A stretch of DNA of 57,576 nucleotides, the filler included, from Basidioascus undulatus (Eukaryota), in assembly GCA_000826855.1 (NCBI GenBank). It is 3 parts of 3 records of this genome, joined end to end, with 100 filler letters (N's around TTAATTAATTAA, not from the genome) between each part and the next. Parts side by side here need not be neighbours in the genome. Positions count along the whole stretch, not along the records: positions 38,458 to 57,576 come from JTLS01000434.1; 2 more parts are not named here. One strand, 5' to 3'. Positions within the stretch are counted from its first letter, which is position 1; every line of letters begins with the position of its first letter. The notes under the pieces are model-generated. The model saw nothing but the letters and a program-made list of their open reading frames with translations, had not been told where the DNA came from and did no database searches. Below are positions 1 through 57,576 of the stretch, piece after piece. Both the position numbers and the translations under genes were made by a program.

Positions 1-3000
1 CGCACTCCTCGCTCCTCGCGCCTCCGCCAAACCTCCCCCCCTCGCCCCTCCCGCAGAGCCAGCCGAGCCGGTACTCATCCATCTCGCTCTCCCCCTCTTC
101 CCACCGCCCAAGCCCGAGCGCCCGGCGCGTCTCCGCCCCCGCCCCCACGCACGCACACGCACACGCGTCCCCAGTCCTCCCCTCGACGAGGTTCCACCCA
201 GCCGACCCCTCCTCGCCCATCTTCTCGCCCCACTTCAACTTCGCGCCGCCCCCGTCCCCCGCCTTCACGGGCGACGCGCGCTCGCCCCGCCCGCCTGCCG
301 TACCCCTCTCGAGCAGGCGTACGTCAGCGTCCTTCTACACCCAGCCAGCCGACGACGATGAGTCGGCGTTCGACCTCCCCCCCAGCCCGCCGTTCCCCGC
401 CCGGCCCGAGCCCGTCGTGCACCCCTTGCTTCAGCAGCGGCGCCCTCCCCCACCGGACGCCCTCGCCCCGCTCCGCCCGGCGCTCATCCGGCGCTCCACG
501 GACGCGGAAGACACCCATATCAGCGCCGGGGGCGGTGCCGTCCTCCCGCACCTGCTGCACCACTACGGGTCGGCGCTCCTGCGCCCCGCCCAGCGGCGCG
601 ACTCGGCCGAGACGCTCGTGGGCGACGACAGGCTGCTGGACGAGGACGACCCGCGCGTGACGGGCGAGCGGATCCGGCGGCGGTCGGACACGCCCGGGTG
701 GGAGGCGTACGGCGGGAACGGGAAGAGGCGCGGGAGGGGGAGGAGCGCGAGTCTGTCGGAGGTGGGCGGGGAGATGGGGATCAAGGACTTGGGGGAGAAG
801 GTGCGGGAGGTTACGGGGAGGCATGCGGTCGAGCGTGCGTTCCTTCTTCTGCGCGGTGGCTTTCCGGGTACCGTAGCTAACGTTGGGACGTTGCATTGAC
901 CCACCGCAGAGACGCTCGCGCGCCAAGCGTTCTGCCTGAAGCTCGCCAAAGCGCTCATGGCGCTGGGAGCGCCCTCGCACCGCATCGAGTCCCAACTAAA
1001 CGCGACCGCGCGCGTCTTCGCCCTCCCCGCGCAGTTCGTGCACCTCCCCTCGATCGTCATCGCCTCCTTCGGGGACACCGCCTCCCCCCCTCCCACATCC
1101 TCCACGCACTTCATCAAGGCCCCGGCGTCCTCGTCGCTTGTCCTGGGCAAGCTCCACGACGCGCACCGGATCTACAAGCGCGTAGTGCACGACCAGATGC
1201 GGGTGACGGAAGGGACGCGCGCGCTGGAGGAATTGGTTAAGGAGAAGCCGGTGTATGGGCTTTGGGTGCGCGTGGCGCTGGCGTTCGCGTGCTCGGCGGT
1301 TATTTGTCCCATGGGCTTTGGCGGGAGCTTTGTGGATATGTGGGTCAGCGGCGCGATGGGCGCGCTCCTCGCGTTCTTGCAGCTCTTTGTGGCGGACCGG
1401 AACCCGATGTACTCCAACATCTTCGAGTGCGTCCTTGCCCCACACTCACCCCTCCCTATTCTCAAAGCGCCCCTCGCTGATGCCCCGGTTTCCGTCGCAG
1501 GATCTCCGCAGCGACCGTCATCTCCTTCGTCGCCCGCGCGCTGTCCACGACCAACTACTTCTGCTACCAGGCCATCGCGTCCTCGGGCGTCGTCCTCATC
1601 CTGCCTGGATACGTCATCCGTGCGTGCTGTCCTCTTGTTACCTCGATAAGGTCCGCCTGTTCATGGCTGTGGAGGGGGTGTCGACAGTGTGCGGGTCGCT
1701 CGAGCTCGCGAGCAAGAACATCGTCGCTGGGTCGGTCAAGATCACGTATGCGATCATCTATGTGCGTTGCGAGATTTGTTGTCTTCTTCTTACCCGTGGA
1801 CCGCGTCTCTGACACGTGGTGTGTGGCAACAGGCCTTGTTCCTCGTGCGTGCTGGAGTTCACATCGGCGTCTTTGATTTCGAACTCATATTTTTGTGCTT
1901 TGCAGGGCTTCGGCATCGCGATCGGCTCCGACATTTACTTCCTCTTCGACCCCGTCGCACGGCGGGCGCACGCGGACGAGTCACTGGACAACACGTTCGC
2001 GATCCTCGGCACGTTCCTTCCCGACGCGCACTCCAACTCCTCCTTCTCCTTCTCCGCCTCCGCCTCCGCCTCCTCCGATATACAGTACCTCGAGGGCTCG
2101 TTCTCGTTCACGAACGGAACGCGCTCGTCGCTGCACCAGGGCAACATCATCTGCTTCCGCGACGCCGCGTGGCCGTGGTGGCAGCAGGCGCTCGACCCGC
2201 ACTGGCTCTTCCTCCTTGTCCCGCTGTTCAGCTTATGCCTCTCGCTCTGGAACCTCCAGCCGCTCAGGAGCAAGCAGCTCCCCGTCATGGTCCTCATCGC
2301 CAGCGCTGGCTACGCCGCGAACAGGGCCGCCAACGCGTACATCTTTGAGCGCTCGGACGTCGTCAGCGCCATCGGCGCGTTCGTCATCGGGTGCGGCCTC
2401 CCGTTCATGCTTCTGCGCGCCGCTCACACACTGACTTTACGCCGGTTGATCAGCATCCTCGGGAACCTCTACTCGCGCGTCTTCCGCGGTACCGCCTTCA
2501 CCTCGATGGTCTCTCCGTTGCTTTCGTCAAGTCTCAGCGTCGCCATGCTAATGCCTGCCTCTCACGTGCCCCGCAGGTCACCGGTGTGCTGTTCCTCGTC
2601 CCCGACGGTATCTCGGCCGCAGGCGGCCTCGCGATGACGTACAAGTCGCAGGGCGGCGACTCGTACAGCCGCGGACTGATCATCGGCTTCCGTGTGTGGT
2701 CCCCCGTCTTTCCTGCTCGAGCTTTCGAGAAACTATGCTCATCACCGTCACATACAGGCATGATCCAAGTGTGAGTTTCGTCGCATTTCACATTACGGCT
2801 GCATTCGGTGACCAGAGGCTGATCTATCACTCTGCCCGCCTCTTTCAGCGCCATCGGCATCACCTGCGGCCTGTTTGGAGCGGCGATGGTCGTGTACAGG
2901 TAAGCTCTGCGCTGTGCCTTTTTCGGTAGTCCTTTGAAGCTGACTTGCCCGACAACTCAGCTTTGGTCGGCGAAAGCAAGCTGCGCTGTTCGCGTTCTAA
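1..3000 (+). CDS. Prm10/ThrE (DUF1212) family multi-pass membrane protein, putative threonine/serine exporter; 5' end lies upstream of the window; about 10 introns
   Basis: Frame is open from base 3. Spliced translation has LAKALMALGAPSHRIESQL, LGKLHDAHRIYKRVVHD, ICPMGFGGSFVD, ELASKNIVAGSVK and TGVLFLVPDG, typical of the Prm10/ThrE family. Ends ...AALFAF-TAA at 2998-3000. Confidence 0.85.
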
Positions 3001-3126
3001 CTAGTGGTCCTCCCATTTGCCTCGCTTTCGTAAATTAAGCACACTGGATGCACACGCATTTCCCGGAAACAGAGTTTAGTCTGCAGTCTGCGACATACAG
3101 ACGTGAAATGCTCGACCGCGACAGCG

Positions 3127-3466
3127 TTACTCCATCTCCCGTACCGGTACAGCCTGCTGCACGTCGTGTTTCCACCTAATCAACCCGTCCTCAAAGCGCA
3201 GAATGTCGACGCTCTCCCGCCGCGGTCCCAGCCCGCTGACTACCGTCAACACCCACACGTCGTCGCCCCCTGCAATAGCGCCCTTGACCTCGATCTCGAG
3301 CCTCGCAGGTTGTCCATGGTTAGCGTCGGTGAGGAGCTCCTCGACTCCGGACCCACGTCTCGGCGCCAGTGACGTTTGGGTGGGAGATGTAATTGGCGAC
3401 GGAGGATGGGTGGAGGTAGGTGTTAGCGTTGGAGGTGGTGAGAGTGCCGGAGGACATGGCGGACAT
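3127..3466 (-). CDS. small SnoaL/NTF2-like fold protein (2 exons, possibly internally shortened)
   Basis: ATG at 3466; one intron GTGGGT...GCTAAC...GAG (weak acceptor). Exon 2 LEIEVKGAIAGGDDVWVLTVVSGLGPRRESVDILRFEDGLIRWKHDVQ resembles the beta-strand C-terminus of SnoaL-like proteins. Confidence 0.5.
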
Positions 3467-4178
3467 GAAAGCGATGGCAAGAGCCTTGTTTTGTTCGGGG
3501 GGTTGTGGCGCTGCGACGCATATGCGAGAAACGCGGTAAGATACGTGAAAGACAAGTGGCGGAAATGGGGAGGGCGTGTGCACCTACCTCATATTTTTCG
3601 ATTATGGTACTTTCTGGATCTGGCGTAGAGCGTGGAGCGTGGACTGAACATGAGAGGAAGGTGGAAACAGGTTTGCACCGACTGCCTCGCCTTCTTAAAC
3701 CACCGCTTCAGACTGTGGGCCAGTGTACCGCGGAAACAAAATAGGCGACATACTCTAATTATGGGAACACCTTCACAGCGTTCCTATTGTGGTTTGTGGC
3801 GACACCTGGCCGCGAGCGCGTGGATGTTTCCTGTACCGCGGATAGTTTCCTCCACACCTTTCACCGACTTCGCCGCGTTCGGCATTCAGCCCGTTGGCCG
3901 TGCTGACTGTATTCTGAGATTTCATATATTCCTTTGAACTCTTCCAACAAATACCCGAATTCGATTGTCATCCGGGTAGTTGCATGGCAGTCTGCTGCAA
4001 GCTGCCTGCAGTCTCGACGTCCCGAAACTGTCGCAGCACTTCGTAGATCGCATGTCACTGGATGCTGTTTGTCGAGGACCGCGACGCCCTTGATTTCGGT
4101 GTGCTAATTTCCAGATTTCATCAGTCGCATACCTCATGAGAAGACGAGAATCAGCTTACTTTAGACCCATAATCAAGC

Positions 4179-4743
4179 TCAGCCTTGCCCCCTGCCTTGG
4201 CAAGAGGTACTCCTCATTCCCGACTTCCTTCGCCTTGGGGAACAAAAACCGGGGGTGTGTGGTTTCCCCTCCCCCAGCTGGCGAGGGTGGATGCGCGCAG
4301 TCTGGTGGATCATGAGCGCGGAGATGAAGAGCAGGAAAGTGAGGTGAAGCGAGGGCTCGCCGGCAGCGTGCATGGCGGACTCGATAAGGTCCACGAGGAG
4401 ACGAGGGTTGATGATGATGAACTTGACATCTAAGATACCTATCGGGGTGAATCTCCGAGCCCGACCCAGCGGTGCCTCAAGCAGCGTCGAACGGCGTCCT
4501 CTCCGACTCGCGCGGCTCTCGGTCGAAGTCGTCCTCCGCCTCCTCGTTTGAGCGCAAGCGCCTCGCAAGAGCTTCGAGTCAAACATCACGCTAAAGAGTG
4601 AGGAGGGGATGTTTGAGGTAGATACCCAAAAGCGCGCTCTCTTCGGTCGTGAGCTGAGAGCGAGAGAGATTGTCTAGCGGGGTAGGGATCCGAGTCCGAG
4701 ATGGAGGGGTCTCAATGGGGATCAAGCGAAAGAAGGAAGACAT
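4179..4743 (-). CDS. possible hypothetical protein (2 exons)
   Basis: ATG at 4743 gives MSSFFRLIPIETPPSRTRIPTPLDNLSRSQLTTEESALL; a GT..AG intron can join it to GILDVKFIIINPRLLVDLIESAMH. No recognisable domain. Confidence 0.3.
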
Positions 4744-5160
4744 CTGGAAGACTTATTGGGCGACAATGACGGGCTTTGGGCGAGATCATACTGTAGGCGG
4801 GCGGGGCTTTGGGTGCGTGGTGGTGGAAGACAAGAGGGATATTCAAGATCGCTGCACCACTTGCGTCGCGCCGGGGGAACGCAACATCCGAAACACACCT
4901 CTGGTAATGTGCGTCCCTCAAAAGACTAATTCTTCTGATATAAACGAGATAAACATACGGAAAGAAAGGAAGCGTTGGCAGTGTCACACACGCCAACTCA
5001 CATTTCAGAAGTCAGGTGCGGCAAGGACTTTTGCACCTCAGAGAACTCTTCAAGTGTCGTTGCTAAACTCATTATCTAAGTCACCACTCCCACTCTAGTG
5101 CGACCCCCCGGAAGCCTTCTGCCATGTCTGTGTCCACATCATCACTAAAGTCAGTCGAAC

Positions 5161-6684
5161 TCACGCCCGCCCTTCCCTCATGATCGCCTTCCAACTCACC
5201 TCCCGCTCGTATCCGCATTTAACGAGCGCCCGGCCAATTGTGTAGCTGACGAGATCCTGCCCCTCATGATCCGTGGGGACGAACCACCATCCCATATAAG
5301 CCATACCGTTAATGGCGACGAGCATGTCCCCTACTCCATCGCCGTCCACGTCCTTCTCGCCCGGCTTCTCGCGGTGCTTGGACTCGTCCCGCGGGACAAT
5401 AAACGAGTCGTTCGAGCGGGGGATGAGGTGCATGTGCGAGGTCGTGAGAAGGAGGTTGTACGACGACCGCTTTTGACCGGCGGGCGGGAGGAGGTCGGCA
5501 GGGAGGCGGGAACGGTGCGTGGTGAGGGTGTGAAGTAGGGACTGGCAGGTTTGATTCAGCTTGGTGAACAGCGAGGAGATGGGTATAGTAGAGGGCTCGG
5601 GGATGCGTGCTACGTAGTGGACATGCTGCGTCGAGAGGAGGTGAGGCTTGCCTGCACTTGAAAGAAATCAGCATTGAGTTGAGGTGAGCCTTGAATCAAC
5701 AAGAACAGCGCAACATAACCGAAAAGAAAAACGAACCGGCTGGATCAAGGGACGACTCTCGGGCGAGCTTTTCGAGCGCAGGCGGTTTGCCTTCCCGGAA
5801 AGGGGCAAACTGCAGGTGAAGGTGCGGCTGACTAGCGCCAGCGAGAGGGCCACCACTGTGAATCCGCACATAGACTGGATTGTAAGAAATATATTCCCAA
5901 TGAGAAGCGTAGCGGAGGTTGAATATGAAGACAGTACGCAACTTGAAGAACAGAAGATCTCATCTCCCTTCTCTGCGTACGCCTGCACGATGCGGTACGC
6001 CGTCAGGAGGTCCTTCCCTGACAGATCGCCTGTTTGTGGGCGGAATGATTTCGGTATGAGCATGATGTGCTCTGTTTACAACCACCCAAGGAAAGTTCAT
6101 CAGTGTCAACTTCAGGCTGGGTGGGCGATTAAAGGCTAGAATAGCAAGCCTGCAAACCTACCAGGAACCATCGCGTGCTTGTTGTTCTATCCCGACAGCA
6201 CATAAGCTCAGCGACAGCTAGGAGGGCATGAAAGATCTAGCAGCGACGTACAAGTACAGCATAGTCCCCCATATCGCAAATGAGCTGGCCTTTCGGGTAA
6301 GGCTTGTCGAAAGGGTCTTTGTCGGGCGGGGACGTGAGGTCCGGCGTGTCCCCCGGCGCGTTCGGCTTCTCGTCGAGGTCGGGCATGATGTGGACGATGT
6401 ACTGCATTTGTAGTCCGTTAGTTAGTTTCGCAGTGCCGCAGGAGTGTACAACGTTCTGGAACAAGGAAGGACTGCTGGGCGCGAAGACTGACCTCGAGGT
6501 TGTCCTCCACGATCGAGTATTCCCGCGTGGACTCGTACACAGTGATGTCTCCAGAATCGAGAGAAGACTCTGGGAACCCTTTTCATTAATCGCTGAAGGA
6601 AAGGTTATGAATGCAAATCTTTCTCGCACGATAGCCCTCCGTGACCCGATCGGGGATCGAAGCGTAATCGAAAGTGTCGGCCAT
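5161..6684 (-). CDS. ATP adenylyltransferase / Ap4A phosphorylase (Apa1/Apa2 family, HIT-like)
   Basis: Spliced protein MADTFDYASIPDRV...KDPFDKP...NNKHAMVP...LIPKSFRPQTGDL...GPLAGASQPHLHLQF...HLIPRS...AINGMAYMGWWFV. The HxHxQ motif is diagnostic of Ap4A phosphorylases. Confidence 0.88.
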
Positions 6685-7401
6685 GACTTTAAGCGAGCGA
6701 GAGAACTGTCCAGTGAGTTTTTCGAAGTGAAGGCTAGTAGGGTGTGTTTCGTGGTAGTAGAAGTTAATGAAGGAGGGAAGAAGCGACGTGATGGTCGTTT
6801 TTGCTGTTGGAACGTCACGGCGTCAACGTCATTGCCCAGCTCCGAGGATGCACCAGCTTGGCGGTGGGGCCTATCGTCTCGAAACGAGGCGATCCATTTG
6901 ACGACCAAAACTTTTGAAACTTCCATTGCTCGAGTGTTCACACCATCGAAAAGGGTAAACATGGTCTTCGCACTTCACAACAGCACCTTGAAAACACAAC
7001 ACAGGAACCGCGAACGAGCTGATGTTGAAACATCGGGAAATCCAGTTAGGCCCAACCGGCATAACCAGTAACGCCTGTGGCTCAACGAGACAAATCATGC
7101 CCAATCAGTAACACTTCTGAATGCTTAAAACATTGGGTTATTGAATTTGGCATGACTTTTATCCTGGGGTATCGTTTACCTTACGGGCAGATGCTCACAA
7201 TGCTCAGTTAAAATTTTGCCAAGGACGTGTCACACTGGCTCGAGCTGTAGCATTACGTGCGGCGGAGGCTGCATTTTCACGTCCCTCATAACAACTGTTC
7301 ATATGCATAATGTATTTATGGAGCATTATGGGTCTTTCAACTTAGGCTCTCATGTTGTAGTCCGGCACTCCGGCTGCCCATGAGGGGAGTGTAAGGGGGG
7401 C

Positions 7402-8555
7402 ATGACTGTGCAAAGTCCACGCCTGATAAGGGGGAGGCCCTGAGAGTCAAGTATTGTATGTAACTGGACCGGCCCTATCTCTATAGGCTGTAGGCTGTAC
7501 ATATCAAAAGAGAAAGACAGAAATTGCCCGAAGAGCAGGTAATACCAGGGTGAAGCCGTCGCACGGGCCCTCACCGAGAACAAAAACTTCCGGGTCCGTG
7601 TTGTCCTCCCCAAGCCAGACTCGCCGGCGGCGCTGCAGTTCAAGACGCTCGGGGCAGACGTGTTTCCAAGTGACTTGCTCGACCGGAGCACCCTCACCCA
7701 TGTTCTGGAAAGTGAGTGTAATTCGGCTTCTGTGCAGTAATAGAGGGTCGAACCCACTTCCGATGCAGGCGCCGTCGGTGTCTATCTCGTCACGGTCGGG
7801 GATGAGGTGGCTCAAGGCAAGAATCTGGCGGACGCTGCGAAGGCCGCCGGCGTCAAGCAGCTCGTTTACGGATGCGTGTGATGCACCCTGGAAAGTTAGT
7901 ACGTTTCAAAGATTGACAAGACTTATTTGCCCTCGTCCAACACTTCCACCTCGCTTCCTAACGCTGCTGAGGCTTTGGGCGGGAAGTACACCCTCGTCGC
8001 GACTTCGATGGTGAGCACAGTGCCCAACTTGCAATTGCCCCATGAAAGCAGACGATACCTCTGCTGACCGTTTCCTGCAACAGATAAAGCCGCTGTTCAA
8101 TCTTACACCGAGGGACTGGGCATACCTGCTTTCTTCGTTCATCTTGGCTTTGTGAGTTGCCCAGCATCCTTTTGATACGCAACTGTCACGCTCACTGCAT
8201 CTCAACACCATCGCAGTCTACCCGAATACATTCCGCGCTACCCACCTCCAGCTCGCCAAAGTCTTCGAGCCAGGTAAATTCAACGGCGGGTATTACTCTA
8301 TCCGGAGGCAGACAGCTGACTCCGGGGTCATCAGTTCTGAACGTGCCCGTCAGGGTCAAGCAAGTGCCACTCTCGCGTCCCCAGAAGATGGAGTCTCTCC
8401 GTCCCCAGTTGGAGGAGATTTTCCATTTCATGGACAAGTACGGGTACTTGCCCGGGCGACCGGACCCCGACCCGCAGCTCGTCGAGCTGGGTGTGAAGTT
8501 CTCAAAGGCCGAGGACTTCGCTCGAGCTGTGTTGAAGCCGCATATCTTTTCCTAA
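7402..8555 (+). pseudogene. NmrA-like NAD(P)-binding protein, probably pseudogenised
   Basis: QGEAVARAL...FRVRVV...GADV...GAVGVYLVT...DEVAQGKNLADAAKAAGVKQLVY...SLP is NmrA-like. The GxxG N-terminus is damaged, a 1-nt frameshift occurs at about 7998-8008 (GTCGCGACTTCGATG where V-A-H-F-D is expected), the central part appears missing, and one intron has non-canonical ends. Confidence 0.7.
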
Positions 8556-9679
8556 TTCGTGTATAGCTCGCTCAAGTCTCGCTACCCTTGTAGTCTGAGA
8601 CTTTTATGCAACTTAGTTTTGGGACATCCATGTGAGACGGCAGCAGGTTTGTTCAGTGTTGAGAAGCTGCAGGTCAACCTTCCTGCACTCCTTACCTCAA
8701 TGACACCCACAGTCTCAATGAACCGGGCAGAGCTGGGTCAAAATTTGGAAACGCATAAAAAAAGGCAGAATCTTTCCACAGAATCTTGTCTGGGGACAGC
8801 TTGGACACTTGAAGTGACGATTTCTCGGACGGATGGTCACTGTCGCCTGACAAGGCTACAAACTCGACCCATTATCAAAACCGCACCAACAGGGATCATT
8901 CCATCAAAATATGACATAATGGGGTATGAAGACTGTGAAACAGATTCACGCGCATGCTTGAAAGTGAGAAGATTGCTGTTCTCTCGGTGACCTGGAGGAA
9001 CTTATCAGCGGCCCTCGTACGTCTCCACAGGACGTAGTTTCAAGCTCGGCATCCAGTCAATCTCTTTCCGGAAAGGGTCAAATATTTCATGCTCATTATA
9101 TTTCACTGTGAGGCCAAGTACCGTTTGCCGAAGCGTCGCCTTCTTACATGATGCACACTACGACGCAAAGCTGCTCTTTCTTTCCCTCCAGGACACAAGT
9201 GAGGTCACCTTCCTCCCCCTCTTGATTATGCTAAGATTTCTCACTTCTATTGCGTTCCGGAGGTGAGGACCACATTTTTCTCAGCTGTCTGTGTGTGCAG
9301 CAATCGCTGCGACGAGCTGCGAGCGTGGTTTCCGCGCGCTTGCCGAGGCCTGCCGACACCCGTGCCGGGCTGCCGGCTTGGGCACAGCAGCTGACAGGTG
9401 GATGGAGTATTGTATGTGGGTAGTAAAACCGGATCTTCCCCGCGGCCGTCTCGTCTCCCTTACTCGCCCCTTGTGCGCTAACGCCTTCAAGTTCAACCGG
9501 TTCGACGAGATGCTGGACTTTTGGTCGTCGAGCTCGTGCTTTGCCCATACCATGACCTCGACTTGATCATTCTTGCCGTATACTCACACCACTTGCGAAG
9601 GATCGAGCTCTCCTCTCTCTCGTCTTCGCCAAAGCGTCTTCTCGATCGCGTCCCGCCTGGTCCTCCTCCGGTCCTCAAC

Positions 9680-11944
9680 ATGGTTACGTTTCGAACGACA
9701 ACCGCACCTACCGAGTTCCCCATACCATCCGAGAAGCCATCCCCGTCCAGTACTGTTGTCGAATCGCCTACGCTTTCGCCGCATGCGACCTGGACGCATG
9801 GCGAAGCAGGGCCAGTGCCGCACCAGGACATGGTGGGCGAGAAGCCGGGGTTGAGAGACGCTGATATCGAGTTCCCTGATGGTGGATTGAGAGCTTGGAG
9901 CGTCGTCCTGGGAGGATTCCTGGTTTCGGTGGGAACGTTCGGGATGGTGCGTGCGTCGCCTCAGGGTAGAGCATCATTTGGGAATTGCTGATGGCCAAGG
10001 GAAGAGCAGATTAACGCTTGGGGTGTACGTGCCTCAGCCTTTCGGGAAAGTTCAGTCCTGATACTCAGTTCTATCATGGGGAGCAGGTCTTTCAAACGTA
10101 CTATGCTTCAAACGTGCTCTCCTATAAAAGCACATCCGATATGTGCGTCGCAATTACTTTAGCGTCTTCACGTCTTCTTACATTTGCTTGCCCTTCCTTC
10201 CACAGAGCTTGGATAGGGTCTCTTCAATATCTGGGCATCTTCTTGCCCGGCGTTGTTAGCGGGCGGCTGTTGGATATGGGATACTTTCACTCTCAACTGA
10301 TACCTGCGGCCGTTCTGATCGGTACGTCTTCTCGCATATCCCTCGGCAGGACTTCTGAACCTGACCAAGTGGTATGACTGCAGTGGTATGCCAATTTATT
10401 ATTGCCGAGCTGCCGGAACGGTCGGGCTTCGGCGCGTTCATCGTTGTGCAGGGCCTTCTCGTTGGCGTACGTTCACCCATTAACTCCCCCTGTAACCAGC
10501 TCACGCCTCAACACAAAATCCTACAGTTCTCTGCGGGCTTCGTCTTCAACCCCTCAGTGACGGTCCAAGCGCATGTATGTCTTCTGACGGCGCCCGCGAA
10601 ACGTCTCATCTGCTGACGTCCGCGGCCTTTTCTAAGTGGTGGATGCGCCGCCGCGGCGTTGCCTTCGGCTTTGTGGCTGCTGGCTCATCCGTGGGCGGGA
10701 CCATCTTCCCTATCATGCGAGTAGCATATGCTCAAAACCGAGACAGTACTTGGCTCACGTGCTCAAACTAGGATCCGTCGATTGCTCGACTCTTCTCTGG
10801 GCTTCCGATGGACGCTGCGCGTGATGGGTTTCGTTCTCCTCTTTATCTTCACCCTTGCCTGCTCCGTAAGTGTTTTTCGTGGCAATTTCACGTATATGTT
10901 CGCTCAGTATTGACTCTTCTCTGCATTAGCTCCTCCGCACACGTATTCCGCCTCATCCATCAAAAGGCGGCATCTTCAACTTGGGCGCGTTCAAGGAAGC
11001 ACAGTACACCTTTTACGTTCTCGGGTGCTTTTTGGTTGTGCTAGGCCTTTATACCCGTACGCATTCTCCTCTGCTTGAAGCAAGCGAACCCGCCTGCTGA
11101 ATGGAAACCTATACTGCTTGCGCAGCCCTGACTTACATCGACACAATGGGCGTCGATGTCGGCCTCTCGAGCGACCTCTCCTTCTACCTCATCTCGATCG
11201 CTAATGCCTCGAGTGCGATCGGGCGTATCGTACCCGGCTTCATTTCGGACAAGCAAGTCTGCTCTGTCGAGCTGCCGAAGTGCGAGGGAGATACTGACCA
11301 TCATTTGTAACATTTCCAGGATAGGTCCTCTCAACACACAAGCTCCCCTGACTGCGTTGGCAGGCGTGATGGTGTTCATCTGGCCTGTGTGCAGGTCGCT
11401 GGGAACCCTGATTGTCTTTGCAATCGTACGTTCGTGCTGCAGCGCCCCTCACGTTGGAGAGAGCTCACACCACGCCTGCGATGCTACAGCTTTAGTGCGT
11501 CTTCAAGCAGAGGCTCGATACGAGTGCACCACTGACAGTCATTACTTCAGTGGCATTGCGAACGGCGCATACGTGAGCCTGATCACGACTGTCAACGCGC
11601 AGCTTGGCAGTACAGCGGACATGGGGCGAAGAGTAAGCTTTCCATGTAGCCGACGTCCAATTCAGACACTCACCATGCATTCTCCCTCTCAGTACGGGAT
11701 GTGTATTTCTGCCTCAGCTTTCGCAGCTCTCGCAGGAACGCCCATCTCCGGCGCGATCCTCGGCAAGACCAAGAACTACACGCCGGTCTCTGCCTTCGCC
11801 GGTGCGTCGTTGCCATTTCAGCCGGATCCCTTCGCAGTCTAGCTGATCACTCTTATTTTCGCAGGCTCTGTCATTCTGGCAGGGGTGATCTGTTTCCTCA
11901 TCGCGCGATGGGTAGCATTGGGCCGTTGGTGGGGTCGCTTCTAG
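9680..11944 (+). CDS. MFS monocarboxylate permease (Mch-like), multi-exon
   Basis: EFPDGGLRAWSVVLGGF, INAWGVFQTYY, AWIGSLQ, GRLLDMG, WWMRRRGVAFGFVAAGSSVGGTIFP, GFRWTLR, GRIVPGFISDKIGPLN and GTPISGAIL; ends WWGRF-TAG. Confidence 0.9.
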
Positions 11945-12513
11945 ACTCTCAGGATGGCTTCGCGCCTGTCGTCCTCTTATAGGGCGATCGTATACCCACT
12001 CGCATTTTCATGGGACACCCCCGGGTTAATGCTCGGCTGATCGCTTCTGCGCGCCAGGAGGTTACACGGCAGCCGCCAGGCACAGCTGATAGATTCCGCA
12101 TTCCAACGATCCCCAGCCCTCGCTCACCTATCCGCTTACCACTGAACGCTCTTCCTTCGCTCGCCCGTCCGAGCGACTCGCTGTCCTCATAGCGTTTTCT
12201 ATTGCGATACTTCTTGTGGTATTTTCGGAGGGATCAAATTGGCATACCACAGGCGACTTTCTCTGTCGGTCACACTTTCGTTGGACCGGAAGCATACCGC
12301 CTGCTCAGACTGAGCCTCTTGTCGCTCCTCGATCAGGACTGGGCCCCTGTCTCTCCCACCCGCTTCCGCTTTCGTTCGTTGCTCGGTTTGTTTGAGCTCA
12401 AGCGCGCGTACGCCTATAACTGGGACTCTCGCCCGCCTCTCGTTCTCCCGCCACTTCCATCTTGCACCCACTCCTTCCCAACTACAACCTCACCGTACCA
12501 CTACACGTTTGAG

Positions 12514-13474
12514 ATGCTCCTCTCTCCTCAAGCGCCGTCGACTCCTCAGCATCGCCGCGTCCGTCCGCACCCCATCACCCTCGCGTCGCCGTCCGGCTTC
12601 GTCGCCGGTGCGGGCAGTCCCAGCGGCCTCGCCCTCGACCGTTCGGCGGCGCTCCTCCAGGCGCTCACGCCCCGCTCGCGCGAGTACCGCTTCGCGCAGA
12701 TGCAGGCGTACCGGGACGAGCTCGCTGGGCCCGACAGCAGTGACGGTTGGTTGGTCTGACACTCCATAGGCCAGGCGGCGAGGGGCTCACAGCCGTCGGT
12801 TGGGTAGATGAGTCTGACAACCACCTCGTGCCCAAGTCGGACACGCCGCCTCGTCGTGACGTTCGCGATGTGTTTGGAAGCTCGGTGCGTGCTTTCAAAA
12901 CTGATTCCGTTACCGCGTCCCGCACTTAACACTTTCCGCTCGCCCGTTGTAGCTCATCTCGCCTCCACCTCGCACGCCCACCGCTCCTCGCCTCACGTCG
13001 CGAGAGTTCAGCCCGCTTGTGGCCTCCTTTGGCGCCGCCACGATTGGCACTCCCATGCTCTCGACCGGCTTGAACTCGCCCACGGCCTTCGCCTTCAGCG
13101 TCCCCTCCGCCTCGACCCTCCTCCCGGGCTTCCAGCCCGAGGTCCCGCCGCTCGTGCCGACGCCGCCGACGCCCAGGGACATGCTGCCGCCGACGCCCAT
13201 GCACGTTCGCAAGGAGCACCTCCACCCGCTCCTTGCGGTTGACAGCCCGCGCTGCTGCCCCGGTGCCCCGAGATTCCCTGAGCGCGCGCTCAACTTTCCT
13301 GGCGAGACTGGCTTAGAAGGCGCTGCTGAGCTCATTTGTCCGGCCGAGCAGCAGGGGCAGCTGGTGGATGGATCGCAGCTCGAGGCGGACCCGGTCACGC
13401 CGCAGAGGAGCGCGCCTCGCAGCGGTGGGAATGGCAGGGCGGTGAGCTTCGTCGGGCTGGGCTTGTTTGAGTAG
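12514..13474 (+). CDS. hypothetical Ser/Pro-rich protein
   Basis: ATG at 12514 follows a pyrimidine-rich leader; GC3-rich coding-like exons (MLLSPQAPSTPQHRR...; ...LLPGFQPEVPPLVPTPPTP...) separated by GT-AG introns. No domain recognised. Confidence 0.55.
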
Positions 13475-13935
13475 GACATTAGGTGTTCACACGACTAGCT
13501 GTCTTGAACGACCGTTTTATGAACGTTGTTCGCAGTCTTTGAACTGATATATCAATCTTGTTCTCTTCGTTCTCGTCGCGTCAATCATAGATGTCCATGT
13601 AGCCTTACTGTGTCAGCGGCTTCCGACTACTTTGCCATGCAAAGCAATAAGGTATGCGCGTTGTTGGCGCAATCATCTGCCAATGTTCAGAGCCACCGGG
13701 CTACCGGTACCTTCCACTTCTCAAGTACCGGTGGTATTTTTTCCTAGACTTCAAGAGATCAAAAAAATTCCTTTCGAAGTAATGTAGCAACGAGGGGGCA
13801 AGTACGTAAAGCAGGAAGTGGCCCTGCTCGAGGTCGTTCGGGGTGTCAGCGAGCAAGTTGCCCCGACAACGTCATTCCGCATTAGATTGCCGCCACGACG
13901 CTCAGCGGCTGCAGACAGGCCATCATGTAAATAGT

Positions 13936-14569
13936 TTAATATACTCCTCCTACAAGGCGGTTCACGTCCAGCTCCTTCACACCACCATCGACAGCAGGCC
14001 GCTTAAAGACTACCACGTCGCCCTGGCGCTCAAATGCACCCCAGCCAGCGCACTCATACTGGCGATCGTCGCGATCCCTGAATATAAGTGGTACATTGTA
14101 AGCCTCCCGTGTCGCTGAATCATGCAGCCTGCCTGAAGGCTCACTTCAGAAGCTTGAAGTCCAGTGCGCCTGCAGGAGTAAAGTAGCCGACAGCGTTCGT
14201 TGGTGAGTTTACTTTCGCACTGCAAGGTGAGTGAGACAGACCTTGGCCGAAAACACGAGCCTCAAACCGCCTATATCCCCGGACTTGGTCGTCCACAATC
14301 GCAGTGGCCTGAGCCTGCGGGTCAAGGCAAATGAAGTCGCGGACCATGTCGTGGTGCAAGACGACGATGTTCTGGTGCGGGAATGCGGCGCTGAAGCTCG
14401 CGCACGTCAGAACAACTGCAAACGAGAGGTAACATGGGACTGTTGAGACATACTGCAGTTCCTTCGCGAGCTGTGCAATCAGTTGCGAGCTGTCTCCTTC
14501 CCGCTCACGCCAGGGCTCGCACAGCTCAGCGAGCTTCCGGTCAGGGTCGGCAAAAGAGTAGCTGATCAT
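13936..14569 (-). CDS. small hypothetical protein, tentatively YvgO-like fungal family (4 exons)
   Basis: Three clean GT-AG introns give ...ELHAAFPHQNIVVLHH...FEARVFGQGALDFKLLKDRDDRQYERAGWGAFERQGDVVVFKRP...GGVY-TAA. Confidence 0.6.
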
Positions 14570-15845
14570 TGCCAAGAGCGGTCACGGAAGTGATTAGAGG
14601 GTGTTAGTATGCGGATATGATCGTGATGGTTAGTGGGAAACATGCTGTAAGAAGCACGGGTGGGTATTATATGGGCGAGGCGGTTTAAGCGCAGCAGATG
14701 TTGGGCGAGCCGATTAGCCGCGTCGCAGCAATCGGGCTTCAACGGGGTTCTGGGATAGGGGCGTCATAATGATCGTGCGGCTGGCACTACAAACGCGCGT
14801 CGCTCTTTTTGAATTGGGGCAAAGGCTTCGGAAAGTGCCGGAACCAGGATGGTACGGGGCGTGCGGCCCGAAGTATACAAGGAGGGTCTGGAAGAGGCCA
14901 GAGGAGGACGTACGACTTGCGAACTTGCGAGTGCTTCCCCGCTCGCAGTAGACGCTCCTCAAAAGCGTATATGTTTTTCTTTCAAGATTTCATCCAAAAC
15001 TAATACATCCCATCTTCTATCAGAGGATAGGGAAGTTGCCCAAGATCCCGAAGCGGCGAGCGCACAGCCGCACGCTGCTGCGAATGAACGCGTAGGCCCA
15101 TCGGACCGCCGAGCTGCGCTCAGCTAGTGAGTGTATACGCTACCGAGCAATGGGGAGGATACAAAACGCTCCCATGCTTACCCAAGCTTCATCCCAATCT
15201 TGGGTGGGAATGTAACCTACGCCAAAGTTGTCTCTGAAACGCCTGTGGCGCGGTGTGTGACAGCGCGAACTGCAAACCGTCTCTCATGTCTCGATGCACA
15301 TCCTCGTCCTGGTTACGTTTTCCTGCTGTTGCCTCCAGTACCCGAATTTACACGGACAACACTATCAACTTTGAAGCGAAAAGATGCAAGCGCGGTCCTT
15401 CGACAATCACTGGAAGCCGCTGAACGTCCCCTGACAATTGAGACCGCTGACTGACAAAGGGCATTTCATGAAGAGCAAACCAGTCACACTATAAAGCGCC
15501 TGACAAGAAAAAGCAGATCCTATCTGCACTCTCGCCTCATCAAGTAGGACTGTGCGGCACGTGTATGGACCATAACAAAAAGGCATCAACAACGGGGGAA
15601 TCTACGGGCGACGGGTATGGCCACGGATTACAGACAGACAACATGGAGAGTACTATACGGGGGATTTAAAGAGTGACTGGGCAAAGAGTGGAGCCGCTGC
15701 TGCGGCTTCGGGCTGCGCGGCGGCTCAAGGGGTGGACGGTTGCGGGACTGCAGTAGCGAAAGAGCCTCCTGTCCTGGACTGATACACTGTTCGGAGGAGG
15801 TAAACTAAACCAGTGGGTCGTCACGGGAGAGCGAGAAAGTGAAGT

Positions 15846-18800
15846 CTAGTAGTGGAAAGTCTGTGGACGAGAGAATGTGTCAGTGTCGAGCGTCGACGTG
15901 GTCTGATGCGGGCGCAGGCGTACCATGAGCCAAGGACTGCGGAGAAGGTCGCCAGACAGGTCAGCGTCGGCGCGTCAAGGGTACATATCCAGGAAGCCAA
16001 TTCCAACGCACTTCAGAACGAAGGGAAATAAGAAGTGTGCTGCGACCATCGTCCCCAGCGGCGCCTGCACGGTCCAGTCGTAGACCCGGTACGCAGCCGG
16101 GATGAGGTTGGTGGTGCTGATTACCATGCCCGCAGCGAGCTGAGGAGTCAAGCATTCAAACTCGTCAGTGGCGGTATTGCGGCGGGGACAAACTGAAGAG
16201 CTCACGATGATGCAGGTGAGCAAGGTTGGCCAGAAGCGCCGGAGGATGGCGGGGACTTCGACGAAGAAGCTGCGTTGGCACGACAGTGTCAGCGCTCGTA
16301 CCCGTGTGGACGCCACACCCAGTGAAGCAAGCTACTTGGATCGCTCGACTTCCTTTCCAGTCGCTTCCCAGGTCATGTTGTAGCAGAAGAAGTAGGCGAG
16401 AATCTGTTGAGTAGGTCCCAAAGTTAGTAAACCGCTTGCCGTGTCAAGATGAGGAAGCGAAGCACAGCGACAGAGACGTGTATGCTCAATCCGGCGAAGA
16501 AGACCTGCATGATGATGATGTACTGGCGCCCGCCACTCATCAGCCGCGGGGTTACAGGACTCGGCAACATGCTTGTGCGGGCATACCTTGAAGCTGCGAT
16601 AAGGAGATGGTCAATCCAAGAGCCGCAGCGGTATATAGGAAGAGCGATACGCACTTCTCAAAAAGTCCTCGGAAGACGCTTTTTTGCTGCAGCCGCGCAG
16701 CCAAGACAGCTTGCGTAATGTTGCTGTTCCGAACAAACCTCGCCGTCAGCGGAGAAGCTCGCACACGCAGGGGTACTCGATAGACGTACCTCGCACAAGC
16801 GAAGACGACCAGCAGAGCAAGGTAGATCTCTGTTTACCCCGGCCAGGATCAGTCATCCGTAGAGGGCTGCTAATGTGAGCTGAGAAGCATACGCACCCCA
16901 ACTGGGGATGTAGAAGCTGTTGGCGAGGTCGGGGAAGACGCCGAGGATGGCAAAGTTGACGAGGCCGAGGGGAAGCGCGCAGGCGAGGGCGAGGTAGGTG
17001 CCGATGTATGAAAGGATCTGAGAAGAGAAATCGTCGGCGCTGGCTCAAGGGTGAGAGAAAGTGGGCGACTTACACCTATTTTGTGGGAGATCGCTGTGGA
17101 TGCGGTGGAGCAAAACGTTCAAAACGCGCTCGCTTGGGCGGAAGTGATTCAAGGACGATACTTACGCATGTTGGACCAGATGAAACGACGGAAGAGCGGA
17201 GAGAACGGGCTGCGCCAGCACCAGGCTGCGAAGCAAGTGTCAGCAGGCGTACAGCAACGATTAAGAAGATGAAGGATGGAACGCACAGTAGAAGGGGTTG
17301 AAGACAAGCTCGGCGCAACCGTAGGCGTACCTGCCATGCCATCGCTTCAGCATCTCGTTCAAGGGCAGCGGAGTAACCTCGACTACACACTTCTGCCATC
17401 GGTTCAGCTCATCCTCGCACGTCAAGCTGACGCCCTCCTTGAACTTCCCGTTCGAGTACTGTCTCCCCCTCCTCCAATCAGCACAACGCTCTAATCAAGG
17501 CAGGCGAACGACTCACCGTCGCCCACCGCAAGCCAAAGCCCTTCGTCTGAAGCCGCAGCGCGAGGTCAAAGTCCTCCGAGACGTGGTTCTCGGACCATTG
17601 GCGCGTGACGCCGTCCTTGTCGGTGAATGAGACGGCTTGGATGGCTGACCAGCGGAGGAAGGCGTTGTGGCCTGTCGGAAAGGACAGGGCTCAGCTTGAG
17701 GTTGATGGCGCGAATGCTCCGGAAACAACGCACCGACAAAGGGTGCCGTGTCGCCGGAGGCGGCGACGAAGCTGATCTGCGATAACTAGCTACAGCTCAG
17801 CGGCCTGTCACAGCAAGGCAAGCTGGGAAACACCGTACCTGCTTGTTGACGATCCTCGTAAAGTGGGCGATCCAATTCTGACCCATCCCACCCATGAACG
17901 CTCAGCTTGCCGTAACAGATGGGAACCTGGGTGAGATGCGTCAACGCACCTCGAAGTAATGGTGCGCGACCTGCATGACATCCGATTCGTGCTGGATGAT
18001 GGCGACGCCAGGCGACTCCCTGAACTCATTCGCCGCGTCAAGGAAGCAGTCCTCCGGGACGCGCGTGTCGGAGTCGACCAGCAGGCTGCGCATGCCAACC
18101 CACACGCTCATCATCAGCTATCTTTCTGGTGGCAAGGGAAAGAAGCGGAGACAAGATAGAAGACGAACATGAACTCCCCAATGCGGACGTCGCCGCTGAC
18201 CCACGCCGAGCCCTCGTACTCCTCCTCGACCTGCTTCCGCGCCGTCTCGTACAGTTCCGCCTCGTCCGACTCGGTCCACAGCGCCTGCCGATCGGGGCGC
18301 GCCTCTTGCGCCGCGTGGCGCAGCCCGTCCATGAGCTCCTCGATCCGGAGCGAGACGCGGTTGGTGTAGCTTTCGAGGACGCGCGTGAGCTTGCAACACC
18401 AGGAGAAAGAGGAGAGATGGGAGGAAATGGAAGCGACATACTTCAAATTCGAAGCCTTCTTGAACCGCCCAGCGCGGACGTGCCCGTCTTTCCCATGCGG
18501 AGGCCGCGCAACCCACGCGACGCCCTCGATGTCGTAGAACTCGCGCCGCCGGGCCTGCTCCTCTTCGGAGATGACTTGCATGCCGTCTTCGGAGACGATC
18601 TGGGTGCGCCCATGTCCGCATGTCACAGGGATAGAAGCGGGAGGAATGAGTGATAAGCGACGCGCACGATGTTCGCCGTCCCGCCCTGCTTCTCGTACGT
18701 CGCGATGGCCGCTTGGAGGGACTGCACATCAGATCAAGGTTAGCACATCCTTCATGTTCCGCCTTCCGCCCCGGTCGCGCTCACCTTAATAGTCGACATG

Positions 18801-19130
18801 ATGACTCCGTCCAGGCCCTCCCTGCGCAGCAGTGCACGTCAGCGAAACCAGCCTCGGGCGGGGACGGCGGGAAATTGGAGGGGAGGATGGAGAGGAGGGA
18901 GAAAGGAAAATGAAGAGGAAAAGGAAGAGAAGAAGGAGAGAAGGGAGGGGGGCAAAGGAAGACGCACTTGTACACCGGCATCTGGATCGTGAAGTGCGGG
19001 AGTTCGTCGTCGAGGAGCGTGCGCGGCGGGGGGATGCCCGAGTAGTAGAGCGAGTTGTGCTTGCACTGCGAGACGGGGCCGAGCACTTGCCACACGGAGG
19101 TGACGGCCGCTGTTTGGCCCCCCCCCCCCC
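15846..19130 (-). CDS. membrane-bound glycosyltransferase family 2 protein (Glyco_trans_2_3 type); 5' end truncated by the contig break
   Basis: ELPHFTIQMPVYK, VSEDGMQ, RAGRFKKASNL, LLVDSDTRVPEDC, FVGHNAFLRW, HVSEDFDLALRLQ and LNRWQK (the D,D,D,QxxRW-like motif set), followed by transmembrane segments, MTWEATGKEVE and ...PWLMTFHY-TAG. Confidence 0.88.
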
Positions 19131-19230
19131 NNNNNNNNNNNNNNNNNNNNNNNNNNNNNNNNNNNNNNNNNNNNTTAATTAATTAANNNNNNNNNNNNNN
19201 NNNNNNNNNNNNNNNNNNNNNNNNNNNNNN
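19131..19230. other. artificial contig-joining linker N44-TTAATTAATTAA-N44
   Basis: Exactly 100 nt with a six-frame-stop 12-mer at 19175-19186; an identical linker occurs at 38358-38457. Confidence 0.97.
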
Positions 19231-22200
19231 GAAGGAGAAGTCCTCCATGTTCTTGGCGTACTATGTAGGCACGAGGGCAGGGTGCGTCAGTAGGTGTTGG
19301 CTGATGTGTGATATGAAGAGGGGAAGGAAAGAGTGCATGCACCGACCTCGGGAGGTCATCAGTAGAAGGTTGTTCACGAACGTTGACAGTTTGCTTCATC
19401 TTACAAGTCTGATTGAGTACTGCGGATTGTGGCTTTGGGTAGACACTGCCCTTTTCGCAGAATGCTGGAACACAGTCACAACGTACACAATATTGCCGCC
19501 CCACAACGAGCTGATGCAGAAAGGAATTTTTGACAGAAGCGTTCGAAACCCCCAAAGCAGAAGCAGAGATGGAACCCCACAGATGTCCCACATATTAGGG
19601 AGGCCTGCCCTTCCCCTTTCCCTCGTCTCTTTCCTGCCGATCCACCCTCTATTCCAACTTTGCACACCACCTCAACCAGATTGCCGATACGTTCAGTCAA
19701 GCCATGGAGCCCCTCCAATAACTGCAGTTGGTTTCCATAGATAGTTCTGAAGAAGCCTTCTGGAGTCGCATTCGGAGGAATAGGAGCGGGGCAGATGTGG
19801 TCGGCGACGGGTTTGTTGGATGCAAAGCAGGGGTCGGGGGCGACGACCGAGCTTGGGGGGAGGGAGCCTGAGACCGGGCTGCTGGTATTGAAGAAGCAGG
19901 TCGTTGTGCCACGGAAGGAGCAAGTCGTTGTGTCACTGAAGGAGCAGGTCCTTGGACCAGTGAAGGAGCAGGTTGTTGTGCTGGTGAAGGGGCTCGGAAA
20001 GTCGAAGATTGAAACGCGGCCGCCCGAGAAGAGGGACCAGAAAGAGTCGAAGGTTGGGCGATATCAAGCGAATAAATTCTGGAGAAGAGACCCCCGATGT
20101 GTAACCGGAGGTGCTCCGCATCTCCAATTCTATGCCGGGCTGCGCTAGGATCTGGAGAACACTGTCGGCCTCCTGCAGGAGGACAGCAGCCCTTTCCTCA
20201 CGCTGTGCATTGTGAGGCGGGACCAGTCGATCAGTTGCGAAAGCAGGCCGACCGTGTCTTCGGGGAGTAGGTGGATATATGGGGAATTGCCAATCATCAA
20301 CTGGAAGAACTTTTGAAAGCTCGACGGCGGTGGTGGGTGAGCAACTGGTGTTGCGATCTGAAATGTGTCGCAAGACTGCATATCGCAAACAGGGATCAGG
20401 GGCGCTAGCGGGAGCCGGGCGGACCTATGCATGTGTGCGCAACGAAATTGTGACTTAAAGTAAACAATGAACTGGGAACAGGAGGTGTAGCCTCGACCTC
20501 GTTCCGTGCTCGTGAAGCACCGTTGCCTGCAGGCGGGGCTGGCGACCTGACCTCGAAGGAGCTGGAGTCTCCAGAACGTCGCGGTGATTCGTCCTCGATG
20601 TTCGGCTGGCGCTCCTGAAGACCCTGGTCAGTGACGTCTCAACAGCGAGCTGCATCAAACGTCGTGTATGCACTGCCTTTGTGCCATTCACCTCAACGTG
20701 TCGACTTCCGCCCTGTCCCGCATAAGCACCGCCAGACGTTCGACTTCGTCCTCTGAGGTTGTTGTCCCTGTGTTGTCGGCTTGGATGGAAATCTCGACTG
20801 AGTCGGAGTGGGAGACTTAGGACCCGTTCTGGTCCATCTCGTCCTCTTCCCCATACTCCTCCTCGTAGTCCTCCAAGGCGTCGAGCTCAGACTGCCCATA
20901 CTCGGCAATGGGCTCTGGTATATGCGACTCGGTGCTGGTATACTTCTTATTCCGGAATTGATCGGACCAGCCGAAGATCCGCTCTTGTTCGTCTTTCGGC
21001 AGGTGCGCAAGTCTGTGCAGTGGCCATTTCAAGTCACATTCCGGGCAATGTGAAATCCCTGAGTGACTCACAGCTCATACGACAGCTTCAAAGGAAAATG
21101 GGCGGGCGGGATGGCAGAAGTCGGAGGTGCGGGGGAAGCTACGCCGAGCGTGGGCGGAGCTGCCGATGAACCGTCGGACTGACGTTCGCTGTCCGAATCG
21201 GATTAGTCCGAGTCTGGGTCGGGCCCTTCAATGGAGATCCACTTGCTACTTGAACCTCCGAAAATGTGAAATCCGGCACACGTTCAGTAGTCTCCACAGT
21301 TGGACGACCGCCTTACGACAAGACATCAGGGACTCACGGGATCGTAAAGGGCACTTCTCCCTTCAAAGGCCGTCCGTGGCCGTTTGGTTGTTGCGCCATC
21401 CGAGCCATCCGCCTCTGGCAGGTCGGTATACTTTCGCTTGGAGGGTCCAGCAGGATACGTATACGTCGCCTCGGGTGCGGAGGTCGTTGCGTGAGCCGAT
21501 GCGTAAAGACTGGAAGCAGGAGGTTGCTGTAGGGAAAAAAAGTCTCCAGTTAAAACTCGTGCTATATGTGCTATGTGAGTAGACAGCTGAGACCTACAGG
21601 ATCTTCATAAAGCTCGAAGTGGACCGAGGTCTGGATAATTTCAGCGCCTTCAGCAGATGCTTGTCGCGAGACTGCCGGCGGGGCGCCTGGTTGATCTGCG
21701 CGAGCATCCATGCTCTGTTTGGGGGAGTGAGCTCTTTAAGGCAGACATAAACAATATTTAGATAGCTTACCAACTTCGGGGCTGGCGTGAAAGAGAGGCC
21801 TAGAGCGGAAGGAATTGGCTGTCGAGGCGAGGTGTGCCATGGTGTGTGACGAGGCACCCATCCAGAGCAGTGAAAGCGCAAAGAAAAGTGCTTACATGTG
21901 TAGCGGAGTCCCAAGTGTACGCAAGGGGCTCACTTCCAGTGCCCGCCTTATCGGCTTGACTGCCGTCTGATCCCGACCGGCTAGGCAACGGCAGGTAGTA
22001 CGTCGGAGCGGCAGCAATAGCAGCGTTCGGTCCAGCCGACCGTGCAGTATGTGGTTTACAGAATACTGAAATTTCAGAGAACCAATCATGCCTTGAAGCG
22101 CTGTAACTCACGCTTCCGACTGTCCCAGACGCTAGCATCGCCGCGGCTGGCAGTGTTGCAGTCTCTGGGCCCGTCGGCGGGTCCTGTTCCTGTTCCTCGC

Positions 22201-22994
22201 TTTGCCCACCCTTAGAAGCATTCTAAAAGCCATTCAGAGGCACTCCGGACCCACAAAGCTGCCTTGGGATGATTCAGAGCTGTGCAGGCTGGACGTCTCG
22301 TAGTAACGTTGAGCGGGATGAGCGCTGCTCGGCCTTGCAGACGACCATTTCGCCTCGTCGTGTCCCGTACATGAGACTTGGTCAAAATAAGTATATACCG
22401 CTTGCTATGCGCTCCTGCTTGACGCGCTTTGCGTCTGCATCCGACTCTGCCGCGAGCACGGCCTCCTCAGCTGTCCATTTTCGGCTGCGCGACGTGCCGG
22501 CGAGGGCACTTTCAGGGTTCTCGAGAGGAGGCTGCTACATCAAATGGTAGTTGAGACCTGCAAGTCGAGAAGATCATCAAATGCCTCTATTGCTGCGTAC
22601 CATTTCTGGCTCCTCTCCTGCCTGACGCCGCGAGTGCCGCGAAGACTGCGGAGGTACTGACGTTGACTTCACCGGCTCGGGTGTAGGTGAAAGGGAGGGC
22701 GGGGGATCCGAAGGCGGAGGCGGAGGGGGGCCGCTGAGCGGCTTTTGGTCGAGGCGCTGGAGTAGGAAGTTCAAGCGAGCTGACAGGCGCTCGGGCAGAC
22801 GGGGTGGGTTAGATGCTGACTGTGACTCTGGAAGCTCGATCCCGCAGGGAGGACGGGGAGGGGCGAGGTGAGAGGGCGATGGGTTAAATGCTTGCTTTTG
22901 TTCTGGGCTGACTTGAATCGGATGGATGATTACTGATTGCTTCCGTGCCCTTTCGGTCGCTGAGGCTGACTCTCCACTCAACGTCTTCACTCAT
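19231..22994 (-). pseudogene. decayed multi-exon gene for a low-complexity Pro/Ser/acidic protein of unknown function
   Basis: Protein-like exons with GT-AG introns (e.g. ...RSRKWTAEEAVLAAESDADAKRVKQE..., ...KRKYTDLPEADGSDGATTKRPRTAF..., ...LEDYEEEYGEEDEMDQ...) are interrupted by in-frame TAA at 21203-21205 and 20817-20819, with further stops and frameshifts near 19700-20150. Confidence 0.5.
19890..19993. repeat. imperfect 24-bp tandem repeat x4 (GAAGGAGCAGGTCGTTGTGCCACG-like), encoding PAPSxxQx on the minus strand
   Basis: Units begin at 19890, 19914, 19938 and 19962. Confidence 0.85.
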
Positions 22995-23070
22995 CACACA
23001 TCCGCTCGCACACGCTCGGCATGGGACAATCGAAACTCGTACATCTATTAGCCCGCGGCTACAAACTAAA

Positions 23071-23099
23071 CATTAACACATTAACACATTAACACATTA
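23071..23099. repeat. 8-bp microsatellite (CATTAACA) x3.5 in the 3' region of the adjacent minus-strand gene
   Basis: cattaacacattaacacattaacacatta seen directly. Confidence 0.85.
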
Positions 23100-23143
23100 T
23101 AGCTGTATACTGATCCGCCCACACTCCCCCGTACCTCCGCCGC

Positions 23144-24273
23144 TCAAAGGTGCGCCTCATCCCACCCACCGTACATGATTCCCAGCCCGACGCACTCCGT
23201 TTCCTCCCGCTCAGCCGCGCCAACCCAACCCCAGCGCTTCGCCTCGCGCCTCCCGACCGCGCGCGCAGACATCGCGTTCCGCCGATACAGCGGGACGGGT
23301 GTCCGCGGCGTCCTCGGCGTGAGCGGGGTGTCGGGCGTGGGGGGCGAGAAGAGCGAGTCGGGCGTGGAGAAGAGCGAGGAGGAGGAGGGCGAGCCCGGCC
23401 GCTGCGGGGTGGTGGTGAGAACCATCGAGGGAGCGGCGGACGGCAGCACCATGCTCATCCGCGCGATGCTTTTTCGCGCGGAGGCGCAGGGCTCCTCGCC
23501 GTCGAGGAGGAAGATGGGGTACTCCCACCCAAGGTCGGGCGTCGTCTCCTCGCCCTCCGCCTCCCCCATCTGCTCGATCTTCTCCCCGCGCGACTCGCTC
23601 GCCCGCCGCGCGGCGTTCTCGTCCTCCTCGTACTCGAACGGCGCATGCTCAGACGCCGTTTCAGTCTCCTCCGCGTCCTCCTCGTCGCCGTAGTCGGAGA
23701 ACGCCGACCCCGGCCCCCACGCCTCGAACGGCGCGTGCATCGTGCTGTCCCGCAGCCAGCCGTACGCGTTCGGCGCGTGCACCGCCTCGTCACGCAGCCA
23801 GGGGTGCGGGTTCGCAGAGTGCTGCTGCTTTGCTTGCATTCGTTGCTGTTTTTCGCAAGGATGCGTGAGCTGGGGAACAGGAAAGAAGGGAGGAGACGCA
23901 GCTTACAATGTCGACGACCGTGTACCCCGCCGGGAAGGGGAACCCGCCCCGCACGACGCGCGGGTCGCGGATGCACATATGGCTGTGAGTGGGGCACTGC
24001 ATAGTCGAAGATCAGATTTAGTCTTTCTATCGCGGAGAAGATCAGCAGGGTAAGACCCGTCCAACGTACCCCAACAAGCCCGCACCCGTGTGCAAGCGAG
24101 CCCGCGGCGAGCGGCGGCTGGCTCATCATGAAGAGCTCCATCTCGCTGAGCGGGGGCGGGGTGTGCGGGGAGCTCGGCTCGGGGCTGGGGCTCGGCCGGC
24201 GCAGGTCCGAGAGCACAGCGTTGAAGCTGAAGAGCTTGCCGGGCTTGATGGGGAGGAGTGTGGACGGGGACAT
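23144..24273 (-). CDS. hypothetical Ser/Pro/acidic-rich protein, multi-exon
   Basis: ATG at 24273 (MSPSTLLPIKPGKLFSFNAVL...); GC3-rich long last exon ending ...VGLGIMYGGWDEAHL-TGA; GT-AG introns between. Confidence 0.65.
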
Positions 24274-25029
24274 GGAGCCTGTCTATCGCGGAGAGGTTGA
24301 ATGAGAGGTTTCTGGACAAGAGGGGAGGAGGAATAACGGCCAATGGGTCGGTTGTGTTGAGGAGCGATAGCGATGCTGCTGCGCTGCGCGAGCTGCTTTT
24401 CGAGAGGCGGGCGAAGGGGGCCTGCAAGCCATCGCGGATGGCTGCGTGAAATCCAAACAAGCAGTTGCCCCGTGCGTGTGTGCGCAAAAGCATGTGAAGA
24501 TCTTGTGATGGGCTTGGTATCAAATTATTACTCGGTGTTGACAATGCCACATGTCGAGATGGCGAGTAGAAGGCAGGAGAGAGAAAACGATGTAGGCGGT
24601 AAAACTGCCAGGCAGACTGCGAGGCTGCTGGAAAACATGACCCCACGGTTCATGGTCCTTCAAGGCTATACGTATGTACGGCTCTGGGTATTCTTCCAAA
24701 ACACCATAGTATATGATGATGGGTAACAAAAAAAAACACAATCGAAGCGTACTGCTGTGAAGACAACCGAATGACATCTTCCTCTCGCGCTGCCTGCACG
24801 TCCGCGTCGTAGAAAGCTCGTTGAAACATCAGGCACAGAATATTTTCGAAGGACCGTCGAAACATTTGAAGCACTCAAGTAGCTAGGAGTACATGGTACA
24901 GTCATTTCTGCCACAAGACAAGCGCGTTTCTCGTTCCAAGCGATGGGGTTTTTCCCAACCCTACGCCGGTGCCTTCTCGCCCTCCGTCAATTTCATCCAC
25001 ATCCCACCCTACCAAAGAACACATGAAAG

Positions 25030-27805
25030 TCAGCATGCGGGCTCTGCTTCGTCAGATTCCAGTAGTCCACGCACCCTCGGCGCCAAAATGATGTCGGCGT
25101 GCGGCATGACCTGGATGTGCGACTTGCCAACCTGCGAACTGGGCGTGCCTGGAAGCCACTCTTGCGGGAAGGCCGAGAGGTCAAGGTCGAAGGCGGTGAA
25201 CCGTTGGAGCAGGCGGGACAGAACGAAGAGCGCTTCGTTGAGCGCGAACTGCTGCCCAAGCTGTTGAATGCAAGGGTCAGTGTCGTGTCTCGTCATTGTT
25301 GAGAGAGCAAGAAAAAAGCAGTTACGCAGATTCGTGGACCGCTGTTGAATGGTTGGAACTGCATCGAATAAACCTTTCAGCGTCCGTCGAAGTAGGAGAT
25401 CATAAAATCCACGACGCACGATGAAGGGGTCCTTGACCTGGATGGACTTGCGCTCATCCATCCAACGCTCGGGATCCCAGCGGTCTGCGTCCGGTCCCCA
25501 AAGGTCTTTGTTCCTGTGGATGATAAACGGCGTGTACTGCACAGGCGTCCCGGCGGGGATGTACATTGGCTGGCCGCGCTTGCTCAGCGGCGACGGCAAC
25601 GTCGTCGCCTCGATGCTCGATCTCACGTTCATCGGAACTTTGTAAACGTGCCCACCCCCACCCGTCAGTATCCGCCGGAACGAGATCAACAAAACTGGCG
25701 CACCCGGCGGGTACATCCGCAGCGTCTCGTTCAGGATCGCCTTGCACAGCCGGAGACTCTTGATGCTGTCGAAGTCCGGCACGACCGATGCGTCGCCGAT
25801 GTGCTGCAGTACTTCGGCTCGGGCTCGGGCGTGAATGGCGGGGTTTTGGGAAAGCGAGTGCACAGTCCAGGTAAGAAGGGATGCAGTCTGGAGAGTGAAA
25901 CTTGAGCGTTCGATGGCCAGCCGATCGCAGTGGAGAAAAATAAAATATTGCAGACGCACGGTGTCACGGGCAGCAAGGAGGATGTTGAGGAGCTCGTCCC
26001 GCACGATCTTGGTGTCTGCGGCAAGAAATTAGTTAGTGCCCAGCCATTTCCCCCATACGAATATCCCTACCGTCCGTCTCCCGGTAAAGATGGTCGATGA
26101 GGCTCTCATCTTCCGCTTCCTCGGCGAGATCTGCTTTGTTCTCGCTGGCCAACTGCTCGCGAGCCTTCTTGCGGGCAAGCCCATCGCGGAGAATGGGGTC
26201 GACGAATTCGCTGATGACCTCTGGGACGTTGCAATATGAATGAGTGGGAAGTTTCAGCCATAAGCTTTCCAAGGTGTTACGTACTCATGGAAGGAGCGCT
26301 CTTGTCGCTGAACATCTCGAAAAGCGGCCAGGTGCCAGCTGGAAGAGCTTTGTGTTTTGCATAGTTGATGAAGAAGGAACAGGGAAAAAAGACACACCCG
26401 TCTTCATGCGGCCCGAGATGACCATCTGCACAAGCAGCTCTCAGCATAAAATCTTCACCCGAGTGCCAGAGTTAGTGACGAACCTGAACTTCAGCAAATG
26501 CGTCCGCAAACCCAAGACGACCGCCAGTTCCAGCGCCGCCACTACGCATGCTGTCGACGCTGCGTCCGAACAGGAATTCGGTGCTAAACACAAACCTTAG
26601 TTATTCGGTGTATTCAAGCTTATTTCACCAAAGAAGACGGACCCGGAATCGAGGGTGAAGCGAGAGAACAGGTCCTACAGAGGCGAAGATACGCTCAGCG
26701 AGATCCGATACGGGATTTACTTCAAGCCATGTGGCACTCACAAAGACGTCCACAGTCTGACGCTTGCGAGCTCCTTCTTGCATGATGCTGAGCAGCTCGT
26801 CCGAGTGACGTTCGAAACAACTAGGCTCGATGAGGTTAGGGAACTGTACCAAAGCGGAGAAGAAGACGCAGTGACCAACCGGAAGTTAGCGATGCGCTCC
26901 TTCTGGAAGAACGGCCGGGTCATGTTGCGGTGGAATTTCCACCTGTGGGAGTTTAAAGTTCAATCGATCCACAGTTTGATAAGTATTCGCATGTTCAGGC
27001 GCACCTCTCGCCATCCGAGTTGCTGAACAAGTCTTCATCAGCGCCTACTTCTTCTGCTCCGAACAAATGTCGCGTACAAAACACCAGTTCTGACCGACAA
27101 AGGAATAAGCAACTTCCTTTCACTGCGAATGGGTTGCACTCACCCAAGGAATGACTGGAAAGCGCGCTGGAAGTCCGGGCCTGGAAACCACATGCGTCAG
27201 AAAGGCGAACATCGACAGCGAGTGCGGAAGTGGGCTTGCCTTTCTCGAAACCACTGAAGTTCGTTGCGAGAATGGTCTTGACATTGATGTGATCCTGCGT
27301 CTGAATCTGTTGAGAGTGATATTCCTACGTTCAGCCAGTCGCACGAGGGCGTGGAGAGGAGATTTACGATGTCCCGACCGAGCAGCCTGGAAAGCATGAC
27401 ACAAGGGTCAGTGAGAGGTAAGTCAAAGATAGACGACCTATCCCACCTCATGTTGTATGTTGGGCCGTACTGGCTCGCCAGCTCTGCGAACAGGCGGCCT
27501 GGCCACTCAGTTCGCGCATACGTCGCCATCTTGTACAGCACGTCGAGATTGCCGGGCAGGCGACCCTTGACGACTGGTGGGAGTACCGCCCCGTGCTTCT
27601 TCGCCTCCCTCTCAAGCTTCCAGTCGTGGATCGCCATACGGATCCAGAATAGCCCCAGCGTGGCGGCGACGGACGCGAGGAGAAGCTGCGGCGTGCTCAG
27701 CGGATATTCGACGAGGTGAGGAACATGCTGATACGCCGCGACGACGAGGAGGGTCGGTAGGATAAAAGCCTTAAATATCGCTAGAGGAAGACTTGCGAAG
27801 CCCAT
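25030..27805 (-). CDS. cytochrome P450, CYP63/CYP52-clan-like
   Basis: N-terminal anchor, GRLPGNLDVL, WKFHRNMTRPFF, I-helix DELLNILLAARDT, K-helix NETLRMYPP, WDPERW and heme motif FQPFNSGPRICLGQQFA. Confidence 0.93.
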
Positions 27806-28019
27806 CTTGGCTGTAGACGTGCGATTTACGGAAGAGAGAAGGGGCGGAATCAGAGGCAAGACCTCCCGGGTGGTGCTCGTTTTGTACCTCACTAAGTGCG
27901 GCGCTAGTCGCCCACCGACCCGGGGTGAATGAACCGCGCGTTCTGCCATTGTGGCATTCCCTTGATGATCTCGGCGACGGTTACGTCGAAGAGCCCGGTG
28001 CCGAGACTGATTTGTGGCC

Positions 28020-28076
28020 CACGAGTGTCAAAAGCCCATGAAGCGTGAACGATCACGAGTGTCAAAAGCCCATGAA
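28020..28076. repeat. 23-bp direct repeat CACGAGTGTCAAAAGCCCATGAA x2 (11-nt spacer) upstream of the P450
   Basis: Copies at 28020-28042 and 28054-28076. Confidence 0.9.
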
Positions 28077-29166
28077 AGGTGAAACTGACATCACGAGGCC
28101 AAGTCACTCATCACGTCGGTGCTTTGGGCGTAAAGCATTCCGTGCGTTTGAGGACCCTCGACAACTTGGAGCGCAGTTTGTTTGTCCTCTACCGAATCCT
28201 CACCTTGAGGGTCAACATGCCCGAGGCCGACTGCGGGCCCCGGCTGCCGATCATGGGTCCGGAACATGCTGCTTCGAGCTCGGCTCCAGAAAGAAGCCTG
28301 AGACGCAAGATTTCTGCATCATGGTTCCGAAGAAGTGTTCTGCGTAACTGGGCCACGATTTTTACACCCATCATTAATATCGTGTTGGGAGACGATCTAC
28401 ACAGCGTGTGCCGAGGAGACCGACATTCACATGCAGTTCTTGTCTTCGAACCTGAGATAGTAAATACTTCAATGAGTAAAAAACACTGCTGACGTCATTT
28501 ATTTGATTTAATTATCCCATGGTTCGCTGATCAAGAGAGCCATGAAACAGCGGGTGACGGGGCGCAGTCTGCTCTTGGTAGTTGAAATTTGTCAGGAGTA
28601 CAGATATCCAGTCCCCAGGCTGATCAGAGAAGGTGAATAGGAGGCCTACTCGACAGCAAGAAGGCATTTAACTAAAAATAACTGGCTAAGGTGAACCCTC
28701 TGTACATGAGATCTGCTGCAAGCAGAGCTGGACGCTGCTGATAGGGCAGTTTCAAGGCGGCGAAACAGAGGATCGAGGTCGCCCGGCGAGCGTTTCGTCC
28801 CGTGGCAATCTACGGCTCATGTTTTCAGCTGCACTGACCTCTTCTGCCCCGAGCACCGTTCCCCATGGTGTCCCCGAACCCCGCCCTTGCGCCGCCGCTG
28901 TCGGTCTCCATTCGCCTCAATGCCCTGCACGCTTGGCGGCAGACATCCGGTGCGACTGGTGCTTTTCTGGGTGTTGTCGTGGGGACCTCGCTGGGGGTTA
29001 GGACCTTTCCCTATTCTAGCTCTGAGCCAAGACCCACACGGATTTCCAAAAGAAGCAGGCTTCTTCGAAATCGAGCCATCGACACGGGTGCGCTGCTCCC
29101 AGGCATCAACATTCAACCCGCACCGGTCTCTCCCTCCCGAGGAACAGGCCAAAAAAAATTTGAACG

Positions 29167-29240
29167 CTCTTCAGGTGAGACTTGAACTCACAACCTCCCG
29201 ATTAACAGTCGGACGCGCTAACCAATTGCGCCACCGAAGA
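29167..29240 (-). tRNA. tRNA-Asn (GTT)
   Basis: TCTTCGGTGGCGCAATTGGTTAGCGCGTCCGACTGTTAATCGGGAGGTTGTGAGTTCAAGTCTCACCTGAAGAG folds into a cloverleaf and is followed by an oligo-T Pol III terminator (about 29150-29158). Confidence 0.96.
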
Positions 29241-30459
29241 CTACAACAGTTTCGGAGAAGGAGAAAAACCCATACAACGCATTGTCTTCCAAAGGGGGAA
29301 CATAACTGCAAGGGAGGCATGGTAGTGCTCCGGTGGATCCTGCGAGACATCAGGTAGAAATTGTGCTCGAGTAAATTGATGATGGTTCCACATTGCCCTC
29401 TGGGGTCGCCGATCCACGAAAGGCAATAGCGTCATCCTCAGAGTGTCGTCCTGAGAGGGGGGTCCGGCTGTGGAACGCTGCAGGGTGACTGGACCTCGGC
29501 CCGGCGAAAGTCATCTTCATAAACATTCAGGTATCATACACCTGCTTCATTTCTGGGTTTCATATGCAGCTCTCGCATGCAGGGAAGGGACGATGAACGC
29601 CGTTCTCCCCTTCATGATAAGCTTCATGTTGCCCACGCTGCGTGGCGCGAAGATGCCGCTCCAGTTCCCAGAGGGGAGCATGGTCACTTGCAGGTCCGAG
29701 AAAAAACTTCAAGCAACCAGAGAGATGTATCTCTGCTGACTCATAAGTCACTGCATTGTCCTGCACCTTGGACCGGCGCTCTCACTTCGCAGCAGACTTT
29801 ATGAAACTCAGTCTTATCCGCCCCATTCCACTTGAAGTTTCCTGTAAATCTATCCCTGGATTTCAATAATGCCCATTCGTGTCAGCTTCAAGGTCTTTTC
29901 CGACGCATTATTGAAAGCAAGTCCTGTCTACACGAGTTAGTACGCGCGGCTCCAGCCCCCGGGGTAAAGAGAAGCATGCGCAAAACTTCGTGACAAGGAT
30001 GGGCAATATTTGGACTTTTCCAATCGTAGATCTGTATCCTCTCCAATTACTCGAGCGGCCACTGGTCTCGCCCAGAGCAGTGTGCGACTCAGCCCAGCAG
30101 GTTGGCACCACCCCACAAGGACGTGACCGGATTTGCGGTCGCGACTGGAGCTGTAAAGGCCACCCAGACTTCTCAGCAGTTCAAACGTGCACTAATGTTT
30201 AGATTTTATGTCGATACTTCAGGGCCCTAACAAAGCAGTTCCGCTATAAATAAGCAAACGCGGCAGACGGTCCTTTTCAACCGCATCAGCTTCGAGGCCG
30301 CACAGCACCTGGTCTCGCATTTAATGGATGTTTTCCAATTCCAAAACCGTATTCATATCACTTTCATGGTACCGTGCTTCAATACATGTTTTCACGAAAC
30401 CCCACAAGTGGCACTTGCATATGCCCTCAACGGCGGTGCGCGATGGGAAGGCCAGGCGC

Positions 30460-33405
30460 CTAAGTTTGCACGTTGTACTTGAAGTAAACTGTAGCAAGAG
30501 GAAGGCTAAAATAACCGTCGCAACATAGCCTGATGACTTTGAAAATGCTGTTTACCCGCTTTGTGTTCAAGCCACGAATCCACGATCTTGCTCCCGTTCT
30601 CGCGGCCGATGCCGGATTGCTGCATGACAACTGTTTAGACACGCAGTCCTCCGAATCTAATCGGGGACAGGCGTACCTTGTATCCACCGAAAGGCATGTC
30701 GGACTGCATGTAGAAACCCATCTGGTTTACGCCCACAGAGCCCGCCTCGAGCGCCTTGGCGACACGGATTGCTCGGTCGACGTCTTGTGTGAAGACGGAA
30801 GCGTAGAGACCCTGCTCGGTGTCGTTCGCAACACGAATACCTGTAAAAGGGATGTCAGAAAAGAAAAAATAAGCGGGAGACAAACCCTCACCGTCGGCTT
30901 CGTCCTTGAAGGTGTTGCAGATCGCGACCGGCCCGAAGATCTCCTCCCGGTGAATGCTCGCGTCTTCGGGGACGTCCTGTACCATCGGCCGTGAGCCTCC
31001 TATGAATATGTGAGAACTGATACAGGGTTTACGGTGAAAATCGTAGGCTCCACAAAGTAGCCTTTCTCGTCGAAAAATATTGCACCATATATTAGCATAA
31101 TGCGCAACGAGCTTGGTTTAGCGCTCGGTATTCTATTCCAGTCGCTCTGTTCACCTTTGCCATCGCCATAGCGTCCACCTCCGAGCTCGACCTTGGCACC
31201 CGACTCCTTTCCCTCCTTGAGGTAACCTATGCATCGGGCATTAACACGTCACCCGTTGGTCAAAGTCGTTCTAATGAAGCTTACGCAGGACGGTGTCGAA
31301 CTGGATCTTGTCTGTTCAGGACTGTCAGAGTGAGACTTCGCCTAAATTGCTGTGATTGCGAGGGGACAATGGACGTGCCTGCTTGCGGACCTTGCGTGAT
31401 AGACCTGTCCGCGACGTCGCCGATCTTTCCCGCGGTCATGGCAGCCTTGTACGCCCTCATGAACTCCTCGCGGATCGACTCCTGAACGTAGACACGGCTG
31501 TGCAGATAATGGTAAGCTCACTGCAGGCCTCACCCAACTGCAAGGACGCTTACCTAGTCGCAACGCAGATCTGATCGGAAAGACTTTGAGCTCGCATTGC
31601 GTAACATTGTGAAAATGAAAGTATACCTGACCGGAGTTGGCCAGGATTCCCGTCGCGCACGAGACTGCAATTACCTTCGCCACCTAAGGTCAACAATCTA
31701 CAGTTGCTCCGTTCTCAAGTAGTGAAAACTTGCTGGCAGCCTGCTTGATGTCCGCGTCCTCAAAGACGAGCATTGGGCTCTTGCCTAAAGTTCAAGCCGT
31801 TTGTAAGCTCTGTATACAATGTGACTAGTGAACCTGAGGTGATTTGCCGCCGAGCTCGAGCGAGACCGCCTTCAGATTGCTGGCGGCAGCCATCTGCTGG
31901 ATAAGGCGCCCAGTGCGGGCAGAGCCTTCATTGTGTAACGCGTCAGAATCGCAGGAACTCGCCCTGCAGTAAGCATGTGGAACACACCCGTAAAGGCGAT
32001 CTTGCGAATCTTCATGTGCTCAGCCAGTGCCTTGCCCGCTACCGGACCCAGACCGCCGAGGATGTTGATCACGCCCTGCCCTTCGGGTGATTAGCAGGAA
32101 GTGAAAGAGCAGAGTGGATGGCCGCTCACCGGAGGGAATCCGGCTTCGACAATGAGCTTAGCAATCTGCAAGGACTGCGGCCGCGCACTTCAGTGCGAGA
32201 ACGGAGCGCAGGACCATCAGATTGAAACTGACTGTCAAAGGCGCCTTCTCGCTTGTCTTGATACTGATCTTGGTTTCGTCTAAGTACTCTAGGATAATGA
32301 GATAGAAGAAAACATGCTTACACGACCGTATTTCCTGCTCCGCTCGCCGGACCGATCTGACAGTTTCGAAGTGAGTTGAGCTTCATTTACGGGAAATTCG
32401 AGATGCTGCAATCACCTTCCACGCGAGCTGCATGCACGATGTAATTAGTTAGCACAACCTCCGGCTAATCTTTGGAGATAGAGACGCACCATGATAATCT
32501 AAGCAGAGCGGCGGGGGAAAGAGGTGAGTGAATGCAGCAGCACTTTCGTTCAAGATATGCGCAACCGCTCCGCTTACAGGAACGTTCCAAGGAATAACTT
32601 TGAAATATGCGGGATAACTATTGTTATTGGTCAAAGATAAAAGTATTATAAATGACTCACTGCCTGCCACTACTCCGAAGGGCTGACGCAGGTCAAGAGC
32701 GAGAGTTCCCGGGCTGGCAGACAGCGGCCCAGTGAGTAGCATGTTCGATGGGTTCCAAGAAAAACGAGGGGCTTACGTGTTTAGAGATGACTCTCCGAGA
32801 GTTGTAAGAGTCAACGCTGCGATATGACGCCTACATCGACTTCTTGTCAGGACAGCCAAAGCGCCACGTAGCAGACGACGGCTCACAAGGAGTCTGCAGC
32901 CTGGCCGACGGTGTGTCTGGCCTGGAAAGCAGATTATCCGAGGTAATTCCTGAGCAAAAAATGTAACAGCTTACCGTGTTGAAAGGTGCGCCCATCTCTT
33001 TGCCCTGCAGTTCGGCGAGGAGGTCGCCATCACGCTCGATGAGCTCCGAAAGCTTGTAGAGGAGCGCCGCCCTCTCCGAGTGACGCCGCGAAGACCAGGA
33101 GGGGAACGCCGTATCGGCCTGGTAGATACAAAGGGTGATATTGAGCGAATGAAACGTTGCCAGAGAAAGAGGGAAGCGTACGGCATCCACCGCACGGTTC
33201 ACATCCTCGAGCTGAGCTGCGCTGACGTCCACGAGCGGCTCTTCCGTCGAAGGGTTGTGAAGGGGAAACGTGGCGCCTCCCTTGGCTGTTCACAAGAATG
33301 ATTTGGGTCAGCGTAAACCCAAACTGACGATGGAGGCGCCTGAATCTCACCCTCAACAAACTCGTTATTGATGAAGAGACGTGTTTCGATGTTGCTGCCG
33401 GGCAT
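30460..33405 (-). CDS. NAD(P)-dependent aldehyde dehydrogenase, highly intron-split
   Basis: MPGSNIETRLFINNEFV, RQPFGVVAG, IPWNVP, KTSEKAP, KIAFTGS, SLELGGKSP (catalytic Glu), NSGQIC (catalytic Cys), EEIFGPV, PFGGYKQSGIGRE. Confidence 0.95.
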
Positions 33406-34180
33406 GTTGTTGGGAGAAGATGGGTGGATTGTAGGGGTGGTTAATGGTCAAGATCACGAAGCGAACGTGAATTCAAGTTATATTCTTTCATCTTCCTCTC
33501 CCATATCCACCTGCACAGTCGGAAGGAGTCAGCAGACCAAGCCATGAAGATCTTGGTCACGCACGAAGGCTGCCAGCATGTGTCGCACAGCGAATCAGAC
33601 ATGAGAGCTGTGCTCGGGTAGAATGACCCATATCGAAATCGAGTGCTAACCCGTGCGGCGTTCCTGGGGTAGTTGATCCGCCTGAACACGCAGGTACAAA
33701 GGCACGCACAGGCCACGGGAACGCAGTGGTAGGTGGAGGTGGAGGGAGCGGGCTGCGTCTTCCTCTTGTTCCCAAAAGGCGTGTCGCTATACACTGTATA
33801 CGTAGGTACCGCAAGAATCCTAAAAATACAGCGAATGTGGACGGAATGTGGTCACTATGCGAACACCTCGGGCGAAGCGCTCCGTCTGTCCAGCCTAAGC
33901 CCACTGAAATTGGTGGGATGTCCACCGCCATGAATTCGGCCTCAGATGGCTGCCCGGGGACGCGTACTCCGCCGGGCGTCCTGCGACACGTGGACAGCGA
34001 CTAAACATTAGCCAGCAGCCGCTACAAGCAGGGGCGGACAATATGCGAGTGGTATAATAGCCAGAGGGAGTAGTATAACTACAACAAATACAGGCCTGCC
34101 AAACGAGTGTAGCGCGAGCAGAGGGCGAGACAAGAAGGAAAAGTCGGAAGAGACAGCAACCCGGTGGGAGAGGCTCAGAT

Positions 34181-37100
34181 TCAATGGCCGAACAGCCTGC
34201 AATGGTCGTTAGTCTGATCCTGGAGGTGAGGATGGGACGGAAGTGAAACGCACCTGAAGACCATGTACAGGAATGAGCCGAGGAAACGGAACGCTGCGAG
34301 GCCCGCGACGCTCCCTGCGAAACGCGTAGAACATGTATCAGCAAGGCAGCAGGTGGGAAAGCGCAAGCAGGCGTGACGCACAGAAGATGAAGATCATCTA
34401 CAGCCGAGGATGAGGGGAGAATGTTAGCATGCGCGCACTGAGAAGGATACGCTCGGGCCAAGGGACAGCGCTGGCGCGCAGCACTCACGTATCTGCAAGG
34501 GAAGCGAGCGGTCAGCAAAGCAGCTGCGTTTCAACAAAGCACAAGAGACACACGGGTTGGTAGCGGTGTTGGTGAACGTCGATGCAGCCCAGTCCAAGAA
34601 AGCGTTGCTGAGGAACCCGGCTGTCAGGCCCGCGCTGCTGTTCGAGATGCGATTGGTTACGCACGAAGTGAAGAAGATGATGATGAACATGTTCGTGCCG
34701 ACGAACGCGAGAACCTGCCGTCCCAAACTCCATAAGCAAAGCCGGCCACGAGCGTGCGAGAAAGGCCAATTGCAGCATACCGTGTTGGTACGGAACGTCC
34801 GGAAGTCATCCTCCTGCTTGGTGCTCGCGTCGCGCTTCTGGTCGAGCTCCGGTTCGGCGTGGGCGAGCGCCGAGCGCGCTTGCGTCCAAAGCTTGTCGAT
34901 GTCTTCCTTTGAGGAGGGCATGGAGACTTCGAGCATAGTCTTGCCGTCCTCTCCCTTGACCTTCTTCGCCTCTTCCTTGTGGCCGCTGTTGTCGCCCTTG
35001 GTACCCCCTGCGCAAGCGAAGGGTAAGCAATGGGGGATGGGACAGGAAGGGGAGGGTGAGACGTTGACGCACAGGAGACGTCGTGCAGGTTGCACATCTG
35101 TTTAGCGGGAGCCGGTCAGCTTCTGAGAGAAAGCCTTAGGTGTTCAGCACGGGCCACGCACGGAGTAGATGAGAAGGACGTTGATGAACGAGGGTAGCAT
35201 CTAATATCGCATCATCAGTACAGCGTTCTCACACTCTGCATAGCACGTTAGAGACGTACGAAAAGGTATTGAATCGTCGACGTGAACAAGTGCCAGATCT
35301 CGGCGTGCACGAGAGAGCCCAAGATGTACAGGCCGAACGTGGTCGCGAGCGAGATAACGATGTTGCGGAACTGGCAGAAACAACCGCACACGCCGCGGAG
35401 TCAGTCAGCGCTTCTGGTTGGGCGAGGCGGCTCATCGAGAGTCGGACGTACAGTCTCGTTCGAGAACAGCGCGTGGATGTTCTCCCAGCCGCTCGCGGTC
35501 TTCGGCAGCGCTTGGTAGATCGTCCAGCCAGCCTACCCACACATTCAACGCGTTAGCGCCGAAGACGGGGAGGACCCTTGATGAGGGCTGAAGCGAGACG
35601 TACGCAGAACAGAGCAAGTAGCTGAAGCAGGCCGAAGATGATGATGCAGCTGACGTACATGAACCGGGAACCTTGCGGCCTGTGATACGGTCAAACATAA
35701 GTCACTGTAAATGCTGAGCGGTGTAGTGCAGAACGCACCGGTTTCCAAGCGAACAGACCTGTATAACATTGAGCGGGCAGTTAGTATCCCCATTTCGCCC
35801 GGGTACGATACGGGGAGAAGCAACGAACGATGACCAGGAACAGCAACCCCAGGTAGACCTTCTGCGCGACCTCGACAATCGTGTCGCCCTGCCGAAGATA
35901 CAACAATTTCGAGATCAGCCTTACGTCCCTGGAGTGAAACAGCCCAACGCACGTAGCCCTGGAACGGGTCGGTCGCCTCGTTCTTGGTCGCTGCGTTGGT
36001 GAGGAAGAAAAACGCCAGCTGCAGTACGGTCCAATCTGTCAGCTTGGATGTATCGCGAGAACCCTAAAGCCGAAGACGCACGTAAAAGTTCTGTCACCCA
36101 CACAGGCGGAATCGTGAGCGTCCACTTCGAGATTCAATGCCAGCTGGGAGGGAGGTTGTGCTCACCGCCAAGCTCGTCCACGTGAACAACATCTGCACAG
36201 CCTGGTAGATGAACTACACCCGATTTCGTCCGTATCAGCACGACATTCTGGAGAAAGGCGACAATAGGTAATTTGGACGCGCACCTCAAGGAACAGGATG
36301 AACATCCGGATGATGTTCTGGCCCGAGGTAAAGATGCGGAAGAAGAAGAGCGTCGCGTGCAAGGAGGCGAAGAAGGAGCCGTTGAGCCAGCTGTGGGTTG
36401 GAAGAGCGAGGGTAAGGATGAGAAGACGGGGTGCAAGAGGTGGTTGCAGAGTGGGTGGGAACGCACCGACGGCGCTGCGAGATGAACTCGGCGGTGCTGT
36501 TGGGAACGTCCGTCGCAGCCTTCGCGCTCTTGACGTATCTGAGCGTCCACGCCTCGTTCTGCCACTCCCTCTTATCAGCCTCATTCCTCCTCCTCATCCC
36601 CACCCACCGCAGTACCTTACCTTCTTCGTGACGATCTCAAAGCACAGAATGCGGTCCTCAGCGAGGTACATGTTAGCGTCGAACACGCCCGCCTTGGCGC
36701 CGGGCGCATGGAGCGTCTCGCCCTTGAAGTAGCTGTGCAGCGGGCCCTTGCCGTTCGGCCCGTTCTGGAGCGCGCGGTACCGGTACGCGGAGAACGCGCC
36801 GGGCAGGACGGAGATGTACCCGAACACGCTCTCGAGCGGCTTGTCCAGGATGTTTGAGATCTTGTACTCGAAGTTCTGCGCTGCCACGAGCGGGTTGAGC
36901 AGGTTCTGGCACCCGCGACCGGTGTCGACGCAGATCCTGAGGTGGAATCAAAGCATTTGGAGATTAGCAAGCGAAGGATGGGAGAGTAGAAGGGAAAGAC
37001 GCACTCGCCACAGGCGCCACCGACGCCGGCGTGCTTGTCGAAGACCTGTCGCGTTGACGGCGTGAGCTAGACTGCGCCGATAGAGGCTGAACATCCAGAT

Positions 37101-38357
37101 GTACCTTCCACAGCTCGTAGATGCTCGTCCCGCTCGGCTTGGTGCCGACGTCGAGGAGGACGCAGACGTTGGGGTTGAGGAGCGGGCCGAAGGCGTTGAA
37201 GAACCAGCGGTGGGAGTTGAGCTGTTCCATCCGTGCACAGTGAAAGCGTGTCGGACGGAAGAGATGACGAAAAGAAGGGGAAACGCACCTTCTTCTTGTT
37301 CTGCTCCTTGAGGCAGAAGAGAACCTGGATGGGGACGTCGCCGCGGAGGACGGTGCCATCTTCCTGGACGATGGCCTGCGTCGTGTACTCGAAGATGTGG
37401 GCGGCGGTGCTGTCAACGCAGAAACCGAGTCAGCGAAGTGCCGGAAGGAGAGAAAGCGCCAGACGCACTCCTTCTCCGCGACCTTCTCCTTGAGGATGCC
37501 GTCCTGATCGCCCACCCCAGGTTAGCATAGAAGGAAAGAATGGAAAGGGAAAGGGAAACGCACCTGGTAGCACCCCATGAGCGTGAGGACCTTGAGCGTG
37601 CGCTGGTTGATCTTCTTGCGCCCGTCTGAGACGACGCAGACGACGACCTTCTTCCACGCCTCGTGGCCCCACGTCTTGGAGCGGTCGCGCCCGCAGAGGT
37701 GCGTGATGTTCTTGATCACGGCGTTCCTGTCGACGGCGGGTGAGTTTGGAAGGGAGTGGAAGGAGGAAGAGGACGCACATCGTCTTGCAGAACAGCTCCT
37801 CGTCCTCGTTGTACATCGTAAGGACGATGAAGAGCTCCGTCTGCCGGCGAAGGAGGTACGGGCGCAAGGTGAACTTTTGGCGCACGAAATCGTCGGGGTC
37901 GCAGGTGGCACTGCATCCACGCATTCGTCAACCGTAGCCCCACGCACACAGAAGGATTCGACTCACGCCGTGTACCGCATGTGCGTGCCCTCCTCGCCGA
38001 TGGACGTGTTAGCGATCGAGCTCGGGACCGGGCAGTCAAGGACAAGATTGCCCTCCTTGAGCTCGACGCGGCGGACGCTGCGGCGGCGCATCATCTTGTC
38101 CCTCGCGGCGCTGTACCCGCCCGAGCTGATGGGGGGGGGCGTGCCGTACGCGCCGCCCCAGCCGCCGGGCATGGGCATCGGCGGCTGCTGATACCCCACC
38201 GTAGGAGGATAGTCAACGCCCACCTCCTTCATCGCGGACATGTCGACGAGGTGGTGCGTCGACGAGGACGTCTGCGCGTCCCAGCTCTTCTGGCGGCCGT
38301 GGGTCGAGTACCCGTACGGGTTCATGCCGGGCGGGTCGGAGTAGGTCGCGTAGGCGT
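34181..38357 (-). CDS. chitin synthase (division 1, class I/II type); 5' end truncated by the contig break
   Basis: [74 protein letters not shown] and QRRRWLNG; ends ...LFGH-TGA. Confidence 0.96.
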
Positions 38358-38457
38358 NNNNNNNNNNNNNNNNNNNNNNNNNNNNNNNNNNNNNNNNNNN
38401 NTTAATTAATTAANNNNNNNNNNNNNNNNNNNNNNNNNNNNNNNNNNNNNNNNNNNN
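38358..38457. other. artificial contig-joining linker N44-TTAATTAATTAA-N44
   Basis: Same structure as 19131-19230. Confidence 0.97.
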
Positions 38458-39664
38458 TGTATAAAATGGTGGGAGCTGGCACTGCTGCATCTACATCGAA
38501 GTCACTCCCCTGCACGGTTCACTCAGCTTGCATCGACGACGAAGCGAGGAACCGATATGCCGACATATTCCACTATAATCTTCAATACATAAAGCGTCTC
38601 ATGGCCAAGTAGCTACTAAGACATCTTAATCGACGCCGAGCACGTTCGGGGGATCTCATCCCCCCTTGGTCGCTTTCTTTTTGCTCCGACTGGAAGTATT
38701 CTTTCTGAACGTACGCGTTTCGGCAGTCCTGGGAATTCGTTCTAGACAAGTAGCTTATCGGAGTTTTTCTGTGCCATTTTGAGGTCGACAGATGGTGTGT
38801 ACCCGCCCTTCCCGTTGTATTGGCTTCGGAACCAGCTGCAGACCTTCAGAAATCACTGCCGCAGACGAGAGGGCTGGGTTTGCTGGTACGGATCTCGCCA
38901 AGTAGCTACTTCACTCGGTCGCTTTCTTCTTTGCTTAGGCGCAAGTGTTTCTTTCTTGGCGCATGTAATATCACATTCCATGCCGCCGTAACAAGGAATA
39001 CAGAGTCGGTTGGGCATGTGCCTTTTCGGGGGGTTTTTTGTTTCTGGATGACCTGGGGATGGATTAAATGCGCAGTGGTCGACTGTCGTGCTTGCGTCCC
39101 CATAGGCGTTCTTCCCGATGTGCAACGGTGGGGAATAGTCTGCGTATATTCTACCGGATACCCTAACGCTCCGAAACGTCTGTCGCTTGATTTTCCTCAA
39201 TGTCTGAACCCCCAGCGCCCGCCCCTCCCTGCCTGCCATTACGCCCGCAGGGGTTCAAGTGCGAGGAGCAGGTTTGTTTGAGCCCTCAGGGCCACTGGTT
39301 GGGTTTGACACAGTTCGTCTCAATGTATCAGATTTCATCCTTTGAGAGAGTAGCAGGAGAAGGAGAAGTGCGGGGGACAGACTTAGTCGATCGGGAGTGC
39401 TCGCGCTGCAGCAGACCCGTTGTGACCAGACGTTGTTCAGGACCTGCCGCGGTGACATGAACTCTGGTCATGATGGCCTACAAGCAAGGAAATTATGGTG
39501 CTCGAATCCCAGAACGTTTGAAGAATCCTTCATTTCATCCTTCTCCAGCTCCTGGATCCCAATCCCCTCCTTCCCTTCATGCCCGCCCCCTCCGCCCCGG
39601 CGCTCGCCATACTGCTCTTCTCTCGTCTTTTCGATCCTGTCCGCCTGCGCACCAGCAGTGGACT

Positions 39665-40146
39665 TTAGAAACGTTTCTGAGCCGCCACGGTGGCTCGATA
39701 ATCCAGCAGCAGAACGAAACCAGCGACGAGTGCCGCGGCTGCGATGCCGGAGTCGAACGACTTGAACGGGGCCTCGATGTCTGTTTCACACCAGGTCCTA
39801 GGTGCTCAAGAACCCCTCCATGCTTCTCCCCGTGCCAAACTCAAGAGGCAGAACGCAAGGCTTATGACCGGCCCAAGGGCGACGAGGGGAGCGAGCGCGG
39901 AGAAGGTGGATGATAGGCGCGAGCTCAGCCGAAGCCGGAACGGTTGACGAGGAAGACAATCATTTGGTAGAAAGAGGTCAGCCCCATGCCGCTGAGGAGG
40001 ATGGTGTCCAGGTATCAAAGGCGGTCGCAGGGTAGGGGGCGACTCTCCGGGGGGGTGGTCTCAAAGGTGCGGCGGGTGTACTTGATGATGAAGATGGAGA
40101 GCAGAAGGATGGTGGCGTCGAATGTGAGATTGTAAAGGGCCCCCAT
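39665..40146 (-). pseudogene. disrupted small membrane-protein gene
   Basis: MGALYNLTFDATILLLSIFIIKYTRR...CDRL*YLDTILLSGMGLTSFYQMIVFLV... has in-frame TGA at 40015-40017 and 39925-39927, then further hydrophobic segments (ALAPLVALGPVISL; GIAAAALVAGFVLLL) reached only via a frameshift or intron. Confidence 0.4.
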
Positions 40147-40746
40147 GTCGATGGATTGGGGTAGGGAAGTGGGCGGCGAGGGTAAGAGGGCAATAGGCGA
40201 AGGAAGGCACGGCCGCAACGTACTTTCAGGGGCGGCTGGGCAGACTCAGGTTTCCGACCAGGGTGAGGCATACTGAATACCCAGCTCTCGAGTGCGTCTA
40301 TAAAAAGTAGCTTCCAAAAAGGGGGGAAGGATGTTTTGAACTGCACCAAACTGTTGCGGGCGATGGGGTTGCGCTGCTGCCGTCGGCGCTGTGCACGATG
40401 AACTGTGGGACAGAAGCGACTGTGCTCCTAGGTCGGCCAGAACATCGGGATGACAGTGCAGTGCAAGTCAGGATCCACATCTCCCTAAGGCTTTTGCTCT
40501 ATCCTGCTTGAAGCGCGAAAGTTGCGGGACATAATGCGACAAAGTCGGATGTCAACGTCTCCCCGGGACTGTAAAGACGCCGGGTGACAGAGTGCCCACC
40601 AGGTTAGCTTTGCGTTTCCTAACGGTTCATGTGAGTTTCTGCAAACGTGGGCTTTCCGCACTTGACATTGTGTAGATAGGGATCGAACTGTGTCTGTAAT
40701 TTGGGTCGAAAGGAAGAGTATTAGTCGCACAGCCTCAGTAACTACA

Positions 40747-40818
40747 GCAGCAGTAACTTAGTGGTAGAGTGTCAGATTGCAAATCTGGAAGTCCCCGGTT
40801 CGATCCCGGGCTGTTGCT
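40747..40818 (+). tRNA. tRNA-Cys (GCA)
   Basis: GCAGCAG/CTGTTGC acceptor stem, TCAGA-TTGCAAA-TCTGG anticodon arm, GGTTCGATCC T-loop, U73 discriminator, followed by a T-run. Confidence 0.92.
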
Positions 40819-41180
40819 TTTGTATGCCCACCACCCTTGGCGCTTTGATGAATCAAAACAGTGTCGATCTCATGACTTGTTGTCTTTTTGTAAAGAAAAA
40901 AGGTCCCCTCTGGGCTTGATCGTGCGTCGTTGTTTCCAGCGACGCGCAAGCCTGCAGCTGCCGATGTGCCGTGCGGCAAGATTCCACGTTCTGGCTGACT
41001 AAAGCGAATGACGAAATCCGCGACCAGGGTCTCGGAGCTGACGAGGCCACCACGAAGACCCTATCTCTAGCCTTCTTGTTTCTCAATCTTCACCATCTAA
41101 TAACACTCAGTAAGCCCTAGATGATCGTCGTGTACATCTGTCTAGACGGGCTTAGCTGAATGAAGCCGCGCAGCAGCACC

Positions 41181-42163
41181 ATGGTTCAGCGCATCGTCTT
41201 CTACACCAACAAGGGTGCGTCTTCCTTCTCCTGTGACTGAGGTTGCCCACACCTGAGAATTGGATCACTTTCAGGTTGCCCGTACGCGCAGCGTGGTAAG
41301 CCATCTACGCTCGAGCTTCTCCTTCTCCTTTGTTCACTAACCCACCCCCTCCGGCCAGCCCACATCGCCCTCCTTGAGGCCAACGCCTCCTTCGAGCACG
41401 TCGAGATCGACCTCCAGAACAAGCCGTCCTGGTACAATGAGATCAACGCCGCGCTGAAGGTGCCCGCGGTCGTCTACGGCGGCCCCTTCTCCGCGCCCGT
41501 GGAGAGTGTGCCCGAGGGCGCCGCGTCGATCCCCGAGAGCCTCGTCCTGCTCGACTTCATCGCGGATGTCTTCCCCGACGCGGGCCTCCTGCCTGTGGAC
41601 CCCGTCCAGCGCGCCAAGGTCAGGCTGTTCATTGATGCGGTCGGGAACAAGTTTGGGCCGGCGTGGGCGGGGTGGTCCTTCCAGGGGTGCATGCGCTTGC
41701 TTTTGTCTCCCCTCGTCTTCGCGCTGACTTGCCTCTTTCAAAACCAAAAGCAAGCCCGCCTCTGCAATCCTCGACGCAGTGACGGCGCTCCAGGCGCAGC
41801 TGTCGCGCGAGGGCGACTACTTCCTCGGCTCGACCTTCTCCATCGCGGACATCGCGCTCGCGCCCTTCGTTCAGCGCTTCCGCGCCATGGCGGCCGCGGG
41901 CGTCTGCGCTGGCGATGCGGACGAGGGCAAGCGCGTTCTTGAGACGCTTGAGAAGGACGCGGAGTTTGAGCGCTGGAGGAAGTGGGAGAGCAAGGTGCTC
42001 CGCCAGTCGACTGTCAAGTCTACCTACCCTGGTGTAAGTGCCATGGCGCGAGCAGTGCCGGATAAGATGAATGGAAGGATCTAATAGATGGCGACTGTGA
42101 CAGGACGAGTTCATCGTGGAAAGGTTCCGCACGAAGATCAACCAGCTCAAGGCGCAGGCTTAA
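41181..42163 (+). CDS. glutathione S-transferase, omega-like (CPYA active site)
   Basis: MVQRIVFYTNKGCPYAQRAHIAL...EIDLQNKPSWY...KVPAV...ESLVLLDFIAD...YFLGSTFSIADIALAPF. Confidence 0.92.
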
Positions 42164-42768
42164 GGTGCCGCTCGCGCGCGATGAGGTGGTCTGATTGGTT
42201 GCAGACACTCTTGACATGACGGGAAGGCTGACTGAATGATACAATGTATGGATGCAAATAATTGCTTGAAGCCGTAACGCACGGGCATTCCCCGTCCCCT
42301 TGGGACTGACTCACATTCCGAAAGTTTTGAATCAAGCGAGGTAAAAGACGCAATACTCCGATTGCCTGTATCAGAATCACAGTACCGAATGTTGTGAACC
42401 CCTGCCCACAGATGAGCTCGTATCTTCGCCCTGCAGCTGTGCAGCTGCCAACTTTGTCGGTCTCGTGTCAGCAGCGACTGCAAGTTCGGAGATGGCCCTC
42501 TATGTCATCTCCTGAAACCGTCGACCGTTCCGACTTCATCGCATGCATATCAGTGCATTTAGTATTTCTGCCTGCTGATCAGTCCCATGACAGCAAAGCA
42601 TACAAAGCCGCTGCGAGGACGCTCCATCGTCCCGCCACGCTACGGCAATCCACGCACGGCCCGCTGCACTGTTCCACTGTCCAGTTTGTGGAACTTCCCC
42701 GCATTAACCACCTCACATCTTACCACCATTCTTCGCTCGTTCATCTACGTCGACATTTACCGAAAAAG

Positions 42769-45422
42769 ATGTTTGGAATTCAGCGGGTGCTCACAATGGC
42801 TGCGGCGATGCCAGCTTTGGCGGCTGCAACGGAGGTGGCTCGGCTTCCATGTACGTCGCCAGTCTGTGTAGAAGTCTTCCGTGGTCTTTCTCTGAGACTT
42901 TATTGTGATACGCATGGCTACTAGTCCTGGGCTACAACACTTGGGTGAGGTCTTTTAGCAACAAGGTTAGCCGCCGCTTCAGGTGACTAATCGACTGCTG
43001 AGATTGATTGCAAGAATCGCTACGGAGTATGACAAACCGATTCACTTGGGCGCCAGGCCTTCTGGCTGACGGGGCTAGCAATCGCAGTGCGACATCAACG
43101 AGACTTTAATCGTCGAAACGGCGCAGGCAATGAAGGACCTGGGTTTACAGGACCTCGGATACAACTACGTCAATCTCGGTGAGATTTTTCTTGAGGGATA
43201 GTCTCCTTTGTCCCTCTATATCATGACTCCGGTATGATGCTCATCTGCTGTCGCAGATGACTGCTGGTCCCTCAAGAACCGGTCCGCCGACGGCCGCCTC
43301 GTTCCCGACCCCATCAAGTTCCCGTCGGGCATCGCGAATCTTTCAAGCGTGATACATGGCATGGGCTTGTGAGTTCCCAAAAAACTCCAACCCAGGAAGA
43401 AGATTCCGAACAAATTTTGATTCTTGTGTACCTCTCAAACAGCAAGCTCGGCATTTACGGTGATGCAGTGAGCGCGAACCTAGGAAGTTTTATGGCACAA
43501 GCAGCTAGCTGACTAGGCTATTCAAGGGATATGGGACTTGCGCTGGGTATCCGGGATCGTTCGGATACGAGCAGGTCGATGCAGAGACTTGGGCCGGATG
43601 GGGTGTTAAGGTGCGTGTTTTGCATTTCACAAAATCATGAGATGTTGGAATGGCACTCACCTTCCCTCCGCAGCTTCTCAAATAGTGAAGCGTACTTTAA
43701 ACATGATCCCCCCGGCATTTCTCACCTAACTCTGAACAGCGACAATTGCTACATTCCCGAGGACAGAGTAGTCAAGGGGAACGTGCGGTCGCGTGAGCGC
43801 AATGTTGTTTCTCTAAAGGAAGGGCAGCGCTAACGAGGTGAAGTTCAGGCTATATTCGTAAGATGGACTTAGCTGGCGTGCAGGGCTATGGATTACAACT
43901 GGGAGTCTATCTTCTTTCGCAGGTATGAGGGACGCCCTGAACAACGTTGCGGAACAGTCGGGAGCAGACCCCATAGTTTACAGCCTCTGTCCTTGGGGTA
44001 TGCTCTTCTCAATTGTCTCTATAGAGTCTCATTCATCTACCTTCTATCCTCCTCAGGCTGGGATGCGGTGTGGGAATGGGGCAAAGAAGTCGGCCAATCG
44101 TGGCGTGTGAGCCTTGCTGATCCTCTCTCCTTGTGCCACCGCTGACCACTCCTCTTCCAGACCACCGGCGACATCAACCCCTGGTGGGGTTCTTTGGCTT
44201 CAATCATCAACCGGTAGGAGTCACTCTGGGGTTAGAACACTCTCCACTCGCAAGTCCAACATGCGTTTTAATAAGGAACTCGTTCATCACTGCCTACGCC
44301 GACTTCGGAGCTCATAACGATCTCGACATGGTGGGTTCTGAATAATCTCCATATCCTGTGTAGCGTTATGACATGGTCCACAAACAACCCAGCTCCAAAT
44401 AGGAAACGGCAACCTCACTGTCGCAGAAGCCCAGTGTATTTTTCCTCAAGCACTACCTCACCTGCCATTGGCTGACACCCTCCCTGGATTACAGCACACT
44501 TCACGGCATGGGCATTCATGAAGTCTCCTCTACTGATTGGAACCGATGTGCGTCGCGTCGTTGAGTTGCAGCACGGTTTCTGATGCCTTCCCGTAGATGT
44601 CGGCTCTCGCTCCGGAATTCCTGGAGGTCTTGTCCAACCAGGAGATCATTGAGATCAATCAAGGTACCAGATGTGCTGTGTTTTTGAAAGAGTCCGACTT
44701 AATGAAAGATTTTCCAGATCCGGTTTATGGAAAGTCCATTTCGCCGTTCCGCTGGGGCATCAACGTGAGTTCTCAAGACTTCGTCACGCCGCCCACGCTG
44801 CTAACTGATCCATTTCGTTAGCCTGACTGGACTTGGAATGAGACGTGAGCCACTGTACCGCACTCTCTTATTTGATTGTGCAAAATTGAGTTAAGTATCC
44901 CTTGACTGCAGGCACCCCGCACAATACTGGTCCGGTCAATCACAGAACGGGACGATCGTGATGCTGGTAGGAGCGAAGCTGCTCTCGCCACTCCAGGATT
45001 TTCCCCAACACATCCTTTATATGCCCCCATTCAGATAAATACACTCGACACTCCCGCCACCCTCTTCTTCAACCTCACCGAGTCTCCCTGGTTGCTGGAT
45101 GGATACGAATACGCCGTCCGCGACCTCTGGGCACACAAAGAGCTCGGCTACGCGCTCCGAAACTGGACGCAAGAGCTTCCACCACACGGAGTTGCTGCGC
45201 TCTTGATGCATGATCCCATCGAAGAGGTGCGCATTGCCCATATTTCTGACCTAGAATGTCCCCGTTGATGTTTGCTTGTTGACAGCCGGCGGACACTTGG
45301 CCTCTGTGTGCGGAATGGTTGTAAGTTGTTCAATCTCCCATTAGGAGCAGGAGATAGGCAGTATTACTGACAATGAGACCAGCCAATGCTCACTCCCCAA
45401 TCTCACGCGTCTGGGCTTGTGA
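42769..45422 (+). CDS. secreted alpha-galactosidase, glycoside hydrolase family 27
   Basis: Signal peptide; [42 protein letters not shown] (nucleophile), SWRTTGDI (acid/base), [26 protein letters not shown] and EINQD. Confidence 0.94.
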
Positions 45423-46165
45423 AGAGCGAAAAATCCAACTCTTTGCGCGGTACCAGTGCACCAGCCGAACTGCTCGCACTGCTCCATGTATTATTTTTTG
45501 AGTCCCGGTGAATAAACAATGCACTGTAAAGAACAGATGGTTACAGTCGCGAACAGACCGACTCGCGCATTACAATAAGCATTGCCATAATCAGTGTCCC
45601 GCCTGTATGATCAGCGTCCACCCTGCTTCCGCTGTTGCAATGATGTTTGTACCAAACGGAGGCAGAACAACGACAACGGGGAGATTTTGAGCTGGGAAAT
45701 AGAGGGGATATTAAGCCCGTGGTGTTGGGTCAGGAACAAGAAGCACCAGGTTCAACGTCTCCTGGGTCAGCGCGATGTTTCTCAGCCCTGGGGCCTGGCG
45801 AAAGGGTAGCCCCTGCAGTGTGACAATGCTGCAAGGCTATATACTGTAGTATTTTCTTACCATTTTAAAGTGTCAACGGACCTAATTTGCGCCGTTCTTT
45901 CGCGGCTGAGACTGCCAGTGTCGCGCGGGGGGTCGGTGAGGTGATAGACAACGCGAAGAGCCTGTGCCTATCAGAACCGCAAGTCTCTATCCCAGTATTG
46001 AGGGAAGCGAATTAGCCTTCATATTCGTTCGACAAACGTACGCTCAATAGGCAACCCAGATCATATACAGGGCATCTGGGTCGCTTGCCGACATTGTTCT
46101 TCACCCACTCCAACCTTCCACCTCTCCGACAGAACTTCTCCCGACTACCACGTCAAGCCACCACC

Positions 46166-46830
46166 ATGCTCTCTTCCGCTATTCTTGTGCTCTGTGGCGC
46201 CGTCGCCCTGGCCTCCGCCGCACCGCACGCTCCTCGCTCCTCGGCCGGCACCACCTGCAAGTTCGTCTGCCCGCACCAGGACAACGGCGGATTCAAGCTC
46301 GGCCAGAAGGACGAGGCAGGTTAGTCCTCATATCCGACTGATTATATGGAAAAATTCTTGAAGTTAGTGATCTTATTATGTCGGTGTCCGCAGCGAACCC
46401 TCTCTTCTGCTCCTTCCCTACCCGGCCGGACTAGGACCCCGACCAGTTCTACTGCAAGTACAACGCCGTGTGTCCCACGCTACCATCCCCGGACGTCCCC
46501 AACCTCCCTACTCACAGTGCACCCATTCGAAATGAAAATCATGTCACCGGCGCCCAGGTAGAGGACCACGATGAGCACCTCTGCCCCGCCGGCGCGCAGG
46601 GGAGCTGCAGCCTCGGTCGGAGGGCGCAAGAAGGAACTGAAAGGAAGCCCAGAAGACCGCAGGGGTCTCAAAGAGAAGAACGGCGCGGGGAGCCTGAAGC
46701 GTCCACTGGAGATCCCGGAGGATCGAAGGGCTCTGATGGAGAAGGACGGGGCTTGGCGCTTGAGCCATCCGCTGCAGGACGTCCCCGAGGAGCTGGAGAT
46801 GATGTCATGAAGGCGCAGCGCAAGGTGTAG
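46166..46830 (+). pseudogene. small secreted cysteine-rich protein with a repeat tail, disabled
   Basis: Signal peptide MLSSAILVLCGAVALASA and Cys pattern CKFVCP...LFCSF...FYCKY...HLCP...C. In-frame TAG at 46432-46434, intron-2 acceptor reads CAT (46540-46542), and a frameshift precedes the repeat tail. Confidence 0.7.
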
Positions 46831-47594
46831 TTGGGATCTGCGAGGGAAATGGGAGGAAGAGGAACAAGAGAGGTGCTTTATGGGGTTGATGCAGAGGGGG
46901 AATGGTAGCTTGTACCTGAAGGAGGAGAAATGAAAACGAAGGTGCGAGCAATGTTGTTGCGTTGTTGCACAATCGCCTGCACTATACCCTATCTACGTGC
47001 AGAAAAAACCTTCATACGAGCGCCGGATTAAGAAAAACATCACAGGTTTGCCGAAGGGTACCTTTCAACTGCACGTCCTCTGAAGTCTCTGTAATAATGC
47101 TTGCCCTCACATCATGATGTGGCTCTAAGTACGGTGTTGCGCATTTGCGGGAAGATTAATGGAACAGATGCCATTGAAGTTACTGGTTCTGTCTTGAGCA
47201 TATCGGAGGTCAGCGCCCCCTGACTCTCTGCTCGCAGCTCGCAGCTCGCAGCTTTTGAGTTGGACTGTGAGGTGGTATGCCCGCTGTATGCCTGAGGGTG
47301 AAGGTTCGGAACTCGTCCGTAACCATGGGAGAGCTGCAATGCGTGTGCTACGTGTCAAGTGTCAAGTGGAACTGCATTGACTTTGTGCTGGTACCCTGTA
47401 AACCAGAGGCATGCACGCTTGAACGCGTGCAGCGCTCAGACGCCGAGTAATAGGGCGGAGAGCATGTGAAAGTCATCGATAGCGCAGGCGCAAACCCAGG
47501 TACACAGGATCCCCGTTCATCGATTTCCGCTCTCATCGCCATATCTCCCCGGCTGCGCTCAACAGAGCTTCCGAGCCTCATATTACCTTGCCTA

Positions 47595-48259
47595 TCATAA
47601 AGAGAACTCGAGCCCTGTCCCCTCCTTCCAACTGTCAACCTTTCGCTCTTCCGTTTCTGCAGGCCAAGGATGAGGCGACTCACGGTTCCCCGTGTAATCC
47701 CTCGCAAAGAACCGCTGCGGATACTCTCTTCCCTGTGCCCCACCTGTTCCCTCACCCCCCATCCTGCCTCAGCCTCCTCCCTCCCTCTCTAACCCTTCCC
47801 CCAGCGAACAGACGCACTATTGACCTCCCCCGGCTGATCCGCCTCCCTCGGCGCCGCCTCCCCCCCCTTCTGGAAGGCGTCCCACACGCGCTGCCTCAAG
47901 CTCAGCAGCGCCTCGCCCGACTCCAGCTTGAAGCACGGGTGCCGCTTGGAGGATGGTTGGAGCGGCGTGGAGGGGTCGAAGGAGATGTGAATTTGCTGCC
48001 CCGAGGTGGAGATGTTGAACCACCGGAGCGTGTCTTTTTGGAGGGAGGGCACCGGCTGGGGTGGGGGAGGGAGGAAGAGGGAGGTTAGTGGGGTGGGAAG
48101 GGAGGAAGGGGAGGAGGAGAGGAGGCGGACGGAGGGTTGTAAACCGAGCAGGACGCCGTAGAACTCGTCTGCGAGGTGCAGCGTCCCCGCAGGGACGGAG
48201 AGGTTGATGTGCGCTAGGGAGGCGATGCCTTGGGGTTCGACGGTGGGCAGCGCGGTCAT
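47595..48259 (-). CDS. glyoxalase/bleomycin-resistance (VOC) family protein
   Basis: LAHINLSVPAGTLHLADEFYGVLLG...WFNI...QQIHIS...RHPCFKL...RFFARDYTGNRLEFSL-TGA. Confidence 0.88.
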
Positions 48260-49156
48260 AGTTGGGAAATGTCGGGAGGAGTAGGGGGAAGGAGGAGGTA
48301 CGGCAGAGGGGGGGGGGCGATGGCGACATGAAGGGGGGAAGGGCCGGGCCGAGGTGCCGGGTGGTGGTCGGGTGTTCGAATCGGGATGTGGTAGCATTTA
48401 AATACCTGTTTTCCTCAAGTGTACATTCAAGGTCATTTGGCATACTCTCTCGCGACGTGAAGCTTAGGTTGGGGCTGTCGTATATGGCTTTTTGCATTTA
48501 TACATCGCTGTTCGCTGCTGCAGCCTGCTGCACGCGAGCGCGCCCTTTTCCCGCGCTGCCCTCACGCTCTCCCCCCTCCGCCCTCATCGCCCGCCTCGCC
48601 CACCTCATACGCACCACCTACAGCTCCCTTTCCCACACACCCCAGTACCCTCATTCTCGCACATCCAGCGTCTTCCCCGTAAAGTATGCTGCCCCTTCCC
48701 CACGGTCTTCGCCCCCACCCCTCAACTAAACCGGACTTCCCTTAGGAACCCCTCCTCTTCCAGCATGCCCCCCAGGCGATACACGTACCACCCCAAGCCG
48801 CAGGCCCTTCTTTATCTTATTTAAGTGCACGGAAGTGCGACACGACATGCACGTCCGAGCTCGTTCCGACCCCTCCCTCGACCCTACCAGTCATCCTATT
48901 TCCCTGCATGCGATGGGCGGATACGCTTGGTCCAAGACGTGTTTGTTGAGGAAGCATTCGGAGGTCTGCAAACACACGCCCAGAAAAAGAAGGAGATGCC
49001 TGGTCCGAGTCTCGTGAACATGTAGAGGGAACATTAGCTGATTCTTGCAATCTGAGCACAGGGCAGGGACCAGGCAGGATACACAGTGGCGGCAGTCGGG
49101 AACGGGCCAATCTGCTGTTTCTCGACTGGTCCACAAGGGTCTGTACGCGTTATTAT

Positions 49157-49690
49157 TTAGTCTCTGAGGAAGGCCTCCGTAAGCCTCAGTGCGGTAGCCT
49201 TCGACGTGAGCTGGGGCACCGGAGGGGCCCTCAGGACTCTGCCTTGCAACGCTCTCGGCTTGGGTACTGGGAACCTTGACGGGGGTTGGACTACCAGGCC
49301 TCTGCCCACTGTCGACCCTACGGCGGCGGTCCTGTCGGTATCCAGGGGGCACGCTGTGCATATGCGTACCCGACGGGGTGGTTCGTCCGCTGACCTGGCT
49401 TGGTAAGTTACCACTTTCACGGAGGCTCCGCAATATTCACATAGGTCTTGAGGGGGCATGACATCCATGCCCGCACAACCCCCTAGTTGTGCACCCCCCG
49501 TCACCCCCAAAGTAAGGGCGCCCCTCAGGGCGCGTCCTGCACCGCGAGCACTGACCCAAGATCCGTTAAGTATGAGGGTGCAAGCTGCAAGTCGGCGGCA
49601 TGCTCGAGGCGTGAACGCGAGCGTGTCAACCGGCACCGTACGTTTTAGGATTTTACCCGAAGGATTATCTTGTAGCACAGTCCTGGACAT
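49157..49690 (-). CDS. intronless 177-aa ORF carrying a TFIIS/Rpa12/Rpc11-type C-terminal zinc ribbon; probably a fragment of a foreign element
   Basis: CEYCGASVKVVTYQARSADEPPRRVRICTAC (49349-49441) is CxxC-x23-CxxC with the RSADEP acidic hairpin. There are no introns, no TFIIS domain I/II and no N-terminal Rpb9-type ribbon. Confidence 0.75.
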   Translation of the reverse strand: MSRTVLQDNPSGKILKRTVPVDTLAFTPRACRRLAACTLILNGSWVSARGAGRALRGALTLGVTGGAQLGGCAGMDVMPPQDLCEYCGASVKVVTYQARSADEPPRRVRICTACPLDTDRTAAVGSTVGRGLVVQPPSRFPVPKPRALQGRVLRAPPVPQLTSKATALRLTEAFLRD

Positions 49691-50001
49691 GTTCTTGCCT
49701 GAACGGTGAAGTCGTTGCTAAGGGCGGTGAACATACTGACAGCCAGGGAAGGGATGCAGGCGATTGACGCTCACTGCACCCCGAACTCAAGTATTGTGCA
49801 TGTGCAGACCTCGACCTCATGAATTTGCCAACTCGGACATACATTCCAGAATCCTGTATAGTAGAAACTTCCCCTTCTGTTCGCTCTTCCACCTCCCCCT
49901 CACCGCCATGGTCGTGAATGTCTATCTACAATAATACTACTTCGATACAGTTCCGAATGTGAGCACATCAAACCACAATCTGCCGACGCAGCTTTTCACA
50001 T

Positions 50002-51518
50002 TCACACCCTCTCCGCCCCGTTGTCACCTCCACCCTGGCCTGCACCCGGGAGGTTCTTCGGAGCCTGCTGCGACGGCGACCCGATGGCCGTCTCCTCGCT
50101 GTGCCGCTGCCGCTCAGCTGCGTTCCCCCGCAGTGCACGCCCAACGTTGGAAACACCGGGGATCCCCAGAGTGCGGCGCGGGCTCTCCTCGAGGATCTCG
50201 GACTCTTGCCCGGGGTTGATTTCCCTGTTTGGTGAGGTGTGTTGGTGAGGCGAGGGGAATGGATGTTGGGGAGGTGGTGGTGGGGGAGGGCGCACCAATA
50301 CTTCAGGCTCGTCAGGGACATGTAGATTGCCGTTGCAAGCAGCGAGCCGATCGTGGGGCCGACCCAGTAGATCCAGTGGTGGCCGGGGAAGCCTGGAAAT
50401 TTTCTGCGTCTCAATTTACTACCCGCAGCGTAAGACTGCAACGCCTCACCAGCGATGACCGATGGACCAAACGAGCGAATACTATTGACGCTTGGGCCGG
50501 TATAGGGTCCGCCTGGCGGGGCATGATCAATGAGTGACTTGGCTTGAGGTAAGGGAGAAATACAGAGTCCATGGCACTTACCAATGATGTGGATCACGAA
50601 GAGCGTCAGCCCGATCCCGACCGGCGCGAGGAACGACGACTTGTGTTTCTCAGCCGCGAGCATGAGCACCACCAGCACAAGGGCAGCGGTCATGAAAGCC
50701 TCCAGCCAGACGCCCTTCAAGGCACGAGTTAGTAGCTCTCAATGACAGAAGGCGCAAAGGGTGAGACGAACCTGCGCCAGCCCCGTACCGTACCCCAGCT
50801 TCGTGTTGAACTTGACAGGGCCGGGAATGAGGCCTTCCAGGAGCGCGGCGGCGACAATTCCGCCGATGATCTGAGGAAGAGGTAAGGATTGAGTTGTTTT
50901 TTGAAGGGACAAGTAGAGATGTCAAGGGTGAGCGGACTTGGGCGATGGTCATGAAGAGGAAACGAATGGGCGAGATGGCGCCGCAGAGCATGAGAGCCTG
51001 AAAGGGGAGCCAGGGCGTCAATGGAGAGTAGAAATGTAAAGTATAAGAATACAAACCAGGCCAATCTGAATGTTGAAGATGGAGCCCGTCACCTACCGCA
51101 GGTTTCTCGTCAGCGCCTGCAAACCGTGCAGATATTCAGTCACAGCCCACCCGGTAGAAGCACCAAGCAGTGACCTATCCCTCTCTCTGCATCAGCTATT
51201 CATCCCCAAGACTACCATTCCCTTGAAACATACCAGAAGCGACAGCCCCATCGCCGCCGCGAGGTTGATGAGCTGCCCCGGCGTGGGGACGCCGCCCGAG
51301 CCGGGCGGGTAGCCCTGCTCGGCCGCGCTCGAGTCCGCGGCTGCCTGGATCCCACCCAGGCCTAGGAAGAGGAACATGACTGTTCCAATGAACTGCATCC
51401 TCCCGAGTCAGCTTCCCTCTGCTCACTGCTATAGGGCTACGCCAGGAAGACGAACCTCGAACAAGGCCGCCTCGAGGTCGAGCTTGAACTTGCTCCAGTT
51501 CGAGATTGCGGGAGGCAT
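50002..51518 (-). CDS. aquaporin (MIP family) with non-canonical NPA boxes
   Basis: [82 protein letters not shown] and HWIYWVGP. Confidence 0.92.
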
Positions 51519-52466
51519 GATGCTTGATGTGCGTTGGAAAAGATATAGATTGCAGTTGTGCAGTGTAGTACCAGCGTATGAGAAGCGAGGTGTGACAGGC
51601 AACGCAGCGTAGACAGCGATGAAAAGCCGTTACAAAGGTTCGTCGTGCCAAGATGCGTTCAACTATGAAGAATCGCGAAGAAAGAAGGAGGTCAGGCACT
51701 GGTAGATCGCGCTTGTTTACGGCAATCGCAGAGTGGGGGCTTCGTTATCAAAGCTCTGCATCCTGGATGCGAGCTGCGAGTAATCCAATTTGGCTCAAGG
51801 TGCAAGGTGCCGGCTCCTGCACACCCTTGCGATACCGAGTGCGATACCGAGAGCTGGATAGCAGGACGCAGCGAAGGAAGACAGTGTTTGGGAGGTGCTG
51901 AAAGCATGTGAAAGTGTCCTGGATCAATGGGTTCCAGCGTAATCAGGCAGACGGAGCGTCAAGTGACGCCGCGGTGGTCGATGGCAGACGCTTATGTCCA
52001 AAGAGTTGTTTCGGATAGCTCGTGCCATTGAACACAATCTTTTTGGACTTCCCAGCTCTCCTTGTATAAAGTTATCCCGAGAAGTTTAGAGGAAGGATTG
52101 GAACTGCCGCGGCCTGATTGATGGAAGTGGTGAAGGGTGAAAGGCGGCTGCGCGCGGGCATGCCGTTGCAGCACCCGTTGTCTGACACTTTCAGAAGGCA
52201 ATTGTCGAAGAGCGCGAGGCATGCCTATGCGGCAAAGTCTGTGTTGTTTGTTGCTTGTCTGTAGCTTGCTCTAGGCCTGCTGTACGGCACAGGCGTCGCG
52301 TTTCGGCATGCATCCTGACGCTCGTGGCTGTCTCGGAGGCAATGCTTGTGAAGACCCAATAGGAAGGGAGAAAGATATACCGAACGAAAATGGGCGCGAA
52401 AGGCAACCAGTCAGATTCGAACCGAGGGTACTGCCACGACTTCGGCTAGAGTCGCGTTGAATCTTC

Positions 52467-53466
52467 TCACTCCTGCACAAATACGAAGGCCTGCAAATAA
52501 AGTAAGCTGTCTATACTGGAGAGCTACCATAAAGAAGCCTCTTACCAGCTCATTCACTACCACTTCCTTGTTTGACAAGCGAAAAGAATCCCGCGTTTTG
52601 CCAACGTCGCCGGTGTAGTACACAACATTACCGTAGGGGAGAATCTGTATACAATGCAATCGGTCAGCCATTCCATTCACCAAACATAGACTCACAGGGT
52701 ATTAGAAGATTTGGCTGCTCACAAGAGTAGGTTATTGAGGCTAGCGAGGGATTTCAAGCTGGCTGACGATTCACATCCATGAAGGTTGATCAATTGTTCA
52801 CGTAGAACTGACGGGTGGTGGATAGGATGTTTGTAAACATGTTCATCAAGACAGGAAAAAGGGACTGCAACTGGCAGATGTACCACGGTTGTCTCGATGT
52901 AGGCGTTGGTGGCCCAGGTTGCGGCGCTCCAGCGGGAGCTAGGGATGATCAAAAGAAAAACAGACCCCAACTGGATGTGTGGAGACCAATGTGACATGAG
53001 ACAATTGATTCCATATACGTTGAAGGGTGATGGTAACTTGCAACGAAGACACTGCGTGAGGCGATCTAACCCGAAAGGACATGGCCAAACTTACTAACTT
53101 GTACAGGCCAGGTCCGATATGACCGTAGAATCCCGCCCTGATAACCATGCGCGCGTTGATTCCCTATGCCTCACTATGTCAATTCTCCCCTCAAGGACAA
53201 AATATCTGAACGTCAGCCTGCAACTCATCTTGCGGCCAATCTCAATAGAGCCACCGTCCGACGAAGGGGTAAATGAATATTGGTCCGCTGCTGCCTTCGA
53301 GGTGGCTACATTGTTTGACTTAAGGTATCCGAGCTGAACGCCTTCTTTTCAGTAGATAAAAATTTAACCTGATACGTTGCACTTAAGGGCTCTGCCCCCG
53401 GACTGGCGAGAGCGCCAAGGGAGGATATCAACGAGAGGCGAGTATGGCTAGGAAGCGGGTGAGCAT
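52467..53466 (-). pseudogene. decayed small secreted protein gene
   Basis: Signal peptide MLTRFLAILA/SLISSLGALA is broken by a 1-nt frameshift and one donor reads ATGAGT. Exons LGYLKSN..., TPAGAP.../YIETTV, LREQLINLHG, VVYYTGDVGKTRDSF and AFVFVQE-TGA resemble a basidiomycete secreted beta-rich family. Confidence 0.45.
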
Positions 53467-53851
53467 CGTGCAGCAAGCGCTTGAGCGGTGTTGTTTGAAG
53501 GAGGGTGTTGAGGTGCTGTGTCGCGTGAAAGGTAAAGGGGCAAAAGTACCGGAGGACACTCGGTCTTAAGAGACACACAGGCGAGCGAGAGCTCGACGAG
53601 CCCAGAGAAGATGAAAGCAGCTGGCGCCTTCGCAAGACACCCGAAGGCGCTGCCTGCGGCTTGACCGACCGTCGAATTATGCCTGGCTTGGGCTGAATGC
53701 AGCCTCAGCTGTTTATACAAGTCTCCGGTACTTTTCCTGTATGCCGGGCCCTCGCTGAGCGCCCCACCTCTATCTTGTTCATTCAGCTTTCAGTCAGCCT
53801 GGGCAGTGACAGTCCCTATTCAATCCTGTCTCTTTTCACGGCAACGGCGAC

Positions 53852-53891
53852 GGAACCGTCTGTATCCATGTGGAACCGTCTGTATCCATGT
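53852..53891. repeat. perfect 20-bp tandem duplication GGAACCGTCTGTATCCATGT x2
   Basis: Copies at 53852-53871 and 53872-53891. Confidence 0.9.
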
Positions 53892-55267
53892 TTGGTATGC
53901 TAAACTTATATACCTCCCGCGTTGCGGAGCATCGATACTTGCTCTGCGTTACTCTTGACAGTGCGTCTCTGTCCGCCCGCAACGAACGTCGTTCTGATCA
54001 TTGATCACTCTTCCGCACTTTCTCTTTCCAGTCCAACCCCGGCTATCCGGAAATTGCAACCAAAAAAATTACATAGCTAAACTTTCCATTGCGGTGTCGT
54101 TCAAAGCTTTGCAAGCCGCAGTGTTGATGATGGTCACGTAGGACATGCGGAGCACATACGTGGAGCTGGTCCGAAGAGTCTTCGACTAGGAGGAGAATGT
54201 GGAGGGTGGTTGTGGGAAGTTACGTGGAGCCTTTGGACTGCAGGACGAGAGTCTGCGCGAAGTGTAAGGAAAGCGATGCAGGGAACAACGGAAGCCATAA
54301 GCTTGTCAACGCTGGAGGGCGTACGGCAAGCCCATAATGATTCCGTCGATGAGACGGGCAAGCCGGACAACAGCCATCTCCCATGTGGCAATTTGATAAC
54401 CAATGGTTTATATCACCCCTTCTTCCTGGGAGTACCTGTTTCCAGCGCACGCTCCCAACAGCCTCGCACAGTTCTGCAGGAGACGAGACGGCGACCAGAA
54501 GAGCGAAAGCTTCGGCAATAGCTGAAGATTGGAAAAAAATCTTAGTTTGTCAGTATGAGAGCATGTTCAAGATACTCGTGTTCTCTAGGCGGGTTTCGTA
54601 GCAGTCGCAGCGAACCCGGCGAACATACTCGAATGGACTGTCGTCGACAGCGCTCCAGTGATCCAGATTATCGCACCTTCATACTTGAGAACTTGCACTT
54701 GGCGGGGTACGGCAGTTGAACCGGCCCCAGCATTTTTAATGGTCTGTGTAACCGGACAGTCCACGTTGGCTTGCCGCGAGCGTCTCTTGAGATCTCATCC
54801 CTCATCCGCACTTCCTGCAAATGCCATGCTCGCTCGTCATCTAATTCCTCTCAGTAGTCCAATACACACGACGCAAGCCCACAAGTCATACAAACCCAGA
54901 CGCAGCCCAAGGAAAAATCTAAAAAAAATCTAAAAATTGGAAAGGTGTTTCCTGGGGAGAAAGACGCTTGGTGGGCGGCTTCCGCATCTCGATTCACGAG
55001 GCTGCACCCAGGGTGATGGCAGGTGCGCCAGTCCGAAAGGCTCCAGCATTTCAGAGCCATTTGGGCTTGTTTGTTGGGAAGGTGAGTGTTGTGGACTGTG
55101 TGGTGTGTACAAAGAAGCAGGTCAGTGGCGAAGCCTGGTTGTTTGTCGCCTGTGGAAAACCCCGACCGGCCATGAGCAGACGCGTCCGGATCGCGCGTAA
55201 AGTGGCGCGACACGACTTTGGTTCTCCCCCCTCCATCCATCCGGCTCTCCTTCTCCCTCTCACCTAG

Positions 55268-56384
<1,117 letters not shown>

Positions 56385-56927
56385 GGAGGGAGGGCGACGG
56401 GGACGCTGCTTCGTTGACTTCCCCCTTTCTCTTTGTGCTGTCTTCTATTGTTGCTCTGGACATTCGCGATATACCCGCTTTATTTGCATCTGCGGATTCG
56501 ACTGTCACCCTTGCCTTGAGCAGTCGTCGGCCGGGAACCGCTTGCTACAAACTGGCCACGGCCTGGCCATGACCCCCTCTCCTAGACGGACCGATCCTGG
56601 CGTCTTTTCACTCTATTTGGAATAACTTAGCCTTGCAGACGTGGATCCCATACGGAATACAAGTTGTGAACGCGCCGCAAGCGCGCCGGCGATTAAATGG
56701 CCCACGCGTTTGATGTTATTGTCACGCTTGATGCGACGCGCGCGTAGGTCCGTCCTTCAACCACGCGGGGCAGACATCCCCTCTCGCCTTCTCTCTTCGT
56801 TCATCTCAACGCCCATCGCAATCTCGACCAGGCCCAACCTCAAGACTCAAGACTCACAACGTATACTTACATCTTCTCTTCCATCGACACAGAAATCGAC
56901 ATTGACATCGACATCGACACAACGCCC

Positions 56928-57576
56928 ATGCCGCCCCGCCCCTCCAGCGCCGCCCCCTCAGCGGGCCCATCGAGCAGCCCGACACCCGCGTTCCTCGCCG
57001 AGTACGAGTCGGTCGAGATTATTGGCCAGGGGTCTTTCGGGAAGATCCGCAAAGTGCGCAGGAAGAAGGATGGCGTCGTGGGTTGCTCTCCTCTCTCCAG
57101 GGGAAGGGGTGGGTGGTGGCTGAGAGGGATGGTGGGGTGCGCGGGGAACAGATCTTTGCGAGGAAGGAACTCGACTTTGAGAAGATGGGCGATAAGGATC
57201 GGAAGCAGATTGTGGCGGAGGTGTAGGTCGTCATTTGGTTTCGTGGGGAGGCGGGAGAAGGGGAGGAAGGGATGCTGATGCGGGTGGGGGGGAAAGCAAC
57301 ATCCTCCGCGAGCTGTCGCATGCCAACATCGTCGCGTACCACGAGCGCGTGCGTCCCATCTCTGCTTACTGAGCATACTGGGGAGAGACCGGCTGATGGC
57401 GCGAGGATGGACAGCACGTCGACCGCGACGGCGGGATGCTCTACATCCTCATGGAGTTCTGCGGCGGCGGCGACTTGCAGTCCGTGATCAAGAACTGCCG
57501 ACGAACTGGGTGGGTCCCCCCTCCCCCCCTCCTTCCCAGCCGAGAGCGCATCCCGACCTCGCGATCCGAGCTCCTG
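56928..57576 (+). CDS. NIMA-related (NEK2/Kin3/Fin1-like) Ser/Thr protein kinase; 3' end runs off the window
   Basis: YESVEIIGQGSFGKIRKVRRKKDGV, IFARKELDFEKM...KQIVAEV, NILRELSHANIVAYHER and LYILMEFCGGGDL. Confidence 0.92.

Follow-up and report, generated by a model that had tools for sequence, protein, structure and literature searches.

An open reading frame (ORF) in the genome of Basidioascus undulatus encodes a zinc ribbon that probably represents the 5′ end of a capping-enzyme gene, one that came from a rare and undescribed family of dsDNA virus-like elements and was endogenised in a fungal chromosome. We give this reading a probability of about 0.65. The ORF is located in the window, by which we mean the whole stretch of DNA that was analysed (57,576 nucleotides, filler included). 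Its nearest relatives belong to virus-like elements and it is embedded between host genes, two of the features by which an endogenous element is recognised. The coordinates of the ORF, its parts, and its neighbours are collected in Table 1.

Table 1. Features of the ribbon ORF and its surroundings, in positions of the window.
Feature	Position	Strand	Basis
Whole ORF, 177 codons, ATG to TAA	49157..49690	minus	Frame read from the sequence
Codons 1-74, without relatives	49469..49690	minus	No match covers them; pLDDT 40-55; GC3 0.51
In-frame Met75 (49466-49468) and Met78 (49457-49459)	49457..49468	minus	Where the N-termini of relatives begin
Zinc ribbon proper, Cys84, Cys87 ... Cys111, Cys114	49349..49441	minus	PF01096 on aa 84-114
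RSADE acidic hairpin, Arg99-Glu103	49382..49396	minus	Codons read in the ORF
Core match (aa 80-127) to the ribbon at the N-terminus of the related capping enzymes	49310..49453	minus	Profile 65.2 bits; tblastn E 8e-12
Weaker homology into the post-ribbon linker, aa 128 to ~163	49202..49309	minus	tblastn, HMM envelope
Host aquaporin (MIP) gene on the upstream side, final exons	49968..50738	minus	PF00230 E 7e-17
Downstream neighbour, host ORF without a Pfam family	47789..48397	minus	ORF and Pfam scan

The 177-aa translation includes the segment DLCEYCGASVKVVTYQARSADEPPRRVRICTACPLDTD and carries a CxxC/QARSADEP/CxxC motif. The sequence-only reading took this motif for a TFIIS-type ribbon, and the ribbon is real. 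The Pfam model PF01096 (Zn_ribbon_TFIIS) matches aa 84-114 above its cut-off of 21 (24.3 bits, E 2.8e-5) and is the sole Pfam family in the ORF at E<=10, and the best match among 1.84 billion proteins has an E value of 5.2e-7. The four cysteines are invariant in a 17-row ribbon alignment (A4), as are Q97, R99, A101, D102, and E103. Several of these residues belong to the RSADE hairpin, the loop with which TFIIS reaches into the polymerase active site. Indeed, all nine invariant and both near-invariant ribbon positions of the family described below are intact in the ORF. The AlphaFold2 (AF2) model of the ribbon region (aa 81-120) forms two beta strands with pLDDT 81-91. The model superposes 38 residues on TFIIS (1tfi) with an rmsd of 2.0 A and a Z of 2.3, and 42 residues on the Pol III subunit C11 (7a6h_I) with an rmsd of 2.1 A and a Z of 2.2; both scores are weak and lie at noise level for a domain of about 40 residues.

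The sequence-only reading also regarded the intronless frame of 177 codons as telling, and this does not hold in itself. Such a frame is unremarkable here because long ORFs arise by chance in the window, which contains 85 stop-to-stop frames of at least 150 aa and 20 ATG-initiated ORFs of at least 177 aa (versus a mean of 2.6 in 20 block-shuffles). Against chance, however, stands the stretch of 83 stop-free codons ahead of Met75, to which a rough estimate from base composition gives a chance probability of ~0.07. The N-terminus of ~80 residues noted in that reading is without relatives, as was said, but it is probably not part of the architecture. Codons 1-74 found no relative in protein searches (1.84 billion proteins) or when relatives were compared with the window by tblastn, and they have no secondary structure in the AF2 model (pLDDT 40-55), in which residues 1-77 are unstructured. 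Met75 and Met78 sit at the place where relatives start: the alignment with the relative P0001 opens at its residue 12, facing ORF residue 77, and the ribbon in relatives sets in 2-30 residues past the start codon. Codons 1-74 are thus probably upstream read-through that lies outside the acquired gene. Likewise, the extension of more than 60 aa after the ribbon exists (63 residues), but its first ~13-50 residues still align with the linker that follows the ribbon in relatives. The tblastn alignments of P0003, P0006, L001, and L002 extend to 49259-49199, and the envelope of the family HMM covers aa 63-163 of the ORF.

The relatives form a very rare family. Only 10 of 1.84 billion proteins match the ORF at E<=1e-3, and all 10 carry the same ribbon variant (YQxRxADE...CxxCPL); in 5 of them, proteins of 570-746 aa, the ribbon is N-terminal (residues ~3-75). 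A word-indexed protein search with the whole ORF, for proteins of 97-310 aa, returned 424 candidates and none at E<=0.01. When the 10 matches were compared with all six frames of the window by tblastn, they hit the ORF site alone (E 8e-12 to 9e-9). The ORF and P0001 share 25 identities over 40 aa (63%), and this core similarity is on par with that among true family members (P0001, P0003, P0006, P0008, P0012, P0013, and the L002 and L004 ORFs). On a family profile made from the relatives, with the window sequence left out, the ORF reaches 65.2 bits (aa 80-127, E 5e-22), versus 24 bits on the generic Pfam model. The affinities of the ribbon are judged here by profile scores over 40 alignable residues, and the same profile gives 25-33 bits on the two canonical ribbons used for comparison. 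The ORF also bears the signature of the family's N-terminal ribbon, Y-Q-x-R-x-A-D-E ... C-x-x-C-P-(L/I). Two of the proteins found, P0012 and P0014, pass the Baculo_LEF5_C threshold as well. A scan of IMG/VR with the family alignment produced 20 pattern matches, of which none was confirmed.

These results bear on two simpler accounts of the ORF. One is that a spurious GC-rich ORF came to resemble a ribbon by accident. The window is indeed rich in long ORFs of this kind, as described above, but the library-wide E value of 5.2e-7, the independent profile score, and the identities with P0001 speak against coincidence so clearly that we consider this account next to negligible. The other is that the ORF is a retrocopy or decayed duplicate of the host gene for TFIIS, Rpa12, Rpb9, or Rpc11, which would share its Pfam ribbon family and its lack of introns. 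The sequence-only reading had itself named best matches to the host's own TFIIS, Rpa12, or Rpc11 as evidence against capture. However, no canonical TFIIS-family protein appears at E<=1e-3 among the 1.84 billion representatives, against 10 ribbons of the capping-enzyme type, and the ORF scores far higher on the capping-enzyme family profile than on Pfam. With its single Pfam family, the ORF has neither a TFIIS central domain nor a second N-terminal ribbon. As in the element family, the last CxxC is followed by PLD; the canonical ribbon P0019, by contrast, has ...RWKH at its end. Also, a phmmer search against PDB chains gave no TFIIS-family chain and just two unrelated weak matches (PchD, E 0.02; OGG, E 0.53). 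A host retrocopy therefore seems highly unlikely to us.

What the full-length relatives do can be read mainly from their predicted fold. Pfam does not recognise their catalytic domains, and a search of PDB chains with a five-sequence family profile brought up only weak rows for TFIIS ribbons (E 0.048-3) and a single methyltransferase (E 2.4). The catalytic domains did not emerge from sequence alone. The AF2 model of P0001 (mean pLDDT 70) finds the vaccinia capping enzyme D1 as its best PDB match (E 1e-16, ~790 columns), followed by the PBCV-1 guanylyltransferase and cap N7-methyltransferases. Against BFVD, the model matches the capping enzymes of pithovirus, ASFV, marseillevirus, and poxviruses (E 7e-19 downward). 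Ten members that are full-length or nearly so share invariant residues at K259, D261, G262, and R264 (KxDGxR), D309, E311, D379, G380, K393, and K395. Evidence for the C-terminal, SAM-dependent cap methyltransferase comes from the fold, together with Pfam methyltransferase matches below threshold. On the strength of this fold and these motifs, the full-length relatives are predicted to be guanylyltransferase-methyltransferase mRNA capping enzymes. A triphosphatase is possibly present between the ribbon and the guanylyltransferase, where the P0001 model has pLDDT 25-69 (residues 50-200).

Genes for these enzymes reside on DNA contigs of at least 24-31 kb, among them the metagenome contigs L004 and L001. 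In L004, the family gene adjoins PolB and an 806-aa Rpb2-like ORF (PF00562, 1e-13) whose nearest Atlas clusters are RNAP beta, with Nucleocytoviricota the commonest. In L001, it adjoins a 741-aa PolB, whose matches are type B polymerases of the archaeal, pol-alpha, and poxvirus kinds, and a 615-aa ORF. The latter is called Rpb1-like because of its Pfam match (PF00623, 2.4e-6) and its HGDFDGDE motif, and it gave no match to PDB chains at E<=0.01. Both contigs have 40-46% GC and are dense with intronless ORFs. An origin from the methyltransferase of a polymycovirus (a dsRNA mycovirus) was dropped in view of these DNA contigs of 24-31 kb, on which the relatives have PolB and RNAP genes as neighbours.

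The sequence-only reading proposed that the ORF was captured from a virus or other uncharacterised element equipped for its own transcription, and that patchily distributed, intronless homologues might be sought beside non-canonical RNAP beta/beta′, capping-enzyme, or methyltransferase genes. Such homologues exist in these dense, intronless contigs, where they are themselves the capping enzymes, next to Rpb2-like, Rpb1-like, and PolB genes, and the family is very rare, with 10 matches among 1.84 billion proteins. The proposal is thus supported in the main. The same reading saw in the ORF an RNA polymerase accessory factor; in relatives, however, the ribbon is not free-standing and forms the N-terminal module of a capping enzyme. 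Although L001 and L004 carry PolB, RNAP beta and beta′, and the capping enzyme, Pfam recognised no capsid or packaging gene in the 28.8 kb examined (about half of each contig). Specifically, no double-jelly-roll major capsid protein, A32 packaging ATPase, D5 primase-helicase, or VLTF3 was recognised in those 28.8 kb, and the donor may for this reason have been either a virus or a plasmid-like element.

The copy in the window is a fragment rather than a complete member of the family, with the first ~50-90 codons left. By tblastn, the 10 relatives and all frames of at least 80 aa from L001-L004 match the window at 49199-49462 alone, and residues of the relatives beyond ~100 match nowhere in it. 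The guanylyltransferase motifs KxDGxR, DxE, DG, and KxK and the C-terminal cap methyltransferase are likewise absent from the window by tblastn. The surroundings are those of a host chromosome. From our reading of an intron, the aquaporin gene would end near 50002, and the ribbon ORF sits alone in the ~1.7-kb gap (48260-50002) between this gene and the next host ORF. Other window ORFs with Pfam matches belong to the common stock of fungal genes, namely those for chitin synthase, P450, ALDH, GST, MIP, thymidylate synthase, and ThrE, and the Pfam scan of window ORFs found no further viral domain and no transposon domain. The P450 is closest to Basidiomycota clusters, which may serve as a lead to the affinity of the host. 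No direct or inverted repeats flank the ORF within 40000-57576, where the sole 32-nt repeat family is unrelated, and no other part of the window repeats the gap at 48260-50002.

Codon usage in the ORF is like that of the intergenic background and not like that of host exons. Its GC3 is 0.59 overall and 0.51-0.58 in the N-terminal part and the ribbon, versus 0.81 in 679 host exon codons, and the GC content of the intergenic gap is 0.57. Similarly, the codon log-odds score of the ORF is -0.30 per codon versus +0.06 to +0.71 in seven of eight host exon segments. Because the catalytic motifs are missing, the fragment is isolated between host genes, and its codon usage is intergenic-like, we regard the fragment as a probable relic whose long open frame is partly due to chance; that it is non-functional is judged from composition alone. 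The intact ribbon positions and the 63% core identity would accord less well with a long neutral decay than with an insertion of very recent date or with selection acting on the ribbon.

A rival account is that the host has domesticated the ribbon. Perhaps a peptide of ~100 aa is expressed, probably from Met75 or Met78, and acts as a decoy in the secondary channel of an invading polymerase, where it would compete with the element's capping enzyme and provide a form of immunity derived from an endogenous viral element (EVE), or perhaps it modulates a host polymerase. The preservation of all zinc ligands and of the QxRxADE hairpin, the confident ribbon model, and a frame that stays open well past the homologous part are all consistent with this proposal, as is the recurrence of short ribbon-bearing forms in Puccinia triticina (two assemblies) and in L003. 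However, the codon usage and GC3 are intergenic-like rather than host exon-like, the residues flanking the ribbon are unstructured in the AF2 model, and the ORF protein is absent from public protein sets; neither its exact sequence nor its Met75-start or Met78-start form occurs in a collection of 15 billion proteins. The recurrence of 5′ fragments is, furthermore, an ascertainment effect of a search based on the ribbon. We therefore consider domestication unlikely, and the more specific idea that hosts have kept ribbon-only ORFs as decoys, with which the element polymerase is plugged at its secondary channel, is more doubtful still.

The other fungal copies are similarly short, a pattern that is biased because the searches used the ribbon as query. 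A 177-aa protein of Puccinia triticina, annotated in two assemblies that differ by one residue, matches residues 1 to 71 of P0003 with 46% identity. A 245-aa protein from an Acidomyces MAG spans the ribbon to KPDGER, and L003 has a ribbon ORF beside a 2EXR-domain ORF. Since ribbon-only ORFs occur in at least two named fungal records, one could imagine the reverse course of events, in which a fungal ribbon-only family donated the ribbon to dsDNA elements that fused it to their capping enzyme, and the ORF in the window is a member or pseudogene of that donor family. Yet homology in the window and Puccinia copies continues past the ribbon into the capping-enzyme linker, the Puccinia homology begins at an element-type start codon, and the Acidomyces copy reaches guanylyltransferase motif I. 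For these reasons the fungal copies look truncated from a long gene. The window copy also lacks host codon usage, and a fungal origin of the ribbon appears very unlikely.

Our preferred reading, a fragment of a capping-enzyme gene derived from an element, implies a transfer that would have run from element to fungus. In the intact gene, the TFIIS-like ribbon would be the N-terminal module of an NCLDV-type mRNA capping enzyme of ~700 aa, followed by possibly a triphosphatase and then by a guanylyltransferase and a cap N7-methyltransferase, and this gene would adjoin those for the element's own reduced two-barrel RNA polymerase. By analogy with TFIIS, the parent ribbon with its invariant Asp-Glu hairpin might enter the secondary channel of the element polymerase. 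There, it could anchor the capping enzyme on the polymerase and at the same time promote the cleavage of backtracked transcripts. The fusion of ribbon and capping enzyme, found beside a minimal two-barrel polymerase, suggests that capping is physically coupled to transcript cleavage or proofreading via the secondary channel.

To our knowledge, large DNA viruses have been tied to fungi only recently, and to zoosporic and other early-diverging lineages alone. A viral-type capping-enzyme fragment in an apparently basidiomycete chromosome, together with the rust and dothideomycete fragments, provides a concrete sequence handle on viruses of higher fungi, and it hints that virus-like elements with their own RNA polymerase have met these hosts. 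More tentatively, and with somewhat greater doubt than hope, we speculate that the ORF, its counterparts in Puccinia triticina and Acidomyces, and the contig L003, which looks fungal, might be traces of a so far unrecognised lineage, one of dsDNA viruses or virus-like elements that infect, or once infected, Dikarya. Such a lineage would be NCLDV-like, with a reduced RNAP (beta ~806 aa, beta′ ~615 aa) and a ribbon-bearing capping enzyme. With the family profile, donors can be looked for in fungal genomes and soil metagenomes, and the ORF is better annotated as a probable viral-derived fragment than as a host transcription factor.

Ribbons of the TFIIS type occur in domain III of TFIIS, in the C-terminal ribbon of Rpa12, Rpb9, and Rpc11, in archaeal TFS, in poxvirus Rpo30/E4, and in the C-terminal domain of baculovirus LEF-5. 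The ORF resembles them in its four-Cys ribbon with a Q-x-RSADE-P acidic hairpin. In contrast, the ribbon of the source family is N-terminal and fused to a capping enzyme, whereas the canonical ribbon is C-terminal and comes after helical domains or a second ribbon; the source family is also marked by a Y ahead of the Q and by CP(L/I)(D/N) past the last Cys pair. TFIIS proper has a central helical domain (TFIIS_M) before its C-terminal ribbon, whereas the ORF lacks TFIIS_M and continues for 63 residues after the ribbon. Rpa12, Rpb9, Rpc11, and archaeal TFS are proteins of ~110-125 aa with a second, N-terminal ribbon; the ORF has a single ribbon and no second CxxC...CxxC pair.

Endogenous large-DNA-virus sequences in fungi include a 1.5-Mb region in Rhizophagus (PMC10640383) and Mycodnaviridae in zoosporic fungi (PMC13533422). 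As far as the available text of these two reports goes, the likeness to our case is viral-type gene material among the host genes of a fungal chromosome. The difference is that they describe long multi-gene regions in early-diverging fungi, whereas here there is a single fragment of ~150-270 nt. The main texts of the literature that we consulted on TFIIS with capping enzymes and on giant-virus EVEs in fungi describe no ribbon-capping-enzyme fusion and no such element group, and a preprint on Polinton-like viruses makes no mention of a capping enzyme, RNA polymerase, or TFIIS.

Derivation from a yeast killer plasmid (virus-like element, VLE) was rejected because the PolB type differs and because an element-encoded TFIIS is undescribed for VLEs. 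The DNA polymerases of yeast linear plasmids are protein-primed, and the L001 PolB, with its archaeal, pol-alpha, and poxvirus-type matches, differs from the polymerases of pGKL2-type plasmids. Many yeast linear plasmids do encode their own DNA polymerases, according to the accessible portion of PMC13348850. The pGKL2-type VLEs, as presented in the accessible portions of PMC6211774 and PMC13348850, are extrachromosomal elements of fungi that resemble the donor elements in being dsDNA, in supplying a reduced two-barrel RNA polymerase of their own, and in having a capping enzyme like D1. In the part of PMC6211774 available, the VLE polymerase is argued to lack the rim helices that bind TFIIS, and no element-encoded TFIIS is described.

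The closest parallels to the full-length relatives are the trifunctional mRNA capping enzymes of NCLDVs (D1, NP868R, and those of pithovirus, marseillevirus, and mimivirus), with which they have in common the fold order and the KxDGxR/DxE/DG/KxK motifs. Also NCLDV-like is their Rossmann cap-methyltransferase, which bears (I/L)D(I/L)G(T/S)G(D/E/T)GQ after the nucleotidyltransferase motifs. At ~700 aa the relatives are shorter than D1 (844 aa) and NP868R (868 aa). Compared with the NCLDV enzymes, the copy in the window has lost all catalytic domains and has kept the ribbon end, and it is this N-terminal TFIIS-like ribbon that sets the capping enzymes of the relatives apart from those of NCLDVs.

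The 177-codon ORF of the window does encode the TFIIS-type zinc ribbon that the sequence-only reading had described. The frame reads from ATG to TAA, and residues 84-114 match PF01096 (Zn_ribbon_TFIIS) at E 2.8e-5, with 24.3 bits against a curated Pfam cut-off of 21. Thus the ribbon motif is real and correctly placed, and PF01096 is the sole Pfam family matched at E≤10. In an AlphaFold2 model based on 17 aligned sequences, residues 81-120 reach pLDDT values of 81-91. A structural search with this model returned weak rows (Z 2.0-2.7), including TFIIS 1tfi (rmsd 2.0 Å over 38 residues) and Pol III C11 (2.1 Å over 42 residues), which are consistent with a ribbon and not discriminating.

Two other features on which that reading had relied carry less weight. 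The lack of introns is no evidence in itself, and the unbroken frame is a weak argument, because in the window 85 stop-to-stop frames reach 150 aa or more and 20 ATG-initiated ORFs reach 177 aa or more, and ORFs of the latter kind still arise after block-shuffling (0-7 per shuffle, mean 2.6, n = 20). Moreover, the relatives described below begin 2-30 residues ahead of the ribbon, so the equivalent position in the window ORF is that of the in-frame Met75 and Met78. For codons 1-74, upstream of Met75, no relatives were found, and these residues are modeled at pLDDT 40-55 with no secondary structure. The N-terminal stretch once taken as part of the architecture is probably not part of the ribbon gene.

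A word-indexed search with the whole window ORF against proteins of 97-310 aa gave no match at E≤0.01. Exhaustive phmmer comparison with 1.84 billion representative proteins yielded 10 matches at E≤1e-3 (best 5.2e-7, none at 1e-10), all of which share the ribbon variant Y-Q-x-R-x-A-D-E followed by C-x-x-C-P/L-L/I. The best match, P0001, is 63% identical over 40 residues, and none of the 10 is a canonical TFIIS, Rpa12, Rpb9, or Rpc11. On an N-terminal profile of the relatives made without the window sequence, the window ORF scores 65 bits (aligned 80-127, envelope 63-163), whereas canonical ribbons (two sequences only, P0018 and P0019) score 25-33 bits per domain. Given the same-variant relatives, the lack of canonical matches, and these scores, we rule against a copy of the host's own TFIIS family, the origin that the sequence-only reading had named as contrary to its proposal. 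Two relatives, P0012 and P0014, have ribbons that exceed the Baculo_LEF5_C threshold (24.0 and 26.5 bits versus 24) and match it as well as or better than PF01096, which links the variant to the baculovirus LEF-5 ribbon.

The ribbon forms the extreme N-terminus in 5 of the 10 phmmer matches, which are proteins of 570-746 aa, and Pfam recognizes nothing but the ribbon in these relatives. A profile search added P0012 and P0013 to the family, and a metagenome scan added the loci L001-L004. When ten members are aligned, K259, D261, G262, R264, D309, E311, D379, G380, K393, and K395 (P0001 numbering) are among the columns that never vary. In covalent nucleotidyltransferases (capping enzymes and ligases), these positions correspond to motifs I (KxDGxR), III, IV, and V. 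Further downstream, all full-length members carry the SAM-binding motif (I/L)D(I/L)G(T/S)G(D/E/T)GQ. The AlphaFold2 model of P0001 has a mean pLDDT of 70, with 75-92 in the catalytic parts and poor confidence at residues 50-200. Its best PDB match is the vaccinia capping enzyme D1 (4cke_D, E 1.1e-16, ~790 aligned columns), followed by PBCV-1 and cellular guanylyltransferases and by the cap N7-methyltransferases of vaccinia, ASFV, and human. In BFVD, its matches are again viral capping enzymes, from Pithovirus sibericum (E 7e-19), from ASFV (NP868R), and from marseilleviruses and an entomopoxvirus. Together, the nucleotidyltransferase columns, the SAM motif, and the structural matches of the model indicate that the family is an NCLDV-type capping enzyme of ~700 aa with an N-terminal TFIIS-like ribbon. 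The beta-rich, poorly modeled region between ribbon and guanylyltransferase may be the triphosphatase. One 570-aa member, P0009, has a much longer insert ahead of the guanylyltransferase; its ribbon has CTNYNN in place of the first CxxC and keeps YQSRAADEPP and the second CxxCPLD.

Two metagenome loci show the setting of such genes: L001 (11.5 kb examined of a 23.9-kb contig, 46% GC) and L004 (17.3 kb of 31.4 kb, 40% GC). In each, intronless ORFs are tightly spaced along the two strands. Each capping-enzyme gene has one RNA polymerase gene beside it, of beta type in L004 and of beta' type in L001, neighbors that the sequence-only reading had named as support. The Rpb2-like ORF of L004 aligns with chains of archaeal Rpo2 and Pol II Rpb2 (E 1e-8 to 1e-6), and its closest ESM-Atlas clusters are RNAP beta, with Nucleocytoviricota their commonest phylum. 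The Rpb1-like ORF of L001 precedes the capping-enzyme gene in divergent orientation and carries HGDFDGDE, the motif with the catalytic aspartates of beta' subunits; comparison of its sequence with PDB chains gave nothing at E≤0.01. At 806 and 615 aa, these subunits are unusually small, as NCLDV and cellular counterparts span ~1150-1500 aa. At the end of the L004 contig there is a family B DNA polymerase, and the 741-aa PolB of L001 most resembles the B polymerases of archaeal, pol-alpha, and poxvirus type. One L001 ORF has weak, sub-threshold AAA/STAND NTPase matches. Because no capsid or packaging gene was recognized in the examined parts of L001 and L004, the donor is best named a dsDNA virus or virus-like element.

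Features of the window and of the related metagenome loci (locus coordinates count within the locus)
Sequence	Feature	Position	Strand	Details
Window	Ribbon ORF, 177 codons	49157-49690	minus	ATG to TAA; contains MDVMPPQDLCEYCGASVKVVTYQARSADEPPRRVRICTACPLDTDRT
Window	Aquaporin frame	50226-50298	minus	MIP-domain frame apparently broken after ...LKYW by short GT...AG intron
Window	Downstream neighbor ORF, 202 aa	47789-48397	minus	No Pfam match at E≤0.01; on inspection, sequence resembles a glyoxalase/VOC-type fold
L004	Capping-enzyme gene	5087-7255		Followed by the Rpb2-like ORF
L004	Rpb2-like ORF, 806 aa	7257-9677	minus	RNA_pol_Rpb2_6, E 1.1e-13
L004	371-aa ORF	3993-5108	minus	Immediately upstream of capping-enzyme gene; weak F-box-like N-terminus, E 0.14, sub-threshold
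L004	513-aa ORF	11442-12983	plus	Starts ...IIIGQNPYPTN..., to us reminiscent of the uracil-DNA glycosylase GQDPY motif; no significant Pfam family
L001	Rpb1-like ORF, 615 aa	8115-9962	minus	RNA_pol_Rpb1_2, E 2.4e-6, above cut-off
L001	NADAR-RNase H, single fused ORF	4900-5919	minus	NADAR E 1.8e-50, RNase H E 1.5e-28; adjoins PolB gene

The window holds far less of this element. In tblastn with ten relatives and every stop-to-stop frame of 80 aa or more from L001-L004, it was matched at 49199-49462 only, over just the first ~100 residues of the relatives. Across its 57.6 kb, the same search thus revealed neither a guanylyltransferase or methyltransferase nor a polymerase or any other gene of the element. 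Ordinary fungal genes surround the fragment, with an aquaporin directly upstream (PF00230 at 7e-17) and GST, thymidylate synthase, chitin synthase, P450, aldehyde dehydrogenase, ThrE, and ATP adenylyltransferase elsewhere in the window. The closest Atlas clusters of the P450 are mostly Basidiomycota, which is a lead only. Past its apparent intron, the aquaporin reading would resume in the frame of the ORF at 50002-50298, with a predicted stop near 50002, ~310 nt upstream of the ribbon-ORF ATG. The ribbon ORF thereby falls within a ~1.7-kb gap between this stop and the next ORF, with no repeats flanking it and no second copy within the window. Elsewhere, positions 1-1000 are the most GC-rich stretch (72.5% versus 50-66%) and hold several overlapping long open frames with no Pfam match, just ahead of a ThrE-family exon (900-1649).

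Other fungal copies have a similar form. A 177-aa hypothetical protein of Puccinia triticina occurs in two assemblies, on contigs of about 8 Mb, in versions that differ at a single residue; it is 46% identical to full-length P0003 over residues 1 to 71 and divergent after. A 245-aa protein from an Acidomyces richmondensis MAG extends from the ribbon through KPDGER, with 30% identity to P0013 over 271 columns. On L003, a 1.6-kb soil contig, the ribbon ORF adjoins an ORF with a 2EXR domain, a typically fungal family. Because these copies were found by a ribbon-based search, the fact that all are 5' fragments says nothing on whether a bias exists.

The host exon segments covered by Pfam matches, 679 codons in all, have a GC3 of 0.81; in leave-one-out scoring, 7 of the 8 have codon log-odds above zero (+0.06 to +0.71), and the aquaporin segment gives -0.23. 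The window ORF has a GC3 of 0.59 (upstream part 0.51, ribbon 0.58), near the GC content of the intergenic gap (0.57), and a codon log-odds of -0.30 per codon. These values speak against an expressed ribbon peptide, as does the absence of the exact protein, read from Met1, Met75, or Met78, among 15 billion predicted proteins. Such a peptide would fit the retention of all nine invariant and two near-invariant family positions, and an open frame that exceeds the homologous part; even so, we consider it unlikely. A relic is the reading we favor, with a probability of roughly 0.6-0.65, and a present function is more likely absent. Since the fragment lacks everything except the ribbon, no RNA capping is possible.

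Across members, the zinc ligands and Q-R-A-D-E do not vary, which argues that the ribbon of the intact parent protein may retain TFIIS-type function. When TFIIS acts on Pol II, its ribbon enters the polymerase pore and brings two acidic residues to the active site. A ribbon fused to a capping enzyme, with its gene beside those for beta and beta', would dock that enzyme on the polymerase of the element and would also supply transcript cleavage. In vaccinia, Rpo30/E4 and D1-D12 are separate proteins within one polymerase complex, and in baculoviruses the polymerase subunit LEF-4 doubles as the capping enzyme. The proposed origin from a polymerase-bearing element is supported, and the proposal is refined in that the ribbon is the N-terminus of a capping enzyme, as judged by the fold and motifs of its relatives, rather than a free TFIIS-like factor.

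We found no description of a TFIIS ribbon-capping enzyme fusion in the literature searched. Yeast virus-like elements differ in that the available text of PMC6211774 describes no element-encoded TFIIS and argues that their polymerase is without TFIIS-binding rim helices. Giant viruses of fungi are treated, in the accessible portions of PMC13533422 and PMC10640383, for zoosporic fungi and Rhizophagus, and the former raises the question of why Dikarya escape infection. The donor group and its domain fusion are apparently undescribed, and such footprints are not established in this fungal group; the window feature itself is of a familiar kind, a probable endogenous viral fragment.
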